Assembly (NCBI GenBank): GCA_000091205.1
Contig: AP006485.2
DNA: 64,000 nucleotides
Direction: 5' to 3' (one strand)
From: Cyanidioschyzon merolae
Taxonomy: Eukaryota
In this document: positions 1 to 64,000 of the stretch, piece by piece
Numbering within the stretch: the stretch's first letter is position 1
Layout of the letters: every line of letters starts with the position of its first letter
Made by a program: the position numbers and the translations under genes
Notes under the pieces: model-generated
What the model saw: only the letters and a program-made list of their open reading frames with translations
Database searches by the model: none
Told to the model about the DNA's origin: nothing

Positions 1-2113
1 CCTGGCTCGAGTCCAATGTCGTCGAGCGTTCGCTCCAGAGAAAGTCGTGTCTGTTGAATTTGTTCCATGACGCGTTCGGAGAGTGCATTCTGTGCGAGGA
101 ACGCAGCCAACGCCCCTTTCCCCGCAGAGGCCGCCTGTGCGCACAGCGTCTGCCACTGCTGCCAAACGTAAACCGCACTTGCTATATCGCTATCGAATGA
201 GCTGTAGGCCTCTAAGCGATGCCTCTGGATGAGACTTGAGCCACCGCCAGTGATGCGCGCAAAAGGTGAACCTTCGATCAGAACCGCTGCAGCAGTGAGA
301 CTCCAGGACAAACAGCCAAATATGGCTCCGTAGAGGAGCAACTTGCCCACAGTCGGATCCAACGGCAGTGCGGAGAGGATGCACCCCAGGGGCGTGCATT
401 CCAGATCCTTCAGCGACGACGACAACGACGACAACGACCAGAGTTCCGCGCTAGGACCCGTTTCCCCGTTCAGCGTTCGAGGCAAGTGCTGCGTTGCACT
501 CGATGCTCCCGCGGGGACGTCTCCCGAGGCCTCATCGTGGACGACGACTGCGTCGCGCCTCGTCTTTTGCGCAGCAACCTTGATGCCGTTCGCCGTCCAT
601 GCAAGCCCAGATGCGGCAAGCATATCACCTGACGATAACTGCAGAGCGCCCATTTGCCACAGTCGCACGATTGCTGCCTCTGTGTGTGCCTGCGGTGGTG
701 CCGTCATCATCTCGCGTTGCAGCAGCTGCACAACCTGCTCGAGGCTGTGACGCGCTCCACGCTCTGCAGTCGACCAGCCGAGCAGCCAGAGGATCCAGCG
801 CTCCAGCGGCGTGCGTACCAGTTCAGGTTCAGTGTCCTCTGGGAGATGCTTCAACCAGAAGGGATCACGTGGTATCAGTCGCCAGCAGATACCGGCGGTT
901 ACACGGCCAGCTCGTCCAGCCCGCTGTGCCGCAGACGCTTTGGAGCACCAGGACTCGCGCAACTGGAGCGCACCCCGGGTAGCGGGTTGCATCTGCAGAC
1001 TCCGCACTCGACACGTGTCGATGACTGCAACAACATCCGGAACGGTAATGCTCGACTCGGCAACATTGGTTGCACATATGACTTTGCGTTGCTGTAGCGG
1101 ATCCGGTGCTTCCGCGAAGACACGTTCCTGTTCGACGGCGGTTTGATTGGCGTGCAGCGGCAACGCCCAAAACGATGCTACTCCTCGGGCTTGAAAAGTG
1201 CTCGACAGCTCAGCGTCTGGGCGATGCGCGCTGCTACGACCTCCCAGTCGATGCAGTCGCCGACACAGCTGTTCGGTTTCCACGACGCCCGGCAAGAACA
1301 CCAGAATAGCTCCGCGTTTCCCGGATCCACAGCGTGCTTCCTGAGCGCTCAGCTCCTCGTCTAAGCGTCGTACTACGAACTCGACTAGGGCCAGGGATGC
1401 TCCTTTGACGCTGCTGAACCCCAGCGGTGTCCATTGTTGGGCGTCGGACGCAGCGCAGGACTCCTCGTCTGCGGGGTCGACGTTTTCGCCCCAGGTACCA
1501 GCAGCAGTGCTTCCCGACGCTTGGCGTTCCGCACTACGCTCTGGATGCCGTCCAAACACGTCCGCAGCGTTGTTACTGGCAGCGTTCGCAGTTTCTTCGA
1601 GCTGAAGCGCATCGAGCATGGGCGAGAGCTTCGTTTCCGTATTAGCGCCGGCATCAAGTGCAAGATCCATCTCTGGCGTTCTCTGGGCGCTCGCTGCTGT
1701 CGCTTCCAAACATCGTATCTGCTCCAGCGAGCGGGCATCGGTCGCTGCTAGCTGCTTCATGGACAATGGCTTGGTATGAGCGGCACCAGCACGACCTGCC
1801 CGATGATCAGCATCATCCGTAGGGTGCTGGTGAGCGCACCGCTTTGCCAGCTGGAACGCTTGCCAGGAGGCGGCATCCTTCGCTCCCGTGTCGAGCTCAT
1901 GGTGCTCGTCCTGTTCACAGAGCGACACGACTTGCGCATCATCACAGACGTGAAGTATTGGATGAGCAATGGTGGTAGCGGAGCGTTCTACGGAAGCGGT
2001 ACCATGCGCGCTACCGTTCCGCCAACTGGGTAGATCCTCAAGCCAACGAATCATCACCGGAAACGTGCGACCAGGTATCTGAAGGACTCGAAGAGTGCGT
2101 GGTGTTGACGCAT

Positions 2114-2144
<31 letters not shown>

Positions 2145-4800
2145 CCCCAGATAGCGCTCCAAAGACGCAGCGTTTGCAGTTGCACTCATGAATACGACTT
2201 GGAGATCAGATCGTGAAGCCAGCAACCTCCGAACACAGCACAGCAGCATGTCCATCTCCGCACTACGTTCGTGAACCTCATCCAAAATTAAATGCGAAAT
2301 ATTCGTTAAACTGGGGTCCTGCTGCAGCATCCGCAGCACGATACCGGTCGTGCAGAACGCCAGACGCGTGTGCGGTGAGATTCGGCCCTGCAGACGGACT
2401 TGATAGCCGACAAGTCCAGCTTCGTGTGCGTTGTCGTCAGTTCTTGTGCGCTGTCTTTGCGGTGTTTCCGAGTCGGCGGTTAGGCGTTCACCGCGCTCAT
2501 CAGCGACTCGTTTGGCAACGGTGATCGCCGCAATCCTCCTCGGTTGGGTCACTAGAATGCGTGTTTGCGAGGCTCGGCCCTGCAACAGTGCATTCTCAAG
2601 GATCATTGCGGGGCATTGGGTTGTTTTTCCCGATCCCGTCTCCGCTTGAATGAGAACGGGATTTGTTCCCGCAGCCAGCAAAGACAAGAATGCCTGCTGG
2701 TATTGACGAGCGGGTAAGCGGGTCAGTGCTGGTGGCGAATGCCGGCGCTCTATACGCTCTAAGCGTTCACGTTCTCGCTGCTGCAACTCGCGGTCTAGAG
2801 CGGGATCCGGTTCAATGCCTGCGCTGGAGAAGCTGCTCGAAGGCCCAGCCTTTCGAGAGCTGCTCTTTCGAGCAGTCAAGCTCCTGGAAGCGCCAGCAGG
2901 GCCAGGGCGAAGATGCGTCGGCCTCGAGTCTGGGTCAAATGCACGGCATGATGGGAGCGTAGGTGTCGCTCCTTGCTTGCTTTGCCATTCTGTTAGCCAA
3001 TCGTAAATGGTTGGTGCAAGTACGGCTCCTCTGGCCGGTACACACTCAGGTGCTTGGCGACTACGATCCATCGCCAACAGCACCGCTCCATGGAGAGAAC
3101 GAAGCCAGGCCCGCCGCACGCGTCGAGGCGGACGCCGCGTCGCTCGAACCGTCTCCAAAGTTGTCGTCGTTGTCGTCGAGTCTTCAAACCAGAGAATCGG
3201 AAGCGTCTCTGGATAACCATAGAGATGGCCACAGAGACGGGATAGTCCCCAACGTGTCGCCGTTGGTGTCGTTGGTGCTCCCGCTCCGGTTCGTGCTGAG
3301 GGCGTATCCAGCTTGGGCGCTGTTCTGCTGAGATCCATCTGCAAGTCGATTTCGAAGCCTTCGGCATCCACGTGATCATCGATCGACGATAGCGGTTGCG
3401 GTAGACTGGACGAGGGGAGAACCTCACGAGTCCAGCGGAAAGCACGGCCGAAGCGTGCCTCCAGTTCCTGGCGTTCGAGTGCCCAGCAGCTACGGCGGAA
3501 ATCGACGGTATCCAGCCGTTGCTCTTTCTCTACTGAAGACTGCGTATCTGCAAGAGACCTGGAGCGAGGATCAAGTACATGCTCCGTTTCCTCGAAAAGC
3601 TCTGTCTCTTCAGAAAGAGGATCTCCCAACATATCCTCAGTAGCTGTCGCGTTCGCCGATGAAGCATACCTGAACATACAATCACCGCTGTCTCTGTTCC
3701 CGTTATAGAGGGTACCCTCCGAATGACGAAGAGAATTCTTATCCCCACTCAATTCTCGATGCTGGAGACGGCCAGTGCGTATCTTCGACGGCATCCGGAC
3801 CCGCTCCAGCAGAAAAGCGATGGACTCGGTCGGTGTGAAGATCAAGAGCTCTCTTATCCAGTCGTGTGCAGCGTCAAGCACTCGATCCCTGTTCGCAAGA
3901 AGAAGCCTCTCTCCTTGAGCACGATTCATCAGCGCCATGGTGTTCACGAGCCATTCGAGCGCCCTTAGACGCTCGCTCTCGCTGTACGCACCCGAGTTGC
4001 TCTTCGCAATACCAGCGCCTTTTTGAGTTGCGCCAGGCGTGCGCACCGTTGAGCAGGCCGGAGACGGGTCCAGGGACGCTTTCGGATCTACAGCCTTTGC
4101 ACGGTTGTTTGCAGCTTCCAGTGCTTGTTTTGCATGCTCAGCACGAAAGGCGACAACCTCCGTGGCCTGCTCTGGTCTAAACGAGGGCGGCAATTCATCC
4201 TCATCGAGATGAAGACATAACCAGTCGAGCGCCTGGGATCGCTGCTGCTCAGCAGAGCGCATCCCAGAGCCTGCAGGTTCCACGACACATCGTGCGGCTG
4301 CTTCCGCCGCTGCCTCAGCATCAAACCCGAGCTCCCGGAGCTGTTGCCAGAGCCAGTGCTGCTCCGCGCCTAGTGCCCGTGATGCCTGCATCCACATGCT
4401 CTCGAGAGACGCCGACGCATCGAGTTCAAGGAGACAAACAAGCGCTTCCTCGACAGCAGCCCGCGTTCTATCTTCCAGTCGCAGTGGGACTAGGAGCTGC
4501 TGCTCTCGATACGCTTTTTTGGCTTCCGCTCGTGCTCTTGCTCGAGCGTTCGCGGCTTCTGCTGCTTGTGCGGCAATCTGCTTTTCTTTAGCCTCGTGAG
4601 CAGCCACGAAGCGAGCCCAGAATGGCCGCAGGGACGGTTCTAAGCGCAAGGCATGGTTGCGCTGACGATCGACTGAAGCCAGCACCCACAAGGCAGCCAG
4701 CTTCGCTGCTTTTTCGTCTGTATCCACCATGTGGGCGTCTGCAGGTGATAAGGCCTCCCCATTCCAACTATAGACAGATGCTACTTGGTGATATGAACCC

Positions 4801-4833
<33 letters not shown>

Positions 4834-5345
4834 GAATGATGGCCCTTTCCGAGTCGTATGAGCCACCCGCTGGAAGGTTGCTTGGCGAGTCGCGGTTGAC
4901 CTCGCAGTCCCGCCCGCTGCATCCACTCCTGCAGCAGCAGTTGAGGCGTCGCACCAACCCAGGTCCGCTTCGTGATCGTTTGCTCTTCATTTGTTGAAGC
5001 AGGCGAGCCCTGCGCCCTTCCTTGACCCAGAGACGCTGCCGAGAACGCTGCGCTAGACTGTGTCCGGCAGACACTCGCACCCATTTCAGTGCTGGTCGAG
5101 TCCGCGTCCAGGCGCTGAGCACGTAAACGCCGTGCGGCAGCTTTTCGCTCCTTGTACGCCTGAACGGGGTCCAAGTTGGTTTCCGTGGTTGTGAGGCCAG
5201 CTCCTAAGCCCGCTGCAGGGCCCGCACTAGACGCCACATCGCCCGTGCTTCGAACAACGCCACCAGCTCGTGTGGAGAGTGACGAGACCACTGCACCGCC
5301 GGGTCCGACTCGAGTACGTCGTCGATGACGCCCTGAGCCACCCAT
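1..5345 (-). CDS. DEAH-box (DExH) RNA helicase, DHX29/DHX57-like; the C-terminal end of the gene runs off the window start
   Basis: Hand-translated on the minus strand; it is not in the supplied ORF track. The ATG is at about 5345 with an in-frame TGA immediately upstream. N-terminal motifs are TPQLLLQEWMQRAG (~4950), ALDWLCLHLDEDELPPSF (~4230) and LRELGFD. The helicase core reads GETGSGKTTQ (~2640), TQPRRIAAIT, LILDEVHERS (~2290), FMSATANAA (~2200), IPGRTFPV (~2070), ILVFLPG (~1310), ICATNVAESSITVPDVVAVID, QRAGRAGR, followed by an HA2-like VRTPLE...LPLDPTVGKLLLYGAIFGCL. Poly-Q and poly-Ala inserts are present. The frame is continuous by my reading except for uncertainty at 2040-2100. Confidence 0.6.
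2117..2143. repeat. (CAG)9 microsatellite, encoding poly-Ala on the minus-strand helicase frame
   Basis: Direct run cagcagcag... seen in the sequence. Confidence 0.8.
4802..4832. repeat. (CTG)10 microsatellite, encoding poly-Q in the helicase N-terminal region
   Basis: Direct run gctgctgct... seen in the sequence. Confidence 0.8.
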
Positions 5346-6115
5346 TGTTCAGTCAGTGTGCCCGAGTTGCACCTCCTCGATCGACTGTGCGCTGCTGGAG
5401 CGCTGTGCTCGCAACACTGCCTCCCGGACCTGCGTTTCTTGAACAGAATGGACAGTGCGTTCAGTGGAACAGGATGAAAAGCGAGACAATCTGTTCGCTA
5501 ATTCGTATCCGGTACCTGCAAAAGTTCTGATCGTGCTTATTGCCCCGCATCCGGCAACGAAAACGCTCGACTCATGAGACTCTCACACTGACCCTGGAGA
5601 CGCTGGTGTTGGCGTCGGCGTCGCGGTTGGCTTCAGAGGACTGGCGAGCCGCTGGCACTTTCGCGCCTGCTACGTCTCTGGTCTGGTGATAATCCTCATC
5701 AGACCTGGGTGTGTAGGTACTTGGGTGACGCTCTTCGTGAAGACGACGAAACTGATTCATGTTCAGTGCTCAGGGTGCTGTGGAGCTAGGTCGACTGGAT
5801 CGTGAATCCAGGCGCGACTTGTCGGCACACCGCTGCCCGCCACGCGTACCTGGAACGCTTCTGAAAGCTTCGAAACGGCGAAGAGCCGCGCAGTTGACGC
5901 TTGAGCGGCTTCCCTGCATAGTTCTCCGTACGTCTGAGGAAGAAAATGGACAAGGTGCAGGACCAGTGCGCCTGGAACAAGGCGCAACAGGCGAGAATGC
6001 ACGTCCTGGTCATCTGCCAGCGATGCCGGCTCAGAAACGTGCCGTTTCGCCTCAGTCGCGCCGCTCCAACGGTGAGCAACCTGCCCCGCGAACTGACAAA
6101 CATCCCAGGGCTTCT

Positions 6116-6556
6116 ATGTTGGACTATCGGACGCGTTTGGACTTGCGTCAGTTTCAGCTGCGGTTCCAGATCTTTGTGGAAGACATCGTCGCCTTCCCGT
6201 TGACCTGGTACAACATGCTTCGTAATCGCAAGTCCGAGTTTGCGAAGCTACCTCGAAATCCGACGACGGCGCCACCCGAGTTAGACTGCCGTGGCTGTCA
6301 CGGGCTCGGATTCGAGACTTGTCGTTACTGCGAAGGCGTTGGGCATCGGTATTTTTGGGGTAGTTCTCGTCGCCAAGAGTACGATCGTATGCGTCGGGCG
6401 GGAGAAGCGCGTCACTGGCGGACGATTGTATACGGACTCTTTCATATCGAGCGACGTGAAGTGCGATGTCGGCATTGTCGAGGCTTCGGTTGGGTTTCGT
6501 GTCGAGTTTGTCATGGGCATCAGCTTCCCAAGGAATGGGAGACGATGTATAGGTGA
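6116..6556 (+). CDS. small DnaJ-type zinc-finger protein with four CxxCxGxG motifs
   Basis: Track ORF 5759..6556. The C-terminal part reads CRGCHGLG, CRYCEGVG, CRHCRGFG, CRVCHGHQ, i.e. the DnaJ cysteine-rich-domain pattern. The N-terminal 119 aa of the track ORF look non-coding (Arg/Pro-rich), so the start is placed at the internal ATG 6116 (MLDYRTR...). An alternative ATG lies at 6023. Confidence 0.4.
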   Translation: MLDYRTRLDLRQFQLRFQIFVEDIVAFPLTWYNMLRNRKSEFAKLPRNPTTAPPELDCRGCHGLGFETCRYCEGVGHRYFWGSSRRQEYDRMRRAGEARHWRTIVYGLFHIERREVRCRHCRGFGWVSCRVCHGHQLPKEWETMYR

Positions 6557-8902
6557 GGGGTCGGCACGAGCTCTCCAGGTTCTGCGACTCGGGTGCGGGA
6601 GGTCGTCACAGGTGCAGCCGCTTTGCGCCCACGTAGCGCTCTGCTGCAAAGTTTCTATGCATCTGGGCGAAGCGACGCATTTATAAAGCCGTTCACGCAA
6701 GCCGAAGCAAATAACAAGTTCGTCAGCAGAACAAGTGAGATCAACGCCTCGTCGATTCCTCTACCGCTACTGCTGTTACTGCAACATGCATGGCAATTGC
6801 TATGATAGGTGCTATGATGACAGCGATGTCAGAACAGAATAGAACTACTTCTCCAAGTTGGATGTATAATCTAAAGTGTGGGTGCCTTCCCAATGCCATC
6901 AATGGAAGCGTTTGTGTGATTTTTATGCGACTACTTCTTTTTTTGCTCAGTGTTCTCTGGCTTTGAATACGCCGGTCTCTCCTTTCCATCCAGTTCTGTT
7001 GTCAGTGGTCCAGGAATATTGACGAGAGCGTCTTAGTTCCGATTTCCGAGTTTTCGGTCGCTGTCGACGCTTTTCATGCACAGACGGAAGTTGCGATCTA
7101 TGCTTCCCGTGCGATGTTCGCATTCAATGTAGACAGCTTCGGAGGGCATTTCGCAGCAGCGAAACTAGATTATGACCAGGTGTGCTCGTGTGTCCAACAC
7201 ACATTCTCTAGCGAGCGCCTTCTCGTCATGCTTGAAGGCTCGCCTCATCGCTCAGTACACGCTTTTGACCAGTACAGAAGACGCCTCTCAATACCGTCGT
7301 AAACTTGCGCTTCCGATGCCCGTACCTTTCGAGTATGTGCCTCCTATTGGCCATCCCTTCGTCGAGTGCTCTGTCCGCTGGACATGCAAGCGCACGCAGT
7401 ACCGGTCGATGTAGGATTTGTGGCACGTGATGTTGTCCAGGATGGAAAAAAGTATAGGTAGTGTAATCCAGGTCAGAGAAGCCGTTGGGAGATTTCCACC
7501 CGTTTTTCGTTTGAACTGGTGACGTATTCTCCACTTGAAGTGATCACAGCGACGACGCAAGTCGATCTCGGAATCCAAGGCCTCTTTCCGTACCAGCAAA
7601 ACAAAAACGGGGAGTCCCTGACAGCATTCCCTGGGAAAGCGATCATGCTGCTATCGAATATTGTTGAATTGATTGGACCGAGTAGACCAGAATTCGTGTT
7701 TGGAACGGAATCGATTTTTGAGCATGACAAGTTTAGTGAAATTCCGGGATAAGCTTGTAAACAAGTCGTCCGGGGTGAAGTCGAGTCTTCTTCCTGATCA
7801 GTGCGGCTGTGCGTGTTGCTGCGCGACTAGCTCCATTGAAACAGAAACATAGAAGACTTCAAGAGCATGTGATTTAAGCACGCTACACGTAAAGCGGATA
7901 GAAGCGTAGAGGCTCGTACGTAGGAATTGGTGAATGATATCGGTTACGAGAGGAATTCTTGTTTGACGGCGTCGGGAATCATCTTTATCCCGATGGCGTG
8001 ACGGATTGTAGCAGCAAAGCATCATCGCAACCACGCCGAAAGCTCAACCAAGCATCACGAGACTAGCTATGAATTCGTTGCCCACGACTATTGAAATTTG
8101 AGTGCTGGGCTTCCACATCTGCAAAACTTCCAACAAAAATCCCAAGGCATGTCCAGTGCAAACAGCGCACAGTTCAATTTTCATCTGCCAAGAGCACAGT
8201 GCTTCGTTTACTGCAACTGCTATTGCTACTGTTACGATCAGATTAACTAGACCGCATGCGTCATATTAGTGTCGCGGCATTACACCTGATGCATATTCAA
8301 CGGATATCGCATGCGGCATTGGGGAGGCTTGCTCTCCTCTAGGCAGTCTCACTTGGATCCTGAGCGCGAGAACACATCCCAGGCAGCCATGATAAGCGGC
8401 CCTGAACCACGCAGGCGATACCGCCTCGACAGCTCCAACATCAGTTGAAGCGTTTTTCGCATCAAGCGGTAAGGGGAAAGGTTTCGGCCGGTTCCAGAGC
8501 TGGGCAGCTGCGCAGGTGGATTCTGGAAGTTTCCAATACATACGACCATGCTTTCGTCAATCTACGGGCTATGGGGATCGCACGTGCACGGCTCATCGCC
8601 AGCTGGAAAACGACGCTTCATGAGGTAGTCCACAGCAATCATGAATGCGCTGGCGTTTGGATGGATTCATTGCGAGTTCAAGCAGCGACACAAGGAAAGC
8701 ACTCTCGACGACGACGACGACGACGACAACAACAACAACAACGAGCGATCGCCACAACAGGAACCGTGCGAGGTCGAGTGCAATGCTCACAGCCAGTACC
8801 GTTCTGCACTCGTTGCCGGGCGGGTAGAGCGATTCTGTGCAGCTGAGAAGGATTGCCTCTCTTCGCGAGTTCGAGTGCTTTTTGCAGTGCAGCACAAGAG
8901 CA

Positions 8903-10411
8903 TCAGGTTGAGTTGGGCGTCACCACTTTTCGACGAAAACGCGGCACGTAGCGAGTGTCCGTATACTCTTCCAGGAATTCGCCATGAAGCATCTCCTCTG
9001 TATAGTTGCATTTGAGGTACACGAAAACTTCCAGAATAAAATTCGGGTCCGCGAGGGCGCGAACCAAAGTGCGTTCCCGATGATAGTTCTCGCCGACATT
9101 TTCCAAGACGTCGAGCATGGCGAGCTCCTCATCATCGACTCGATAGACTTCGCCTCGGACGTGCTTGCCAACTCCGGTTCGGTTCAAAAGAAACGGTGTG
9201 AAATGCGGACCTCCGATAATCAGTGGATATCGCTCTATGGTTACGTAGCATCCCTCAAAAATGGCGTGATGGAGCAGCGGATGATTCGGATATCCCCGCT
9301 TCAGCGTGCCGTAGACAAAGACCCAGTGAGGGCGATGCTTGATCGGTTCGTGCGATCCCATGGATCGAGCTGCAAGCCACCGCTGAAGATTACTCATGTT
9401 CAGTGAAGCCGGTGAAGCGGTCGTTGAGGACATCGCAGCAGCAGAATCAGCAGCTGTTGTTGCCGATGCAACCTGCTCTACACTGTCTAGCTCGTGCCAC
9501 AATGGAGACGTCTGATGAGGGTCCGAGTGCTCCCGTCGAAAGAGGCTCGGCTCGCTGCGGATCGGATACAGACTTGCACGAAAGGACCCCGCCACTGAAC
9601 CTTGCGTCGGAGATATGCAGATACCCTCACGCTCCTCGTTCTCCTCAGCCAAGCTACATCTTGAGCTCGGCGCATGCGAGTGTTCGGAGTATGCAGGAGA
9701 GCTAGTACCGACAGCGCCTGCAGCCTGTGCTCTACCGCCGTAACCAGCATGACCTCCTCTGACGGAGTTCTCCTCAGAGTCGGCACTGCTCCCCTGGTAC
9801 AGCTGCTTGCGACGTTGACGGCTCGCTTGGTAATAGGTGCCGCGGAGCGAGCCACCGATGCCAAGGTCAGAGTCGAGGTCAGCCAGCAGGTGTCGTGTAT
9901 GTGGGTTGCTGCGAGCCATATCCGGATGGGTGCGCCCCGGAGCCCGCACCGGACCTGTGGGCGGTGCTGGATACTTGAGCTCGTAGGGGCCCTCGAACAG
10001 AACGTCATACCACTGACGCAGCTCTTTGCGATGCTCAGTCCGTTCCTCGTCGAGTACGTCTTCGACAGTTAGAGGAGTACCTGGTCCCTGGGACGTAGCA
10101 TTTTCCCTTGCGGCTCCGGGTTGCGGGCACCGAGCAGCCTTATCTGACTGAACTACTGCTGTACAGGGAACAGCAAGGGCGCTCGCTACGCTTTCGGCCT
10201 CAGGTTCTGGTGCAGTCTCTTCTGCAGTCGCAGCAGCAGTGGCAGCAACTGCCGATACTGGTGTGCGCTCCTCGCTGTGTTCCAGCGAATTGGGCTTCAG
10301 AACGTCTTGCTCCTCGTTGAGGCCAAGTTGTTTGAACCGCCGGTACCAGTCGGCACCGTGAACTTTCTCGCCGTCTGATTGACGACTGGCACGAAAAGCA
10401 CCCGGTGACAT
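8903..10411 (-). CDS. AIG2-like / gamma-glutamylcyclotransferase-fold protein with a long low-complexity N-terminal region
   Basis: Track ORF of 502 aa. The C-terminal 150 aa contain HWVFVYGTLKRGYPNH...EGCYVT...GEVYRVDDEELAMLDVLE, the YGSL/TLKxG + E signature of the GGCT/AIG2 family. The N-terminal ~340 aa are Ala/Ser/Glu-rich, so the true start is uncertain. Confidence 0.5.
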   Translation of the reverse strand: MSPGAFRASRQSDGEKVHGADWYRRFKQLGLNEEQDVLKPNSLEHSEERTPVSAVAATAAATAEETAPEPEAESVASALAVPCTAVVQSDKAARCPQPGAARENATSQGPGTPLTVEDVLDEERTEHRKELRQWYDVLFEGPYELKYPAPPTGPVRAPGRTHPDMARSNPHTRHLLADLDSDLGIGGSLRGTYYQASRQRRKQLYQGSSADSEENSVRGGHAGYGGRAQAAGAVGTSSPAYSEHSHAPSSRCSLAEENEEREGICISPTQGSVAGSFRASLYPIRSEPSLFRREHSDPHQTSPLWHELDSVEQVASATTAADSAAAMSSTTASPASLNMSNLQRWLAARSMGSHEPIKHRPHWVFVYGTLKRGYPNHPLLHHAIFEGCYVTIERYPLIIGGPHFTPFLLNRTGVGKHVRGEVYRVDDEELAMLDVLENVGENYHRERTLVRALADPNFILEVFVYLKCNYTEEMLHGEFLEEYTDTRYVPRFRRKVVTPNST

Positions 10412-11420
10412 GAGCTGTTGACCCGTCCCCTACCCGAGAAAAGCCTCTGGGCGCTAATGCACTAGTCCGAGCAGCTCCAGCGTTGCGTCGCCCGTGTCGT
10501 TGCCCAGTTCGTTGAAGCCAACAGACCTGTTGCGGGCGTTCCAGCGATGATTGCATGGTGTCCATCGGTGGCGTTCGTAGCACTCACGGTTGACGTTCGC
10601 ACAGAGCGGGAAGGTAAAGCCGCTCTGGGTCGATACGGCATCCGAAGTGGTGCTGTAGGCGGTATTGTGGAAGCTGGCGGTAGGATGGACACGTGACCGG
10701 TCGTATGACCGAGCCATGAACTTCGACGGCAAGTAGGTGCAGTGGCTGGTAGAACTGAGGAGGTATGTTGCGTCACGACGTTCGCTTTATCTGATGCTGG
10801 CAGGAATCACGCCGTTCGGGATCCCTGGTCTGTATACTCGTTGCGTCGATAAGAAAAACGGTGTTTCTAGAGTGCAACGCCGACACGTCCGGGAGCTTGC
10901 TTGCGCGACAGCGCACGATACAGGGCAACTCGTAGGCCAAACGAGTCTTCTCGATAGATAGGCAGTAGACTGCTCTGGGCGGTACCATGCAGACACCCAC
11001 GTATTTCGCGAACTGGCGAGAGCTCGAATACAGCACACGTCGAAGCTCTTCTACGAAAGCGACGTTCCCCGTAATTCCGAGTATCGCTCTTTACTGAACA
11101 AAGCACCTCTTTGACATTCTTGCTGGCGTCCTACGTAGAAAATGACAATTTCGTTGCGTCCATGGTGGTGTCAGCACATGCTTTGACGCTCTATTCGGAA
11201 GACAGAGCTCTAATCGACCTCACACGCTGTCGTTTCAAGCACGGAGCATGAGCGTCTCGACGCAAGGCGCTCCTAGTGCCGTGTGTGCAGCACAATGCAC
11301 CACGAGAAGCGCACGGTGCTATGTATGGACGGCGCACGTGCGGAGCATCCAGAGCGCTGTGGCTACCCGGCGATGCACCAGAGTCTCGCTACCTCTCCAT
11401 ATATTGCGAGCAAACGCATC

Positions 11421-12130
11421 TGAGGCATTCCTTCGTACTATCGTTCATGTATATACTAAAGAATGTTTAAAATATCTATGAACATCCATGGGATACCTTC
11501 CGAGTGCCATTCTGAATGGATATGAGGCATTCCTTCGTACTATCGTTCATGTATATACTAAAGAATGTTTAAAATATCTATGAACATCCATGGGATACCT
11601 TCCGAGTGCCATTCTGAATGGATATGAGGCATTCCTTCGTACTATCGTTCATGTATATACTAAAGAATGTTTAAAATATCTATGAACATCCATGGGATAC
11701 CCTCCAAATGCCATTCTGAATGGATATGAGGCATTCCTTCGTACTATCGTTCATGTATATACTGTAGAAAATGTTTAAAATATCTATGAACATCTATGGG
11801 ATACCCTCCGAGTGCGATTCTGAATGGATATGAGGCATTCCTTCGTACTATCGTTCATGTATATACTAAAGAATGTTTAAAATATCTATGAACATCTATG
11901 GGATACCCTCCGAGTGCCATTCTGAATGGATATGAGGCATTCCTTCGTACTATCGTTCATGTATATACTAAAGAATGTTTAAAATATCTATGAACATCCA
12001 TGGGATACCCTCCGAGTGCCATTCTGAATGGATATGAGGCATTCCTTCGTACTATCGTTCATGTGCATACTGTAGAAAATGTTTAAAATATCTATGAACA
12101 TCTATGGGATACCCTCCGAGTGCCATGCTG
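11421..12130. repeat. AT-rich minisatellite, ~102-bp unit x7 (units at 11421, 11523, 11625, 11727, 11831, 11933, 12035)
   Basis: The unit tgaggcattccttcgtactatcgttcatgtatatactaaagaatgtttaaaatatctatgaacatccatgggatacc(t/c)tccgagtgccattctgaatggata repeats near-perfectly. Two units carry a tgtagaaaatg insertion variant. Confidence 0.85.
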
Positions 12131-12277
12131 CCAACCTGCTGGTCAAGCGCAAGACGATCGCATCCACGCTCTAGTCGCAGTGCCGATCCGACGCTAGACA
12201 AGCAGCACGGTTTTTGTTGCTCGCAAGGAGCGAGCAGAAGCATTGATTCAGTTGGGGGATAGCTCTGGCGTCTGGAA

Positions 12278-13858
12278 TTGAACCAGGCTATACCTCACTG
12301 CCGACAAGGGCATGCAGATCTTCTCAGCAAGATTGCCGAAGGAATGGAACAGCGGCGGTCTGACCATAGGCGCTGGGGCCCACGGGAGCACTTGCGGCGC
12401 CTAGACTGGCAGTTTGCAGCGTTGCTGAACAGACACGCTCGCTGGGTCCATTTGCTCGAAGAAGCATTACACCTTGTCGCGGTGCTCGGTGCACCTGGAG
12501 GCAATGTGGAGCTGCGCGCAGAGGCAGTCTCCGTTCTCGCTGGAGCTCTGGAATGGTACCGTCGGAGACGTCGCACGCCTCTGAGAGAAGCAGCTGCGCT
12601 TCCTGCCACGTTAAATTCCCTGCGCTGGGCCGAGACGCTCGTATCGATGCTCCGCGTGATCGAGCATACGGAGCTGCTCCTGGAAATGTTGAGCCAGAGC
12701 GACGTACCCGAAAGTCTGGACGGAACGGACCGCTGGCGACACGACGCAGACCCGAGCGGCGCCACAAACGACTCTGCTATGGACTGGATGCGCATCCGCC
12801 AAAACCATTGGTTTTATTCCTGGATTGGTACTCGAGTGCGAGCTGCAAACCTAGGAAACGCGCTTGAGTCGGCGCATGCGCGCACCCACTATTCCAGAGG
12901 CTTCCGACGCTCCTACAACATGGTACTGGTCCTTGAAACGCTCAAGGCGGTCCTGCGAACCGCCGTTCCCGAGCAGACGAACAACCTCTCCTCAACAAGA
13001 GGTGCATATGACTGTGCGCAGAATGAACGTGCACAGATCAAGAAGATGCTGCTCGACTGGGAGCGACAGGGAGCACTGCAACTCCGGATTGTTCCTCGGC
13101 GCGGCGAGCGCAGTGGACGTTCATTTTTCACCTCAATACGTCCAACAACAACAACAACAACAACGGTTCTTGGTGACATAACGCCAACTGAACCCCCTCC
13201 ATTGAGGCGGCCCAGTCAAGCAACCGTCGCTGATGAGCAGGCATGTGCGGAGCAAACCTGTTCCAAATACGCGAACATGGATCAGAGGCATCCGACTGCA
13301 GCCGCCTCAGTACCGATTGAGGACATCTTCATGTTTGTTGCTGATCGGCGCGGGCTCGTTATGGCTGAACGACTCTGGGCGGCGACTGAACGCTACCTAC
13401 AGAGCATTCACGAGCAAAATGCGCAGAGGAACCGGCGAAGCGCTGCAGGTGCTGCACCCTTCGTATGGGTTCCCGGTGACGATCTCCGTTCCAAGATCGC
13501 CACTTGGATCCGCGTTTGGCGACCAGTTATCTATCTTGCCTTTGTGCCACGTGTCGCACCGTGGAGTAGTTGGCTCATTTCGTTCATGCTGGATGTGATA
13601 TCGAGGCGCTGGTTGTTGCAGGGTGGCGGTGACGGCTCGCCTGCTGGCGACATTTCACACCGAGAAGGGGTCCGGATACCACCACCTTCGCCGCTGCTCT
13701 TGTACCTGTTACGAGAACCCGTATACTCCAACGTTATCGTTCGCTGTGTGCTTTTGCCGTGGATGCGTCGCGGCCGAATGCATCGATTTGTGGGATCATT
13801 GGCACTGGGCCTCACTCAGGCCGCTACAAAGTATTACTTCCTCACCGCTGCATCGTAG
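12278..13858 (+). CDS. hypothetical protein (526 aa); Arg-rich N-terminus and a hydrophobic C-terminus
   Basis: Track ORF. No family is recognised with confidence. It contains WFYSWIG and LLLYLLREPVYS strings that weakly recall peroxin PEX16 motifs (YFYSWG; LLLYYLLRSPFY), but their order does not match. Confidence 0.4.
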   Translation: MNQAIPHCRQGHADLLSKIAEGMEQRRSDHRRWGPREHLRRLDWQFAALLNRHARWVHLLEEALHLVAVLGAPGGNVELRAEAVSVLAGALEWYRRRRRTPLREAAALPATLNSLRWAETLVSMLRVIEHTELLLEMLSQSDVPESLDGTDRWRHDADPSGATNDSAMDWMRIRQNHWFYSWIGTRVRAANLGNALESAHARTHYSRGFRRSYNMVLVLETLKAVLRTAVPEQTNNLSSTRGAYDCAQNERAQIKKMLLDWERQGALQLRIVPRRGERSGRSFFTSIRPTTTTTTTVLGDITPTEPPPLRRPSQATVADEQACAEQTCSKYANMDQRHPTAAASVPIEDIFMFVADRRGLVMAERLWAATERYLQSIHEQNAQRNRRSAAGAAPFVWVPGDDLRSKIATWIRVWRPVIYLAFVPRVAPWSSWLISFMLDVISRRWLLQGGGDGSPAGDISHREGVRIPPPSPLLLYLLREPVYSNVIVRCVLLPWMRRGRMHRFVGSLALGLTQAATKYYFLTAAS

Positions 13859-14291
13859 GAGATTCTGAAGACATCGCTATCCGTATGCGGCTTGTAATCG
13901 CCGTCTCACTCGGCATGCTTTCGGGCAGGCACCATCATTGTTTGAGCGAGGTGCACAGCTTCAGCGATTGGTTGTGACCAGTACGGGCACAGCTTCCTGA
14001 AGCATTCCCTTCAACTTATGCCATGTGTTTTCTGGTGCCGCGGTACCGAAGCAAGTATGCGTCCGCAGTGGCATTTTACGCATCCATCGAAAGCAGGATC
14101 CGGGCTCGTACGAAAGCGCTACACCGCCCTGTCGTCCTGCAGTGAGGGGACCGCCCGTGTTCGCTTGTGAACATGCTCTTTCGGTAACAGCATACGTTTC
14201 TGAAAGGAGCGATGGACACACTATCGCGTGGACGCTCTCTCCTGTCCACCACAGACACGATTGAAGCAGCGCGGATGCATCTGCGCCAGCG

Positions 14292-14930
14292 TTAGCCCCA
14301 CTGCGATCGCAGCTTCCACGCAGCCAACTGTGCATCGTTCAAAACGCCTTCATATGACTTAAGCTCTGCATCCCAGCTAAGGTGGCGATCAAGGCGACAA
14401 CCAAGCGAGTCCGGATGCGTGCTCCCGCAGCACGACCAGCGATACTGGAGGACCCACCGACTCGCTGAGCCCGTATCTCTTCCGTACTCGGGCCAGGTGA
14501 GTGAGGCTTCGGCTTCTTCGCGAGGCACCATGAACAATCGATAGTAGCCGCGGTCGCCAAGCGGGTGTCCGTGGAAACGACAAGCTCGCTTGTGGTTGAG
14601 ACGCTCTTCGAACAGCTCGCCACAACGTCGACAACGCCCAAGGCGCAACACAATTGGCTCTGTATCCACGTCTTTCGGAGCATTTTCCTCGGGTCCCGGT
14701 GATGAAGGCGTTTTCCTGGAGTTGTCCCCCGCACAGCTTGAGTGCCAGCCACGACGCGAGGTTCGCACGTGTCCGAGGCTGCGGACTCCCCGAGCACCCC
14801 GCCGACCAGCTTGCCTGGGTCGACCAGGTAACGAGCGAGACCACTCGTCACCACGGCGCAGGTCGTTGCGCAGCCTGAGCGCTCCTGTCCAGGATCTGGG
14901 AACACAAAGATTAACCTGTATGGTAAACAT
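14292..14930 (-). CDS. hypothetical protein with a C-terminal Cys/His-rich (zinc-ribbon-like) region
   Basis: Track ORF of 212 aa. The C-terminal half reads CRRCGELFEERLNHKRACRFHGH ... WSCCGSTHPDSLGCRLDRH. The overlapping 228-aa ORF 14339..15025 in another frame looks non-coding. The N-terminal extent is uncertain. Confidence 0.35.
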   Translation of the reverse strand: MFTIQVNLCVPRSWTGALRLRNDLRRGDEWSRSLPGRPRQAGRRGARGVRSLGHVRTSRRGWHSSCAGDNSRKTPSSPGPEENAPKDVDTEPIVLRLGRCRRCGELFEERLNHKRACRFHGHPLGDRGYYRLFMVPREEAEASLTWPEYGRDTGSASRWVLQYRWSCCGSTHPDSLGCRLDRHLSWDAELKSYEGVLNDAQLAAWKLRSQWG

Positions 14931-17113
14931 AGTGAATTCGTCGTTTCCCGGGCACGATACGCTCGAGGAGAAGTACGCGCTTCGAAACGGTATCGCGTCA
15001 TCGGGATTCCTGCTGGGCTACGCACGTGTCCTTGTATGCAAAGATTGTCTCATGTTCCCATAGACGCCCTCAGCGCTACCGCTTCTTCTATCCTCATATG
15101 CACCCGCGCTAGACTTGAAAAGACCAGGTACACGAACACGGGTGCATGCACGAGAGGTTTGGATGCCTTCCTCATGTCATGGACACCATTTTTAGGGGTT
15201 TTCCCTGCAGCTGCTTCGTTTGCCAGTCCACTCACGCCGTCCTTCAAAGAGGCCGGTCTGTCGTATCCCTGTAGCTCCGGTGCCAATAGTCGAAGGGTGA
15301 TGCTGAAGCTCACGATGATCACGGCAGCGTCCAGGTTCCATAGCCGCTGATTCCGGCGGTTGTCAACGCATTCCATGCCCAGACGAAATGAGCGATCAAG
15401 ATATCGCTTGACGCATTCGTCCTCTTTGTGACCGGCCTCGGTGCGCTTTGCGCAGCGGCGACGCCATGTGCTGCTCCGCTCTACTCACAGCTGTACCATA
15501 AAACCTTATATTCGGAGAACTGCTGTGTTGCACTTGAACATTTGCTTCATCGCTTGGTACACGCTCTTGTCGGGGACGAGAGAATCACCTTGTTGTCGGC
15601 CTCGGTTTCCGCGTTCGGTACCTACCCTACGATCACGTTCGCCTTCTGGGCGATTCCGTCGACGATGACGCTGGCGTATTCGATAGAGAGTTCTTGGAGC
15701 ACGATATTGTCCGAGATGAAACAGGTACAACAGCGGGGATATCCAGACTGGAGGACATGTCGAGAGGTCTCCTCCCGTGTACGCTTACCTCATGCGAAGC
15801 GTTTCCATACGCTCCACTGGAAGCGACCCCTCTGATGACTGCATTCTGTGTCGAGTAGTCTTCTCCGTGCAAATAGAACAGACGGGAGCCTCTGTTGGCA
15901 CATCCCATGATAAGTACCACGATGCTACGGAAAGCTGATTCGTCGACAGTAGCGCTAGAAGAAAAGCGAACCGTTTGTCGTTCGAAACGAATCTCATACG
16001 GATCGCGAGATGTTCAGTGTGCTATCGGCATAAGCTGTGAACAAGTCGTCAACCTCGACATCAAGGTACTTTCCTCGTCGATCCAGCGGCATGCCTTGCT
16101 GCACATACGAGTTCCGTGGCAACAGAGCAAGCGTCCTGTTGTCTTCTGCGTTGTTCATGCGAGCTCCAATGATGGAAAGAAGAAGTTTGGAGTCCTCTAC
16201 CAATAAACTTGATTATGATATAGGCTACGATACGAACGCTTGTTCGACGGCTTCGCGAACCATCTTGATCCAGTTGAGTTGACGAATTTCAGCAGCAAAG
16301 CATCGAAGGCAACATTCCTATACGACGACCGCGAATCCTGACACGACTTGTGAATCCGTAGGAACTGATGGTGCACGGTGAATGCCCAGGCTGTATACCC
16401 GAAAAGAATACGGAAAGAATCATAGCGCTAGAACAGTGCAAGCAGTTAAAAATGTTCTATTCGTGTCGGCAACGGACGAGGTGCACCAGAGCCCCTGTCC
16501 AGTTTCGTCGCATCGCGGCACATAAACGTGCCTACAGTATAAACAGCACTTGTGCACAAACGGATCGATGGATGGATTTTACGTAGTAGATGAGCGCATA
16601 CCCGGGCGCCTGGCGGATCGTTCAGAGTCTTGCGTCCACAACGTTTCGGACGTACCGTCCCCGACGTTGCGTTCACAGAGACTACAAGCAACACCATCGG
16701 AAACCCGACACCGTCGAAAGCGCACCTATTGCGTTTCCGGACCTGGTGCCTTTGAGGCGCTACAGAGTTGTGAAAGTTTCCGCACATATCGCAGCGACGC
16801 CAAAGTGGGGTATTCGCTCTGCAAAGCAGGTACTTTGACGGACAGCAAGCGATCGAATGCTTGCCTGCGACACATCAAGATGCTGTAGCCCGAATATCCT
16901 CCACACTTCTGTTACGCACTGTCCAGAGCGTACCTCGGTACCGTGCTCGGCAATAAAAATTCATACAAGCTGCAGGTAAGTCGGCACATGAATGCTACAA
17001 ATGGAAACCTTTACACGCGATGATAAACGATACGCATATCCCATGCAGGATGCACGTTCTCATGCAAGTCAACGTCGATATCAGGAGCCAGCGTGGACGC
17101 ACTCGGTGCGACC

Positions 17114-18787
17114 CTACGCTACCTCAGAGACCCGTGTGCTGTACAATGCTGCGTGCTGAAATCCGCTTACAATATGGAAGGTCGAATTCGCAAACTCGGC
17201 TCCATCCGCAGGGCTTGCACGAAAGACATGTACAGGTTCCCAGAAATCGATCGTTCCCGCTCCAGCATCCGGTACCATACGATCGCCTAGTCCGAGTGCT
17301 CCACAGAGGCCGCTGCCCCAACTGTAGAGATCCACGTGACTGTTCTGTATGCCTACGCGAATCGCGTAACTCGTCCGGTAGCCAGCAGCAATGTCGATGA
17401 TGCTCGCGTCAGACTGGGCATCCATGAAAGCTTCTATAGGCTGCGGTGACTGCACTGCATGGGAGGCTTGAGTCCCGTAACCCAGACCCAAGCAACCGTT
17501 TTCGTTACTGCCCCAGCTGTAGACCATCCGACGACGGAGCCCGTCTGGCGCCAACTCGACGAGCACCAGCACGTGGTTGAATCCGAACGCAACCTTTTGG
17601 ACTCGCCCTCGAATCGACGGCAGCGGAGTCGGTTCCCAGAAGATCCTGTCGGAGAACTTGCCCCAGACAACGAGCTCACCGCTCTTCTTCAGGATTGCAC
17701 CGGCTGCGTTGAAGCCAGCAAAGAGCTTTGCCACCGGTTCGCCGTGCAGTGCACGCAGCCGTCGAAAAGTCCCCACGAAGCGCTGTCCGCCTGGACCAGA
17801 GAGCGTCTGGTCCACAGTCGCAGGATGTCCTAAACCCAGTTGTCCGTACTCGATGGAGCCGCTGCCGTAGACACTGCCATCAGCAGCGCGTATGAGTGTG
17901 AACTGATCCCCACAGACTGCCTGCACGGCATGAACGTTTGATCGGGCCAATGCTTCGACAAGCAGCGGGCGTTCGATCGTTTTCGGAACGGATGCAATGC
18001 CCCGAGCGCTCCGTCCAGTAGACACATGCCCCAGTTGCCCGTGGGTGCCACGTCCACACGTATACACGTGTCCATCCGAGGACACCCAAACCGAATGGGC
18101 AGCACCAGCCGCTACATCCGAAAGGTGCGGCTGCTGCTGAGGTGCCCAGCGAACAGCGAGCGGTGTCCAACGCGACCAGCGCATCCAGCGCCATGGCCAA
18201 CGACTGAAGCCAACTTGCTGCTGCTGGTGCTGCTGCTGGTGCAACCATGCAGTGAGCAGCGACTGGAGTGGTGCACGCGGCACCAGCGCTTCCGAAGGCA
18301 GTCCGAGCTGACCCTCGGACCCGAGACCGAAGCTATACGCGTCCCCGTTCTCCAGCAGCACGATGGAGTGCGCAGCTCCAAGCGCAACCCGTTTGATGGA
18401 ACTCGGCAAATTGTCGAGGGCCTCGGGCCTCGTACAGCGTCGCCCAGCACCAAAGTCGCGATCCAGCTCCGTTCGTGAGAGCGGTACCCCGAGACGGCCG
18501 TCGTCTGCGTTACCCCAAAACCAAACAACGCCTTTCGGTTTGCTGTGCGACTCCTCAGTGGCACCGAGGTCTTGCGCCTTTACCGAGAAGCGCCGAGCGC
18601 CGAGCTTGGGAGCGATGAACCCTAGCGCAGTACTGAGTGCCCGCTGCAGGTCACTCGGGCAGCGCTCTATTACCTGGAATCCTGCGAAGGGATGCAGGCC
18701 GGTAAAACCACGCCCAAGCTTGAACGCGTATCGCAACTGCATTCGGTCTCCAGTCGACGATAGCAGTGCAGTAGTAGAACCAGTCAC
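17114..18787 (-). CDS. RCC1-repeat (regulator of chromosome condensation-like) protein
   Basis: Track ORF of 557 aa. It carries six or more RCC1-type blades: VYSWGSNENGCLGLGYG, LYSWGSGLCGALGLGD, AYSFGLGSEGQLGLPS, VYTCGRGTHGQLGH, VYGSGSIEYGQLGLGH, VVWGKF. There is a His/Gln-rich insert. Confidence 0.7.
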   Translation of the reverse strand: MTGSTTALLSSTGDRMQLRYAFKLGRGFTGLHPFAGFQVIERCPSDLQRALSTALGFIAPKLGARRFSVKAQDLGATEESHSKPKGVVWFWGNADDGRLGVPLSRTELDRDFGAGRRCTRPEALDNLPSSIKRVALGAAHSIVLLENGDAYSFGLGSEGQLGLPSEALVPRAPLQSLLTAWLHQQQHQQQQVGFSRWPWRWMRWSRWTPLAVRWAPQQQPHLSDVAAGAAHSVWVSSDGHVYTCGRGTHGQLGHVSTGRSARGIASVPKTIERPLLVEALARSNVHAVQAVCGDQFTLIRAADGSVYGSGSIEYGQLGLGHPATVDQTLSGPGGQRFVGTFRRLRALHGEPVAKLFAGFNAAGAILKKSGELVVWGKFSDRIFWEPTPLPSIRGRVQKVAFGFNHVLVLVELAPDGLRRRMVYSWGSNENGCLGLGYGTQASHAVQSPQPIEAFMDAQSDASIIDIAAGYRTSYAIRVGIQNSHVDLYSWGSGLCGALGLGDRMVPDAGAGTIDFWEPVHVFRASPADGAEFANSTFHIVSGFQHAALYSTRVSEVA

Positions 18788-19259
18788 GAAGCCAAAGTGC
18801 TTTGCATATGTTCAGTGCATCTCCTGGAAGCTCCGTGTTTTGTACGATACCAGTATACACACAAACACGAACACGAACAAACAAAGCCCTGCTAACGTTC
18901 ACGTTTCCACCCCGAATACCCCTGAATGCCTCGAGGCGATAACGATCCGCCTGTACCGCTGGGCAGTTGCCGGCGTCTATCAAGTAGTCGTACGGGAAAA
19001 CAGGGGAGTAGGAAGCGTGTCTTCGACTGCACCTGTTTCACTGGGGTTAAGATCGAGCACTCGTGTCCAGGACTGCTCTTGCGTTGCTGCTTTCTTGATC
19101 GGTCGCAAGATACCAGTCTCTTCGGTGCGGGCTTGGACGGCTTCTACAGAGGCTGCGGAGCAGCCGACAGGGATCAGCGCGCTCACGCGGTTTCGAGTCC
19201 GAGCACTGGGACACTTGAGGCGGCTTAGGACTTGAGCACTCGCGTGCTCACTGCACGAG

Positions 19260-20258
19260 GTGCCGCATGCAGCGATGCTGGAGTTCGTGAACCGCGACAG
19301 CGGGCGAGGCATCAACTTGTTGGTCGACACCCTGGCTGGCGGTCTCGCCGGAGCACTCGCTGACCTACTGATGCACCCCGTGGACACCATAAAAGCTCGC
19401 CTCCAAGTCCAGCAGTCTAGTCGAGTCAAGCGATCCGGGGAGTCGCGCTGGTCGAGTCGCGATGAGCTGGCTCACGGGCGACCCTATCGCGGTATGTTGG
19501 ACTGTGCGGTTCGCATCGTTAGGGAGCAGGGCGTGCGCGGCGGCCTGTATGCAGGACTTTCAGCTGTACTACTCGGAAGCGTACCATCCCATGCGATTAC
19601 CTTCGCTTCGTACAAATACCTTAAATCCTGGACACCTGGCGGCGGCTACGGAGCAGACGGCATCCCCAACTGGTGGAGCGACGTGGTATCCGCGTCTGCA
19701 GCCGACTTGTTAGCCCTGTCAACGTACGTTCCTGCAGAGGTTGTGGCGAAACGTCTGCAAGTTGCTGGTATGGGGCCTGCTCGGGACTACAGCTCGCCAT
19801 TTCACGCTCTGCGAGTGATCGCTCGAACCGAAGGCATTCGCAAGGGTCTGTATGCTGGGGCAACTGCCACCATGTTTCGTGATGTGCCGTTTACGGCGCT
19901 CCAGTTTGCCATTTTCGAGCAGATGAAGTCGCTGTTGGGAGATTTTGCCCAGACTTCGGGCGGCATGTTGTTGTGCGGTTTGACGGCCGGCGCTGGTGCC
20001 GGGGCGGCAACAACCCCTCTGGATGTCGTCAAGACTCGCTTACAAACGCAACACATTGGTGCGGATCGCGCTTACCGAGGCGTGCTCCATTGTCTTCGCA
20101 CGATTCTCGCTGAGGAAGGGCCTGCAGCGCTCTTCAAAGGCGTATTCCCGCGAATTGTTTGGGTAGCGCCTGCGTCTGCAGTTACGCTAGCAGCCTATGA
20201 GCAGTTGATTCGCTGGATCCAACCGAACCGTCAGACGCTCACGCCCGCGTCTGAATAG
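19260..20258 (+). CDS. mitochondrial carrier family (SLC25) protein
   Basis: Track ORF of 332 aa with three tandem carrier signatures: PVDTIKARLQ, PAEVVAKRLQ, PLDVVKTRLQ. Total length is ~300 aa. Substrate is not assignable from sequence alone; the signatures recall the S-adenosylmethionine-carrier type. Confidence 0.8.
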   Translation: MPHAAMLEFVNRDSGRGINLLVDTLAGGLAGALADLLMHPVDTIKARLQVQQSSRVKRSGESRWSSRDELAHGRPYRGMLDCAVRIVREQGVRGGLYAGLSAVLLGSVPSHAITFASYKYLKSWTPGGGYGADGIPNWWSDVVSASAADLLALSTYVPAEVVAKRLQVAGMGPARDYSSPFHALRVIARTEGIRKGLYAGATATMFRDVPFTALQFAIFEQMKSLLGDFAQTSGGMLLCGLTAGAGAGAATTPLDVVKTRLQTQHIGADRAYRGVLHCLRTILAEEGPAALFKGVFPRIVWVAPASAVTLAAYEQLIRWIQPNRQTLTPASE

Positions 20259-21880
20259 TGCAGCGTTGGTAAGATGATTGGCGTTATTTGGAGCTCCACT
20301 GTTCCTGTGCCCAAGGCACACCGGCATGCGGTGCAAGGCCGTAGACCTGGGTACTCTGTACGATTCTGGGCACGCCAGTAGAAGCTGATCTATCAGCGAT
20401 GTGACCCTTTGGAAGCCGACAGTTTCTCTGACAGATCCGTTCGCAACGAAGATACGGAATGCATTTTGCATCAGAGCGGCCGTCGTTATTCGCTCTGCGC
20501 ATCTACGCTGCCTGGATCGCTAACTTTTTTGTGCCCCAGAGCATATATGAACACAGACATTCCAAGTCCTTCGGGATGCTTGATGCTCCCGATGCAGTTC
20601 GTGTCGCGTACGCAGCAGAGGAGGTGTGTGGGGCGCTAGTGGCGTCCTGCGAGCGTCGCCAGGCACAACTTTAGCCTCTGTTCTTGAGATACAGACACCT
20701 GTCACGCAATATTCCTGCCATGCTAGCACCAGTAAATGAGCTCGTAGACAAGTGCAGCGCCGAGACGCCACTCATGCTCTCTGCTGGCTCGCTCCAGCTT
20801 CCCGTATCCAGCACCACTTCGGATCTCGATTCATCGGGTCTGGATAGGATGCCAACGCATGAGTTCTGGCACAGTCGTGCTTTCGCCTCCCATTGAGACG
20901 AGATGTACGGCGACCAGACACGATTCATGCGATGAACGACGTGCATTCGTTCGGCAGCCGCCGGGCAGCGTAGCCGAGGCCCACGCCAAAAGCAAAATCA
21001 GTCGCTGGTGTGGTATCTTTTAGGCTGATGGCGACACCTTACGTCCCGTGGACACGGCCTTGGGCATCGACACGTTCCAGGAACCTGTCGTGGACGCACA
21101 TGTGGTGTCTAGTGCCCGGAAACGCCTCACCAGAGCGTCAGGGCATCGTCCAATGTCTTCCGCTCGGAATCCCTCGACATCGTGGATGCAGCGTATTGCC
21201 GCAGGGCGCTTGTCCGCGACACATGGAACCTCGATGTGCTTCGATTCCGATTATCATGGAATTTTGCGGTCTCCGAGTTGAACCGAATGCAAGCTTTCTC
21301 AGCAATCAGAGCAATGAACGTCATGGATGCTTGTTGAAACATGCGTTCAGCTTGCCCTGGACCCGCATGTTGCGCAACGTGCCTCTCATGGACACGCTGG
21401 TCGACTCATTTGGTGGTATCGTTCCGCTGCATCCAACAAGGCATCCTCGAGACGCCCGTCGACGTGAGCACACAGCACTCCTGGGACGCACTGTTTGCAC
21501 CTTCGACCCTGCTGCAGGGCATGCGGTGCACTCATGTCGGCTGGTCCGATAGCGTGCATGTATCCACGCTCATGCGACCACGAAGAGCGCTGACTTCCAC
21601 CTCACTTCGATGCAAGGGATACCTGCACTACTCCCGAACGCGTATCAGCGATGCTCTTCGGGTCATCGATACCATAAGAGGAAACGTGAACGACGGCAAT
21701 GGCGCTGTTGCTTCTCTCAGTGGTGCTCGTATACGCCATGGATCAACCAAGCCTCCAATGCATTGTAGACGGGTACACTGCAGATGCTAGACAGCGCCAG
21801 CATCGTCTGGATCGGATTTCGATTGCGCTTACCTCCCGTAAACGTACTTGGAATCTCGCGAACGCAATCTTCTTACACAA

Positions 21881-22140
21881 ATGATCACGACTGCTTGTAT
21901 ACAAGGATAGCTTTCATTCTTGAAAAGAAAAGCCTAGCGGTACGCAGTCAGTGAGCGCAATACGCATATCATGAAGACTGCTTGTAGAAAAGGTCATGTT
22001 CCATTATGGAAAAGAAAAGCATAGCGTTACACGGCCAGCGAGCGCAATACACATATCATCACGACTGCTTGTATACAAGGTCTGCTTCCATTCTTGAAAA
22101 GAAAAGCATAGCGTTATATGGCCAGCGAGCGCAATACACT
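21881..22140. repeat. ~87-bp tandem repeat x3 upstream of the GT92-like gene
   Basis: Units start at ~21881, 21971 and 22058. Each contains gactgcttgta(t/g)a(c/a)aagg ... ttgaaaagaaaagc(a/c)tagcg ... agcgagcgcaatac(a/g)catatc. Confidence 0.75.
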
Positions 22141-22374
22141 TTTGAACGGCACGTTGCGCCCTCGCCGAAAGACTGTTGGCGCCGCCAACGCTTCTGACGG
22201 ATGCGTTTTTTCTCCTCCAATCGCTCTCTAAGGGACATTTGCTGTTGTTCGCCATACCTTTCAATCAAGTTGCCCGCTGCTTCCTGTTTACTTCTACTAG
22301 TGAGGTACTGGCGTCGCTTGTACCTTGGGGAAGGTATATCCGCGTGTAATCTCACTAGATTCGCGTTCTAGGAC

Positions 22375-23811
22375 GTGAACCTTATGGAAGACGACGGGAC
22401 ACGACAATCCTTGCTTAAGCTCGGGGCAAGCCAGCGAAAGCCGAGTTCTAGGACAGCATGCGTCGCTTCCGGCAACGCTTCTGAGGAGTTTGCGGGTTCA
22501 CGGCGGCGGGCCAAGGTGCGTGCCAAGCACTTGATTGCGCTGACTTTTTGTCTGCTGTTTGTGGGCGTCACTGCGTGGTGCGAGCTTCGTTTCGCGCTTC
22601 TTCAATACGTGATCAACGGGGGCTACCCCGAGGACACCGCGCCGGTAACCGATAAGAACCCACGATATCACATACAGATGAGCCTTCAACGACAACTGGG
22701 AAACTTTTGTACCTTTTTAGATCTTTACTACGGGCGCTGCGACGGTGACTACGACTGCTACGCGAAGCTGCTACCGCGGCGTCGAAGAGTGTGGTATCGA
22801 GGGCGCCTTCGCCCAGTGTTTGAGCGGCCTGTAACCGTATCGCCGCTTCCGCGAGGCAGCCGTCTTGACCCGGCGTACTGCCTAACCTCGAACAGTCTGA
22901 TGCCGCTGTCCGCAGAGCAGATAGAGCGGGTGCGGCTCGCGCGGAACTGCCCAGTGCGGCCGCGGTACCTCTGGTTTGTGTACATCGTTCGCGACGAGGC
23001 GAGACTGCTTGTCCAAAACATCCTGCATCATCTTGGGCAGGGTGTCGAGCATTTCCTCGTGTACGACAACGAATCGAGCGATAACCTCTCCAACGCGTTG
23101 GAACCATTTCAAAAGCTCGGTCTGGTGAGCCTCTACAATATTTCAGGCCAGGGAGTGCAGCTGCGCGCCTACGACGATGCGCTCAGCAGGGCGCGACGTG
23201 CAGGCGTGTCCTGGCTCGGAGCTATCGATGCCGATGAGTTTTTCATTTCGACGCGTGCGCCCTGCATACCGAGCGTACTCGAGAAGCTGCAGCGTGAGAA
23301 AAATGCGACAATGGCTGCGCTTGCGGTCAACTGGCGATTCCCAGGGCGGTATCCAAAGCTCTTGAATGCAACAACATTTCCTGCGGAGAGCGCGGTTTTT
23401 TCCATCGGGAGCCCAAACAAGCACGTCAAGTCCATCGTCTACGCGCCCCGCACGAGGTTCTTTAGGTCGCCTCACCATGCGCGTTATGACCCTGGAATGA
23501 AAGCGCTCAGCGTGTCCGGCGAGGTAGTAGAGGGCCCGTTCCAGGAGCCTCCCAGCGCCGAGAACACGGCACTCTTTCACTTCCACTCCAAAAATGTGAA
23601 TGAGTGGATACAAAAACGGATCCGAGGTCGCGCCGATGTTTCCTGGGCTTTCATGAAGACGCAGCCCGAAATATTTTTCAATGATGATCTCGTCTCGTTT
23701 TTCACAGAATGGCTGGGATACACGAAGGCCACCGGGCCGAAAGGCCATCCGCTGGCATTGGCCCTGCGGAACCACACCATAGCGCTAAAACGGGCCATTT
23801 GGGGCTGGTGA
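22375..23811 (+). CDS. glycosyltransferase family 92 (DUF23)-like type II membrane protein
   Basis: Track ORF of 478 aa. An N-terminal signal-anchor LIALTFCLLFVGVTAW is present. The core reads LWFVYIVRDEARLL...FLVYDNESSDN...LRAYDDALS...WLGAIDADEFF with a DxD, typical of Glyco_transf_92. Confidence 0.55.
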   Translation: MNLMEDDGTRQSLLKLGASQRKPSSRTACVASGNASEEFAGSRRRAKVRAKHLIALTFCLLFVGVTAWCELRFALLQYVINGGYPEDTAPVTDKNPRYHIQMSLQRQLGNFCTFLDLYYGRCDGDYDCYAKLLPRRRRVWYRGRLRPVFERPVTVSPLPRGSRLDPAYCLTSNSLMPLSAEQIERVRLARNCPVRPRYLWFVYIVRDEARLLVQNILHHLGQGVEHFLVYDNESSDNLSNALEPFQKLGLVSLYNISGQGVQLRAYDDALSRARRAGVSWLGAIDADEFFISTRAPCIPSVLEKLQREKNATMAALAVNWRFPGRYPKLLNATTFPAESAVFSIGSPNKHVKSIVYAPRTRFFRSPHHARYDPGMKALSVSGEVVEGPFQEPPSAENTALFHFHSKNVNEWIQKRIRGRADVSWAFMKTQPEIFFNDDLVSFFTEWLGYTKATGPKGHPLALALRNHTIALKRAIWGW

Positions 23812-24733
23812 GCTAATCGATCCCAGCGCGTGTACGGTGCAGAGATCGTCGCGTCTTGAGCGGGCGTTTTGGCTCGCGGCGAACACGGTGCCTGGATCTG
23901 TTCGTCTCTGGTTGCAAAACCTGACTGAGCGCGTTGGCAGCCACAGTCGCGCAGGATGGCAACGACGTTTGATTAGTATGGGTACATGCGAGCCGAGCAT
24001 CCCTGGATGCAACGGCACATAAAGCGCGCTCACGAAATTCCGTTCGCGATGGGCGTCGTGTAACGCCGAGGCTCGATGCCGGTGCGATGAATGGGCTGCT
24101 TTGTAAAGTTTATTCCTTTTTGTGTAGTAATGATAGTATATGACGCATATGGTCCGCATCCGCGCACGCAACGTGTCCTTTCGTATGGCGTTCCGTGCGC
24201 GCACCGACACGACGGCACGGCCTGTCGTGCGCCGTCCGCTATATGCGCCAGTCTGAAGACGCTCACCTGTCCGGCGACCGTGTCATAGAGCAGCACACGA
24301 GGACACTGGCTCGGGGAAGAGCAACGACCCGTTGAGCACCCAACTATGGTCGAGGCATCATATATCAGATATCCTCTGCTGGCGTTGAGCGCAGGGCACG
24401 CACCAAACACGAAGCATGGGATTCGCGTGCCCCTGCGCCAGCATCCAGTTCGATCGAATACATGGTCACCAAAAGACACCGTGGTATATTATAGTCAAAA
24501 CCTATATATAACGGCATTTTTTGGCCATTTTATTGACATACTCAAGCTGCGCGTTCATGTCGCACATCGCCGCCGCCGCTGCCGCTGCCGTCGTCAATGT
24601 CCGGCTGTCGATCAAGAGCGCCAGCACTGCGCTGCGGTGCGCTGCCCAGCGAAGCGCGAACGTGTCTGTAGACACGTGCCGCGTTTTCGAGTCTTAGCGA
24701 CCTCGATCGGTCTAGGAACAGTTCAGGGGTGCT

Positions 24734-26320
24734 ATGCGTTTGTCAAGGATCTCTCGTGCGGTGGCGTTTTGCCTGCTTCCTCTGTTATTCGCAGCTGCAG
24801 TTTTGGCTGCGAAGAGTGGAGCGTCGGCTTCAGTGTCGCTGAACGAGAAAACGTTCGATAAGCAGATCAACGCGCACCGCATAGCGTTGGTCAAGTTTAT
24901 TGCCCCATGGTGTGGTCACTGCAAGCGAATGAAGGAAGACTGGGACGCAGCTGCGGTGGATTTGAGCGGACAGAAGGATCTTTTGGTTGCAGAGGTCGAC
25001 GCAACCGTGGAAACCAAGTTACGTGATCGTTTCGAGATTCGAGGGTTTCCGACCATTAAACTATTCGTGAACGGCAAGCCGGTTGCCGACTATAACGGTG
25101 AACGCACCAAAGACGCGCTGGTCAACTTTGTTCGTCGGCAAATGACACCTCCCGTCGTGGTTGTGAACAGTTCCGCACAAGTCTCCGCGTTGAATGTGGA
25201 TAAAGAGCGGGCTCGGGTGGTTGCCTATCTGCCAGAGACGCTCTCGGCAACAGAACGAGCAGCGCGGCTGACACAGCTCGAACAGGCAGCCCGAACTTTG
25301 CGCGAGCTCTTCCCAGACCTGATGTTTTACCAAACGAGTGACGTGGAGGCTGCCCACGCGCTCGGTGCAGACGCGCATCCAGCGCTCGCGAAGGATACGG
25401 CTGCTATCGTTGTGGCGCGGCCGCATACCGAGTCCGAGTCCGTTCAGGAGCGCGTGCATATTAAGGCATGGGATGCACCAGGTGCGGCAGGCACTCGACA
25501 GGACAAAACAGAGGACACGACGGAGCCACTGCAGCAGTTCATTCGGCTGCATGCGGTGCCACTCGTTGGCGAGATCTCCCAGGCAACTGCAGAGTTGTAC
25601 CAGGATATCGGGAACCCGTTGTTTATTATGTTCGACGATGCACCACACAAACCAGAGCAAAAGGGCGTGTCCATCATGAAGCAGATGGCGAAGAAGTATC
25701 GTTCGCGAATCAGTTTCGTGCTGGCGGACGCGGAGAAACTTGCACGATTTCGCGAATACATCGGGTGTACGGACGGCAGGCGTTTTGCGATCCATGTGCT
25801 TGGCGAGGATAGCAATTTCATTTACGACGGTGCAACCGACGAGGCGTCCATCGAAAAATTCATCTCGGATTATCTCGATGGTAAGCTGCAGCCGACGCTA
25901 CGCTCCGAGGAGCCTCCAGCAGAGAACACGGGTCCCGTACAGGTTGTTGTAGGCAAAACCTGGGATCAAATCGTCATGGACCCGGAGAAAGACGTCTTTG
26001 TGGAACAGTATGCTCCCTGGTGTGGACACTGTCGCAATCTGGAACCAGCATATGAAGAACTTGCACGCAAACTAGCACCAGTGAAAACCGTGGTCATCGC
26101 CAAGATGGATGCGACGAAAAACGATGCGCCTGGCGAGTACAAAGCTCGCGGTTTCCCGACGCTGCTCTTCTTCCCAGCAGGTTCGACAAAAAAATCCATT
26201 CGATATGAGGGTGATCGTTCCGTTGCGGACATGCTTTCGTTCATCCAGAAACATGCGACGCACAAGTTCACGCTCCCGAGCAGCGCGGACTCGATAGAAA
26301 CAGAAAAGGACGAATTATAA
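24734..26320 (+). CDS. PDI: protein disulfide isomerase (ER lumenal, two thioredoxin active sites)
   Basis: Track ORF of 528 aa. An N-terminal signal peptide MRLSRISRAVAFCLLPLLFAAAVLA is present. Two APWCGHC active sites flank b-type domains. The C-terminus ends in KDEL. Confidence 0.9.
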   Translation: MRLSRISRAVAFCLLPLLFAAAVLAAKSGASASVSLNEKTFDKQINAHRIALVKFIAPWCGHCKRMKEDWDAAAVDLSGQKDLLVAEVDATVETKLRDRFEIRGFPTIKLFVNGKPVADYNGERTKDALVNFVRRQMTPPVVVVNSSAQVSALNVDKERARVVAYLPETLSATERAARLTQLEQAARTLRELFPDLMFYQTSDVEAAHALGADAHPALAKDTAAIVVARPHTESESVQERVHIKAWDAPGAAGTRQDKTEDTTEPLQQFIRLHAVPLVGEISQATAELYQDIGNPLFIMFDDAPHKPEQKGVSIMKQMAKKYRSRISFVLADAEKLARFREYIGCTDGRRFAIHVLGEDSNFIYDGATDEASIEKFISDYLDGKLQPTLRSEEPPAENTGPVQVVVGKTWDQIVMDPEKDVFVEQYAPWCGHCRNLEPAYEELARKLAPVKTVVIAKMDATKNDAPGEYKARGFPTLLFFPAGSTKKSIRYEGDRSVADMLSFIQKHATHKFTLPSSADSIETEKDEL

Positions 26321-29300
26321 ACGGGTATCATTCGTGTTGCGTGCTCATTCCGGGTATGGTGCCGCGTCCGTCATGTGCTGGGCATATGGCACGTTTCCGT
26401 TCCAAGGAGCGTCTCTGGTACCGCGCAACGCTTCCTCTGAGCTGGAGGCATGCCGATGCACCTCGCAGAGAACCGCGAACGCCTCCTCGTGATGCTGTTG
26501 CAACAGCATCACAAGAATCACTGCACGGGACCTCACTCGAAACGTTGAGATGAGCGCATCGCGCCCCTACCCCGACGGTACGCTTTGGCGGTGCGACTTG
26601 TCGACTCCGACGCATCAGCGATGTGCGGCTCGGACAAGCACAACGGCGATGATAACGATGGTGCTGGTGATTCTGCAGCGCTACACGCGATGCGAGAAAG
26701 GCATCCGTTTGCCGACGCTGTCGATCGAGGATACGCAAAGCTGTCTCGAGTCGTGGAACCCCATGATCGTCGATTTGTTACCTCTGGGCATTGCCCGCGG
26801 TATGCATGTGGTGCTCTAGACTCTCCGGAATGCCCAGGTGTATGAAAGGAGAGCCCTGCTCAAGGCGAGCGTTGAATGCGCCCTCACCAGATCACGGATT
26901 CTAGACGTGCAAGTCCTCAGCGATGCGGTACAATGCCGAAAAGCGCACGTGACCCGATCACTTTGGACATTCGCTCGACAAATAGCCCGTAGACGCTGCA
27001 GTTGCACAAGACCTTTCCATATGTTGATCGAAGCATTCGAGTCTCGATACGATGAGCACTTGCATGCAATGGTGGTGGTGATGGGGGTTGTGCAACCACA
27101 CCCTTGCAAGCCTCCCAACAACAATGCTCGTACCGTACAGCAATCGGTACGTTTACCACCCACCATCTTATGTGCAAAATGGTCTGTTTCACGCGCTTCT
27201 TCTCGATCTGTATCCACATGCGTCCTTGCTCATGTCGCGGCAACTTCGTCATGAAATCGTCCACGGGTATTGTGTAGAAACGATTCCGGGACTCGTCGTA
27301 TGTCGCCTTCGAAGGAGCAGGCGTGCAGTCAGTTCGAAAAGCAGCATGTAGAGCGCATTAACCTTGCACCGGCAAACGCCTCAATGATCGGTCGTTGCCT
27401 TTGGCATTTCATGGAACAAGTCGGCGAGTACATGCTTGTAACCGGTTCGTTCAACCGTATCCGTTGGCGACGCCAGCGCGTTCTCATGAACGTCTGCGGG
27501 AGAGCGTTCGCATGCGCCAGTTGGACGCTTGTGGACTCTCTGAACAAGGCAGTCAACGCATCTCACGCTGCTCAGTACGATGCATGGAGCCTCGAAAGGG
27601 GTCCTGACGCTGCCGCTGCGCCACCGTTCTGTATGTCGTATGGCGCGCATCATGTCCGACTCTCAAAGAAACCTACCCGCTGGATAGCTGAGCATCCTCA
27701 TCTGCTATCCGCACATGTCCTGCGCTCCAGCCTTTTGAGCTGGAGGTACGTTTATGCCCACGAGGGACATCGCCTGGGATCCACGGTCACGATGAACGCA
27801 CTCGCGTTATCGCCCATGAGACATTGAGAAAGAGTCTCGGAGTTAATCTAGACCTAGGTTTTGCATAGTGCATGCAAGTAGATAGCATGGCGGTGTTTAT
27901 CGTTCGTGAGGATATCGTTACGTTTCCTCATTGGAAACGGCTGTCCTCGAACGAACTCTGCAGATGCCCTTGGCAACAGCGCTCGAGTACTTGATACCTG
28001 CGTCCAGCCATGACTTGTAGCTCAAAAAAGCGGCAATGCAGCACATTATAGAAAAGTCTGCAGGGATAACATCGGCCTCGATCTGACATATTGGAGCCAT
28101 ATCGAGTAGGCGCTGCTAGAATCGAGGGCGCTCAGATCCTTTCTGGATGTCTGTTTCAGCGTGGAGGACGCTGTTCAGGAAATTATATGAGCGCAAGGTG
28201 CACGACCGGCAGGTATTACGTCTTCGCAATCCCCTGTATGCAACGTCCATCAGTCCGAGGACGAGTTCGGCACACCAAGTTCGGACGATCCCACGCGACC
28301 GCTGCTCCCGTCACACAGGTTGCACCGAACGTGCACCAATCTCTTCCGCAACCACCAGGTCCTCGTTTGCAGCCATCAAGACCGAACGGGTCCCTTTTCC
28401 CGTGTGCCTACTTTCGAGGCCAATAAGGTGAGGTTACACCTGCTCCAGGATGCAGTTTGTGAATCGGTCGATACGGACCGGCATCGAGTTTTGGCTTGCA
28501 AGGTTGCCTCGAAACTTGTCAACGTGTGCGCTGTTGATGTTCAGGTCATCCATGTGGCACGACTACTCGTCAAAATATTCTGGGAGGCGTGTGTGCGCTC
28601 GTCTTTGATGTTACGATCAGTACTCCATGCATTTTCGGTGCCGTACCTCAGTTTTGTTGCCGCACAGATGTTCGATCGAACAATGCCAATGCCATGCGGA
28701 CAGCGGGGCGTTCTGCGTCTAGAAATGCCAACGGAAGATAGCTTGACGAGGTGCCTGATGGAACGAGACGCTAGACGAGGCTTCTTTGAGCCAAGAGCTA
28801 CGCGAACTGTCATGATGCCCGGGAGCTCGCTTTTGCGGAGATCCACGCGTTTGACATGTTTCGCTAGGGATGCGTCGACAATGGTTTCAGACTGAAACCC
28901 ACATTCCGATCGTTGCTCTTTTCTGTTCCTTCTTGTCCTCTTTGTCTGATGTATTCTTCTCCTTCCCTATCTATGATCTTGCGGGCTAGCATCCATGCGG
29001 TCAATGTAATCTGTATCCGTTTACTCCCGAAGGATGCACGCGGCCTGTATGGATACTGAAGCTGCTACGCACCTTCTCTACGCACTTGCACAGCATTCCA
29101 CGAGGGCCTTCTCGTTACAGTCTCCATCGCGAGCTGGTCCACAGTCCGAAGCGAGCCTCTCAGCTCCCTCTCGTGCAAGAGCAGAGAACCAACAGACAGG
29201 TTCAGGCCAGGTGAATGTCGTAGAAAACGATTCTTTGCGGATGCGAAGGGCTCCTCTATTGATCCGAACTGGTAAGCATCGCGTTCGACAACCGAGAAGA

Positions 29301-30340
29301 CGCCCCTCGACCGTATTGTAGCGGGTACAAGACGCTCGCCTGAAGAGCAGCTCCATACCAGTCTCAGTCGCGTACTTGCTGGCCTTTTCTGAGCGATGTA
29401 CAGCGATTTTGACCTTGTGCAGGACAGAGCAATACGACTGGGAGAATTTCCAAAATACCTCGACAAGTCATGAGGTATTGAACGACCCCGTCCTTTCGGC
29501 AATTTCTAGGCGACCGCACTTGACAGCATCAGCGCTGGGCCTGATGTCGTCGGAGAGCTCGCCTGCAACTTGGTAACGCATACAAAAGTGCGCTTATTTG
29601 AGTACCCGTATTCGGGACTACCATTCCTCCCAAATCAAGTTTCTTCGAGTGAGATGCATACACGTCCATCCTGGAGCAAGCCTTCACCCTGTCGTATAAA
29701 ATCGATGGTGGGTGGTTCAATGCGCGAGTCGCTCTCCCAGAGAAGCCCTCGTTTGTCTGCATCTATGCGGACCTTTTCATGGCCTGTTGTATTGAGGGCA
29801 TTCAATTCAACAGCTTGTATCCTCTATGGATGTATTTCTAGAAGACCGTGTAGAGTAGCACGGCTTCTCGCGGAGGCAGTCGTATCCATGTAGATTGACG
29901 TGTTCTGTTTCGGGTGCATGTTGCTCATGGTAACGATTACAAGAATTATGTCTGATGCACCTGCTTGTCATAGATCACCTGACTTGGACAATGGTAACCG
30001 TTTGTTACGCAGCCCAGCAGACACCTGCATCAATGCTCTCACCGCGGCTTGTCACCAGTCCATAGGATACACGGCGTTCGCTGAAGATCTGCAACAAGAA
30101 TACACGAATTAGACTACACTGGACCAATATTCCAGAATGCATCGCGCTGAGCATACCCGTCCATAGAGTGCAACAGCGCTGATGCGCACGAGGAGCCTCG
30201 ATATCACCCACGAACGCTCGAAAGTTTTACCTAGTCAGTAAACATACGTCATTCCCGAAGACGCATATCGGTTGTGCGCTCATGTCGTTCCAGCGCCAGT
30301 GTCCTCGTCCCGATTCAGCATTTGGTGGTGTTTTGTGCGA

Positions 30341-30509
30341 TCACTGTGACGCCGAATTGGACTCTTGATGCTGCTTTCTCCTTTGAGCAAACCGAGCTTC
30401 TAAGTACGCCCGCACTGTCTCCCGATCACCACCTCGTAGCACGATTTCGCGGGCAGTCAGAGGTTCGGACGCCAGCGTCGTCGAAGCGCTTTGGCCATCG
30501 CTTGCAGGT

Positions 30510-30540
<31 letters not shown>

Positions 30541-32350
30541 TATTGGCGGCATTCATGGTGCTGCTGGTTTTCGATGCTCCACTTGCTGCTGCACGCGTTC
30601 CAGTCGTCCGGTTGCGCATGCGCAAGGTAGACTTGGCAATTCTTTGCGTGGCGAGCCTCTGCAGCAGCAGCTTCCGCTGGGCTGGTGTGAGGCTCGAGGA
30701 AGCCTCCGTGCTCCGCTCTTTTGGTGCGCACGCCTCCGGCTCAGTACGCGTCGATCCGGGAGCACCGAGCGCAGCGAACGACGACTGCAACTCGTTTTCT
30801 TCAGCGTCAGTGGACGACAACTGCGAGTCCTCCGCATCCGTGTCAGTCTTGTGCAATTCATCGAGCGGATACGGAAGCCCCAGGTACTCCGTAGAGCGAC
30901 GTGACGGCACGAAAAGAATGACAGAGAATTCGTCGGATCCCTCGTTGGCAGCCTGCGCCATCCGATGCAAGACATCCTCGAGCGTACCTACATCGACTTC
31001 GCATTCTTCGGGCACTTCATCCGGTGGCACCGGCACGCCAACGTTGAACTCGACGTCCGGGTGCTCGATTTGTCGACCGCTTTGCATTGCCTCTTCGGCA
31101 GTTAGACGGAGCTCACGCCATGCAAAGTCCAGATCATTCTTATCGAAGAAGAGCGGCACGCGCTGGCGATAATTCTGGAGTACCGTTAAACCCTTGGCTT
31201 GGAAAATCGGAATCCCGTTGAAATTCTCGACTGTAATTTCATCCAGTTCATTGTTTCCGGTATGGTCATCGGATTCGGGATTCTCCCGTAAGGCTTTCTC
31301 TTGTGCCCGCCACAGATGTACCGCCGTCTTGACGGCCTCGAGTGATGGACGAAACTGGAACGTATGCGTCGAGCGATAGCATGCCGATATGCCTGCGGCG
31401 GCACCGTCCTTGAGCCCGCGACGCAACGTCCGCTCGAAGCGCTCTCGCTGAGTATCCGCCACTAGGCGCAGGGCACGTGGAAGGTCAACGGATACGATTT
31501 GGGCTCGCATGCCGAGCTGCTCATCCTCCGACCGTATCCACTCAAGGGTTTCCTTAACGTCGTCCACATCGAAATAGAAGGAGCATACCTGCTCACCGTC
31601 CTCATCGGTGAGGAAAAACGGCTGCCCGAGCTCGTCGGTGATGGTGAATACCGGGCAGTTACGAAGAAGGCCCAGCGCTGGCTCCGGCGGAAGCACGAAC
31701 ATCGCCGCCTGCAGGTCACAGAGTAACGCAGCGAACACCGCCACAGTCTCGATCTCTTGCAGTGCCGGAGGCTTGGGCGGTAACGACTCGGGCACTGGTG
31801 GCTTCGAGTTCGCAAGTGCGGACGCATTGTTCTCCAGCTTCTCATACGCGGCAATAATAGCATCCGCATCACAGCCGTCACGGAGGAGTTCCTTTTTCCA
31901 CTGCTCTTGCGCAAGCTGTTGTGCAGTCTGTAGGGCATCAGCGGCGGCCTCGAGGTTGCCCAGATGAAGCAGCGACTGTCCGCGGCGACGATGCGCTTTT
32001 GCCCACTGCGGCCGCAGCGCAACGCATCGATTGGCGTCGTCCAGCGCTTCCTGGAAACGCAGCAAGTTGTACAGTGCTGCCGCCCGGTTCGATAGAAGCA
32101 GCGCCTCTGTCTCTTCCAGTTTCGAAGTATCCGCTCCGTGCACTGTAGAACGCAAACGCTCGATGCTGTCCAACGCGCGGGTATAGCACCGCACGGCCTT
32201 GCCGCTAGCGCCCCGCTTCAGGAACGTGTTACCCTGCTGACGTAGACTCTCTATGCTTCGAAGAGAACTTTCAAGAGAAACAGCACGTCCCGGACTGCAA
32301 CTCTGCTCAACGGAGTGCACACTACCATCGCTTGCGTCCGACTCAACCAT
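30341..32350 (-). CDS. tetratricopeptide-repeat protein
   Basis: Track ORF 30341..32398. TPR helices read AVRCYTRALDSIERL...LLSNRAAALYNLLRFQEALDDANRCVALRPQWAKAHRRRGQSLLHLGNLEAAADALQTA. The start is placed at the internal ATG 32350 (MVESD...), because the first 16 codons are the translation of the (AC)n tract. Confidence 0.55.
30511..30537. repeat. (CAG)9 microsatellite inside the TPR-protein CDS (poly-Ala on the minus-strand frame)
   Basis: Direct run seen in the sequence. Confidence 0.75.
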
Positions 32351-32364
32351 GGACACAGACGCAA

Positions 32365-32385
32365 ACACACACACACACACACACA
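32365..32385. repeat. (AC)~10 dinucleotide microsatellite immediately 5' of the TPR gene start
   Basis: Direct run acacacac... seen in the sequence. Confidence 0.8.
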
Positions 32386-33006
32386 AGTGGACGGCCACAG
32401 TGAACGAAACCTCGTCTAGGTATTAAAAACCGTAGTTCCCCGCTTTGACACCGGGTCCCACGCGCTCTTGCCTCACAATTCGAAAAGAACTGGCCCAGCC
32501 TGCCCGGATAATCGCTTACCAAACGTCCGTGGACCGAAAAAGCGCACCAGGCACACGACACCCCTGGGCACAAGAAGCGTACACCTCTACGCTGTTGCAC
32601 GTGGTACCCCGGTACAGGATCGACACCGTCGCCGATGCGCAGAGCGCAGATTGCGGCGGCGTCTCGTGGCGACGTCGACTTCGACGGCGCCGTCGACGTG
32701 ATGATGAGGATCACCATGAGGGTAAATAGGGTAAAGAGGGTTGTGATGATCATGATCAACATGATGCTTGTGGTGATCATGGCAGCGATCGATGCTCTGG
32801 GGCTGCTCCCTGGTGTCCGAGAAGTGCGATGGGATCCGAAACGCGCGCGGATGCCGTATGGATAGAAGCACAGTGCATATTGTGGATCGGTAAGTAGGAA
32901 GCGGCTGAGGAGCATGGTACACGACCTCTGAACGGTATTGTAGTTGGCGACTGGGGCGCTGGCTACGCAGACGAGTATCTCGAGGGAACTCCTGATGGGG
33001 TAAACC

Positions 33007-33279
33007 GGGGCGACACTGATCATTAAGGAGAAATGGGTCTTTGGTAGGTACCGGTCTATACGATTGTGGGGCGATGCTGATCATTCAGGAGAAATGGGTC
33101 TTTGGTAGGTAACGGTCTATACGATTGTGGGGCGACACTGAACATTAGGGAGAAATGGGTCTTTGGTAGGTAACGGTCTATACGATTGTGGGGCGATGCT
33201 GATCATTCAGGAGAAATGGGTCTTTGGTAGGTAACGGCCTATACGATTGTGGGGCGACACTGAACATTAGGGAGAAATG
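33007..33279. repeat. 61-bp tandem repeat x~4.5, ~650 bp upstream of the TPR gene
   Basis: The unit ggggcga(c/t)(a/g)ctga(t/a)cattaaggagaaatgggtctttggtaggta(a/c)cggtctatacgattgt starts at 33007, 33068, 33129, 33190 and 33250. Confidence 0.85.
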
Positions 33280-34909
33280 ACAATGTGGTGGCAAGCAGGC
33301 TAGCTAGAAAGCTACCTTCAACAAAGCACATTCGTCGACTGAGCGCAATCTACCCGAGTCGCTGCTTACCGATACCTTATCCGACATCCTTAATCTACGT
33401 ACGACTTCTTAACGGTCTGGTACAACGGCGCTGGAGCTATTCGTTGATCATGGTGGTGCATCCACAGGAACCGTCGCAAGCACCCGCGGCCAGTGCAGTG
33501 TACGCGCGGTCACTAGATGGACCAAGCTTCTGTTCCTGGGAAAACATCGTGCTACACTCGTGGAATATGAATGCTACTGCGAAGCAACGCAAGTGCCTTC
33601 AACGAAGACGCGCAGCGTATGCGCATCTGCGCTAGTCGCTTATACCCATCCGACACCGGGAAATCCAGAATGTTCAGTGCTTTATCGTAGTGAGAACATG
33701 CAATAGACGCACATCTACGAGTATCCAGCTGACGGGTTGCGCCTGTGTCCTGCACGGGCACCTGACACTGCAGAGGACTCGCGGGTATATTCGCATGCCT
33801 TCATGAATGCGAGTCAGTAAACCGCAGTGCACTGCTTGTCTGGTACGCAGAGCGAGAAACGCTCTAGAAACCGGTGCAACCATGGACTCCGCTCCAGCTA
33901 CCAGCAGGCTACCTTCAAAGTAAACAGTTTCTTCCACGTCCGAGTTTTGGCTTTGCTGGACCCCACCGAGCGCTTCCGTAAACCGCTTATGTGCTGTATG
34001 AGCAGTGAATGGCTAGTCCCAGCTACCGGGGAAAGCGTCGACGCTTTTCACTTGTCTACGTGCAAGCTCATTCAGTACCCTGGAACGATAGGCGTCTAGC
34101 ATGTTGCACACTGCACCAAAGATAGCACTTCCAGTCCCTTTTAGAGCGTTTTTCACGTGCCACGAGGCAGCAGACTCTTGCACCGAATACGCATTCTGCA
34201 GGGCCATGTCGATAGGGCGCGTGTCGCCCGAAAAACGTCGCTCGTTCCATAGAACGCGTCGCATGCCGATTGTTTACCTGTACTTGTTGTTGAACGTGTA
34301 AACACAGCAGTGCACACGCGTTTCCCGAGCACACACACCGAAGCGTTCCGCACCGCTGGCTGGGCCCGGAGGTAGCCCTACTGCCACAGCGACTGCGATC
34401 GGGAGGTTTCGTCGACGCTCCATTCGGGGTGTGAATCATATCGCCCCCGAGGCACTCTTCTGGGTGTACTGGTGCACTCGCAGCCAGCACCAGAGCTCAA
34501 GACTGACGACGAGCCATCATATCCGGTTGCCGGTAATGATCCAAGTTCGACACATGAGGGCCAGGCACCTTCGACGATGCACGCTAGGTGGCGTCCCGGG
34601 CTACAGCGGTGCAAAAGAGCACCGCATCCGCAGACCTGCAAGCCAACGAGTACCCGGAATACCTATCGTGTGTGCAGGTTGCGGGGCATGAGCCGGCACC
34701 TACGAAACGGAAGCATCCACACTGACTCTACACGACGCAGCCGGATGACGCTCGCACACAGGCCCGGGGCACATTCACCTGCCTCCGGCTGACAGAGACT
34801 ATTGGAGGCGGACCCTTCAGATGCCTCTGTATTGCAGGCAGCGAGTCACATACGCCACGGAGGTCTCATGACCCGGCATACCTGCGTTGCGTGCTGCCGC
34901 AGGCAACGT

Positions 34910-37900
34910 TCACGAGTCCGGATACAGCAGCAGCTTTCGTAGATCCGCATCTACGCATGATGGTGATGATAATGCTTCGACGGCATTGTGGGCGAACGAC
35001 TGCAAGGCCAACGTCGCTGCTTCTTCTGTTCCAGATTCGTCGTCATCCCACTGAATAAGCGAATCCGAGTCTGCCGCTGGCACAGTGGCATCGATCGTGG
35101 CGCTAATGGTCGCAGCTACCGGCTCATCGTCCAGCAGCGTCGTTTCGGTGCTCGCTTTCGACGGCTCTGTGGCGATACCGCCGGGATGCGTCTGCGTCCG
35201 CACCAAATGCCGCGCTCGTGGTGATGCCGTCTTACCTGAGCCGAGTCTCCTGAGGCCACGCGCCAGAAGGCGTAGTCCAAGCGCTCCCGCGGTGCGAGCC
35301 ATGGCGCCTGCTGCTGGCTGCGCAACAACGCGCTTCCCTGTCTCCACACTGACCCGTTCCGCCGCCGATACCGCGCTGTAGGCTCCGTAGGAGAACCGGC
35401 GAGCGGTGCTGCGTCCCGCCATAAGGTTGCTGTACATCTCCTTGAGGTGCGTAACCGGCGATCTTGTAGCCGTCAATGGTGCACCAATGACGTCGAGGGA
35501 GCCCAACAGCTTGTACCATTGGTTGAGGATACTGCGCGTCCAGCGCGTCCACACCATTGCCGATAACTCATCGGGACTTGCGAGCGCGTGCCGACGCAGC
35601 TCCAAACCTGCCAGCTGGAGACTCGCCTGATCGATGGACGGGATGCTCGCAAAGCGTTCCAACGTAGAGAGGTATGCGGCTCGTGCCAACAGCGATGCAG
35701 CCTCGAGCTGCGCTTCAGAGATCTGTGTTTGCCGTCCGCGTTGGAACGATAAGAGCACCTCCACGGGTGTCAGCTGCAGGTACGCAAGTACCAACCAACT
35801 GATGCCTCGACTTCCGTCACGTGGTGGCGAGCCAGCACCGGCCTTGGGCATCCAGACAAGGTCGTCGATCGGTGAGCGGCCTGAGCGGTCGCTTGCAGCA
35901 TCTGCGGTATCACCAGATGTCGATTCCGACGCTGCGTCATGGTGCACAGCCCAGTCGTGTGCACAGGCCGTAGCCAAAGCAGCCAGCTGCGCCATCAGTA
36001 CCGCATCCAGTTGGAGCTGAACCCCAGCGACCAGAACTCGCAGCGGCGCGCACTCGCGCTCTCCAAAACGCTGACGAAGGACGAGTTCCGCCTCCAAAGC
36101 CATGAGTTCTGCTGACGCTGCGCTCTTGTCTTCACCAGTGGCGGCAGTGGCCCCGCTGTGCAACACCACCGGAAATGGCGTTGTGGGCTCCTCATTGCGC
36201 AACTCGATTCGTTGCAACGACACCTGCACATGGGTGCGTGTGTGCATCCCTACATCCACGTCAGCCGCTAGCTGCAAGTTGTTCAGGAGAATTTGGCATC
36301 GGGCACCACCGGCAGCCGCAGTAGCGTGCACCTGGATGGCTAGTTCCGGCACCAGCACAAACAGATGAAGGCGCTGGATGCCCACCGGGGCCAGCACCGG
36401 CGCCTCCTCACCACCGAATGCCTCGGAAATGGGTACCTCAGCAGCGTCCGCTGTCGAGTCGGCCCGGAACACCAACACGCGCTGCGTCGGTGTTGCGCGC
36501 ATCTGCACCCAAAGCACCGCGGGAGGTGCCCCAGTGCCCGTTGTATCCGCAACCAGACGACGCTGCCAGGCCTGTTGCTGCAACTCCGGCTGCAGCATGG
36601 ATCGTTGCGAGCCTATCCAGGCATCCTCGTTGTCGCTGGCGTTATCGTGAACGTCAGCAGCAGGATCCGGCACCGGCACCGGCACCGGCACCGCCATCGT
36701 ATCCGGATCCTCCTCGGAAGCATCCAAGAAGGCCGCCTCCAGACTCGGTAGGAAGAAACATTGCACAGGATCCGCGTCTATGCGCATCACACAGAGCGTA
36801 TGCTCCGCAAGCGGCTCACAGAAAGCGAATCCGACGGATGTTCGTGGTGGTGCCCAGGTCAACCGCTGCCGCTGGTCTGCTAACAGCTGCAGCGCCTGAA
36901 CACGATCCTTCGCCTGTGTAAAGCAGAGCAGGCCTGGAGTCTCATTCACCAGCCGGAAGGGTACAGCGTTTGCCGGCGTCTTCTGAAACCGTATCACTTG
37001 ACAACCATTCCGCTCTAGAAAAGCTTGTACGGTTAGGTATCCGGGTAGGCCGTCAGCGACATCCACCACAAAGCTTCCCGTAATCGCCAACGGCAAGACA
37101 CCAGACCAAACGAGTGGTGTTTCAACGCGCGGTGACGACTCGAGCGACTTGCTGCCTGCAGGCGAGACGCCCGCATCTGTGCAACGTTGTTGCTGTTGTC
37201 GCTCGAGCGGCTTTCGAGCTAGACGAATCTGCAATGCAGCACTATCTGCAGGTGCCTTCTCCCGTGTGATCGCGTTACCCTCGATATCGCGACCTGCGTA
37301 CACCGGGAACAGGAATGGTTGCAGGCCGCCAGGTGCTATCTCCAGCGTGGATGCCGCGTCGTCGGTATCGACTGGCGAGTGCGACCGACGTACCAGGAGC
37401 TTGGTGTCCGTCAACTCATTCACCAGCACCAGCTCGGGACGAAGTGCAAACACACGGGCTCTACCGATGCCACTGGTGTTATCAAAAGTGCTGCGGCGGT
37501 TGCGCGGGGCTTTCACGGGCACCCCCTCCACATCTTCATACCACCGGGCGCGTTCCAGTTGTTCCGCTTCGTAACTGGACGCAAACGAGAGCACCAGAGG
37601 TATACCTTGGAGCCGCAGAAAGTAACCCTGTGCGGTCACCAGCTCCAGACGAACAGGTTCGCGCCACCCAAACAGGCGGCAACAGGGCGTCCGCAGAAAT
37701 CCCGCCTGTTGGGGTTCCAGCATCACCGGATGCGGCTGGTATCGCTCGAACTCCGGCATCTGGCCACTTTCCTGGATCTGAACGGTCAATCCAGGTACCA
37801 TATTGAACACAGTATAGACCGCTGTGATCAGTAATGTTGCATTCCGCGTCAAACGCCCAAGATAACAGGACGCTTCGACGTAGCCATAACGGGTATCGAG

Positions 37901-39719
37901 CAGTTGCGAAAAGAGTGCCACTGTGGATGCTGTGGGTGTCTGGCGGAGCGGCTCGACGTGTTCGCGATCACTCAACTGAAAGCGCGCTACAGGTTGACGT
38001 TGTTCGAGCAGCAGCGCCTCCCCGATGCTTGCTGCAAGTTCACAACGACCATCCGCGGGGAAGCGAAAGAGCTCTTGGCGCGAGCGAGGCTCCAGGCACA
38101 CGATCTGTTCGTTGATTGTGATCAAGGCCGGAACCGGAAGCAGGTTTCGAAATTCCAGAACCGGTGCTAACCACACCTCCAGGCTGCCGTCTTCGTGGAT
38201 GTGTCGGGATACCCGGAGTACGCGGTTATCGCACCAGTGCACCATGTGAGCGACCGTTACCGCCTCGCCGTACAGTGCTCGCATCGCTGCTGCCTGCACT
38301 GAGAAGCTCTCACACCACACCGTAGCATCTGCGCTGGCAGGGTTCGCACCGGAGTCAGTCAGCGTCTCCTCAAAAGCGACTGCCAGTGCTCTAATATCGG
38401 CAAGGGCGCCAATGCGGATACTCTTCTGTGGCGGTAGCCGATGGAAAGTCTCCAGCACCAGCGACAAATCCCGTCCACTGCTACCTCTACCACCAACACT
38501 ACTACCACTACTACTACTACTACTACGAGTAGTGGTAGTGGTACGAGGCATACGACTGCTCGTCTGCCCTAGACAGCGCAGACGCAGCGTCGTATGCGCA
38601 CAGGCATTGTGTACGGTTATAGGCGCCTGAAGGCAGAAGTGCCAGCCCGTTCGGCATCGCGTCACTCGCCAGTGGAGTCGCTCCCACAGCAGCTGTGCTG
38701 AGCAAGGAGGTACGGTTGTGCACTGTTGCGCATCAAGTGGGTGCGCAGATGTCGCTGACAGCTGTGCGACTGTTCTAGCGTCGCCGCTTTTGCTACTGCT
38801 GGTACTGCTGCTTGCAGTTGACGTCACTGCTGCTGCTGACCGTGTCCCTGGCAAAGCTGCAGCGACGCTGGGTCGATTCCCAATGAGCGACCTTGCAGAA
38901 GTTTCTGTTGCTGAAGCCTCACTCGCGACGAGCGCGTCGCCAGCTCGAGTCCAAGAGAACCACGTAGGCGTATCGCCTTCGATGGAGAGCGCTCGAACGC
39001 CCAGTTGCAGCGTCTTCATAGAGGCACTCGAACTCGTGACCTGGGTCGAGCCCTGAGCTCTTGACTGGATCCGCCGGAGCGCGTTTGGTGCCCAGCTGGA
39101 TTGCACCGGAAGCACCGCATGCACCGTTCCCGCAGCGACACAGAATCCTGAAGCTCCAAGGCGTGCTGGATGCTCCTCGGGCGTTGTGCTCGTTGCTGGG
39201 CGCTCCGGAGCGCTTTTCTTGCCAGCTGCAGGCGCTGAAGGCATCTGGTGCACCGCATCTGGCCCGTGTGCTTTGTCACCGCTCTTCTGGTTGCCGGATG
39301 CCGGCATAAGCGCACCATTGTTGCTAGGGATGATGATCTCAAGGTCCGCATCCGTCTCATTGGAGAATCGATACGCTCGCTGGTACACTGTCGGCAGATG
39401 CGCTCGTCGACCGGTGAGATACTCCCAGAGCAGCGCGAGCTCGAGTGCATCCTGCTCGGAGCCTTGAATCCGAACAGGCTCCCGATGCAGCGGACTCAAC
39501 CATATCCGAAGCAAGCCAGAGGGTCGATGCTCATGCAGACGCAACTGCAGTCGAAACGGGTGCAACCGTGGCTCATACCGATCCTGTCCACCATCGTAGG
39601 CGTCGACGGCGAACGTGCACTGCGTCTGCAGCTCCTGGTATGTGTCAGTGACCTGATAAACCAAGGCGAGTTGGCTCATGGTCAGCGCCACCAGGGGGAG
39701 CACCCCACCGCTACTGCTA

Positions 39720-39753
<34 letters not shown>

Positions 39754-42700
39754 TTAACGGGCTATCCGTCAGACGCACTAGCACGCCAGCACTCGTCACG
39801 CGCACCTGCAAGGAAACTGCCGTCTCCATGCCGGTCTGGGAAAACGCAGCAGGTGCTGTTTCTGGTGTCATCTCCGCTTTCCGCGCACTTGCATTCGCTT
39901 GCCACGGTGCGCCTAGCAGCAAGACGGTCTCTGGTAGACTGGTTTCGATCGCTTGACCTTGGAGGTTCCAACTCAGAAACTTACCGGTATGTGCATTCAT
40001 GAGGCAAAATCCATCCGGTGAGACAAAGCACGCTCGCCAGATAATCGGTTCACCAACGGAAACACCGGCGTCTGACATGCTCGTAGGTGGAGCGGTGTTA
40101 TCAGGGTGCCCTGAAAAGCGCCCCAGGCAACCGATGCGCGGCGTAGAGTCACCAGCACTAGCGCGTGCTGACTCCACCGAGGTCCCTGCGCGTCTCAGAG
40201 AGGAGGTGCTTCGACGCCGCCCAGGAGGTTCAGCTGAAGACCCGGGCACGCCTGCGGGGATCGGGTTTGCCTGGCGTTGAAGAGCACTCGCCTCTGTGGC
40301 TGGATACGGGAGCACAGAGACGGGTCGCAGCACTCCTGAGGGACCTTCGCTATCGTCGGGGCACCAGGCCAGGAGACTAAAGAGCGTCTCGTCATCGGGA
40401 TCAGTGCGCTTGACCAGGAACGTGCTGTACGCCGTGCTAGCTGCCGAATAAGGCGGGGCATCGGTGCTCGCCAGCGCCAAAACGTATATGGGTATGGAGG
40501 CATCCGCCTGGAGGACACACGGCAACTGCGTAGCGCTATCCCAGAGCGTGATCAGCGTACCCGGCTGCGGACTCATGCCAGGAGCTGGGCATTTTCTGGG
40601 CGAGAACACAGGCCGCTGGTTACCAAAGCTGGATCGCTGCTGCTGCTGCTGCTGCTGCTGGCCAGGTACTGCCCTGGACAAGTGACGCTGGGTGCCACTG
40701 CGGCGCCGATGACTCAGTGCGGAGGGTGCTGGAGCGCCCAGCGCACCCCCCAGCACTGCAGCAAGAGCGTCCCAGAGCAAAGGCACGCTGCTGACCCCGG
40801 CTTGCGCACTGGACCGCAGGCGAAAGGCGCCCGAACCTGCCGGCATTGCACTGAACGAGCCGGTCCCAGTACCTTCAGCAGCATTCGTATCTGGGACCAG
40901 CGTATGCGATGCAGGTGTATGCCCCGGTGCTGCTGCTGTACTTGTTACCGCTGTTGCCTCACGATGACCTTTGGGAGCGGACGCGCTGCCGGTACCCGCA
41001 CCTGCCTCGTCGCATAGAACATCACCTAACTCTGGATACGCTGGTGCATTGAGCCTCGTCGACCAGCGGTGCAGCCAACTCCGCCACAGGTCCATGTCTT
41101 GGCGGCAGAATATGGCGTCAAATGCGGAAGTCTGCAGCTCAACCTGCACCGAGAGCAGAGGCGCTCCTCGCGATGCTGCTACTGCCGTATAGTGGCCATG
41201 GATGCGCACGCCAACAGAGCACGGGGATAGGAGCACAAGCGGCTTATGATCCGCAATGCGTTGACGGACGAATGCCTCGGGAGCATCCGCAGCAAACGAA
41301 AGTCTCCACTGAATCGGTGCAGTGCCTGCGTACGCCAACCCCAGTGCAGCATCGAGACCAGCTGACGCCAATACAAGCTGAGCTGGCGGATCCGTTGGCG
41401 AGCACAGCACCACCTTGGTATGGGCACCTCTCCAGTGCATCTCCAGCAGCAGCGAGGTCTCTGTCTTGGTCCACGACACAGAGCGAGGGGCGTCTGCGGG
41501 CGACGTTTCTTGCCACGTCCGCGTGCTCGTAGCAGCAGCAGCATCATCAGCAGCATCATCAGCAGCAGCATCAGCAGCAGCATCAGCAGCATCATCAGCA
41601 GCATCAGCAGCAGCTGTGGCAGCAGTAGCATCAGTGGTACCGGCAGCGGGTGACTTGTTTCCGGGGCATATAGGTTTGCGCGATGAACGCCCGGGAACTT
41701 TTTCATCTCGTTGACTCGCCCGGGAACGTGTTGGCATCTCAGCTCCCGTCGATAACGTGGATACTTTGGGCGATACCGCGACTGCGCCGCGCCCTACACG
41801 ACGTGCTGCCTGATGGAGGCTCCACCAGCGCTGCCAGCAAGCTGCGTACTGCCATAAAGCCGCAGTCAAATGCAGCTCGATATCGGATATCTCGATGAGG
41901 CAGCCCAGTCGCACGGATGCCGTCGTCGACGAACTGAAGTGCGTCGAGTAGGAGGAGGAGGCCTCGGCTGTTGCCGCTGCGCTGCCCCAAACACTTCCAG
42001 CTGGTGCCGCATACGCCAGCGCAAGATGCGCAGAGCCACCACAAGGAAGCAGAATAGGAACGCTGGCACACCCGAACAGTGCCGCTGCATCCGCGTCCAG
42101 TTCAAGGCTCATGCTCAGCTGCTGAACAGCAATGTCGTACAGGAGAGGCGGCTGATGCGAAGCAGCCAGGTTCTCGGGCATCGCCCGGCTGCTCGTGCCC
42201 GTGCTGGACGCTGCAGCACATCCACCTGAGCGATGCTTTAATGCCAACCGCTGTTGAACTCGATCGAGGTCGCTGAAGAGGCGCAACGGGTCGCGCAGCT
42301 GGCAGCAAGTGCCGCTCCGAAGTGAAAGCCTCCCCAGCTGAACCTGCACAGCGAATGCATCCAAGCGGGTGCCACGACGCAGTCGCTCAATGACATGTAT
42401 CCAACGATGCCGCGGTGATGTCACCGGTGCCGTTGCCTCGCTACTGGTGGGCGAAGCGCGTTCACGTATAAGCCCCAAGCCCTTGGCTAAGTTAGCAACT
42501 ACGTAGATGCGCGGCGCCGACACCATGATATCCAGGTCCAGGGTGCTCGCCGCCTCCAACAGCGTTTCACTATCCGGCAACGCTGCAGCGATCGACGTGC
42601 GATACGCAGCGAACTGTGCCTTGGCTTCCTGCATCCAAACGCGCCAGGGTATGTTCTGTCGTCTGCCAAAGGCAAGTACATGTCGAACGAGTGCCGGCGA

Positions 42701-45361
42701 TAGCAGCAGAACCAGCGGCCTGCTGCGTACGCTCATCCGATGTCGCGTTTCAACATGTGAACGCGCTGGTGCCGTCAACGCTGTCGCATCGCCAGACCAA
42801 CTGGTGTTGCGTATTGGATGCTGGTGCTCATAGGCGAGGCGCAACAGTGCTCCTGACGATGCGTCGGTGCTTGCGTCGACAAAGACTACTGGATAAAGGT
42901 CGTCGTGTAGGTGCTCACGCGCCTGCACAACAACATCACCCGTTTGTAGCGAGATGCACGTGCGATTGGGTGTCCTCTCCAAAAGCAGATGCAGATGTCG
43001 GAGTTGGATGTCGGCGAAAGGCCTTCGATCTGAAAGCTGCAGGCTCATCTGGGTATCGTCGATCCGCAATTCGATGCGGAGACCTGCAGCATCTGGTTTC
43101 CACTGAATCTGCTGGAGCGTAGACTCCAAATCGGTGACTTGCTCATCCACGTGCTCCTGTACAAAGCCTTGAAAACGTTCACCGAGCTCCTGCGCCAAGC
43201 TAGCCGGCTCAACGACGATTTTGGATTCCTCGCGCTGCTCCGAGTCTAGCCGAGCAGAGCGCGCATCAGCCTGAGGCTGGTGCTCGGATGGTTGACACAA
43301 AGTGTCAGTAGTTGCGGGCCAAATCCGCTCCACTGCGGTGTGACGCTCTTCGCGAGCAGCAGGAGCAGCAGTCGACCTAGCAGTTGGCGTCGGTATTCCC
43401 GATGTGACGTCCACACCAGACGCTGAATCCTTTGTCGCAGGTGGCGCTGAGCTCCAGCCGAGTGTGGTGGAGATCCAGCCCAGCCAGCCGGTCGACGCTG
43501 TGGCCCCAGTTCGAGCTGTTTCTGCTGTCCCGCTGGCGTCTTCAGCGGAGCCAACGACTGCGGAAACAGCTCGACCTTGATCAACGATGCTGCGTTTGGT
43601 GTTCGCTCCTGGTGTATACTGAGGCCTTTCGGCGTTAGGCTGCAGTGGTGCTCGTCTGCTGGGGTCACGTTCAAGCGCCCTGTGGTATCGTTGTATTGCC
43701 AGACTCCGAAAGTAGCGGATTTCATCGATGCTTAACTGTTGCTCCAGAGCTGCGACTGCCTCTTCCAAGTCCGCTGGATCGTTGGCAAGAGAGAGTGCCA
43801 GAGCTTCCCGTGTACCAGTGGATGCTTGGGTGCGGTCATCAGTTTCCAGTTTCACTCGCGTGTAGAGCGATATGTAGCGTTCTTTGCGTCGATGCCAAGC
43901 ACCAAGATCCTCGAGCACGAATGGACGATACAAACTGGATACAAATGCTCGAACACAAAGAAGCGCAAATTTCCAACGGTTTCGCGCCCTACTCGGGTGC
44001 TGCTGCTCTGTCGCCTCTAGGGCCTGGATATCGCGCGGAAGCTCTGCGGATTGCCGCTCCTCCGGAGGAGGCATCCAGTTCAGATATCGTGAGCGATAGC
44101 GATTCCCAAACATCCACAGATAAGGTTCGGGGGCGTTCATGAGCACCAACAAGTCTGAGCGTCGTCGCCATCCCAACCAGGTTGCGTAGCTCTTCAGTGC
44201 CGTCACCGTCTCTACCTGAGACTGTTGCAGTTGCAAACACCAGCGTTCAACACCGAGACAGAGTGAGACTCTGGTGGTGCTGTCGCTCGTCGACTGGCCA
44301 GACGAATCGTGGGGCGCTTCTGTATCCGTCGCCAAGGTGCTTGGGTACGGTCGCTCTATTCGTAGTCCGACATACCCATAGCTGGGCCTGCACAAAAGAA
44401 AGGGTTCCATGATCTTCGCGAAACGCTCATAGTGCTCCGACAAAGATTCTCCCGCTAAGGCTGTGAATGCGGCATCCGCTGGCGTCGACTGCGAGCGATG
44501 CTGGCTCCTCATTGGTGTCAGGTAGCAGGCCAGACCATGCACCCGTAACTGTCGATCGAGGATCAAGCGCATCCTGGGTGAGGTCGCGGCCTCATTCTGG
44601 GTAGGATGATCCAGATGAGGTCGCCATTCATGACGATAATCGGGGTCTGTCGACTTATCAGAAGCAGCGGCATTGCTATCGATCAGGCTGAGTTGCCGGA
44701 GCATCAATCCGCAACTGCTCTTTCGTGTGCCTTGAGACCGCCTCCCTTCGAGCAGGTTTGTTTCCGGTTCGACAGCGATGAAGTCGACATGAATATGCAC
44801 CCGTTCTATCTGCAACTGTAGACGACGAAGCAGAAATGCAGTGGCTCTTCCAGCAAATGTCTGCAGCCAGCCGCCGTCTCGAGCGCCTCCTGTCGAGGCA
44901 CCGTTGTGCTTGCTGGACGCAGGCAGCGTCTCTTGCGAGAGCTGCTGCTCTCGTGTCGCAAGTGTCCGAGCCCAAGACTCGAGACTCTGACGCTGCTCCT
45001 CGTCGTCTAGGCGGAGAAGTTCCGCTCGAGTGGTCTGAAACGAGTCAGCGTTGTTACTGGGGGCTTCACCCGGATACCAGCACAGCTCCAGGTACACGTC
45101 TGCGATGCTGATGCTGATGATTCCATTCCACCGCGCTTGGATGGATAGCGTGCCTAGGCCAGCCCGTTGGAGTTGAAGTTCTTTGATTCCGAGATCTTGA
45201 CGCCAATAGCGCTCGACCGCACCGGTTTCGAGTTCGAGATCGTGAACCTCAAAGTAGCCCCGCTGCCCTAAAGCGATTAGGACTTGCTCCCGATCTAGTC
45301 CACCTCGAATAAACGTACCGACCTTGCTCGCAAGAAATCGATACAGCGCTTCTTCGAGCAT
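34910..45361 (-). CDS. VPS13-like bridge-like lipid-transfer protein (chorein-N family), 3483 aa
   Basis: Track ORF. The N-terminus MLEEALYRFLASKVGTFIRGGLDREQVL...GLGTLSIQARWNGIISISIADVYLEL matches the chorein-N pattern of VPS13/ATG2 (MLE...fd..ql...G.lG.L...PW..l...pv.i.i.dvYLL). The size fits VPS13. It has many low-complexity inserts: DAADDAADAAAD, (NG)n, poly-Q, poly-T/S. Confidence 0.6.
41520..41640. repeat. imperfect (CAGCAGCAT/CAGCAGCAGCAT) trinucleotide array inside the VPS13-like CDS
   Basis: Direct run seen in the sequence. It encodes a D/A-rich acidic low-complexity tract on the minus-strand frame. Confidence 0.7.
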
Positions 45362-45439
45362 CGAATTGAGTTGGTGTCAAGCAAGTGATACGTTGCTCGA
45401 CGAGTAACAGAACCGGACGACGGCCACGCACCAAACGCC

Positions 45440-46050
45440 GTTCTGAAGCAAAACGTTGTCGCCGTCAGCGGTGGACAGTTGTGGCGAGAAACTCGCTATG
45501 GACAAGACGTCCCCAACTGACGTGCAGACGCCTCCCCGCCGGTTTGGACCGGCCACCCACAACTGATTCCAACTTTTTTTTTTAATATAGTTCCACTTTG
45601 AGCGGTTGTCCCTTAAAATTCTCTCTTGTCCACTCTGGAGGTCTTCTCTCCAGCACCGCACATCTCCTCATATTGATTGCTGCGTTCAGGTCTCGGTTCA
45701 CGAACTCCATACGTCCACTGCCTCTTGCTAAACTCATCATTGCGAGCAGTCCTGGCACTCGCGCCTTCTGTTCCACGACAGTCTTGTCACCTTCTTCTTC
45801 TGCTTGGTTCATTGCTGGTCTTCTCTCGATGGTCGACGAGAAGAGAAATTTTTCTATTTTCACCGGTACCTGGCAATGGCGGCCCTCCAGAATCCCAGAC
45901 TTCCGTCTTCACACCTCTCCCTCGGTGTTTTTCCTCAAATAAACGCAATTCGACCACGTCTGCTATCAACTCGCGAGAGAGAATTTGACTACACGCACCT
46001 GGGGGTATCACGCAATTGAGCTGAGAGATTATACCAAGCGAAAACACTCC
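45440..46050 (-). mobile_element. truncated remnant of the TnpB/Fanzor-like element family: 3'-terminal conserved segment plus the RuvC-III end of the ORF only
   Basis: 45440-45700 aligns at the nucleotide level to 47838-48100, 54631-54890 and 60670-60930. Track ORF 45582..45863 (-) reads ...[44 protein letters not shown], the RuvC-III tail. No RuvC-I region follows. It ends ~80 bp upstream of the VPS13-like start codon. Confidence 0.55.
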
Positions 46051-46431
46051 GACACGATCGATGCGCTATGACGTCAGATCATCCGCTGGAAACGACGACT
46101 ACATATGAGCGCGCGCTGTACGACGAGTCTACCATCATCAACAGCGGTAATATTCAGATCACTTTGGCGGTGTATCTGTGCATTGTGGCAGCTTTACAGT
46201 CCAAGGCCGCGCGTGAAAGCGTCTCTTGTGATCCTCGATCTGAGGCAACGTATGCGTCATGTGCATGAATCGAGCGGCGATTTCCATTCAAGGCTACTCC
46301 AAACCCTAATTCCAGCTTGCGATCATGAAAAGCCTCCGCAAAGTGTTCGCAAGCTCAAAGACTGTCGTTTCCGCTAAGATTCGGCTCGTGCACGGCTGAG
46401 TCGTCATCATTCTGAATCGTATTTTCGGCGG

Positions 46432-47640
46432 CTACCGCTCACGCTCAACTGATTCCAGCATTTCCGACACATATCGCCACACCGTGTTCGGATCCTGGTC
46501 GTGCGGGCAATGACCGACAGCTTTCAGAGCAACAAATCGATCCACATGTGGATTGCGTGCAAACAGCTCTCGTCCGAGGGCGAAAGGTTCCCACGGATCA
46601 CGCTCTCCCCAGAGGACCCAGATTGCGGGCGGATCTTTTCGAGCAGTTGCAGCCATCTGTGCAATGCTTTCGACGAGCTCCTCTGCCAGCGGGCCGCGAT
46701 CATACGACGTGAACGCTAGAAATACATCCAGAGCACCGGGGCGCCTGCTTGGGGCCCGAATCCGCTCTACGAGCTCGGTACTGATGATCTGGTCCGCCTC
46801 AGGGCCATCAACAGCGTAGGCTGAGCAGAGTAACCTGCGGAGCGTCGCTGGCCGAGATACCAGAGAGAAGAAAAACTTCGCCACGGGACGAAATCCCAAT
46901 ACGCGCAACGCTAATGGAGTCGTCCAGACGCGCAGACCCCGTCGTTTCTTATAGTGCAGCTGGCGAAGAGACGGATTCAGACACATAACTGCCCGAATAC
47001 GCGTGCCCTGCATACCAGGATGCTCTACTGACTGGCGCAGCATGTCGCAAGCAGCTTGAAGTGCGGCAACACAACCGATTGAATTTGCAACGAGAACAAC
47101 ATCACGCTGTTGCGAAATCCCGGTATCTGACGCGGTCACCACAACAGTATTGATGAAATGAAGGATCTGCTGTGCCCAGCTTTCAAACGTGTACGAAAAT
47201 GTCGGAGAGCCAACTTTGCCGTCGCCTTGCGTCGTGAACAGCGGTGGTGGCATATCAGCATCACCAAAGCCCAGCAAATCCAGCGCATACGCGTCGTAGC
47301 CCGCCTCCGAAATGATGTTGAGCATCTTCTGCCAGTGAAATGCCCCAGCACCGAAACCGTGAATGCATATCACAGCAGGCCTTGCCGGTGACGCCGGCGG
47401 AGCTGCAGGTTTCGCCCAGTACGTACAACGGAATCTTTCAAACAAGTAATCTTCTTGCCGAAAACCTGGCGGCAACGGTAGGAGCGGTTGAACACTCCTT
47501 AAACATTCCTCGAAAACACCACCTACATTCGTAGTGGGGTCAGCGCTCAAAGTAGAGTCGAAGTCACGACGGCCCGTTGCTCTCAGAGCGCTGTTCACCG
47601 AGTGCCCGTTTCCTTCATTTACGTCAGCCTTAACACCCAT
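46432..47640 (-). CDS. alpha/beta-hydrolase fold protein
   Basis: Track ORF 46432..48060 (542 aa). The hydrolase core reads AVICIHGFGAGAFHW...LVANSIGC...AVGHCPHDQDP. The start is placed at the internal ATG 47640 (MGVKAD...), because the upstream 140 codons read through the conserved end of the adjacent repeat element and recur verbatim at 54627..54860. Confidence 0.65.
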   Translation of the reverse strand: MGVKADVNEGNGHSVNSALRATGRRDFDSTLSADPTTNVGGVFEECLRSVQPLLPLPPGFRQEDYLFERFRCTYWAKPAAPPASPARPAVICIHGFGAGAFHWQKMLNIISEAGYDAYALDLLGFGDADMPPPLFTTQGDGKVGSPTFSYTFESWAQQILHFINTVVVTASDTGISQQRDVVLVANSIGCVAALQAACDMLRQSVEHPGMQGTRIRAVMCLNPSLRQLHYKKRRGLRVWTTPLALRVLGFRPVAKFFFSLVSRPATLRRLLCSAYAVDGPEADQIISTELVERIRAPSRRPGALDVFLAFTSYDRGPLAEELVESIAQMAATARKDPPAIWVLWGERDPWEPFALGRELFARNPHVDRFVALKAVGHCPHDQDPNTVWRYVSEMLESVERER

Positions 47641-47764
47641 AACGGCTCCAGTGCCTCCAGGCCGAGGGAGCTGACGCCTTCTAGCACTCAAGAGCGAGCG
47701 TCGCGGCCGTTCGTTACTTTTCGAGTGAAGCAGCACCGGTGCCAGGCGACAATGACCGAAGCGC

Positions 47765-50150
47765 TCACCCGTACAAACCTCTGAAACGTACCCTGGGTGG
47801 ACACTCGCACCAACACAAAACATCTTTCCAAAGACAAACGTTGCCCCCGGCCGTGTACAGTAGTGGCGAACGCGCCCTAGGCAAGGGGTCTCCAACTGAC
47901 GTGCAGACGCCTCCCCGTTTTTTTGGACCGGCCACCAACGTCTGCTTCCATTTTTTCTCATATAGATCGACTTTGAGAGGTTGTCCAATAAAATCCTCTT
48001 GTGTCCAGTCTGGAGGTCGTTTCTCCAGCACCGCACATCTCCGTATATTGATAGCGGCATGAAAATCTCGGTTCACGAACTCCATACATTTCGTGCCGTT
48101 GGGAGCTGTACTCACCAATACGAGTAACCCTTGAACTTTCGCCTTCCTTTCCAGTTGCTCCTCCGCCAGCGGTCCGTACTTTTGCAATTTCCTCAGCGCT
48201 CTTCTGGCACTTTTCCATCTCCACCCTCTGAAGCGTGCAGCCCAGTTCCTGGTATGTATAGGACGTCCGGAACTCATATACAGGTATCGTAACGAGACGC
48301 CGGGCGCACTCCTTGTACAGCTTCGTCGCTGGAGCTGGCGTAGTTCCTTTTCTGTTCTTCCAGTGCCTTGCTCCATACGCTTCTACGAGCTTCTGACGGT
48401 CATCCTCCTTGAGGGCGCTCAACTGATTGAAACAATTCGCAAACGCCCGCTGCTTCACACCGTATAGATTCATTCGCAGACGAGCCCACCGGGGCTTTCT
48501 ATACTCCTCCCACAGCGCATCCCAATGGGCAACACGAAATTCCATGAATTTCCGAAAAGCTTCACAGACCGCTCCGCGGCTCGTCGCCTCGCTCAAAGCT
48601 TCCAGGTGATGCTTTATTCCTGCATTCCACGTAACGATTATCATCCTTGCATTCACTACAACGGATTCTCGATAGTATCTCGCTCTCGAGAACCTCAGCA
48701 GACGCATGTCTTTCTGGCGTAAATTACCGTCCATGCCATCTTCCGCACGCTTCGGTGCTGCGATGGTGATGATATTCGTGTTCCCAGGATCCGCGCCAAC
48801 CACAATGTCTTTATCCTGCACTTCCTGTGTGGCAGGATCCGCCTCTTTCTTTCCTTGATGCTTCGTCGCGTCAACCATAAAGTCGTTATCCTGCACATTC
48901 TGTTCGGCAGGATCCGCCTCCTTCTGACCTTCATCCTTCACCGCGCCAACGACACGGTCGTTATCCTGCACTTTCTGCATCACAGGTTCCGCCTCTTTCT
49001 CTTTTTCATCCTTCACCGCGTCAGCGACAAAGTCGTCATCCTGCACCTCCTGTGTCGCAGGATCCGCTTCTTTGATTTTTTAATGCTTCGCAGAGGGCGA
49101 AGCGAAAGGCACAATCGGACGGTCCACTTTCAAGCGCCGATAGTGTACATACAAGGTTACTCCATCGGTCTCGATCAACGCAGTGAATACCTTTTGGCTT
49201 CTCACTTTGAGCCGTTTGAAATTGAAGATGTTCTTCAAGTACGTCGCCCGGTTTTCACCGGTGAAGTCATCCCTGCTAACAGTGAACACTGGACTGATCT
49301 CCTTCATGATGCCGTAAAACACGTCCGAATCGATATTCACGAAACGTGACTTGATGCTGCACATTGGAACCACGTTGAAGCGCTTACCCATTAGGAAAGC
49401 CTTCCGTCTCTCCTACTCTTCATTTGTCTTTTCGCTCAGGTTCATCTCCGCTTCGCGTTCGAGCTCCGGGTCCAAGAACACAGAATACCGTACGACGATG
49501 CGATAGTATCTCCCCTGATCCTTTTTCAACTCTGATATCTTTTCTGTTGGATTCACCAGCCCCAAGATTGCACGGCGCTCTTGTATAGCCGCACGGATCA
49601 CAGATGCTTCATTCGTGCTCCTGCGTGACGTCTTCTTGTCGACAAATTCGACCTCATCTTCATGCTTGCGATCTTTCGTTATGCCATTGATAGTCGCCTA
49701 TATTCATTTGAGAGAGCTGCCTGGGTAGAGTGCAAAAACGGCGCGTATCATGAAACGTTCGAGTTTCACGATCACGTGACTCTCCAGTTTCGTGATGTAC
49801 TTCGTCGCCCCTTATATGTAAACATTCGAATCACCCCTGTATGGAGTACTGTTGAAGCTGTAGAGGGGATGTTTTTCGTAAAGGCCATGCACTAGCACAT
49901 TTTCCCTCCGCGTTTCCGCTGTTCCAAGCATCAGGTATCGAATAAAGGTCTCGTCGAATAACTCGTCCAGAATCTCGACCGTTTCCATGTTCGCGACGTC
50001 TTCGTACATCTCCCTCGCCAAATGCATCAGTCTTGACGACGCCTTGAAAATACTCTTGGAGTACGAATCGAAACGTTTTTCGATAGCGTCTCGCAACTTT
50101 TCCCTGTACGGATCCTTGATGTGTCCAAGAAGAAAGATTTTCACCTCCAT
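47765..50150 (-). CDS. TnpB/Fanzor-like RuvC-nuclease ORF, copy A. It is interrupted into segments 49812..50150, 49413..49601, 49080..49391, 47958..49046 and 47765..48376; intact versus pseudogene status is unresolved.
   Basis: RuvC-I is [18 protein letters not shown] (cf. TnpB vGIDlG.kn.a). Further on are ...[20 protein letters not shown] (the TS + Cys region preceding the zinc finger), then [25 protein letters not shown], which is the canonical RuvC-III RDxNAAxNI. The N-terminal ~430 aa ([27 protein letters not shown]...) have no recognised domain. The track's 203-aa segment reads out of the element into flanking DNA, so the natural stop is probably near ...LYEKKW, as in copies C and D. Confidence 0.5.
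47838..48040 (-). ncRNA. candidate omega-RNA / right-end scaffold of Fanzor-like copy A (the conserved 3'-terminal non-coding segment)
   Basis: About 200 nt downstream of and overlapping the RuvC-III coding end. It is conserved at the nucleotide level in all four copies, including copies C and D where the protein frame has already terminated or shifted. It contains a conserved hairpin ctggag-gtcgttt-ctccag and a conserved gacgtgcagacgcctcccc core. The position, 3' of the TnpB-like ORF and abutting the element end, matches where omega-RNAs lie. Confidence 0.25.
48780..49075. repeat. 66-bp tandem repeat x4 inside the Fanzor-like ORF (copy A). It encodes reiterated (V/N)QDND(R/F/I)(V/M)V(G/D)A(V/T)K(D/H)(E/Q)GQKEADPA units ending in the RuvC-I motif.
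   Basis: On the plus strand the unit reads gtcgttatcctgcac(a/t)ttctg...aggatccgcctc(c/t)ttct...tcatccttcaccgcg.... The same array is present at ~55580..55875 in copy B. Confidence 0.7.
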
Positions 50151-51022
50151 CTCATTCTACAGTCATCTTTCCCGCCGCCTTCGACGTAGGGCCTCTCGCT
50201 TTCAGTTCTTCTTCTCTCCTGTTTCTTCTGGACTCGGCACTGCTTTTTGTTTGTCTCTAGCGGCCGGCGACCCCGGCCCTCCAGGAGCGTCGACTTGCTT
50301 TTTCATAGCTTTCCGTTTTTTAGTTTTTTCTTGAAAAACAACGCTCTGTGAACCCTTCTGTTATATACTGCGAAAAACACTTGACTAGACTTGTTTGAAG
50401 TTTCAAACAGAAACGAACTTAAAGCCTGTACTTGGCTACGACCTGAACGGAAATACAACTTTTTACAGATGAACAACACGCTACTGATCCCAATCGCGTT
50501 TCCCTTCAACGAAGGCATACGCATCGTGTCAGTTGATTCCCCGATCTCCCAGATGCGATTACCGAGCGCGATGCGTGCGCCTCGCGAGACACCACGCCGA
50601 TCGATGAAGGACACGTGCCTCAAGCCCATAGTGCAAAGAAACAGAGCTCGCTCGGGGGCACGCCTGCGCTATCGCTTTTGGCGCGAAACGCGAAATCGAA
50701 ACCGCGCCTGCAGGGATCGTCTCGAACCGTTTCTCCTTCGCCGTGATCATCGATTGCCGCGGATTCGAGGCATGGTGCGGGGGAATTTGAATCGCTCGTG
50801 GGCTCTGTCGTTGCCGCTGCTGGACGTAAATATTTTTTTAGAGTTGGTGTTGTTCAACGGACGGCTGGGAACGGGCTCTTTCTCGTTCACGACACTAAAT
50901 ATTTTCCATCAAAAGAAGTTTTATACAAAGGTTTCCAAAGTATAATATCAGGATTTGCTACGCTCATGGTATTTTTGGAGAGCAATATACGTAGAGGCCG
51001 CCCAGGAGGTCAAGGCTTTCGG

Positions 51023-51215
51023 ATGAAGCCTTCGCTATTTATTATTTGTTTCATACTTTGCAGTGTGTTCGCGTCTCTCGTACGGGCAGCGACTGTGACA
51101 CCTACACCGACTGCGACTGCGACACCGACTGCGACACCGACACCTACACCTACACCTACACCGACACCTCCATCGGCTACGACACCGACACCGACACCGA
51201 CACCTCCATCGGCTA

Positions 51216-51252
<37 letters not shown>

Positions 51253-51275
51253 TCCATCGGCTACGACTACGACTA

Positions 51276-51306
<31 letters not shown>

Positions 51307-53416
51307 TCCATCGGCTACGACTACGACTACGACACCGACTGCGACACCGACTGCGACACCGACTGCGACACCGACTGCGACACCGACTGCGACACCGACT
51401 GCGACACCGACTGCGACACCGACACCTACACCGACTGCGACACCGACTGCGACACCGACTGCGACACCGACTGCGACACCGACTGCGACACCGACTGCGA
51501 CACCGACTGCGACACCGACTGCGACACCGACTGCGACACCGACTGCGACACCGACACCGACACCGACTGCGACACCGACTGCGACTGCGACTGCGACTGC
51601 GACTGCGACTGCGACGGCGACTTCTACGGCAACTCCGACACCGATTGCGACGATGACTCCGACAATTACATCATCGCCAACGATTACTGTAACAGCGTCT
51701 CCAACGACAGTGACGATGACACCGACGATGACTCCAACTGCAACAACGTCACCAACAATCGTGCCGACGACGATTGCCACCTCGATTGCGATATCCGTTC
51801 AGAATCTTTCTCTTTGTTTGGCCGTGGCGACGGATTTGCAGAACGATCTCGAGGCTCGCTTCACGGGCCTGGTAGTGAATGTCAGCGTGACTGATAACTG
51901 CGACACGGTCTTCGGTTCGGGCACATCAAGGCGCCTCGCCACCACATTAGACAAGAGCAATCCTCGTCTGGAACGAGCATTGGTGCGCACGTCGGGCGGC
52001 AGTGTTGTGACCTATGTGATTAAGATCTCAGGAGACACATCCCTCGCCAGTGATGCGCAAAGTGTGCTTCAAACTTTCACCGACCAGCTTTCTACAATTC
52101 TACCCTCTGGTGCGACACTTGCTATTATAACCCCGACACCGAGTGCAACGCCAACACCAGTTTGCACGAGTGAAATCTGCGGTTCTCCGGGCCAGTACAC
52201 AAACCGGGACGCTTGCGAGCAAGTCGGGTGCTGCTTTAACTCCCAGACGAACGCGTGCACCCTGAAGAGCGTCTCAGCGGCCTGCAGCGCTGTTCCAGTG
52301 ACGCAGCGCGTCCCCTGCGGCTGGAGCTACATCTACCCCGACGAGTGCACTGCGATACCGGGATGCTGCTGGCAGCCAACGGCGAACGGCATCCTGGCAC
52401 CCTGGTGCTACTACGACATCAACCATGCACCGCAGGCCTCTGTAGCGCTGCAGGAGGTGCAGGCACCGGTTCCCCTCTGCCCGTCACCGGGAGCGCAGCG
52501 CCAGCCGTGCGGCAACGCGGGCATCAACCAGTTTACGTGCTATGCCCAGGGCTGCTGCTACGACTCGCAGGCGCAGAACCAGTGGGTGCAGAACGGCAAG
52601 CAGCAGAGCGACTTTGCGTCGAACCCGTACTGCTTCCAGCCCGAGAAGACGTGCGCGGTGGGCGAGTTTGAGCGCCAGCCGTGCACGAACGCGGTGAATC
52701 AGAACCAGCAGCTGAACAATAACATCAACAACAACCAGTTTGTGCGTCTGCTGAACACGCTTCTGTACGGAGAGCAGCACGGGACGCAGCGCACGAGCTA
52801 CTCGCCGCAGCAGTGTCTGGAGGCTGGTTGCTGCCTGGGGCTCAGCAACGAGTGCTTCCAGCCGATGACCGAGTACGTGTGCCAGACCTACGGGTATGTG
52901 TCGAACTCGCTGAGCGGCACGACCGGCAACGTATCGAACTCGAGCTATATTCCGTGTGGCCCGGAGTGCTGCAACGCCGAGACGCAGAACTGCACGTACA
53001 ACCCGTTCAGCAACAACAACAACCAGCAGCAGCAGCAGCAGCAGCAATTGCAACAACTGCAGCAACAACAGGTGCTGCTGCCGTCATTCTGTGTGTGCAA
53101 GGACCCTACGAAGCAGTGCGGGACGTACCTGATCCCTTCGGATAACCTTGTGAACAAGGTGCGTTGCTGCCGCGCTGACGAGGAGTGCATCAACAACCAA
53201 TGTGTGGTGATTAGTCCAACACCGACTCCGAGTCCCGTGGCTGTGACAGCGACACCCTCTGCGACGGTGTCTGCAACAGTCTCTGCGACAGCTTCTGCGA
53301 CGGTGTCTGCGAGTGCATCAACGAGTGCATCAGCGAGTGCTTCAGTTTCAGCCTCTGTGTCGACGTCTGCGAGCGCCTCGGAATCAGCGACATCTTCAGC
53401 TCCACCGACTGCGTGA
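51023..53416 (+). CDS. secreted mucin-like protein: signal peptide, long Thr/Pro/Ala tandem-repeat region, then 3-4 trefoil (P-type)-like Cys-rich modules and a C-terminal Ser/Ala/Thr-rich tail
   Basis: Track ORF 50798..53416. The start is placed at the internal ATG 51023 ([29 protein letters not shown]...), which gives a classical signal peptide. Cys modules include [45 protein letters not shown], matching the trefoil C-x9-R-x2-CG...C...GCC(F/W)...PWC(F/Y) pattern. The other modules are [32 protein letters not shown] and [31 protein letters not shown]. Confidence 0.6.
51100..51660. repeat. coding tandem repeat: 12-nt (accgactgcgac) and 6-nt (acaccg) periodic array encoding (TPTA)n/(TP)n
   Basis: Direct periodicity; for example gacaccgactgcgacaccgactgcgacaccgactgcgac runs for >250 nt. 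Confidence 0.85.
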
Positions 53417-54564
53417 GCGAACGTTTCAACTGTTAATTTGCCCACAGTCTAGATCACGTCTATGCTGATCCTCTGTTGCGACAATATTCCACTCATGTTC
53501 ACAAGACCCGAGAGTACGAATGAACGAATGCGTTAATGTGGATATTTGTGCGCGGAGTGTCATCTGAGGTCCTCTTCGGGAACTTACATTCAGAGATCTG
53601 ATGAACGGAAAGAATGGACCAGAATTTGCTTTTGGAACGTAAAGGAATGATTACCTATGCCTATGAGCTTGCCCCCGATGATAGCCTTGGTGGTAATGGC
53701 GGTATCTTGGTACCCTTTCTTCTCTTTGTAGTCGGAATACGGTTTCCGAGTTGCATGTAGCGAGTATGTCTGCAGTAGAGCGTCTGGAACTGTTTTTTTA
53801 GTTTCGTTGTACTTGAGCACATTCTAGTCCTGAGGAGAGGTTCTGGAGCAAGTTTGACTCGATCCGTACAACCGCAAATTTCACCAAAATACGATTCCTC
53901 TTGAGGAAAAGCTGGTATTCGTGACGCCTGCATACGGGCTCCGGCTCCGCTTGGCACGAATGGAAGCAGGGCCGCCAGCCTCACAGCGCACTTATAGCTC
54001 TAACATTGAAAGTGCTTATAGCTTGTTCTGTCGGTCGAGGCATCCTCTCGATATATTCACCACTGTTGCCTACCGTTGCTCGTAGGCTACGTCCATAAAA
54101 CCGTCTGAAGTGTTGTGCTGATTTCCGGATTATGTTTATGTCTTGTACACTAGAAAAAAACGAGAACGAAGTGGTGGTAAGCCGTGAAGACGTAGATGCG
54201 CAGTTACCGTTACTCGGTCCAGAGGCACATCATGCCAGGCAGTCACATCCTGAGACGAGCTGTACGCTATGTAAGCATTACCACAGCACCTTGAGCACAG
54301 CTGGAGGCATTCTAGAAGCGGCCAGTATCGATTCTAAACAATTGATCTTGTTCTATATCATTGCAAACAAATTGGTAAACGGATCCGTTGCTAATAAATG
54401 GACACAGGGCCCTCGGAAGATAGATAAACGACAAGGCAGCGGATGATGTATCGAATACAGAAGAACTCGAGTTGCCCATTTTCCACATTTTCTGTCACAT
54501 CAGTCCTGTTACAGCCATGGCAGCAATATCTTCACGAAAAGCATCAACTATTACCACATATACT

Positions 54565-56950
54565 CTAGGTACTCTTCGCAAATACGTTCTGAATAAGCGA
54601 CGTGACGCGCCCGCACCGAACGCCTCTCAAAAGACAAACGTTGCCCCCGGCCGTGTACAGTAGTGGCGAACGCGCCCTAGGCAAGGGGTCTCCAACTGAC
54701 GTGCAGACGCCTCCCCGTTTTTTTGGACCGGCCACCAACGTCTGCTTCCATTTTTTCTCATATAGTTCAACTTTGAGAGGTTGTCCAACAAAATCCTCTT
54801 GTGTCCAGTCTGGAGGTCGTTTCTCCAGCACCGCACATCTCCGTATATTGATAGCGGCATGAAAATCTCGGTTCACGAACTCCATACATTTCGTGCCGTT
54901 GGGAGCTGTACTCACCAATACGAGTAACCCTTGAACTTTCGCCTTCCTTTCCAGTTGCTCCTCCGCCAGCGGTCCGTACTTTTGCAATTTCCTCAGCGCT
55001 CTTCTGGCACTTTTCCATCTCCACCCTCTGAAGCGTGCAGCCCAGTTCCTGGTATGTATAGGACGTCCGGAACTCATACACAGGTATCGTAACGAGACGC
55101 CGGGCGCACTCCTTGTGCAGCTTCGTCGCTGGAGCTGGCGTAGTTCCTTTTCTGTTCTTCCAGCGCCCTGCTCCATACGCTTCTACGAGCTTCTGACGGT
55201 CATCCTCCTTGAGGGCGCTCAACTGATTGAAACAATTCGCAAACGCCCGCTGCTTCACACCGTATAGATTCATTCGCAGACGAGCCCACCGGGGCTTTCT
55301 ATACTCCTCCCACAGCGCATCCCAATGGGCAACACGAAATTCCATGAATTTCCGAAAAGCTTCATAAGACCGCTCCGCGGCTCGTCGCCTCGCTCAAAGC
55401 TTCCAGGTGATGCTTTATTCCTGCATTCCACGTAACGATTATCATCCTTGCATTCACTACAACGGATTCTCGATAGTATCTCGCTCTCGAGAACCTCAGC
55501 AGACGCATGTCTTTCTGGCGTAAATTACCGTCCATGCCATCTTCCGCACGCTTCGGTGCTGCGATGGTGATGATATTCGTGTTCCCAGGATCCGCGCCAA
55601 CCACAATGTCTTTATCCTGCACTTCCTGTGTGGCAGGATCCGCCTCTTTCTTTCCTTGATGCTTCGTCGCGTCAACCATAAAGTCGTTATCCTGCACATT
55701 CTGTTCGGCAGGATCCGCCTCCTTCTGACCTTCATCCTTCACCGCGCCAACGACACGGTCGTTATCCTGCACTTTCTGCATCACAGGTTCCGCCTCTTTC
55801 TCTTTTTCATCCTTCACCGCGTCAGCGACAAAGTCGTCATCCTGCACCTCCTGTGTCGCAGGATCCGCTTCTTTGATTTTTTAATGCTTCGCAGAGGGCG
55901 AAGCGAAAGGCACAATCGGACGGTCCACTTTCAAGCGCCGATAGTGTACATACAAGGTTACTCCATCGGTCTCGATCAACGCAGTGAATACCTTTTGGCT
56001 TCTCACTTTGAGCCGTTTGAAATTGAAGATGTTCTTCAAGTACGTCGCCCGGTTTTCACCGGTGAAGTCATCCCTGCTAACAGTGAACACTGGACTGATC
56101 TCCTTCATGATGCCGTAAAACACGTCCGAATCGATATTCACGAAACGTGACTTGATGCTGCACATTGGAACCACGTTGAAGCGCTTACCCATTAGGACAG
56201 CCTTCCGTCTCTCCCAATCTTCTTTTTTTCTTCACTCAGCTTCATCTCCGCATTTCGCTCGAGTTCTCGGTCGAGAAACATGAAATAGCGCAGAATAAGA
56301 CGATAGTATCTTTCCTTATCTTTTTTCAACTCTGATGTCTTGTCTGTTGGATTCGCCGGCCCCAAGATTGCACGGTGCTCTTGTATAACCGAATGGATTA
56401 CAGAAGTATCATTCGTGCTGTCGTTAAACGCCTTCGTGTCGACGAATTCGACTTCACCTTCATGCTTGCGATCGTTCTTGATGCCGTTGATAATCTCCCA
56501 TATTCCTTTGCGAGAGATACCCGGGTACAGCGCAAACACGGCGCGTATCATGAAACGTTCGAGTTTCATTGTCAAATGGTTCGTCAGGTTCGTGAGGTTC
56601 TTCATCTCCCCATAGTCGTAAATACTCCGGTCCCCCTTGTATCGAGTACCCTCGAAGCCGTAAAAGGGATGTTTTTCGTGGAGGGCATGAACCCGCTCGT
56701 TTTCCTCCCGCGCTTCCACTGTTCCAAGCATCAGGTATCGAATAAAGGTCTCGTCGAATAACTCGTCCAGAATCTCGACCGTTTCCATGTACGTCACGTT
56801 TTCGTACATCTCCCTCGCCAAATGCATCAGTCTTGACGACGCCTTGAAAATACCCATGGAGTACGAATCGAAACGTTTTTCGATAGCGTCTCGCAACTTT
56901 TCCCTGTAAGGATGCTTGATATGTTTAAGAAGACAGGCTTTCACCATCAT
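54565..56950 (-). CDS. TnpB/Fanzor-like RuvC-nuclease ORF, copy B. It is interrupted into segments 56192..56950, 55881..56192, 55362..55847, 54767..55345 and 54565..55176, with one extra break relative to copy A at ~55350.
   Basis: The same RuvC-I, TS/zinc-finger and RuvC-III ([15 protein letters not shown]) motifs as copy A. The N-terminal 252-aa segment is continuous here, whereas it is broken in copy A. Confidence 0.5.
54631..54835 (-). ncRNA. candidate omega-RNA / right-end scaffold of copy B
   Basis: Identical to the copy-A 3'-terminal segment except for a few substitutions (tagttcaac vs tagatcgac). See 47838..48040. Confidence 0.25.
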
Positions 56951-57270
56951 CTCGTCGTACAGTCGTCTTTCTTGCCGCCTTCGACCTAGGGCCTCCCCCG
57001 TCGGTCCTTCTTCTCTCCTGTTTCTTCTGGACTAGGCACTGTTTTTTGTTTTTATTTCTGGCAGCAGGCGACCCTGGACCTACGGAATCGTCGACTTGCT
57101 TTTTCATAGCTTTTCTTTTCATTTTTTTTGTGTGAAAAAGAACGCTCCTTGAACCCTTCTATTATATACTGCGAGAAATCAATTGAATATGTTTACTTGA
57201 GGGTTGAGACACAATCGAACTGGAAACTATGATTTGTTACGACTTCCACGCAAATACAGCTTGCCCGTTA
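54631..57270 (-). mobile_element. TnpB/Fanzor-like element, copy B (~2.6 kb)
   Basis: It is near-identical to copy A over 54631-56200. Track ORFs 55881..56192 (-) and 55656..56150 (+) are identical to their copy-A counterparts. The 5' region (56200-57270) is ~80% identical to copy A. Confidence 0.6.
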
Positions 57271-58418
57271 GAACATCAAGAAAACGTGTCGTCACGGTCG
57301 CGTTTCTCTTCAAAGGCGACAGATGCGTCGTGTCTCGTAAGTGCCATACTTGGAGATGCACGTATCAAGCGCGCCATACAGGAAAAAGGACAGTGACCTA
57401 CGATTTACAAGAAACGATATAAAATTTTTTCCCGCTCTACGATAAGCGTTTAAGGGGAAACAGATCGCCGTATTATCGGAAGCTTATGTTCGAGGCGGTA
57501 GGTCCCGCGAGCCGGTCGAGTCTACCGGGCTAGAGCTCGGTATCCCTCTTAAGTGGCTGCTGCCGCTGCTGCTGCTGCTGCTGCAAGACCTGCGCAGCTC
57601 GTTCACAACGCATTTTATCCTGAGACTATGCACAGGATGCTGCGTTGGGCCTCGCCCTGGTCGCAGTGGAACCCTAGTATAGCGCTTCGCGCTGCCGTAG
57701 GTAGTGGGTCTGTCTGCCCATTTTGCATGTTTCCAGAATGACAAATAGCCCTGATTCCGTTTCAGGTGAATCATCCTCCCAGAGGACGCCCTTATTGGTA
57801 TGGCAAAGCCGTTCTGTCTCTGTACAGCACCTGCTTGAGCGGTATAAGCGCAACAGCGGGTGCTCACAACAGGCTCGGCGCTCGATAGAACATACGAAAC
57901 GACCAGTGTATCAGAGAGGAAGTATGGGTAATGGGACTTGAGGACAGGTGCACTATGACAGTGATATCCCCGGAAGCCATTATCCGTTCCGAATTCTGGG
58001 ATCCATGGGCAATGTAAACGTTTTTTCATCAAAAAGAAAAAACGCCCCGAGGCGGACTCGTCATCGAGACGCACATCCCTCTGGATCGAATCTCCGGAAG
58101 GCGCTTCTGGGCGATCGCAAAAGCCCTCAAGTGCATCTTTGTATTCTCAACGGATAGCATGCTTTATTCGGAGCGCTCAGTCTCGAGCGTTCCCTCTAAC
58201 TTTAAGCAATAGCTTCGTAGATCAGACAGCTGTGTTGTCAAAGAGCACTGTACCTAGTTTTGGCGAGGTCTATAGTGCTGGAGAACAAAACGATCACGGG
58301 TTTGTAGCGATCTCGGCACCAGTGCTAGAAACAACCCTGCACTGGAGCTCGTGCGATCTAAAACCTGTAGTCGGACTTTTTAGAAGATCTGTCTGGCAAG
58401 GAAACAAATCGTGGAACT

Positions 58419-59495
58419 GTGCTCTTTGGAATGACGTCGGGGATCGACGAGGCAGCGGCTGAGCTTCAGGGAAGTCTCTTTGGGGAGGTCTCGCCTGCGA
58501 TCGACTCGCCGGGTGCGGCGCTTGCACGTTCGTACCCCGTCCGCATCACCGTTGTCGGAGCTGGTGACGTTGGCGTTGCTTGCGCCTATAATATTTTGAC
58601 CCGAGATATTTGTAGTGAGCTGGTACTGGTGGACGTTCTCAAGGACAAACTCAAAGGTCAAGTTATGGACTTGCAGCATGGAGGTGCGTTCTACAGCACC
58701 CGCATCCGGGCTGCCGAGTCCTACGAGGATACAGCACATTCGGCAGTATGTATTATAACGGCAGGTGTGCGTCAGCGGCCCGGAGAAAGTCGTCTTGAGC
58801 TCATGGATCGCAATGCCGCATTGTTCAAAGGCATTATTCCGCCCCTGGTGCAGTATTCGCCGAACACAATCCTGTTGATTGTGAGTAACCCCGTTGATCT
58901 ATTGACACATCTAGCGTGGCAGATGAGTGGCTTGCCTCGCGAACGTGTGATTGGCTCAGGGACATATTTGGACTCTTCGCGTTTCCGCACACTTCTGGCG
59001 CAGCGGCTGGGCATCGATACCGCTTCCGTCCAGGCCATGGTACTGGGCGAGCACGGAGACTCCTCGTTCGTGTACCGGAGTGGTATTACGGTTGGTGGCG
59101 TGCCGTTGCGAACATGCTTCGAGCGCATGACCGACGCTGCGAGCGCGTCCACAGCATTCTATGATCTGGTGAAAGGTGTCCATCAGCAAGTTGTAGCCGC
59201 GGCTTACGAGGTCATTAAGCTGAAAGGCTACACCAACTGGGCCATTGGCAGCGCTGTTGGAAGTATCGTTACAACGATTGTGCATGATCGGCGCAAAGTG
59301 CTGCCAATAACGACGCATGCGGGCTCGATGCGAGGCCTCGAGTCGGCGGATGTATTCTTGTCGTTGCCTTGTGTGCTAGGTCGGAATGGTGTCGTTGAAG
59401 TACTACAAATACTGCCGTTCATGGAAAGTGACGAGAAAGAAGACCTCCAATCCAGTATAGAGGCACTCCAGAGCACGCCGAAGAAAGCATCTTGA
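58419..59495 (+). CDS. ldh: L-lactate dehydrogenase (LDH/MDH superfamily, LDH-type active site)
   Basis: Track ORF of 358 aa. The Rossmann motif is VRITVVGAGDVGVACAY. The substrate loop is ICIITAGVRQRPGESRLEL. The catalytic His is in MVLGEHGDSS, the LDH signature GEHGDS. A ~35-aa N-terminal extension means the true start could be an internal Met. Confidence 0.8.
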   Translation: MLFGMTSGIDEAAAELQGSLFGEVSPAIDSPGAALARSYPVRITVVGAGDVGVACAYNILTRDICSELVLVDVLKDKLKGQVMDLQHGGAFYSTRIRAAESYEDTAHSAVCIITAGVRQRPGESRLELMDRNAALFKGIIPPLVQYSPNTILLIVSNPVDLLTHLAWQMSGLPRERVIGSGTYLDSSRFRTLLAQRLGIDTASVQAMVLGEHGDSSFVYRSGITVGGVPLRTCFERMTDAASASTAFYDLVKGVHQQVVAAAYEVIKLKGYTNWAIGSAVGSIVTTIVHDRRKVLPITTHAGSMRGLESADVFLSLPCVLGRNGVVEVLQILPFMESDEKEDLQSSIEALQSTPKKAS

Positions 59496-60669
59496 GCATG
59501 TTGCCTGCGCATGGTAACGCGTTGGATGCGGATCGTTTACAGGGACGTTAATCAAATGCCTCGTCGAAGTGCGGGCTCTGCACAAGCGTGCTCGGTCTGT
59601 ACTCAAAATAAGCGGATGGACAAGGAGGACTGAACTATGCTGGATACCTATGCCAAACTGGTAGGTCTTGGCACCGTAGAAAAGGTGTGGAGGGGAGCGT
59701 CCGTAGCCATCTCGGCGAGCTTGTTTCAAATGGACAGCATTGCTGAAGGACCAGGTGGCACCAGAATTGCAGCTGCAGAGTAGCGTTCGCCTACTATCAT
59801 CATTGAAACCTGCTAGTCGTGTCATGGATACCGGACGTGCTGGAGTTCGCATCCGCAACAGCGAACAAGGATCAAATCAACTGACTCAAAATTCTCCAAA
59901 GCGATGCGTGGATGAAAGCTGGCGAAAGTTGCGGGTCTGGTACGGCATAACGTACGCTTACCCGGATGCCGATATGTATCGCGCCTGACCCGAGATACCC
60001 TGGTTCAGGTCAACCATTCTAAACCGCAGGATAAAAGTATGCCATGATTTAACGTTCACTGATGTTGGCTGGACGGCATCGCAACGCTCCACGAACCTGG
60101 GCGCGGCGCCGAAGGCTTAGTTTCCGAGTATGACCGTGACAGACTTTGCTCTATGCGTACGGATCTGGAAAACACGAGTCGAAAGTGTGCATCAGCACGC
60201 ATGGGCGACGAATAAAACCCTTAAAGCGACGTGCGAACAGTGACCTAACGATGCAAGTGGAACGAACCGAATACCCTGAGGTAGGTATGATGGCACAGCT
60301 TCTGCCTTGAGAGCAGCTGCACAAGCGCTTCAGTGCGGTAAAGCCGAAATCGTGCCGAAACGTCCGAGTCGCGTCAGCGCTTCTAGTGAACAGGAATGTG
60401 CCTCCAGCTTCTCTGACGTTCCTCTCGCGTCCCAGCAATTCTGGTACAAAGTTTCGCTCTATGCAGCACAGGCGCTGATGCAGCGCTCCTTCGGAAGCCC
60501 TGCCTTCCGCAAACTTGCACCGAGACGTTCCGTACGCAGCTATCGTGGTTATGCTTCAAAACCGGAACGGTATTGCAGTGTCTTGGAAGCGTCGGCTAGA
60601 GCTTCTGAGACCGAAACGTCTCGTAAGACCACCGCACCCGACGACAACAAACATCTTTCGAAACAAAAA

Positions 60670-63070
60670 CGTTGCTGCCGGCAGTAGACAGTACTGGCGA
60701 GAAACTCGCCCTAGACAAGAAGTCGCCAACTGACGTGCAGACGCCTCCCCGTCTTTTCCGCCCGGCCACCTACTGTGGGTACCATTTGTTCTTATATAGT
60801 TCCAGTTTAAGAGGTTGTCCAACAATGGACTCTCGTGTCACCGCTGGGAGCTTTTTGTCTATTCCCGCACATCTCCGTAGATTGATTGCAGCGTTAAAGA
60901 CTCGGTTCGCGAACTCCATACGTTTCTTGCGGTTGACAGTCGTACTTACTAATGCAAGTAGTCCACGAGCTTCTCCCCTCCTTTCCATTTCCTCTCCCGT
61001 CAGCTGTCCCTTACTTTTTTATATCATCAGGACTCCACTGGCACTTTTCCATCTCCATCTTCTGAAGAGTACATCCCAACTCGTGGTGTGTATACGATGT
61101 TCGGAACTCACCCACAGGTACCGTAGCGAGACCCAGTGCGCACTCCTTGCCCATTCCTGCCGTTGGAGCTGGTGGAGTCCCTTTTTTTCGGAGCCCAGCT
61201 CCCTACACCATATGTAACAACGAGCCTCTGACTTGATCCTATTTCAAGGCGTTCAATCGATTGAAAAAGCTCGCGAATGCGTGATGCTTACCACGGCACA
61301 GATTCATACGCAAACGTGCCCAGCGGTGCTTTGTATACTCGCCCTACAGCGCCACGGAATGAGCAACCCCAACTTCCAAAAATTTCAGAAAAGCTTGAAT
61401 GTCCGCTCATCGGCTCGTCACCACGCTCAAAGCCTCCAGGTGATCCTTCATTCCTACATTCCACGTAACGATCTTCTTCCTTGCATTCATTATACCGGAT
61501 TCTCGATAGTATCTCTCTCTCTCGAAAACCTCAGCAGAAGCATATGTTTGTGGCGTAAGGTGCCGTCAGTGCAATCTTCCCTTCGCTTGTGAACAGCGAT
61601 GGTTATGAGATTCGTGCTCCAGGGACTAAGGCCGACGCCAAAGTGGTTTTCATGGGGCTTATACGTTCCATAGCCCGTCAACCTGTGTTCGTTCTTCGGC
61701 AAGGGCCGTAAAGAAAACGGGATAGGACGAGCTGCCTTCAACCGCTGATGGTGTACACATATGTGCGCCACATCGAGATCGATTGTTCCAGTGAATAACC
61801 TTTTTTTGGCCGGTTCGGGACACTTGAAATCGAAGATATTCTTCTCGTAGGCGTCCCGATCTTCACCGGAGACCTATTTGTTGATTACATCGAGCTATGG
61901 ATAGATCTCTATCCTGAAGATGCAAAAGGACTATGGGGTCAATATACACAAAATGTGACTTGAACGCGCATAACCGACCGACATTGAAGCGCATCTGGAG
62001 AAGACTTCAATGTCGTTTCTCGCACTCGTCTTTTTTTCCACACTCAGCTCCATGCCGACCCTGCGATCGAGGTCTCGGACCGAAAACATGAAGCAGGGCA
62101 GGATAAGAGAGTAACAACTCTCTCCGTCGTTTCTCATATCCGAGAGTTTTCTCTTGGGTTGACATGACCCAAGACCGAACGATGTTTTAGAATAGTCGCG
62201 CGAATTACAGAAGCATCATTCATTATCCTGCGTGATGTCCTCTTGTCGACGAGTCTGATCTCCTGTTCATGCTGGCGATCGTTCTTCATACCATCGATGA
62301 TTGCAAGCATCCCTTCGCGAAATAGGCCATGGTACAGCACAAAGGCGACGCGTATCATGAAACAATCGAGGTTTGCCATTTTATGGTTCCTCACATTCAT
62401 AAGGCACCTCTTTGCCCTGTATTCGTAAATGTCTGCGTCACCCCTGTGTTCAGCACGGAAGACGAGGAATTTGGCGTAATTTTTGAGGAAGGCATGCACT
62501 CGCTCACTTATCCCCGATGTTTTCCCATTAAAAACAATCAGGTAGTTGATGAAAGTCTTTTGGAAAAATTTTTCCGGAAACATCACTTTCGCGATAAGCG
62601 TTACGTCCCGATGCAGGTCGCTGTCCAAATGCCAACGTCCTAAAGAGAAGATACAAACACACCCGGCGTACGAACCGACACGGTTTCTGATAGCGTCCCG
62701 CAACAATCAGTCGTACGGATCATTGATATGTTGGAGAAGATAAGATTCCACCACCATCTTGTCGTACAGAAGTCACAATTTCAGCCTTCGATGTAAGGCC
62801 CTCCCATGTTGCTTCTTCTTCTGTTCCTGACCCTCTTCGCTAAGCACTACGTCTCGTTTCTTTCTGACATCCGGCAGCACCGGCCACCCCAAACCCACAA
62901 CCTCCAAATACATAAGTCTAATTTTTGTTTTGGGAGAAAAACTCATTGGACGCTTCTGCTTTGAACGGCGAAAATAAGTTGAATACCCTTACTTAATGAT
63001 TGAAACGCCATTGGAGCCAAAACTATACTTTGCTACGATTCGATCAGAAATACAAGTGGCCCCGATAGAG
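60670..63070 (-). mobile_element. diverged member of the same TnpB/Fanzor-like element family, copy C (~2.4 kb, degenerate)
   Basis: Track ORF 60770..60988 (-) reads ...RMEFANRVFNAAINLRRCAG...GQPLKLELYKNKW, a RuvC-III tail with the catalytic D replaced. ORF 61490..61771 (-) contains GLSPWSTNLITIAVHKRREDCTDGTLRHKHMLLLRFSRERD, aligning to the RuvC-I region [44 protein letters not shown] 62134..62706 (-) aligns to the N-terminal domain at ~40% identity. The 3'-terminal ~200 nt (60670-60900) are ~75% identical to copies A and B. Confidence 0.5.
60770..62706 (-). pseudogene. degenerate TnpB/Fanzor-like ORF of copy C (multiple frame breaks; catalytic motifs eroded)
   Basis: See the copy C mobile_element feature. 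Confidence 0.45.
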
Positions 63071-64000
63071 CAGTCGCTCCAGAAGAGGTCATTACCGCGT
63101 TTCTATTGATCGGCGAGACGCACGTAGTGTGACGTGACGGCCAGATTTCGCGATGCGTTACCAGGACGCACGATATAGAAAATGCCAAAAAATTGACAAT
63201 ATCCAAAAAACGGGGTACCAAGTACTAACGCCACCTACTGTAGACGTTAAAAGGAGGAAGTCTTTGCGTATGGTCAAGCAGTGACATATAGGCGGAGGGT
63301 CGGCAAGCAGCGAGACTCTACCAACCTCTAATACCGGTTGACCATACAGTTGCGAGTGATGTGACACACCCTAGCATCCCATCCGAAAAAGAACAGATTC
63401 TGGAACAAGGAGCGGATATATTGCGTCTAAGCGTGACCTAGATTGCGGTAGACTAATGGTATAGCGCTTTACGCTATCGCAGGCAAAAGATCTGCAAGAA
63501 CAGCTTGAAGGCTCCCAAGAAAATAAATTTCCCTGATCCCATGTTGCATGAACCAAGACCCTTCCAGAGCGCTCAGTGGTAGGCCAGAGCTGTTCTGTTT
63601 GAAGAGTGCAACTGCAACGAAGAAAGAGAGATTACGGCGGGTGCTCAGAGCAGGTAGGCGGCGCAGGAGAGAAAGTCTGATACGATCAGTACAGCCGAGA
63701 TGAAGTAAATGCGACGGAAGGGAAAAAAACTGGAAAGCGTGATGGACGATTTTCCGAAACCAGTGTCGATCCAGGAATTTCGCCGGTCTAGCCAGTGAGC
63801 AAGTTCCGCCAGACCAAAAAAAGCATAGCGCCGGAGGTAATTCCCTAATGGCTCTGGTATGCTAAATGAAAAAAAAACATATGCATAGGAGCTCAGACGG
63901 TACCGCCGAAGGAAAATCCCTAACGAGTCCGGAATGGTAGACGTCAAAATCACAGACGCTTTCGCGCTGGGATCATCGCGTTAATGGTGGGAATGGGGGG

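Follow-up and report, generated by a model that had tools for sequence, protein, structure and literature searches.

We consider it highly likely that the four repeats in the right subtelomere of chromosome 3 (3R) of Cyanidioschyzon merolae 10D are old, inactivated insertions of CMe-1A, a non-autonomous, TIR-less element whose sole gene is a Fanzor1. The family is already known in this organism, where it was reported in 2007 and classed as Fanzor1 in 2013. CMe-1A has been described by a 3,169-bp consensus of the Fanzor1 family CMe-1, with about 150 copies, no transposase, no TIRs and no target-site duplications on record, and some intact CMe-1 copies were mentioned in the same work (Bao & Jurka 2013, Mob DNA 4:12; PMC3627910). 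The 3.2-kb "WSV486-like" interspersed repeat, with 253 copies amounting to about 5% of the genome (Nozaki et al. 2007, PMC1955436), is very probably the same element, judging from size, abundance and the Fanzor1 gene of WSSV rather than from sequence comparison.

The 3R subtelomere and its CMe-1A copies

The window, i.e. the whole stretch of 64,000 nucleotides analysed, is the right end of chromosome 3 of C. merolae 10D: its terminal letters are AATGGTGGGAATGGGGGG, the telomere repeat being AATGGGGGG, and the products of three chromosome 3 genes of this strain (CMC182C, XP_005535384 and the LDH XP_005535386) match it exactly. Trefoil-factor and LDH genes have been recorded for the 3R subtelomere (PMC1955436). 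Self-blastn of the window and blastn with the published CMe-1A consensus (3,169 bp) detected exactly four copies, all on the minus strand, and the published CMe-1 protein aligns along every one of them. Copies and host genes are arranged as follows:

45436-45908, minus strand: copy D, 3'-terminal CMe-1A remnant (consensus 2833-3169 = 45775-45436, 80% identity)
46432-47640: alpha/beta hydrolase gene, between copies D and A
47824-50570, minus strand: copy A, CMe-1A core (consensus 648-3166, 81-86% identity)
about 51023-53416, plus strand: gene for a Thr/Pro-rich trefoil protein, between copies A and B
54621-58030, minus strand: copy B, full-length CMe-1A (consensus 2-3169, 81-87% identity)
58431-59495, plus strand: LDH gene, between copies B and C
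60655-63778, minus strand: copy C, full-length and most decayed CMe-1A (consensus 37-3166, 72.6% identity)

As the initial annotation had it, there are four repeats on one strand (minus), and the blastn searches and gene positions bear out that each neighbouring pair (D/A, A/B, B/C) flanks exactly one host gene. The 3' ends given there were right to within about 15 bp, whereas at the 5' end about 100 bp were missing from A, about 760 bp from B and about 710 bp from C. Copy D, put at ~0.6 kb, is at most 0.47 kb long, with protein-level similarity reaching about 45908; it retains the final ~90 codons, RuvC-III among them (tblastn, aa 643-734), and then the 3' non-coding tail, and its segment 45585-45908 matches the family HMM (E 3.6e-14). 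Copy C had been taken for a second lineage, yet blastn places it in the same family, as a diverged CMe-1A member (72.6% to the consensus). The 5' TE-N2_CMe module is missing from copy A and present in copy B (a TE-N2_CMe-like segment at roughly 57385-58030), whose N-terminal ORF (56195-57031) is the best preserved. Besides, A and B share a tandem repeat:

48791-49090, minus strand: 75-bp tandem repeat array in copy A, about four units, directly upstream of RuvC-I
55592-55891, minus strand: array of the same repeat in copy B

The 75-bp unit corresponds to 25 acidic/lysine-rich amino acids, a region predicted to be disordered in the AlphaFold2 model of a homologue, P0001. The window copies agree with published CMe-1A in identity over the full consensus (73-86%), single ORF, lack of TIRs and the optional 5' module of 635 bp (TE-N2_CMe). 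They show no categorical difference from it, but are distinct in being more decayed than its "some intact" copies, in the three extra 75-bp units of A and B (a 225-bp insertion relative to the consensus) and in a conservation that extends about 8 nt beyond the published 3' end.

Copy D is upstream of CMC182C and ends 75 bp from its ATG (45361), the 3' end of copy A is about 180 bp from the hydrolase start, and the telomere repeat is about 200 bp from the 5' end of copy C. At 253 copies per 16.5 Mb (PMC1955436), 0.28 copies would be expected in 18.4 kb, where four are present; the Poisson probability of at least four is ~2e-4 per window of this size, with ~0.2 such windows expected genome-wide. 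The density of the cluster is therefore above random, yet undramatic for a subtelomere. A search for LDH paralogues, aimed at the 11R copy of the subtelomeric block, returned short metagenome contigs only. Elsewhere in the window we came across a fifth, much older Fanzor1 relic, and one gene model was corrected.

Coding state and the tract common to copies A and B

Scored relative to the single-exon CMe-1A consensus, copy A carries seven in-frame stops in its 5' third, two frameshifts in its 3' part and a TAA in the repeat region; copy B has six frameshifting indels and the same TAA; copy C has eight frameshifts and nine stops. Because each has frameshifts or stops relative to that consensus, copies A, B and C are pseudogenes and D is a fragment, and none of the four is able to encode an intact Fanzor protein. 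A motif search located the remaining RuvC signatures:

48780-48797 (A) and 55581-55598 (B), minus strand: GADPGN (RuvC-I)
48261-48281 (A), 55061-55081 (B) and 61095-61115 (C), minus strand: EFRTS
48047-48079 (A), 54847-54879 (B) and 45672-45704 (D), minus strand: FVNRD(F/L)xAAIN (RuvC-III)

The triad D (GxDxG), E (DEFxTS) and D (RDxNAAxNI) stands in order in A and B, and D484, E656 and D725 vary little or not at all across the family alignment. In copy C both catalytic Asp are replaced (GVGLSP; FANRVFNAAIN), while RuvC-III, reading FVNRDLNAAIN, is the sole RuvC motif kept in D. The C4 zinc finger described by Bao & Jurka is absent between RuvC-II and RuvC-III, where there are two isolated Cys and no CxxC pairs, and the family consensus is likewise devoid of it. 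Of the three TnpB motifs originally assigned, both RuvC motifs are present in A and B, whereas the "TS-Cys zinc finger" dissolves into a TS and two lone Cys.

Copies A and B contain a long, nearly identical segment:

47840-49422, minus strand: putative gene-conversion tract in copy A, 98-100% identical to 54640-56223
54640-56223, minus strand: partner tract in copy B, 98-100% identical to the copy A tract

Identity stays at 98-100% from 49422/56223 down to about 47825/54625, spanning the WED/RuvC half. Upstream it drops in a sharp step to 70-85%, save for one 200-bp patch of ~95%, and it also falls in the last ~20 nt. Three lesions of the tract recur in both copies, namely the TAA and two indels (+1 at consensus 2802, -1 at consensus 3036); since the identical tract holds the same stop and frameshifts, its source was already dead. 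The dN/dS in the tract is 1.0 at a dS of 0.007 (434 codons), compared with 0.4-0.6 between diverged copies. Together, this points to non-allelic gene conversion as what homogenised the 3' 1.6 kb of A and B, a recent partial duplication being the alternative within the one genome compared. The ~99% identity noted at the outset is borne out and so is the mention of gene conversion; "very recent activity" is not, given the lesions in common and a dN/dS of ~1.

The same identity over 1.6 kb could suggest recent transposition of an active copy, from A to B or from B to A, in a family now mobile at the chromosome end. We regard this as very unlikely, as only 70-85% identity is left in the 5' kilobase, the 5' module occurs in B and not in A, and such a mosaic is what gene conversion typically leaves, quite apart from the loss of identity at the 3' terminus and the inherited lesions. 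It is highly improbable, too, that the copies are still functional as Fanzor genes, with the five ORF segments either spliced as exons, as had been envisaged, or read via programmed frameshifting. True, the segments are collinear and jointly span the whole protein, and in A, B and C the break near consensus 2802-2815 coincides with an A-run (GCAAAAGTA / ATAAAAAAGTAA), superficially a slippery site with a stop. However, copy D keeps its frame through the 2802 region, and what interrupts the one ORF are indels of 1-2 bp or stops of a single codon: the CMe-1A consensus and homologues such as P0001 read straight through the junctions that are broken in the window copies. Moreover, break sites vary by copy, with stops in A where B is open and indels in B where A is in frame, introns occur in only 0.5% of C. 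merolae genes (PMC1955436), and dN/dS is about 1 in the A/B tract.

We give hardly any credence to a viral origin, in which the repeats would be integrated fragments of a large DNA virus, as the name "WSV486-like" of 2007 implies, rather than a cellular transposon. This idea draws on a weak BLASTX similarity to the WSSV protein WSV486 (Nozaki et al. 2007) and on the known occurrence of Fanzor1 genes in large DNA viruses, WSSV among them (PMC3627910). That similarity arises because WSSV and CMe-1A both carry a Fanzor1 gene, and against a viral origin speak the copies themselves, which number in the hundreds, are dispersed and have defined ends, as well as the lack of other viral genes in their vicinity. 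Inactivated CMe-1A insertions remain our preferred reading.

Kinship of the CMe-1 clade with Fanzor1

By profile and predicted fold, the CMe-1 clade is Fanzor1, despite having no canonical zinc finger and no Pfam TnpB match. When the ORF fragments, the intact homologues and the reconstructed protein (661 aa) were scanned with Pfam and NCBIfam, no model of TnpB type reached threshold; PF07282 (Cas12f1-like_TNB) came out below it, with an E of 0.23 in P0001 and of 6e-4 to 2e-3 for two distant relatives, and the homologues' precomputed Pfam tag is DUF8286 only, and weak. Likewise, searches of the PDB by phmmer with the reconstructed protein and by a 12-sequence profile yielded nothing relevant. 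The check proposed beforehand, Pfam OrfB_IS605 / OrfB_Zn_ribbon, was thus negative, and it is Fanzor-specific evidence alone that rescues the call. A profile built from 99 members of the family, with the close homologue P0001 among them, matched the solved Fanzor1 proteins PpFz (Parasitella parasitica; 1.4e-23), SpuFz (Spizellomyces punctatus; 1.1e-16) and GtFz (Guillardia theta; 6.8e-11) in the PDB, with the GxDPG, DEFRTS and NRD motifs aligned. For the structural comparison we used P0001, a homologue 63% identical to the reconstructed window protein and not itself a window copy. Its AlphaFold2 model reached a pLDDT of 83.2 and a pTM of 0.82 (a model from a shallow 35-sequence alignment, pLDDT 37.5, was left unused), and the top seven Foldseek matches were all SpuFz, PpFz or GtFz (E 2e-17 to 5e-14; target-normalised TM-score 0.49-0.72), compared with E 0.01-0.3 only for Cas12 and Cas12f structures. 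The Fanzor profile and structure checks that had been suggested therefore both led to solved Fanzor1, the latter through a homologue. The N-terminal ~430 aa, for which no match had been recognised, correspond to the N-terminal portion of the solved Fanzor1 proteins (profile positions 143-450), and the Foldseek alignments are full-length. Family profile, P0001 fold and published classification (PMC3627910) agree on a eukaryotic Fanzor1 type and not a bacterial IS605, as first proposed.

Related sequences are abundant, with 326 stretches in JGI metagenome contigs and 2,079 cluster representatives at E<=1e-3; a second, word-indexed homologue search with the alignment as query returned close Cyanidiales relatives only. 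The domain layout of Fanzor1 is WED-REC-RuvC-TNB. With the solved members (SpuFz1 8GKH, 9CEU-9CEZ; PpFz 9CF0-3; GtFz 9CER-T) the CMe-1 clade has the overall fold and RuvC motif order in common, yet sequence identity is only 12-16%, the CxxC...CxxC zinc-finger ligands between RuvC-II and RuvC-III are missing, and a disordered 25-aa repeat array is added before RuvC-I. The clade may possibly represent a zinc-finger-less Fanzor1 lineage with altered biochemistry. Bacterial TnpB (IS200/IS605, IS607) and Cas12 are linked to it by a distant common RuvC core with the D...E...D triad and RDxNAAxNI. In contrast to TnpB with its TnpA partner, CMe-1A is without TnpA and without a Pfam/NCBIfam TnpB match at threshold, and the CMe-1 protein is about twice as large and sits in a eukaryotic nuclear genome. 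No transposase ORF was found within or beside any of the four copies.

Inferred history of the element and its 3' end

Going by the family, an intact element would carry a single-exon ORF of about 734 aa for a Fanzor1-fold protein whose N-terminal tail is basic and whose RuvC site is of the D...E...D type. This protein would bind an omegaRNA that originates at the element's 3' end, again as in the family, and, assuming nuclease competence, may cut DNA matching the 3'-flanking sequence, such that double-strand-break repair would lead to retention or spread of the element. On the preferred reading, copies C and D are older, independent insertions or remnants, and gene conversion between A and B postdates inactivation. 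The cluster then reflects repeat accumulation and survival in a subtelomere, not a functional array.

By analogy, an omegaRNA guide is predicted at the CMe-1A 3' end, where copy B has the following feature:

54619-54643, minus strand: subterminal 3' hairpin, AACGUUUGUC-UUUU-GAGAGGCGUU

This hairpin ends 2-4 nt short of the conservation limit. Of 60 copies, most form a hairpin of 9-12 bp in the equivalent region, where it occurs as two sequence variants (median z -2.1), and the ~60-nt non-coding tail is ~81% conserved before a drop to background. RNAalifold on the 60 3' ends gave -4.1 kcal/mol with 0 compensatory pairs, 250-nt folds had z-scores of -1.6 and -2.3, and Rfam contained no relevant RNA family for 45000-64000. 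Exceptional conservation of the 3' end was ruled out, as identity to the consensus is 86-90% across the RuvC half and 81% in the last 70 nt. A link to Replitrons via the terminal hairpin was discarded as well, no Replitrons having been found in red algae (PMC10288648).

It is conceivable, though in our estimation unlikely, that retained 3' ends of the dead copies are still transcribed as guide RNAs and usable in trans by an intact Fanzor1 encoded elsewhere. If so, the guide part would be adjoining host sequence, with D and A abutting the 5' ends of host genes, and RNA-guided breaks and gene conversion would concentrate at dead copies, a possible explanation for the homogenisation of A and B; alternatively, they would regulate neighbouring genes.

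Identification of the element as such adds little, the repeat being in the C. merolae genome papers and the Fanzor1 class in the family-defining paper. The present work makes a modest contribution: precise ends and a list of lesions for each of the four 3R copies, evidence that gene conversion homogenised A and B after inactivation, and fold-level confirmation of the CMe-1 clade as Fanzor1. As C. merolae has few introns and few repeats and lends itself to genetic work, its intact CMe-1 copies, as opposed to these four, could help test the role of Fanzor in a transposase-less element.

Copies of a known Fanzor1 repeat at the end of chromosome 3R

The repeat clustered in this window is already known and abundant in C. 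merolae; it was first reported in 2007 and classed as Fanzor1 in that family's founding paper. The sole Fanzor1 family listed for the species, CMe-1, is borne by the element CMe-1A, which has about 150 copies, each ~80% identical to a 3,169-bp consensus without TIRs, encodes a 734-aa single-exon protein, and shares its 5' 635 bp at 95% identity with a separate repeat, TE-N2_CMe (Bao & Jurka 2013, PMC3627910). A 3.2-kb repeat with 253 copies, making up about 5% of the genome, was described in 2007 as WSV486-like (PMC1955436). From size, abundance and the shared gene, not from sequences, we infer that CMe-1A is the WSV486-like repeat of 2007; the WSSV Fanzor1 gene listed by Bao & Jurka (PMC3627910) would account for the similarity to WSV486.

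A blastn self-comparison, together with the ORFs, bore out the initial annotation in its claim of four minus-strand repeats with one host gene (hydrolase, Thr/Pro-rich trefoil protein, LDH) between each consecutive pair; nothing similar to them was found in 1-45000. Extents were determined by blastn of the published consensus (DNA and protein taken from the supplements of PMC3627910) against the window. The motifs claimed earlier were also located.

CMe-1A copies and motifs in the window
45775-45436, minus: copy D, consensus 2833-3169, 80% identity
50570-47824, minus: copy A, consensus 648-3166, 81-86% identity
58030-54621, minus: copy B, consensus 2-3169, 81-87% identity
63778-60655, minus: copy C, consensus 37-3166, 72.6% identity
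57385-58030 (B) and about 63180-63778 (C), minus: TE-N2_CMe-like 5' module (~635 bp)
48780-48797 (A), 55581-55598 (B): GADPGN
48261-48281 (A), 55061-55081 (B), 61095-61115 (C): EFRTS
48047-48079 (A), 54847-54879 (B), 45672-45704 (D): FVNRD(F/L)xAAIN

Copies B and C are full-length and carry the TE-N2 module, their 5' ends lying ~700 bp further 5' than initially placed, while copy A lacks it. Since the module is also missing from about half of the related copies in JGI metagenome contigs (27 alignments begin at consensus 0-100, 35 at 600-700), CMe-1A looks composite: a Fanzor core of ~2.5 kb to which the 5' module may or may not be joined. In copy B this module contains a 196-codon ORF (57484-58074) that is probably spurious.

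The window terminus reads ...GTTAATGGTGGGAATGGGGGG, and its last nucleotides begin the C. merolae telomere repeat AATGGGGGG (PMC1955436).

58431-59495: LDH gene
63983-64000, window end: start of the telomere repeat, AATGGTGGGAATGGGGGG

Taken with the description of trefoil-factor and LDH genes on 3R inside the subtelomeric homologous element 'L', common to 11R (PMC1955436), this places the cluster in the final ~18.5 kb of 3R, with only ~200 bp between the telomere repeat and the 5' end of copy C. If 253 copies are spread over 16.5 Mb (PMC1955436), a stretch of 18.4 kb should hold 0.28 of them; the probability of at least four is ~2e-4 per window, ~0.2 such windows are expected genome-wide, and the common orientation adds a further factor of 1/8. 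The clustering is real yet unremarkable for a subtelomere. Subtelomeres are reported to be enriched in H3K27me3, a mark also borne by half of the annotated repeats in C. merolae (PMC5405695).

Three window ORFs match C. merolae 10D proteins exactly: 34910-45361 (minus; CMC182C), the alpha/beta hydrolase (XP_005535384) and the L-lactate dehydrogenase (XP_005535386). The RefSeq hydrolase model (542 aa; 46432-48060, minus) begins within copy A: codons 1 to ~80 (48060-47824) are that copy's 3' end in an alternative frame. Most metagenome orthologues in its 90% cluster have 402 aa, the length of the window ORF that opens with the ATG at 47640 (MGVKADV...), and the first 140 aa of the model are probably not a genuine part of the hydrolase. 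The trefoil-domain gene (51023-53416, plus), whose exact protein was absent from the protein collection searched, is a mucin-like subtelomeric gene with a 12/18-bp tandem array at 51090-51621 (~44 units) encoding (TP/TA)n Thr-Pro-Ala repeats. One 90%-identity cluster contains at least three C. merolae LDH proteins, from the chromosomes of 481,791, 852,849 and 422,616 bp, consistent with membership of LDH in duplicated subtelomeric blocks. LDH-bearing metagenome contigs are all short (<=3.2 kb), for which assembly breaks at flanking repeats are one possible cause.

Fanzor1 membership and the element 3' end

The Pfam models OrfB_IS605 and OrfB_Zn_ribbon, proposed initially as a check of the family call, failed: no TnpB model was reached by the fragments, a 661-aa reconstruction or intact homologues (best Cas12f1-like_TNB, E 0.23), and PDB sequence searches with a single sequence or shallow profile were empty. 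With a 12-sequence profile, HMMER run in full over 1.84 billion cluster representatives returned 2,079 matches at E<=1e-3. Across a 99-sequence family alignment, neither the Asp of RuvC-I nor the Glu of DEFRT varies, and the Asp of RuvC-III is nearly invariant. The resulting profile matched Parasitella PpFz (1.4e-23), Spizellomyces SpuFz (1.1e-16) and Guillardia GtFz (6.8e-11) in the PDB, superposing GxDPG, DEFRTS and NRD in alignments that begin at profile position 143, within the N-terminal half. The N-terminal ~430 aa, earlier said to match nothing, have their counterpart in the N-terminal part of the solved Fanzor1 proteins. From the same alignment, an AlphaFold2 model was built of P0001, an intact 752-aa homologue that shares 63% identity with the reconstructed window protein (pLDDT 83.2, pTM 0.82, disorder only in the 25-aa repeat region). 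Foldseek against the PDB placed SpuFz, PpFz and GtFz in its top seven (E 2e-17 to 5e-14; best target-normalised TM-score 0.72), Cas12 proteins appearing only at E>=0.01. Profile and modelled fold together support membership of the CMe-1A protein in Fanzor1, and the call made from raw sequence was right. Unlike solved Fanzor1, this protein family lacks the C4 zinc finger, a defining Fanzor feature absent from both the window sequence and the family consensus.

By extension from solved and assayed Fanzor1, an intact CMe-1 protein is expected to bind an omegaRNA from the element 3' end and to cut matching DNA. For CMe-1, protein homology and fold, a RuvC triad conserved in the family and defined 3' ends are supported directly. 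Conservation of the ~60-nt non-coding tail is about 81% and stops about 8 nt beyond the published terminus, inside a TTYGKTG-like sequence at all four window copies.

TTYGKTG-like 3' flank
47814-47823: copy A
54611-54620: copy B
60645-60654: copy C
45426-45435: copy D

Most metagenome copies keep this flank too before similarity ends; the flank marks either a favoured insertion site or an element whose true 3' terminus extends about 8 nt beyond the published one. Conservation at the 3' end does not exceed that of the RuvC coding half. There is no Rfam match, and RNAalifold over 60 distinct 3' ends yielded just -4.1 kcal/mol without any compensatory pair; z-scores of 250-nt folds were -1.6 and -2.3. 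Most copies have a subterminal 9-12 bp hairpin (median z -2.1) in two sequence versions, ACGUUUUUC...GAAAGGCGU and CGUCGUUCGA...UCGAACGGCG, which may serve as the final stem of the omegaRNA or, as in ssDNA transposons, as an end-recognition hairpin.

Decay, probable gene conversion and an older relic

All four window copies are subtelomeric pseudogenes. Aligned to the consensus and read in its frame, copy A shows 7 in-frame stops, confined to its 5' third, and 2 frameshifts, copy B 6 frameshifting indels, and copy C 9 stops and 8 frameshifts, with both catalytic aspartates gone; copy D is only the final ~90 codons. A and B have a TAA in common where homologues have Glu (SAKH*KIKE vs TKHEEKKE). 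Since break sites differ from copy to copy and another copy or the consensus reads through at each, the 'five segments', for which splicing into one mRNA was initially considered, are mutational fragments of one exon and not separate exons, which fits the low intron content of C. merolae (0.5% of genes; PMC1955436). Assembly error is an unlikely cause of the lesions, as the host genes, including one 3,483-codon ORF, are unbroken.

Copies A and B, earlier put at ~99% identity over their 3' part, do share 98-100% identity from 49422/56223 almost to their 3' ends; upstream, identity is 70-85% except for a 200-bp patch at about 95%. Very recent activity or gene conversion had been read from this. 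The tract carries the same disabling lesions in both copies (a stop, +1 and -1 indels) and the same three extra 75-bp repeat units, its dS is 0.007 with dN/dS 1.0, identity drops abruptly at the 5' edge of the tract and once more over the final ~20 nt, and A lacks B's TE-N2 module. Non-allelic gene conversion, acting on a copy that was dead by then, accounts for this mosaic best and is preferred to recent transposition. Between diverged copies, or copy and consensus, dN/dS is 0.41-0.64 (dS 0.31-0.72), which points to once-active lineages that diverged in part under purifying selection and then decayed neutrally.

75-bp (25-aa, Asp/Glu/Lys-rich) tandem array, directly upstream of RuvC-I
48791-49090, minus: copy A
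55592-55891, minus: copy B

This array varies in unit number: the consensus has one, copies A and B have about four, and homologues such as P0001 and P0013 have four to five. It also occurs at locus L001 and elsewhere, and is predicted to be disordered in the P0001 model (pLDDT <50, residues 384-469).

26819-28966, minus: fifth, very degraded Fanzor1-like relic, intergenic, after the PDI-like gene (24734-26320)

This relic was not detected by the CMe-1A nucleotide consensus. Family HMM positions 6-115 lie at 28544-28966 (E 1.3e-7), followed collinearly by 255-282, 320-339, 431-461, 504-556 ('TPAPSKATYDESRNRFYTIPVDDFMT') and 567-618 ('YRDSNASINIW'); tblastn with the protein P0172 gave E 1e-13. 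Only one Fanzor1 family is given for C. merolae by Bao & Jurka (PMC3627910). The relic represents a different, older Fanzor1-like lineage.

Follow-up and report, generated by a model that had tools for sequence, protein, structure and literature searches.

A candidate guide-RNA scaffold at the right end of the Fanzor1 element CMe-1A in Cyanidioschyzon merolae

The conserved stretch that occurs four times in the 64 kb of Cyanidioschyzon merolae DNA analysed here (the window) is the 3' terminus of CMe-1A, a Fanzor-carrying mobile element present as four decayed copies, and most likely encodes a Fanzor guide-RNA scaffold. A terminal module of CMe-1A is probably the omega-RNA scaffold of its Fanzor1, doubling as the right end of the transposon. 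Such a scaffold is expected for the Fanzor family CMe-1A, yet it is undescribed for CMe-1A in the literature.

CMe-1A (CMe-1) is a Fanzor1 family of C. merolae published in 2013 by Bao & Jurka (PMC3627910), who describe an element of ~3 kb with a TE-N2-like 5' part, no terminal inverted repeats, no determinable target-site duplications and many copies ~80% identical to the consensus. It is a ~3.2-kb Fanzor1-carrying mobile element of Cyanidioschyzon-type red algae. The window copies have 81–87% identity to the CMe-1A consensus; over its 3' 299 nt the values are 86.6% (copy B), 86.1% (A), 83.9% (D) and 80.9% (C), and over its 5' 900 nt 77% (B) and 67% (C). The nucleotide similarity that a first-pass annotation had noted between four minus-strand copies is confirmed throughout the region concerned, as is the invariance of the core GGGGAGGCGTCTGCACGTC, which is identical in 4 out of 4 copies. 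All four lie on the same (minus) strand and break off sharply on the right, at the point where ~90 related metagenome copies also end. Searched with a covariance model of the module, the 64 kb give exactly four matches, each on the minus strand and with E-values of 1e-22 to 1e-26; the next best match has E = 0.11. The copies and their left junctions are as follows.

47806..50634, minus strand: copy A, without the TE-N2-like 5' part; ORF broken by frameshifts and stops
50643-50635, minus strand: TGTTTCTTT, preceding the 5' junction of copy A
54606..58030, minus strand: copy B, full-length CMe-1A including the TE-N2-like 5' part; ORF broken
58030, minus strand: start of the left end of copy B, GATGAAAAAACGTTTACATTG, preceded by a T-run at 58048-58031
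60639..63813, minus strand: copy C, full-length, strongly diverged CMe-1A; GCTTTTTTT precedes its left end
45423..45775, minus strand: copy D, a 5'-truncated fragment with RuvC-III and the module only

All four window copies are pseudogenes and relics. None has an unbroken ORF, and in copies A and B the module has lost any folding advantage over shuffled sequence. Copy D lies ~60 nt upstream of the ATG (45361) that starts a 3483-aa ORF.

The open reading frame had been annotated as TnpB-like, and profile matches to Fanzor1 structures identify it as a Fanzor1 (TnpB-like) gene. A profile of the wider family, built from 73 full-length relatives, matches the solved Fanzor1 chains 9cf0 (Parasitella Fz1, 5e-19), 8gkh (SpuFz1, 1.9e-12) and 9cer (GtFz1, 1.3e-7), and each of the 73 relatives matches the profile of the window family with E-values of 1e-43 to 1e-107. 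PDB searches with a single sequence and with the narrow window-family profile gave no match. Likewise, Pfam scans of the element ORFs and close homologues gave no match to a TnpB family; Pfam gives DUF8286 only, together with one weak Cas12f1-like TNB match. The protein matches the 734-aa CMe-1 consensus, including its C-terminal tail. The split RuvC triad D…E…D (DPG…, DEFRTS…, NRD.NAA.NI) is conserved in the family and readable in copies A and B. Bao & Jurka class CMe-1 as Fanzor1, whose motif is a C4 zinc finger (PMC3627910); in the interval between RuvC-II and RuvC-III, where this finger was sought, there are no CxxC pairs, and an H-H-C-C arrangement is possible.

The segment at 47838-48040 had been described as non-coding, and its closed reading frame had been taken as a sign of selection on the nucleic acid. 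A truly non-coding part of ~69 nt stands, but about 60% of the segment is coding in intact relatives, and these, like the published CMe-1 consensus protein, read on through it. In copy A, coding sequence, here frameshifted, occupies 48040-47880 and is followed by the common TAG of the family at 47879-47877; the invariant core encodes GRRLHV within the true C-terminus. The frames of copies C and D do end at ...LELYKNKWYPQ* and ...KVELY*, respectively, as reported. These early stops, like the loss of frame in copies A and B, are decay: copies A, B and C go out of frame at the A-run GAGAAAAAA, a hot spot for indels, and copy D carries a nonsense change, TAA where other copies have GAG. All four window ORFs contain frameshifts and stops, the frame is open to the family TAG in only 24 out of 71 copies, and none of the loci examined has a fully intact ORF (the longest in 81 loci, at 747 aa, has an apparently frameshifted N-terminus). 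The argument from the closed frame fails, since intact members of the family keep this frame open and the copies in the window are pseudogenes. The 'conserved non-coding' signal of the window is largely frameshifted coding sequence plus the end of the element. The hairpin CTGGAG-N7-CTCCAG, which had been proposed as conserved structure, sits in the RuvC coding region (VLEKRPPE) and has 0 compensatory changes in 77 sequences. The part of the segment that lies outside the module is listed separately.

47944..48040, minus strand: coding sequence downstream of RuvC-III, with the CTGGAG/CTCCAG pseudo-hairpin and the A-run site

The module is ~136 nt long, starting 22 codons before the true Fanzor1 stop, crossing the common TAG and continuing for 69 nt to the right end. 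Its sense strand can fold into four helices, the closing helix P1 and the hairpins P2, P3 and P4. P2 is a 9-bp hairpin formed by the invariant core, P3 is a small hairpin, and P4 is a bipartite terminal hairpin of ~19 bp, separated from P3 by the almost invariant linker CGCCACTACTGTACAC. P4 has two sequence variants, with a shift of register between them. All 95 covariance-model matches are on the gene strand. P1 and P3 are degraded in copy A.

47808..47943, minus strand: module of copy A, candidate omega-RNA scaffold and right end; 108.8 bits, E = 5.6e-23
47943-47938 with 47864-47859, minus strand: P1 of copy A
47913-47905 with 47891-47883, minus strand: P2 of copy A, loop GCACGTCAGTTGG
47876-47865, minus strand: P3 of copy A
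47855-47812, minus strand: terminal hairpin P4 of copy A
54608..54743, minus strand: module of copy B; 107.8 bits, E = 9.4e-23
60639..60774, minus strand: module of copy C; 107 bits, E = 1.4e-22
45423..45564, minus strand: module of copy D; 121.3 bits, E = 8.4e-26

The element boundary had been placed at caacgttt (...CAACGTTT, 47838); the similarity runs ~30 nt further, to ~47808, through the 3' strand of the terminal hairpin. Copy coverage at the right end falls from ~88 to ~1 within 100 nt. Every independent copy has its own flank beyond this point, and the 51 distinct flanks have no conserved motif and a base composition that is flat from position 0. The location claimed for the segment is thus borne out: it takes in the last part of the ORF and runs up to a precise right end, followed by an insertion-specific flank, which is the position of the scaffold in Fanzor and TnpB systems. 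The published CMe-1A consensus stops inside the terminal hairpin (…GAAAGGCG), and the conserved paired sequence found here is ~10–14 nt longer.

The segment is not an inverted or direct repeat of the 5' end, the alternative raised by the first-pass annotation. The two ends of the consensus, compared as 5' 900 nt against 3' 299 nt, have no similarity, tests for terminal inverted repeats and asymmetric repeats were negative, and the two ends of the element share just a short ACGTTT motif. Seven 'module-only' rows, which might have been a non-autonomous family of their own or a direct repeat of the termini, were in fact one locus in several related contigs. No Rfam family matches the module, only sub-threshold chance matches being returned. 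The covariance model did not detect the module beside distant Fanzor1 relatives, whose 3' regions have no sequence or covariance-model similarity to that of CMe-1A. These distant relatives adjoin Tc1/mariner DDE transposases.

Nucleotide conservation in excess of that of the coding region, which the earlier reading implied, is not seen. Variability is 0.13–0.30 in the module versus 0.11 in the coding region, and in the co-linear copy set there is no extra constraint on the module (0.72 versus 0.80–0.83). The last 12 codons, which form P2, lack a third-position excess (0.153/0.121/0.106), and the seven codons upstream of these have one (0.11/0.075/0.19). Conservation of the module no greater than that of a dead coding region would be expected if the module had no function of its own, its similarity reflecting the shared descent of young, neutrally decaying pseudogenes and its helices a G/T-rich composition. 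Against this, conservation of the non-coding 17-mer TCGCCACTACTGTACAC equals that of the best coding blocks and the RuvC motifs, and the end point is exactly shared in 51 contexts, which argues that some machinery reads the right end.

The folding data bear on the same alternative. That the segment is structured, as first proposed, is supported by a predicted fold specific to the sense strand and by some covariation. The median folding z-score of 66 modules is -1.77 for the sense and -0.82 for the antisense strand (Wilcoxon p = 4e-7), a clear asymmetry that speaks against a module without function. Among the window copies the z-scores are +0.31 (A), -0.32 (B), -3.22 (C) and -1.83 (D); copy C is the best folder, with 0 out of 200 shuffles as stable, and modules A and B, in keeping with a lack of function, are no more stable than shuffled sequence. 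In the model-fitted alignment of 75 distinct sequences, five out of five covariation measures exceed 500 out of 500 shuffles, and the covariation score is 0.143 versus 0.120 for shuffles and 0.063–0.091 for slid partners. Covariation is significant on this alignment only: on the unbiased MAFFT alignment it is not above shuffles (76.1% versus 75.8% paired, 113 out of 500 shuffles as high), which favours the view without function, and RNAalifold gave no consensus structure on the whole or the trimmed 3' alignment. An exhaustive stem search on conserved columns returned mostly spurious G/T-rich 'stems'. Pairing overall is present in just 77% of cells, with 453 G·U cells to 127 A·C cells (3.6 to 1). 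P1 to P3 are uninformative for covariation because they are almost invariant. Compensated pairs in P1 and P2, such as the P1 helix AGTTGT/ACAACT in copy D and GGTGTCT/AGACATC in the related copy L036, speak for a selected structure, as do the two P4 variants, which differ at many positions and both form ~19-bp hairpins in shifted registers. The predicted fold of the module has moderate support, and a module without function is considered very unlikely.

The left ends of CMe-1A directly follow a T-rich motif, TTYTTTY; at 15 independent left-end junctions the preceding 8 nt are 70% T, against a background of 19%. No convincing target-site duplications surround the four window copies. The 5' ends are ragged or truncated, one and the same body occurs with at least four 5' regions unrelated to each other, and the P4 variant tends to go with the type of 5' region. 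Neighbouring modules are all in one orientation; this and the T-rich left-flank motif are new with respect to PMC3627910. Together with the razor-sharp 3' end and the hairpin at its extreme terminus, each of these features would suit a module that is a DNA-level transposition signal only, its hairpin and linker being read on single- or double-stranded DNA by a trans-acting transposase, with no guide-RNA role; an end signal of the Helitron2-like rolling-circle or one-ended kind would be an example. The Helitron2 Fanzor1 elements of Chlamydomonas are similar in that they insert after TTTT, are 5'-truncated and have over-represented 3' ends (PMC3627910). However, the structured part is not confined to the hairpin: it takes in ~95 nt of upstream sequence, reaching into the ORF, and its helices, rich in G·U pairs, can form on just one strand. 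There is no inverted copy of the invariant sub-terminal 16-mer in 636 kb, and therefore there are no asymmetric terminal inverted repeats. The termini differ from TC...CTRR, no RepHel or Y1 partner is known for the CMe-1A family, and TE-N2 is mobile with the same left end as CMe-1A and a 3' end that has no similarity to the module. A signal without a guide-RNA role is thus rather unlikely, although a purely DNA-level role of the terminal hairpin accounts for the sharp end equally well; such a signal is also compatible with an omega-RNA role, since IS200/IS605 elements carry both on one DNA.

The module could instead be the 3' tail of a retroposed RNA that is recognised by the reverse transcriptase of another element, in the manner of a LINE/SINE pair. 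Such an origin would account for the 5' truncation, with copies such as D keeping their 3' ends intact, and for the absence of terminal inverted repeats, and the 3' tail is structured as it would require. However, neither poly(A) nor a simple repeat forms a tail at the right end, the search for target-site duplications was negative, the left ends are defined, with a specific T-rich target, the tail is not common to TE-N2, and no reverse-transcriptase partner was seen. This origin is extremely improbable.

The reading of the module as an omega-RNA scaffold gains from comparison with known systems. The omega-RNAs or fRNAs of Fanzor1 (SpuFz1, GtFz1, PpFz1 and CrFNuc-1 of Chlamydomonas) extend, like the module, from the 3' end of the ORF to the right end of the transposon. 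The GtFz1 omega-RNA overlaps 17 codons of the ORF (PMC10432273), compared with 22 C-terminal codons in the CMe-1A module. The conservation of fRNA runs into the ORF, and solo fRNA copies occur in Chlamydomonas (PMC10530073); solo scaffold copies elsewhere in the genome are common to both systems, as is a conserved scaffold followed by a variable flank. Unlike the Fanzor1 fRNAs compared, the CMe-1A module has no embedded terminal inverted repeat, and the candidate scaffold would be ~136 nt long versus 75 nt in SpuFz1. The 2013 description of CMe-1A (PMC3627910) predates the discovery of omega-RNA and is silent on any 3' RNA module.

CMe-1A resembles IS200/IS605 in having an RNA scaffold, here a candidate, that overlaps the 3' end of the nuclease ORF and the right end, a right-end hairpin, insertion downstream of a short motif that is also the TAM (predicted for CMe-1A), no terminal inverted repeats or target-site duplications, and an orientation bias of insertion. 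It differs in its eukaryotic host, in that no Y1 TnpA was seen, in a left end without a recognisable matching hairpin and in its many 5'-truncated copies. CRe-1/2/3 of Chlamydomonas are Helitron2-type non-autonomous Fanzor1 elements (PMC3627910), and CMe-1A shares with them insertion at TTTT-like tracts, 5' truncation, over-represented 3' ends, a 3' hairpin and the lack of terminal inverted repeats. In contrast to these, CMe-1A has no asymmetric terminal inverted repeats or 5' hairpin, its hairpin is at the very end rather than 10–30 nt from it, and no related RepHel element was identified.

By analogy with characterised Fanzor1 and TnpB systems, the module of active members would yield the omega-RNA (fRNA) scaffold, either through co-transcription with the Fanzor mRNA or by processing of that mRNA, and 15–20 nt of the flank past the right end would serve as the guide. 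The predicted omega-RNA would start near AGTAGTGG or at an upstream processing site and end 14–21 nt past the right end. The T-rich left-flank motif may be the target-adjacent motif, which would make the empty site the substrate for cleavage by the nuclease. At the DNA level the module, and most of all its terminal hairpin, is probably also the right-end signal, as in IS200/IS605. A wider proposal draws on the TTYTTTY insertion, the absence of terminal inverted repeats and target-site duplications, the terminal hairpin, the one-orientation clustering and the 5' truncations: CMe-1A and TE-N2 may form a eukaryotic class that moves by a strand-specific, single-stranded DNA route (IS200/IS605- or rolling-circle-like), with one 136-nt module as both termination or right-end signal and omega-RNA scaffold, and with the nuclease homing to the T-rich empty site like TnpB. 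This is quite unlikely; if true, the complete 'TnpB logic' would be kept in a eukaryote.

For the window itself, the practical conclusion is the simpler one of four decayed transposon copies. If the module is a working omega-RNA, it is the missing RNA partner of a Fanzor1 family known since 2013, in a thermo-acidophilic model alga with easy homologous-recombination genetics. The 734-aa consensus protein, the 136-nt scaffold, a 3' guide and the predicted T-rich TAM would then make a testable editor. The module would also offer a way into the mechanism, so far unclassified, by which CMe-1A and TE-N2 transpose.

Self-comparison of the window shows one repeat in four copies, with the gene always on the minus strand. 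Frameshifts and stops are present throughout all four, and within the window the element survives only as these four pseudogenised relics.

Copies of the repeat, with the right end of the 3'-terminal module (minus strand) placed by covariance model, and one neighbouring ORF
47806-50461, minus strand: copy A, by similarity to copy B; reaches about 50617-50634 by similarity to other copies; right end 47808
54606-57262, minus strand: copy B, by self-comparison; 92% identical to A; right end 54608
60649 to about 62822, minus strand: copy C, by self-comparison; 64-76% identical; right end 60639
45429-45775, minus strand: copy D, by self-comparison; 3' fragment only; right end 45423
34910-45361, minus strand: intron-less 3483-aa ORF with low-complexity runs

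The neighbouring genes, which point to a eukaryote, include those for an alpha/beta hydrolase, an LDH/MDH and a trefoil-repeat protein, as well as the 3483-aa ORF, the N-terminus of which presumably resembles the chorein/VPS13 N-terminal region. The right end of copy D is only ~60 nt upstream of the ATG of this ORF, and that of copy A is directly upstream of the hydrolase gene. An 872-aa ORF (50798-53416, plus strand) contains ~40 or more units of a 12-nt tandem repeat (51021-51780) and three trefoil (P-type) domains, and looks like a mucin-like secreted protein. A sub-threshold match to the Rfam snoRNA snR75 (57993-58081, minus strand; E = 0.34, 23 bits where the gathering score is 40) overlaps the left end of copy B and is probably due to chance.

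The window ORFs gave no match in Pfam or in direct searches of the PDB. With the reconstructed RuvC region as query, a database search found 264 close relatives at 60-78% identity, all metagenomic; a whole-library HMM search gave 1418 cluster representatives, and a scan of metagenomes located 447 related places, and 80 of these loci were retrieved. A profile built from 73 full-length representatives matches three solved Fanzor1 structures (Parasitella 5e-19, Spizellomyces 1.9e-12, Guillardia 1.3e-7), with alignments that span the RuvC motifs DPG…, DEFRT… and NRD.NAA.N. The literature settles the identity of the family as CMe-1A, which has about 150 copies in Cyanidioschyzon merolae, roughly 80% identical to a ~3 kb consensus, no terminal inverted repeats, target-site duplications not determined there, and a 5' 635 bp that is that of another element, TE-N2_CMe (Bao & Jurka 2013, PMC3627910). 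Over its 3' 299 nt, this consensus is matched best by B (86.6% identity), followed by A (86.1%), D (83.9%) and C (80.9%); over its 5' 900 nt copy B is 77% identical. Measured against the consensus, two copies are full-length, B at 54606-58030 and C from 60639 to about 63813, and A is without the TE-N2 part. The CMe-1A element, its Fanzor1 protein and the omega-RNA principle are already known; no description of an omega-RNA for CMe-1 was found in the literature searched.

The Fanzor ORF carries a 75-nt tandem repeat (48717-49089 and 55518-55890), each unit of which encodes an acidic stretch of 25 aa; relatives have from one to about six units. Distant protein relatives (30-40% identity; brine and other metagenomes) are directly downstream of Tc1/mariner-type DDE_3 transposase genes (L082 541-1449, L084 565-963) and are without the module. 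One Fanzor1 clade is thus carried by transposons of different types.

The first-pass annotation described the 3' segment as non-coding, and took its closed frame as a sign of selection on the nucleic acid. The 3'-end alignment agrees that similarity runs past the stops of C (…LELYKNKWYPQ*) and D (…KVELY*), and that GGGGAGGCGTCTGCACGTC is the same in all four copies. However, decayed coding sequence makes up about 160 of the 203 nt. In intact relatives, and in the consensus protein published for the family (734 aa), the sequence runs on beyond …LYEKK, and the invariant core thus encodes GRRLHV; their frame stays open to a family-wide TAG stop, at 47879-47877 in copy A. Just upstream lies an indel hot spot, the A-run GAGAAAAAA, which throws A, B and C out of frame, and copy D has TAA where other copies have GAG. 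Given the shared TAG and this decay, the closed-frame argument falls. At the A-run site just before the module (47944-47960 and equivalents, GAGAAAAAATGG), relatives read downstream in all three frames, and of 71 distinct copies only 24 keep the frame open between RuvC-III and the TAG. Decay by simple slippage could explain these indels, or the site could serve programmed frameshifting.

In ~90 copies, coverage at the 3' end drops off within 100 nt, from about 88 copies to about 1; the 5' side is ragged. Column conservation persists ~30 nt past CAACGTTT, and the boundary placed earlier at 47838 halves the terminal hairpin. Beyond the right end there are 51 distinct flanking contexts, flat in base composition. 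The ~136-nt module that ends there (47808-47943 in copy A) shows one recurrent architecture in single-sequence folds.

Predicted elements of the module
P1: AGTAGT with ACTACT
P2: GAGGCGTCT with AGACGTCTT, loop GCACGTCAGTTGG; the invariant core
P3: GGCGAG with CTCGCC
Linker: near-invariant, after P3, inside CGCCACTACTGTACAC
P4: bipartite terminal hairpin of about 19 bp, ending at the element boundary

P4 occurs in two variants, CGTCGTTCGAC-TTT-… and CAACGTTTTTC-TTTT-…, with many differing positions and pairing registers shifted by two columns. RNAalifold gave no consensus structure, and in a MAFFT alignment of 56 sequences 76.1% of cells were paired; shuffles gave 75.8%, with 113 of 500 reaching the observed value, and slid controls 37-55%. 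With the unbiased covariation this weak, passive descent of the copies retains a small probability. In a model-fitted alignment of 75 distinct sequences, biased towards structure by construction, none of the 500 shuffles matched any of the five measures (the covariation score is 0.143, compared with 0.120 shuffled and 0.063-0.091 slid). The median folding z-score of 66 modules is -1.77 for the sense strand and -0.82 for the antisense (Wilcoxon p = 4e-7), and there are 453 G·U cells against 127 A·C cells. Any structure therefore forms on the sense strand, whether in RNA or in the top strand of the DNA. Within the window, C (-3.2) and D (-1.8) fold well, and A (+0.3) and B (-0.3) poorly because P1 and P3 are mutated. 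The CTGGAG-N7-CTCCAG hairpin proposed earlier has no compensatory changes and a covariation score below shuffles; it is most simply a by-product of the LE…PPE codons.

Mean column variability
RuvC coding part: 0.113
Coding tail: 0.129
Stop to linker: 0.153
P4: 0.30
Flank: 0.56

The module is no better conserved than the ORF, and in co-linear copies its conservation is lower (0.72 against 0.80-0.83). In part, this is the outcome that the first-pass annotation named as speaking against its reading. Third-position excess is absent in the 12 codons forming P2 and present in the preceding seven, and the non-coding 17-mer TCGCCACTACTGTACAC (0.081) is in the top three conserved 17-mers of the last 290 nt. 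These two features still point to nucleic-acid constraint.

No inverted copy of the invariant 16-mer is present in 636 kb, and no similarity links the first 900 nt of the consensus to its last 299 nt. The module is therefore not a terminal inverted or direct repeat, a possibility raised at first pass. No target-site duplications were found. A pyrimidine tract (consensus TTYTTTY) precedes 15 of 15 independent left-end junctions, with T at 70% of positions -8 to -1 against a 19% background. T-rich left flanks are found in the window at B (58031-58048), C (63814-63822) and probably A (50635-50643). This tract at CMe-1A/TE-N2 left ends, not mentioned in the 2013 description (PMC3627910), is a candidate target site or TAM. 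Some TE-N2-type left ends are attached to the Fanzor body and others are not, and they are found in both orientations.

All 95 module model matches in the 636 kb are on the gene strand, and about eight independent neighbouring pairs, window copies included, share one orientation each and never face (L006, L019, L042, L046, L050, L075; window 45423-63813). Solo TE-N2-like 5' parts, unlike modules, are found in both orientations. Strand-biased insertion or local duplication could account for the shared orientation. Together with the truncation pattern and the T-tract target, this bias favours the main rival, a DNA-only end signal of a Helitron2-like or other single-strand mechanism, which we consider unlikely, although a DNA end-signal role and an RNA role may be together in the same module.

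In the metagenome loci, the Fanzor body has a roughly fixed junction (…ATCGCGCTCGGTG) some 600 nt before the Fanzor start, where it is attached to no fewer than four or five unrelated 5' regions, including a TE-N2-like one. By sequence comparison the family is mosaic on its 5' side. A solo module of roughly 120 nt (L050 2005-2122) is just upstream of a full CMe-1 copy, beside a protochlorophyllide-reductase-like SDR gene. At least five contigs share this block co-linearly, with 75-82% identity (L034, L080, L014, L054, L055, L048), and their downstream flanks are all different from the right end onward.

The module is similar to published Fanzor guide RNAs in its position, in its overlap with the ORF (here the last 22 codons), in having a conserved scaffold followed by variable flank, and in its solo copies. 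In SpuFz1 the scaffold is 75 nt long and lies between the stop and the 3' inverted repeat, with a guide of 14-15 nt, and the GtFz1 guide RNA has a 17-codon overlap (PMC10432273); fRNA conservation extends into the ORF, and Chlamydomonas has 20 extra fRNA copies (PMC10530073). These likenesses favour the module as omega-RNA scaffold and right end, which is probably its function in active family members. From the structure we infer the steps to RNA, binding and cleavage: the flank after the right end would supply the guide, and the T-rich left flank would be the predicted TAM.

Follow-up and report, generated by a model that had tools for sequence, protein, structure and literature searches.

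CMe-1A copies and their Fanzor1 protein

The window, the whole 64,000-nt stretch of DNA analyzed here, comes from Cyanidioschyzon merolae. An exact-sequence look-up found three of three window proteins on record, two of them with C. merolae 10D entries: the 3483-aa ORF matches CYME_CMC182C (BAM79097.1) exactly, and the L-lactate dehydrogenase is BAM79100.1. The ORF pieces and coordinates listed in an earlier note on this DNA are real, and the pieces belong, as that note had proposed, to two copies (A and B) of one element on the minus strand.

To identify the element, the consensus sequence of CMe-1A (supplementary file 2 of PMC3627910) was compared with the window by blastn. CMe-1A is a Fanzor1 family described by Bao and Jurka (2013, Mob DNA 4:12; PMC3627910), with a 3169-bp consensus and about 150 copies. 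The supplementary table row for "CMe-1A (3169)" gives 150 copies and "734 (1)", that is, a CMe-1 protein of 734 aa in one exon. Its authors regard it as an old family with non-autonomous-like behavior and mainly degraded copies. Four copies, all on the minus strand and within one 18-kb stretch, were located in the window and thus in the nuclear genome of C. merolae. Copy B (54621-58030) is full length (consensus 2-3169, 81-87% identity) and carries three extra 75-nt repeat units. Copy A (47824-50530) is truncated at its 5' end (consensus 687-3166). Copy C (60655-63146; consensus 672-3166) is older and strongly decayed, with 75.6% identity, and copy D (45461-45776) is a 3'-terminal fragment (consensus about 2830-3147), of which the blastn alignment spans 2897-3147.

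Copies A and B are CMe-1A elements. The identity of the four copies to the consensus (75-87%) compares well with the published value of about 80% for copies in the same host genome (PMC3627910), and at the protein level the stitched A/B sequence shows 72-77% identity to published CMe-1. In copy A, residues 4-430 of the CMe-1 protein align by tblastn in a single frame (50297-49017). The loci are individual degraded members of an already known family, and finding them is ordinary. The first ~670-690 bp of the consensus are missing from copies A and C, and with them copy A lacks the 5' module that resembles TE-N2_CMe; the 5' module of copy B agrees with the published relationship to that element. 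Like the family, the window copies have no terminal inverted repeats: none of at least 60 nt was found in 46000-59000, and a local comparison of the two consensus ends gave a top score of 11 (shuffled mean 7.2, shuffled maximum 13). A possible target motif in the 5' flank of copy B, similar to the element's 3' end, was discarded, as it is absent at the orthologous position of two related contigs (L002 and L003). Nothing essential separates A and B from CMe-1A; they carry about four 75-nt units against one in the consensus. These 3.8 tandem units of 25 aa each lie in frame on the minus strand just ahead of the RuvC-I motif (48791-49073 in A, 55592-55874 in B), and their number varies in the family, from one in the consensus and copy C to 3-6 in other copies.

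The assignment to Fanzor, already made in the earlier note, is correct, given the consensus match and the profile matches to Fanzor1 structures. A profile built from 44 diverse relatives matched the PDB chains 9cf0 (Parasitella parasitica, E = 4.7e-21), 8gkh (Spizellomyces punctatus, 9.8e-13) and 9cer (Guillardia theta, 3.2e-07), with aligned DPG (RuvC-I), DEFRT (RuvC-II) and NRD.NAA.N (RuvC-III) motifs. Copies A and B, the consensus and the homologs all carry the motifs GADPGNTN, V(D/Y)EFRTS and NRDF(N/H)AAINI in canonical order, and these align with the matching motifs of 9cf0 and 8gkh; in A and B, RuvC-III is not in frame with RuvC-I and RuvC-II. The profile of distant representatives was the only one to detect these structures: a profile of 26 close homologs and phmmer with the stitched protein found nothing in the PDB. 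No significant TnpB or Fanzor match was obtained with Pfam and NCBIfam for the four ORF pieces, or with Pfam for the stitched protein, P0001 and P0007. The RuvC core, including the part past the frameshift site read in the consensus frame, has a dN/dS of 0.28, and by sequence comparison CMe-1 is a real coding family.

Intact members of the family would act as RNA-guided nucleases, by analogy with Fanzors of other species, which are described as RNA-guided DNA endonucleases that take their guide RNA from the element's 3' end (PMC10530073). The likeness to the solved Fanzor1 proteins (profile E-values of 5e-21 to 3e-7) extends from the three RuvC motifs to a conserved 3'-terminal block after the ORF, a position that in other species encodes the Fanzor guide RNA. 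Unlike those proteins, the C. merolae copies in the window are pseudogenes, and the stretch between RuvC-II and RuvC-III shows no CxxC zinc-finger pairs. The bacterial TnpB proteins of IS200/IS605 and IS607 elements, presented as the ancestral family of Fanzor, share the split RuvC nuclease and have a guide RNA overlapping the gene's 3' end (PMC3627910, PMC10530073). The family differs from them in its eukaryotic host, in a long extension of the N-terminus that includes a basic KKRK stretch, and in the lack of significance of the Pfam and NCBIfam TnpB models (best Cas12f1-like_TNB, E = 0.23).

Lesions in copies A and B

The reading frames were aligned to two references, the consensus and a 752-aa ORF free of interruptions (L001:6001-8259), which lies on a related contig and runs collinear with A and B. 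All breaks in the two copies are small lesions at codons read as sense in these intact relatives, and the nature and position of each can be read directly against their single-exon structure. The ORFs of A, B and C are all interrupted, and none retains the 734-aa single-exon coding sequence. About 13 lesions were counted in A and about 10 in B, many of them substitutions to stop codons; measured against the consensus ORF, copy C has 7 in-frame stops and 10 indels that shift the frame. The earlier note had judged at least one of A and B to be decaying; decay is confirmed, and both copies are dead.

In copy A, the region 50150-47958 is a single frame broken by in-frame stops only. The ATG at 50150, the 103-aa ORF (49391) and the 362-aa ORF (49046) share this frame (offsets of 759 and 345, both multiples of three). 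The stops are TAA 49814-49812, TGA 49706-49704, TAG 49700-49698, TAG 49415-49413 and TAA 49082-49080. The TAG at 49413-49415 is specific to copy A and reads TGG in L001 and TCG in the consensus. The split of the N-terminal domain at 49601-49812 noted earlier is thus a real interruption, but one made by three nonsense codons with no change of frame. The true start codon lies 52 codons further upstream (50306 in A, 57107 in B), in a stretch with additional lesions that in A include stops at 50204-50202, 50165-50163 and 50159-50157.

Copy B is broken differently at its 5' end. Its true ORF start (57007-57107) is an ATG at 57107-57105, equivalent to the consensus start, and is followed by indels of +2, +1, -4 and +2 nt at codons 18-34. 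At codon 295, one nucleotide is missing from an A7 run (56229-56223), and because of this the N-terminal part and the 103-aa segment are in different frames; the same 1-nt deficit occurs in copy C. The stop near 55350 that had been reported to have no counterpart in A is real: it is a TGA at 55364-55362 produced by a copy-B-specific 1-nt insertion at about 55366 (GGTCTTATGAAG against GGTCTGTGAAG in A), at a site through which 42 of 45 homologous ORFs read. The claim that the 103-aa segment is out of frame with both of its flanks in both copies does not stand. The segment shares the downstream frame in both, with one TAA between, and relative to the N-terminal part it is out of frame in B, as claimed, but in frame in A.

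Three lesions are common to A and B, all on the minus strand. A nonsense TAA (49080-49082 in A, 55881-55883 in B) replaces a GAA (Glu) codon of the consensus and L001 within KHEEKKEADP, and is read through by 29 of 45 homologous ORFs. A +1 frameshift at codon 633 lies between RuvC-II and RuvC-III (48180-48183 in A, 54980-54983 in B); where A and B have GCAAAAGTAC, L001 has GCAAAGTAC and the consensus GAAAAGTAC, and an uninterrupted ...EDIKKYGPLTEEQ... is read here in 28 of 45 homologous ORFs. The out-of-frame overlap of the RuvC-II and RuvC-III segments, correctly described for both copies (47958-48376 in A, 54767-55176 in B), exists because of the one extra base in GCAAAAGTAC. The third lesion, missed at first reading (about 47952 and 54752), is a -1 deletion at codon 710 (47950-47956 in A, near 54752 in B and near 60786 in C), so that neither the native TAG stop nor the last 25 codons stay in frame. 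Either older states of the subfamily or repeated slippage in A runs would account for the deficits at codon 295 (B and C) and codon 710 (A, B and C).

Copy C is also frameshifted between RuvC-II and RuvC-III. A single ancestral event for A/B and C was rejected after explicit alignment with mismatch counting, in which the extra base precedes GTAC in A/B but follows GTA in C.

Origin of the shared lesions

The distribution of differences between A and B provides further evidence. Their sliding-window identity, difference list and alignment delimit a near-identical tract on the minus strand (47830-49396 in A, 54630-56197 in B), which is 99.4% identical: over its 1567 nt there are 8 substitutions and 1 indel, and it includes 830 nt without a difference. 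Upstream of it, in the 5' 1 kb, identity is only about 82% (76-90%), and the switch, at 49397-49414 in A, is sharp. The copies are in direct orientation at a distance of 6.8 kb and have unrelated flanks. All three shared lesions fall inside the tract, whereas the 5' parts are only ~82% identical; sharing therefore most likely reflects recent homogenization of dead copies, probably by gene conversion.

A and B are thus, with high confidence, dead CMe-1A copies with decayed ORFs that came to share lesions through homogenization of their 3' parts, likely by gene conversion. An intact element carries one intron-less ORF, whose 734-aa product belongs to Fanzor1 among the TnpB-like RuvC nucleases. 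The ORFs of A and B were lost by ordinary neutral decay, through nonsense substitutions and indels of 1-4 nt, several of them in homopolymer runs. A RIP-like mutation bias was considered and rejected, as the stop-creating changes mix transitions and transversions. The 3' 1.57 kb would then have been homogenized recently, most likely by ectopic gene conversion, when the shared lesions already existed. The unconverted 5' third would have kept the lesions specific to each copy, and the insertion at 55366 in copy B would be later than the homogenization. The sharp A/B mosaic suggests ectopic gene conversion, and homologous recombination is efficient in the C. merolae genome.

The earlier note had offered inheritance of the breaks from a dead copy as one explanation, and this part of it fits the three shared lesions, all of which lie in the 99.4% tract. 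In its strict form, A and B would have been inserted separately from dead or chimeric masters that already carried these lesions, with no local exchange. The near-identical tract does end at the element's 3' end between unrelated flanks, the -1 deletion at codon 710 is present in copy C too, and CMe-1A is described as old, non-autonomous-like and mainly degraded (PMC3627910). One master should, however, have given uniform similarity, while the 5' 1 kb differs by ~18% and the 3' 1.57 kb by 0.6%; A is 5'-truncated and B full length; and the 6.8-kb spacing in direct orientation favors ectopic conversion. Separate insertion is thus unlikely, even if the identity pattern of a tract that reaches the 3' end would fit insertion of recombinant dead elements equally well.

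Spliceosomal introns, whose removal would yield one Fanzor ORF in both A and B, had also been proposed for the shared breaks. Fanzor genes are described as having acquired introns in intron-rich hosts (PMC10530073), and around each lesion there are ~100-200 GT...AG intervals of a suitable length class, including a 37-nt GTACGG...GGAAG interval, found by eye, that adjoins the +1 site. This 37-nt candidate, at first plausible in both A/B and C, was dismissed, as intact ORFs encode YGPLTEEQMERR across the stretch, and 5' splice sites close to the consensus are lacking in all candidates around the +1 site. The search for frame-restoring introns that had been suggested gave a negative answer: among GT...AG intervals of 20-400 nt, every candidate restoring the frame removes at least 8-15 conserved consensus codons. 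The consensus protein is single-exon, and each break differs by one base from the intact copies. The earlier note had raised the possibility that all genomic copies share the breaks; A and B do share them, but 27-29 of 45 homologous ORFs (27, 29 and 28 at the three junctions) read through each one, carrying the conserved residues across. In copy A, two of the three places proposed need no change of frame, and the whole host genome has only 27 introns (PMC4829280). Splicing of A and B is not supported by these comparisons, and introns as the cause of the shared breaks are extremely improbable.

The remaining alternatives fare no better. Recoding is frequent in transposable elements, and the notion of a programmed structure could apply to the RuvC-II/RuvC-III break as a +1 ribosomal frameshift which, with readthrough of the TAA, would still allow the protein to be made. 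A frame change of the same sign does occur within ~6 nt in A/B and the divergent copy C, beside an A-rich run. Intact relatives (28 of the 45 homologous ORFs) and the consensus nevertheless have no frame change there, and the extra bases of A/B and C sit at different positions, indicating two independent events and no conserved signal. Rescue at one site is impossible with 7 further stops in A and 4 further frameshifting sites in B, which leaves recoding with a negligible probability. Sequencing or assembly errors in intact genes could be suspected where indels fall in homopolymer runs, as several do. There is hardly any chance of this either: the lesions (~13 in A, 10 in B) include many substitutions to stops, the shared lesions are identical at two separate loci, and the flanking genes are intact, among them the 3483-aa ORF that exactly matches its deposited protein.

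Interruptions common to two copies are no sign of introns if the copies share a recently homogenized tract. The loci should be labeled as CMe-1A (Fanzor1) pseudogene copies and not as intron-containing genes, a matter of little import beyond annotation.

The conserved 3'-terminal block

An alignment of seven copies revealed a block, conserved in all of them, at the 3' end of the element (minus strand; 47824-47960 in A, 54621-54760 in B), which overlaps the end of the ORF. Its position makes it a candidate for a Fanzor guide RNA (fRNA/omegaRNA) scaffold or for a transposon end. An Rfam search of 45000-64000 returned only sub-threshold chance matches and no family match for the block. RNAalifold on five sequences gave a consensus fold of -26 kcal/mol, in which one of 29 pairs covaries. 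That the blocks of dead copies may yield guide RNAs for the genome's few intact Fanzor1 proteins in trans, with ectopic conversion among clustered copies such as A and B homogenizing the module, is quite unlikely. The block is of minor interest as a candidate guide RNA of a red-algal Fanzor1.

Four CMe-1A copies of Fanzor1 identity

The window carries the element in four minus-strand copies, against the two recognized in the earlier note: copy A (47824-50530) is 5'-truncated, copy B (54621-58030) is full length, copy C (60655-63146) is far more degraded than either, and copy D (45461-45776) is a 3' fragment. A search with the protein stitched from A and B retrieved 45 homologous ORFs from metagenome contigs (54-78% identity), and an exhaustive search returned 1232 relatives. 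Pfam, NCBIfam and direct PDB searches gave no significant match for the element's proteins. When 44 diverse relatives were combined into a profile, it matched three solved Fanzor1 proteins (9cf0, E 4.7e-21; 8gkh, E 9.8e-13; 9cer, E 3.2e-07), and these alignments cover the DPG, DEFRT and NRD.NAA.N motifs. The anatomy is also that of Fanzor1 elements: one long ORF includes a split RuvC domain and, at its N terminus, a basic stretch, and a conserved 3' block comes after it.

One Fanzor1 family, CMe-1A, has been described in C. merolae; each of its approximately 150 copies shares about 80% identity with a ~3-kb consensus, and the supplementary table entry "CMe-1A (3169) ... 734 (1)" denotes a 734-aa protein in one exon (Bao & Jurka 2013, PMC3627910). 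The consensus, taken from that supplement, was aligned to all four copies at 75-87% identity, spanning positions 2-3169 in B, 687-3166 in A, 672-3166 in C and 2897-3147 in D, and the stitched protein shares 72-77% identity with CMe-1 as published. The copies are thus members of the published family. A and B are ordinary degraded members that nothing sets apart, and their breaks are already accounted for by the published work.

All four copies fall within 18 kb (45400-63200), with intact host genes between them: an alpha/beta hydrolase, a Thr/Pro-rich secreted protein and an L-lactate dehydrogenase. Given a family of about 150 copies and a genome of 16.5 Mb, this represents a local concentration. 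Small CMe-1A-related fragments also occur at 63633-63707 (consensus nt 108-182, 81% identity) and 27223-27327 (a 35-aa match to CMe-1 residues 580-614).

Reading frames and lesions

The ORF pieces listed in the earlier note do exist, but their frames had been misread. In copy A, where frame changes were claimed, the proposed start at 50150, the 103-aa ORF and the 362-aa ORF (RuvC-I/II) all lie in one frame, broken only by in-frame stops (49814-49812, 49706-49704, 49700-49698, 49415-49413 and 49082-49080), and tblastn of the CMe-1 protein covers residues 4-430 in one single-frame HSP. The 103-aa segment, thought to be out of frame with both flanks, is in frame with the downstream piece in A and B, one TAA lying between; its shift relative to the N-terminal part holds only in B, owing to one base missing from an A7 run (56229-56223). 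The out-of-frame overlap of the RuvC-I/II and RuvC-III pieces is real and common to both copies, and results from one extra base in GCAAAAGTAC (48183-48180 in A, 54983-54980 in B). The B-specific stop is likewise present, at 55364-55362, after a 1-nt insertion at ~55366.

Lesions were scored against the consensus ORF, whose true start precedes the ATG chosen earlier by 52 codons (A 50306, B 57107). Copy A has a compensating +1/-1 pair (codons 27 and 30), a +1 indel at codon 633, a -1 indel at codon 710, and stops at codons 35, 48, 50, 165, 201, 203 and 298 in addition to the shared TAA. Copy B carries four indels within codons 18-34 (+2, +1, -4 and +2), further ones at codons 295 (-1), 506 (+1), 633 (+1) and 710 (-1), and the shared TAA as its only stop. 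Copy C has ten frameshifting indels and seven stops. The 1-nt deficits at codon 295 (B and C) and codon 710 (A, B and C) both lie in A-rich runs and may reflect either subfamily ancestry or recurrent slippage.

Decay is the correct reading of the breaks; introns, proposed earlier as one source of them, are not supported. In a four-way alignment, each A/B break is a single-base difference at a site where the consensus and a related contig copy, L001, have a sense codon: TAG at 49415-49413 (A) against TGG in L001 and TCG in the consensus; the shared TAA (49082-49080 in A) against GAA in intact copies; GCAAAAG at the shared +1 site against GCAAAG (L001) and GAAAAG (consensus); the A7 run of B, one base longer in intact copies; and the one extra base of B at ~55366. 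The L001 copy (L001:6001-8259) is an uninterrupted 752-aa ORF; it is collinear with A and B, to which it is 82% identical at the nucleotide level. Among the 45 homologous ORFs, the junction of N-terminal and middle segments is read through in 27, the TAA site in 29, the RuvC-II/III site in 28 and the B-specific site in 42. Between copies, dN/dS is 0.28 across the RuvC core, including the stretch past the frameshift read in the consensus frame, so this stretch is coding rather than intronic. GT...AG pairs of fitting length are abundant by chance (~100-200 per lesion), and every candidate around the breaks would delete at least 8-15 consensus codons. The C. merolae genome has only 27 introns (PMC4829280). 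The frame changes at the RuvC-II/III site do not form a conserved recoding signal: the frame change of C near codon 635 comes from an extra base downstream of GTA, whereas that of A and B lies upstream of GTAC, indicating independent events.

Shared lesions in a mosaic pair

By their identity pattern, A and B are mosaics. Over 1567 nt (49396 to 47830 in A) only 8 substitutions and one indel separate the two copies, with 830 nt free of any difference; upstream of 49397-49414 identity is only 76-90%, no closer than that of either to L001. The flanks of the two copies show no relation. The near-identical tract contains all three shared lesions. The copy-specific lesions lie outside it, apart from the B insertion at 55366, whose origin must postdate the tract. 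Ectopic gene conversion explains this pattern most simply; it would have acted between two already dead copies in direct orientation, 6.8 kb from each other. A weaker alternative is that recombinant dead elements were inserted independently as A and B.

Element ends, repeats and neighbouring ORFs

All four window copies, whatever their reading frame, share a conserved 3'-terminal block of ~130 nt (minus strand; A 47824-47960, B 54621-54760, C 60655-60790, D 45461-45590), including GGGAGGCGTCTGCACGTCAGTTGG and a hairpin GGCG(AG)...(CT)CGCC. RNAalifold predicts a fold, with negligible covariation (one covarying pair in five sequences), and the block matches no Rfam family. Other Fanzors encode a guide RNA at this position (PMC10530073), and the block is a candidate guide-RNA scaffold or transposon end.

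Copy B has the CMe-1A 5' module (57260-58030), which is reported to be 95% identical to a separate element, TE-N2_CMe (Bao & Jurka, PMC3627910). A and C both begin at consensus ~670-690, right after this module, pointing either to two structurally different versions of the element or to repeated truncation at one point. Directly 5' of B (58031-58050, minus), the flank GGGGCGTTTTTTCTTTT closely resembles the consensus 3' end GCGTTTTTCTTTTGAAAGGCG; no such sequence is found in the 5' flank of the related copy on contigs L002 and L003.

An in-frame 75-nt (25-aa) tandem repeat lies directly upstream of the RuvC-I motif (48791-49073 in A, 55592-55874 in B) and duplicates the motif's start (DNDFVVDA...). 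There is one unit in the consensus and C, four in A and B, and three to six in metagenome copies; the number differs even between L002 and L003, orthologous loci from different samples.

Long uninterrupted genes surround the copies, including a 3483-aa ORF; exact-sequence look-up identified this ORF as CYME_CMC182C and the adjacent L-lactate dehydrogenase as BAM79100.1, both of C. merolae strain 10D. Between A and B, an 872-aa Cys-rich secreted-protein ORF contains a long 12-nt (Thr-Pro/Ala-Thr) tandem array (51010-51780) that has no relation to the A/B breaks. The mechanical ORF list contains an artefactual 542-aa ORF (46432-48060): a frame left open at the 3' end of A continues into the downstream alpha/beta-hydrolase gene. 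The commonest form of that hydrolase in the protein collection is a 402-aa version starting MGVKADVNEG, and 542-aa calls are also found in metagenome annotations.
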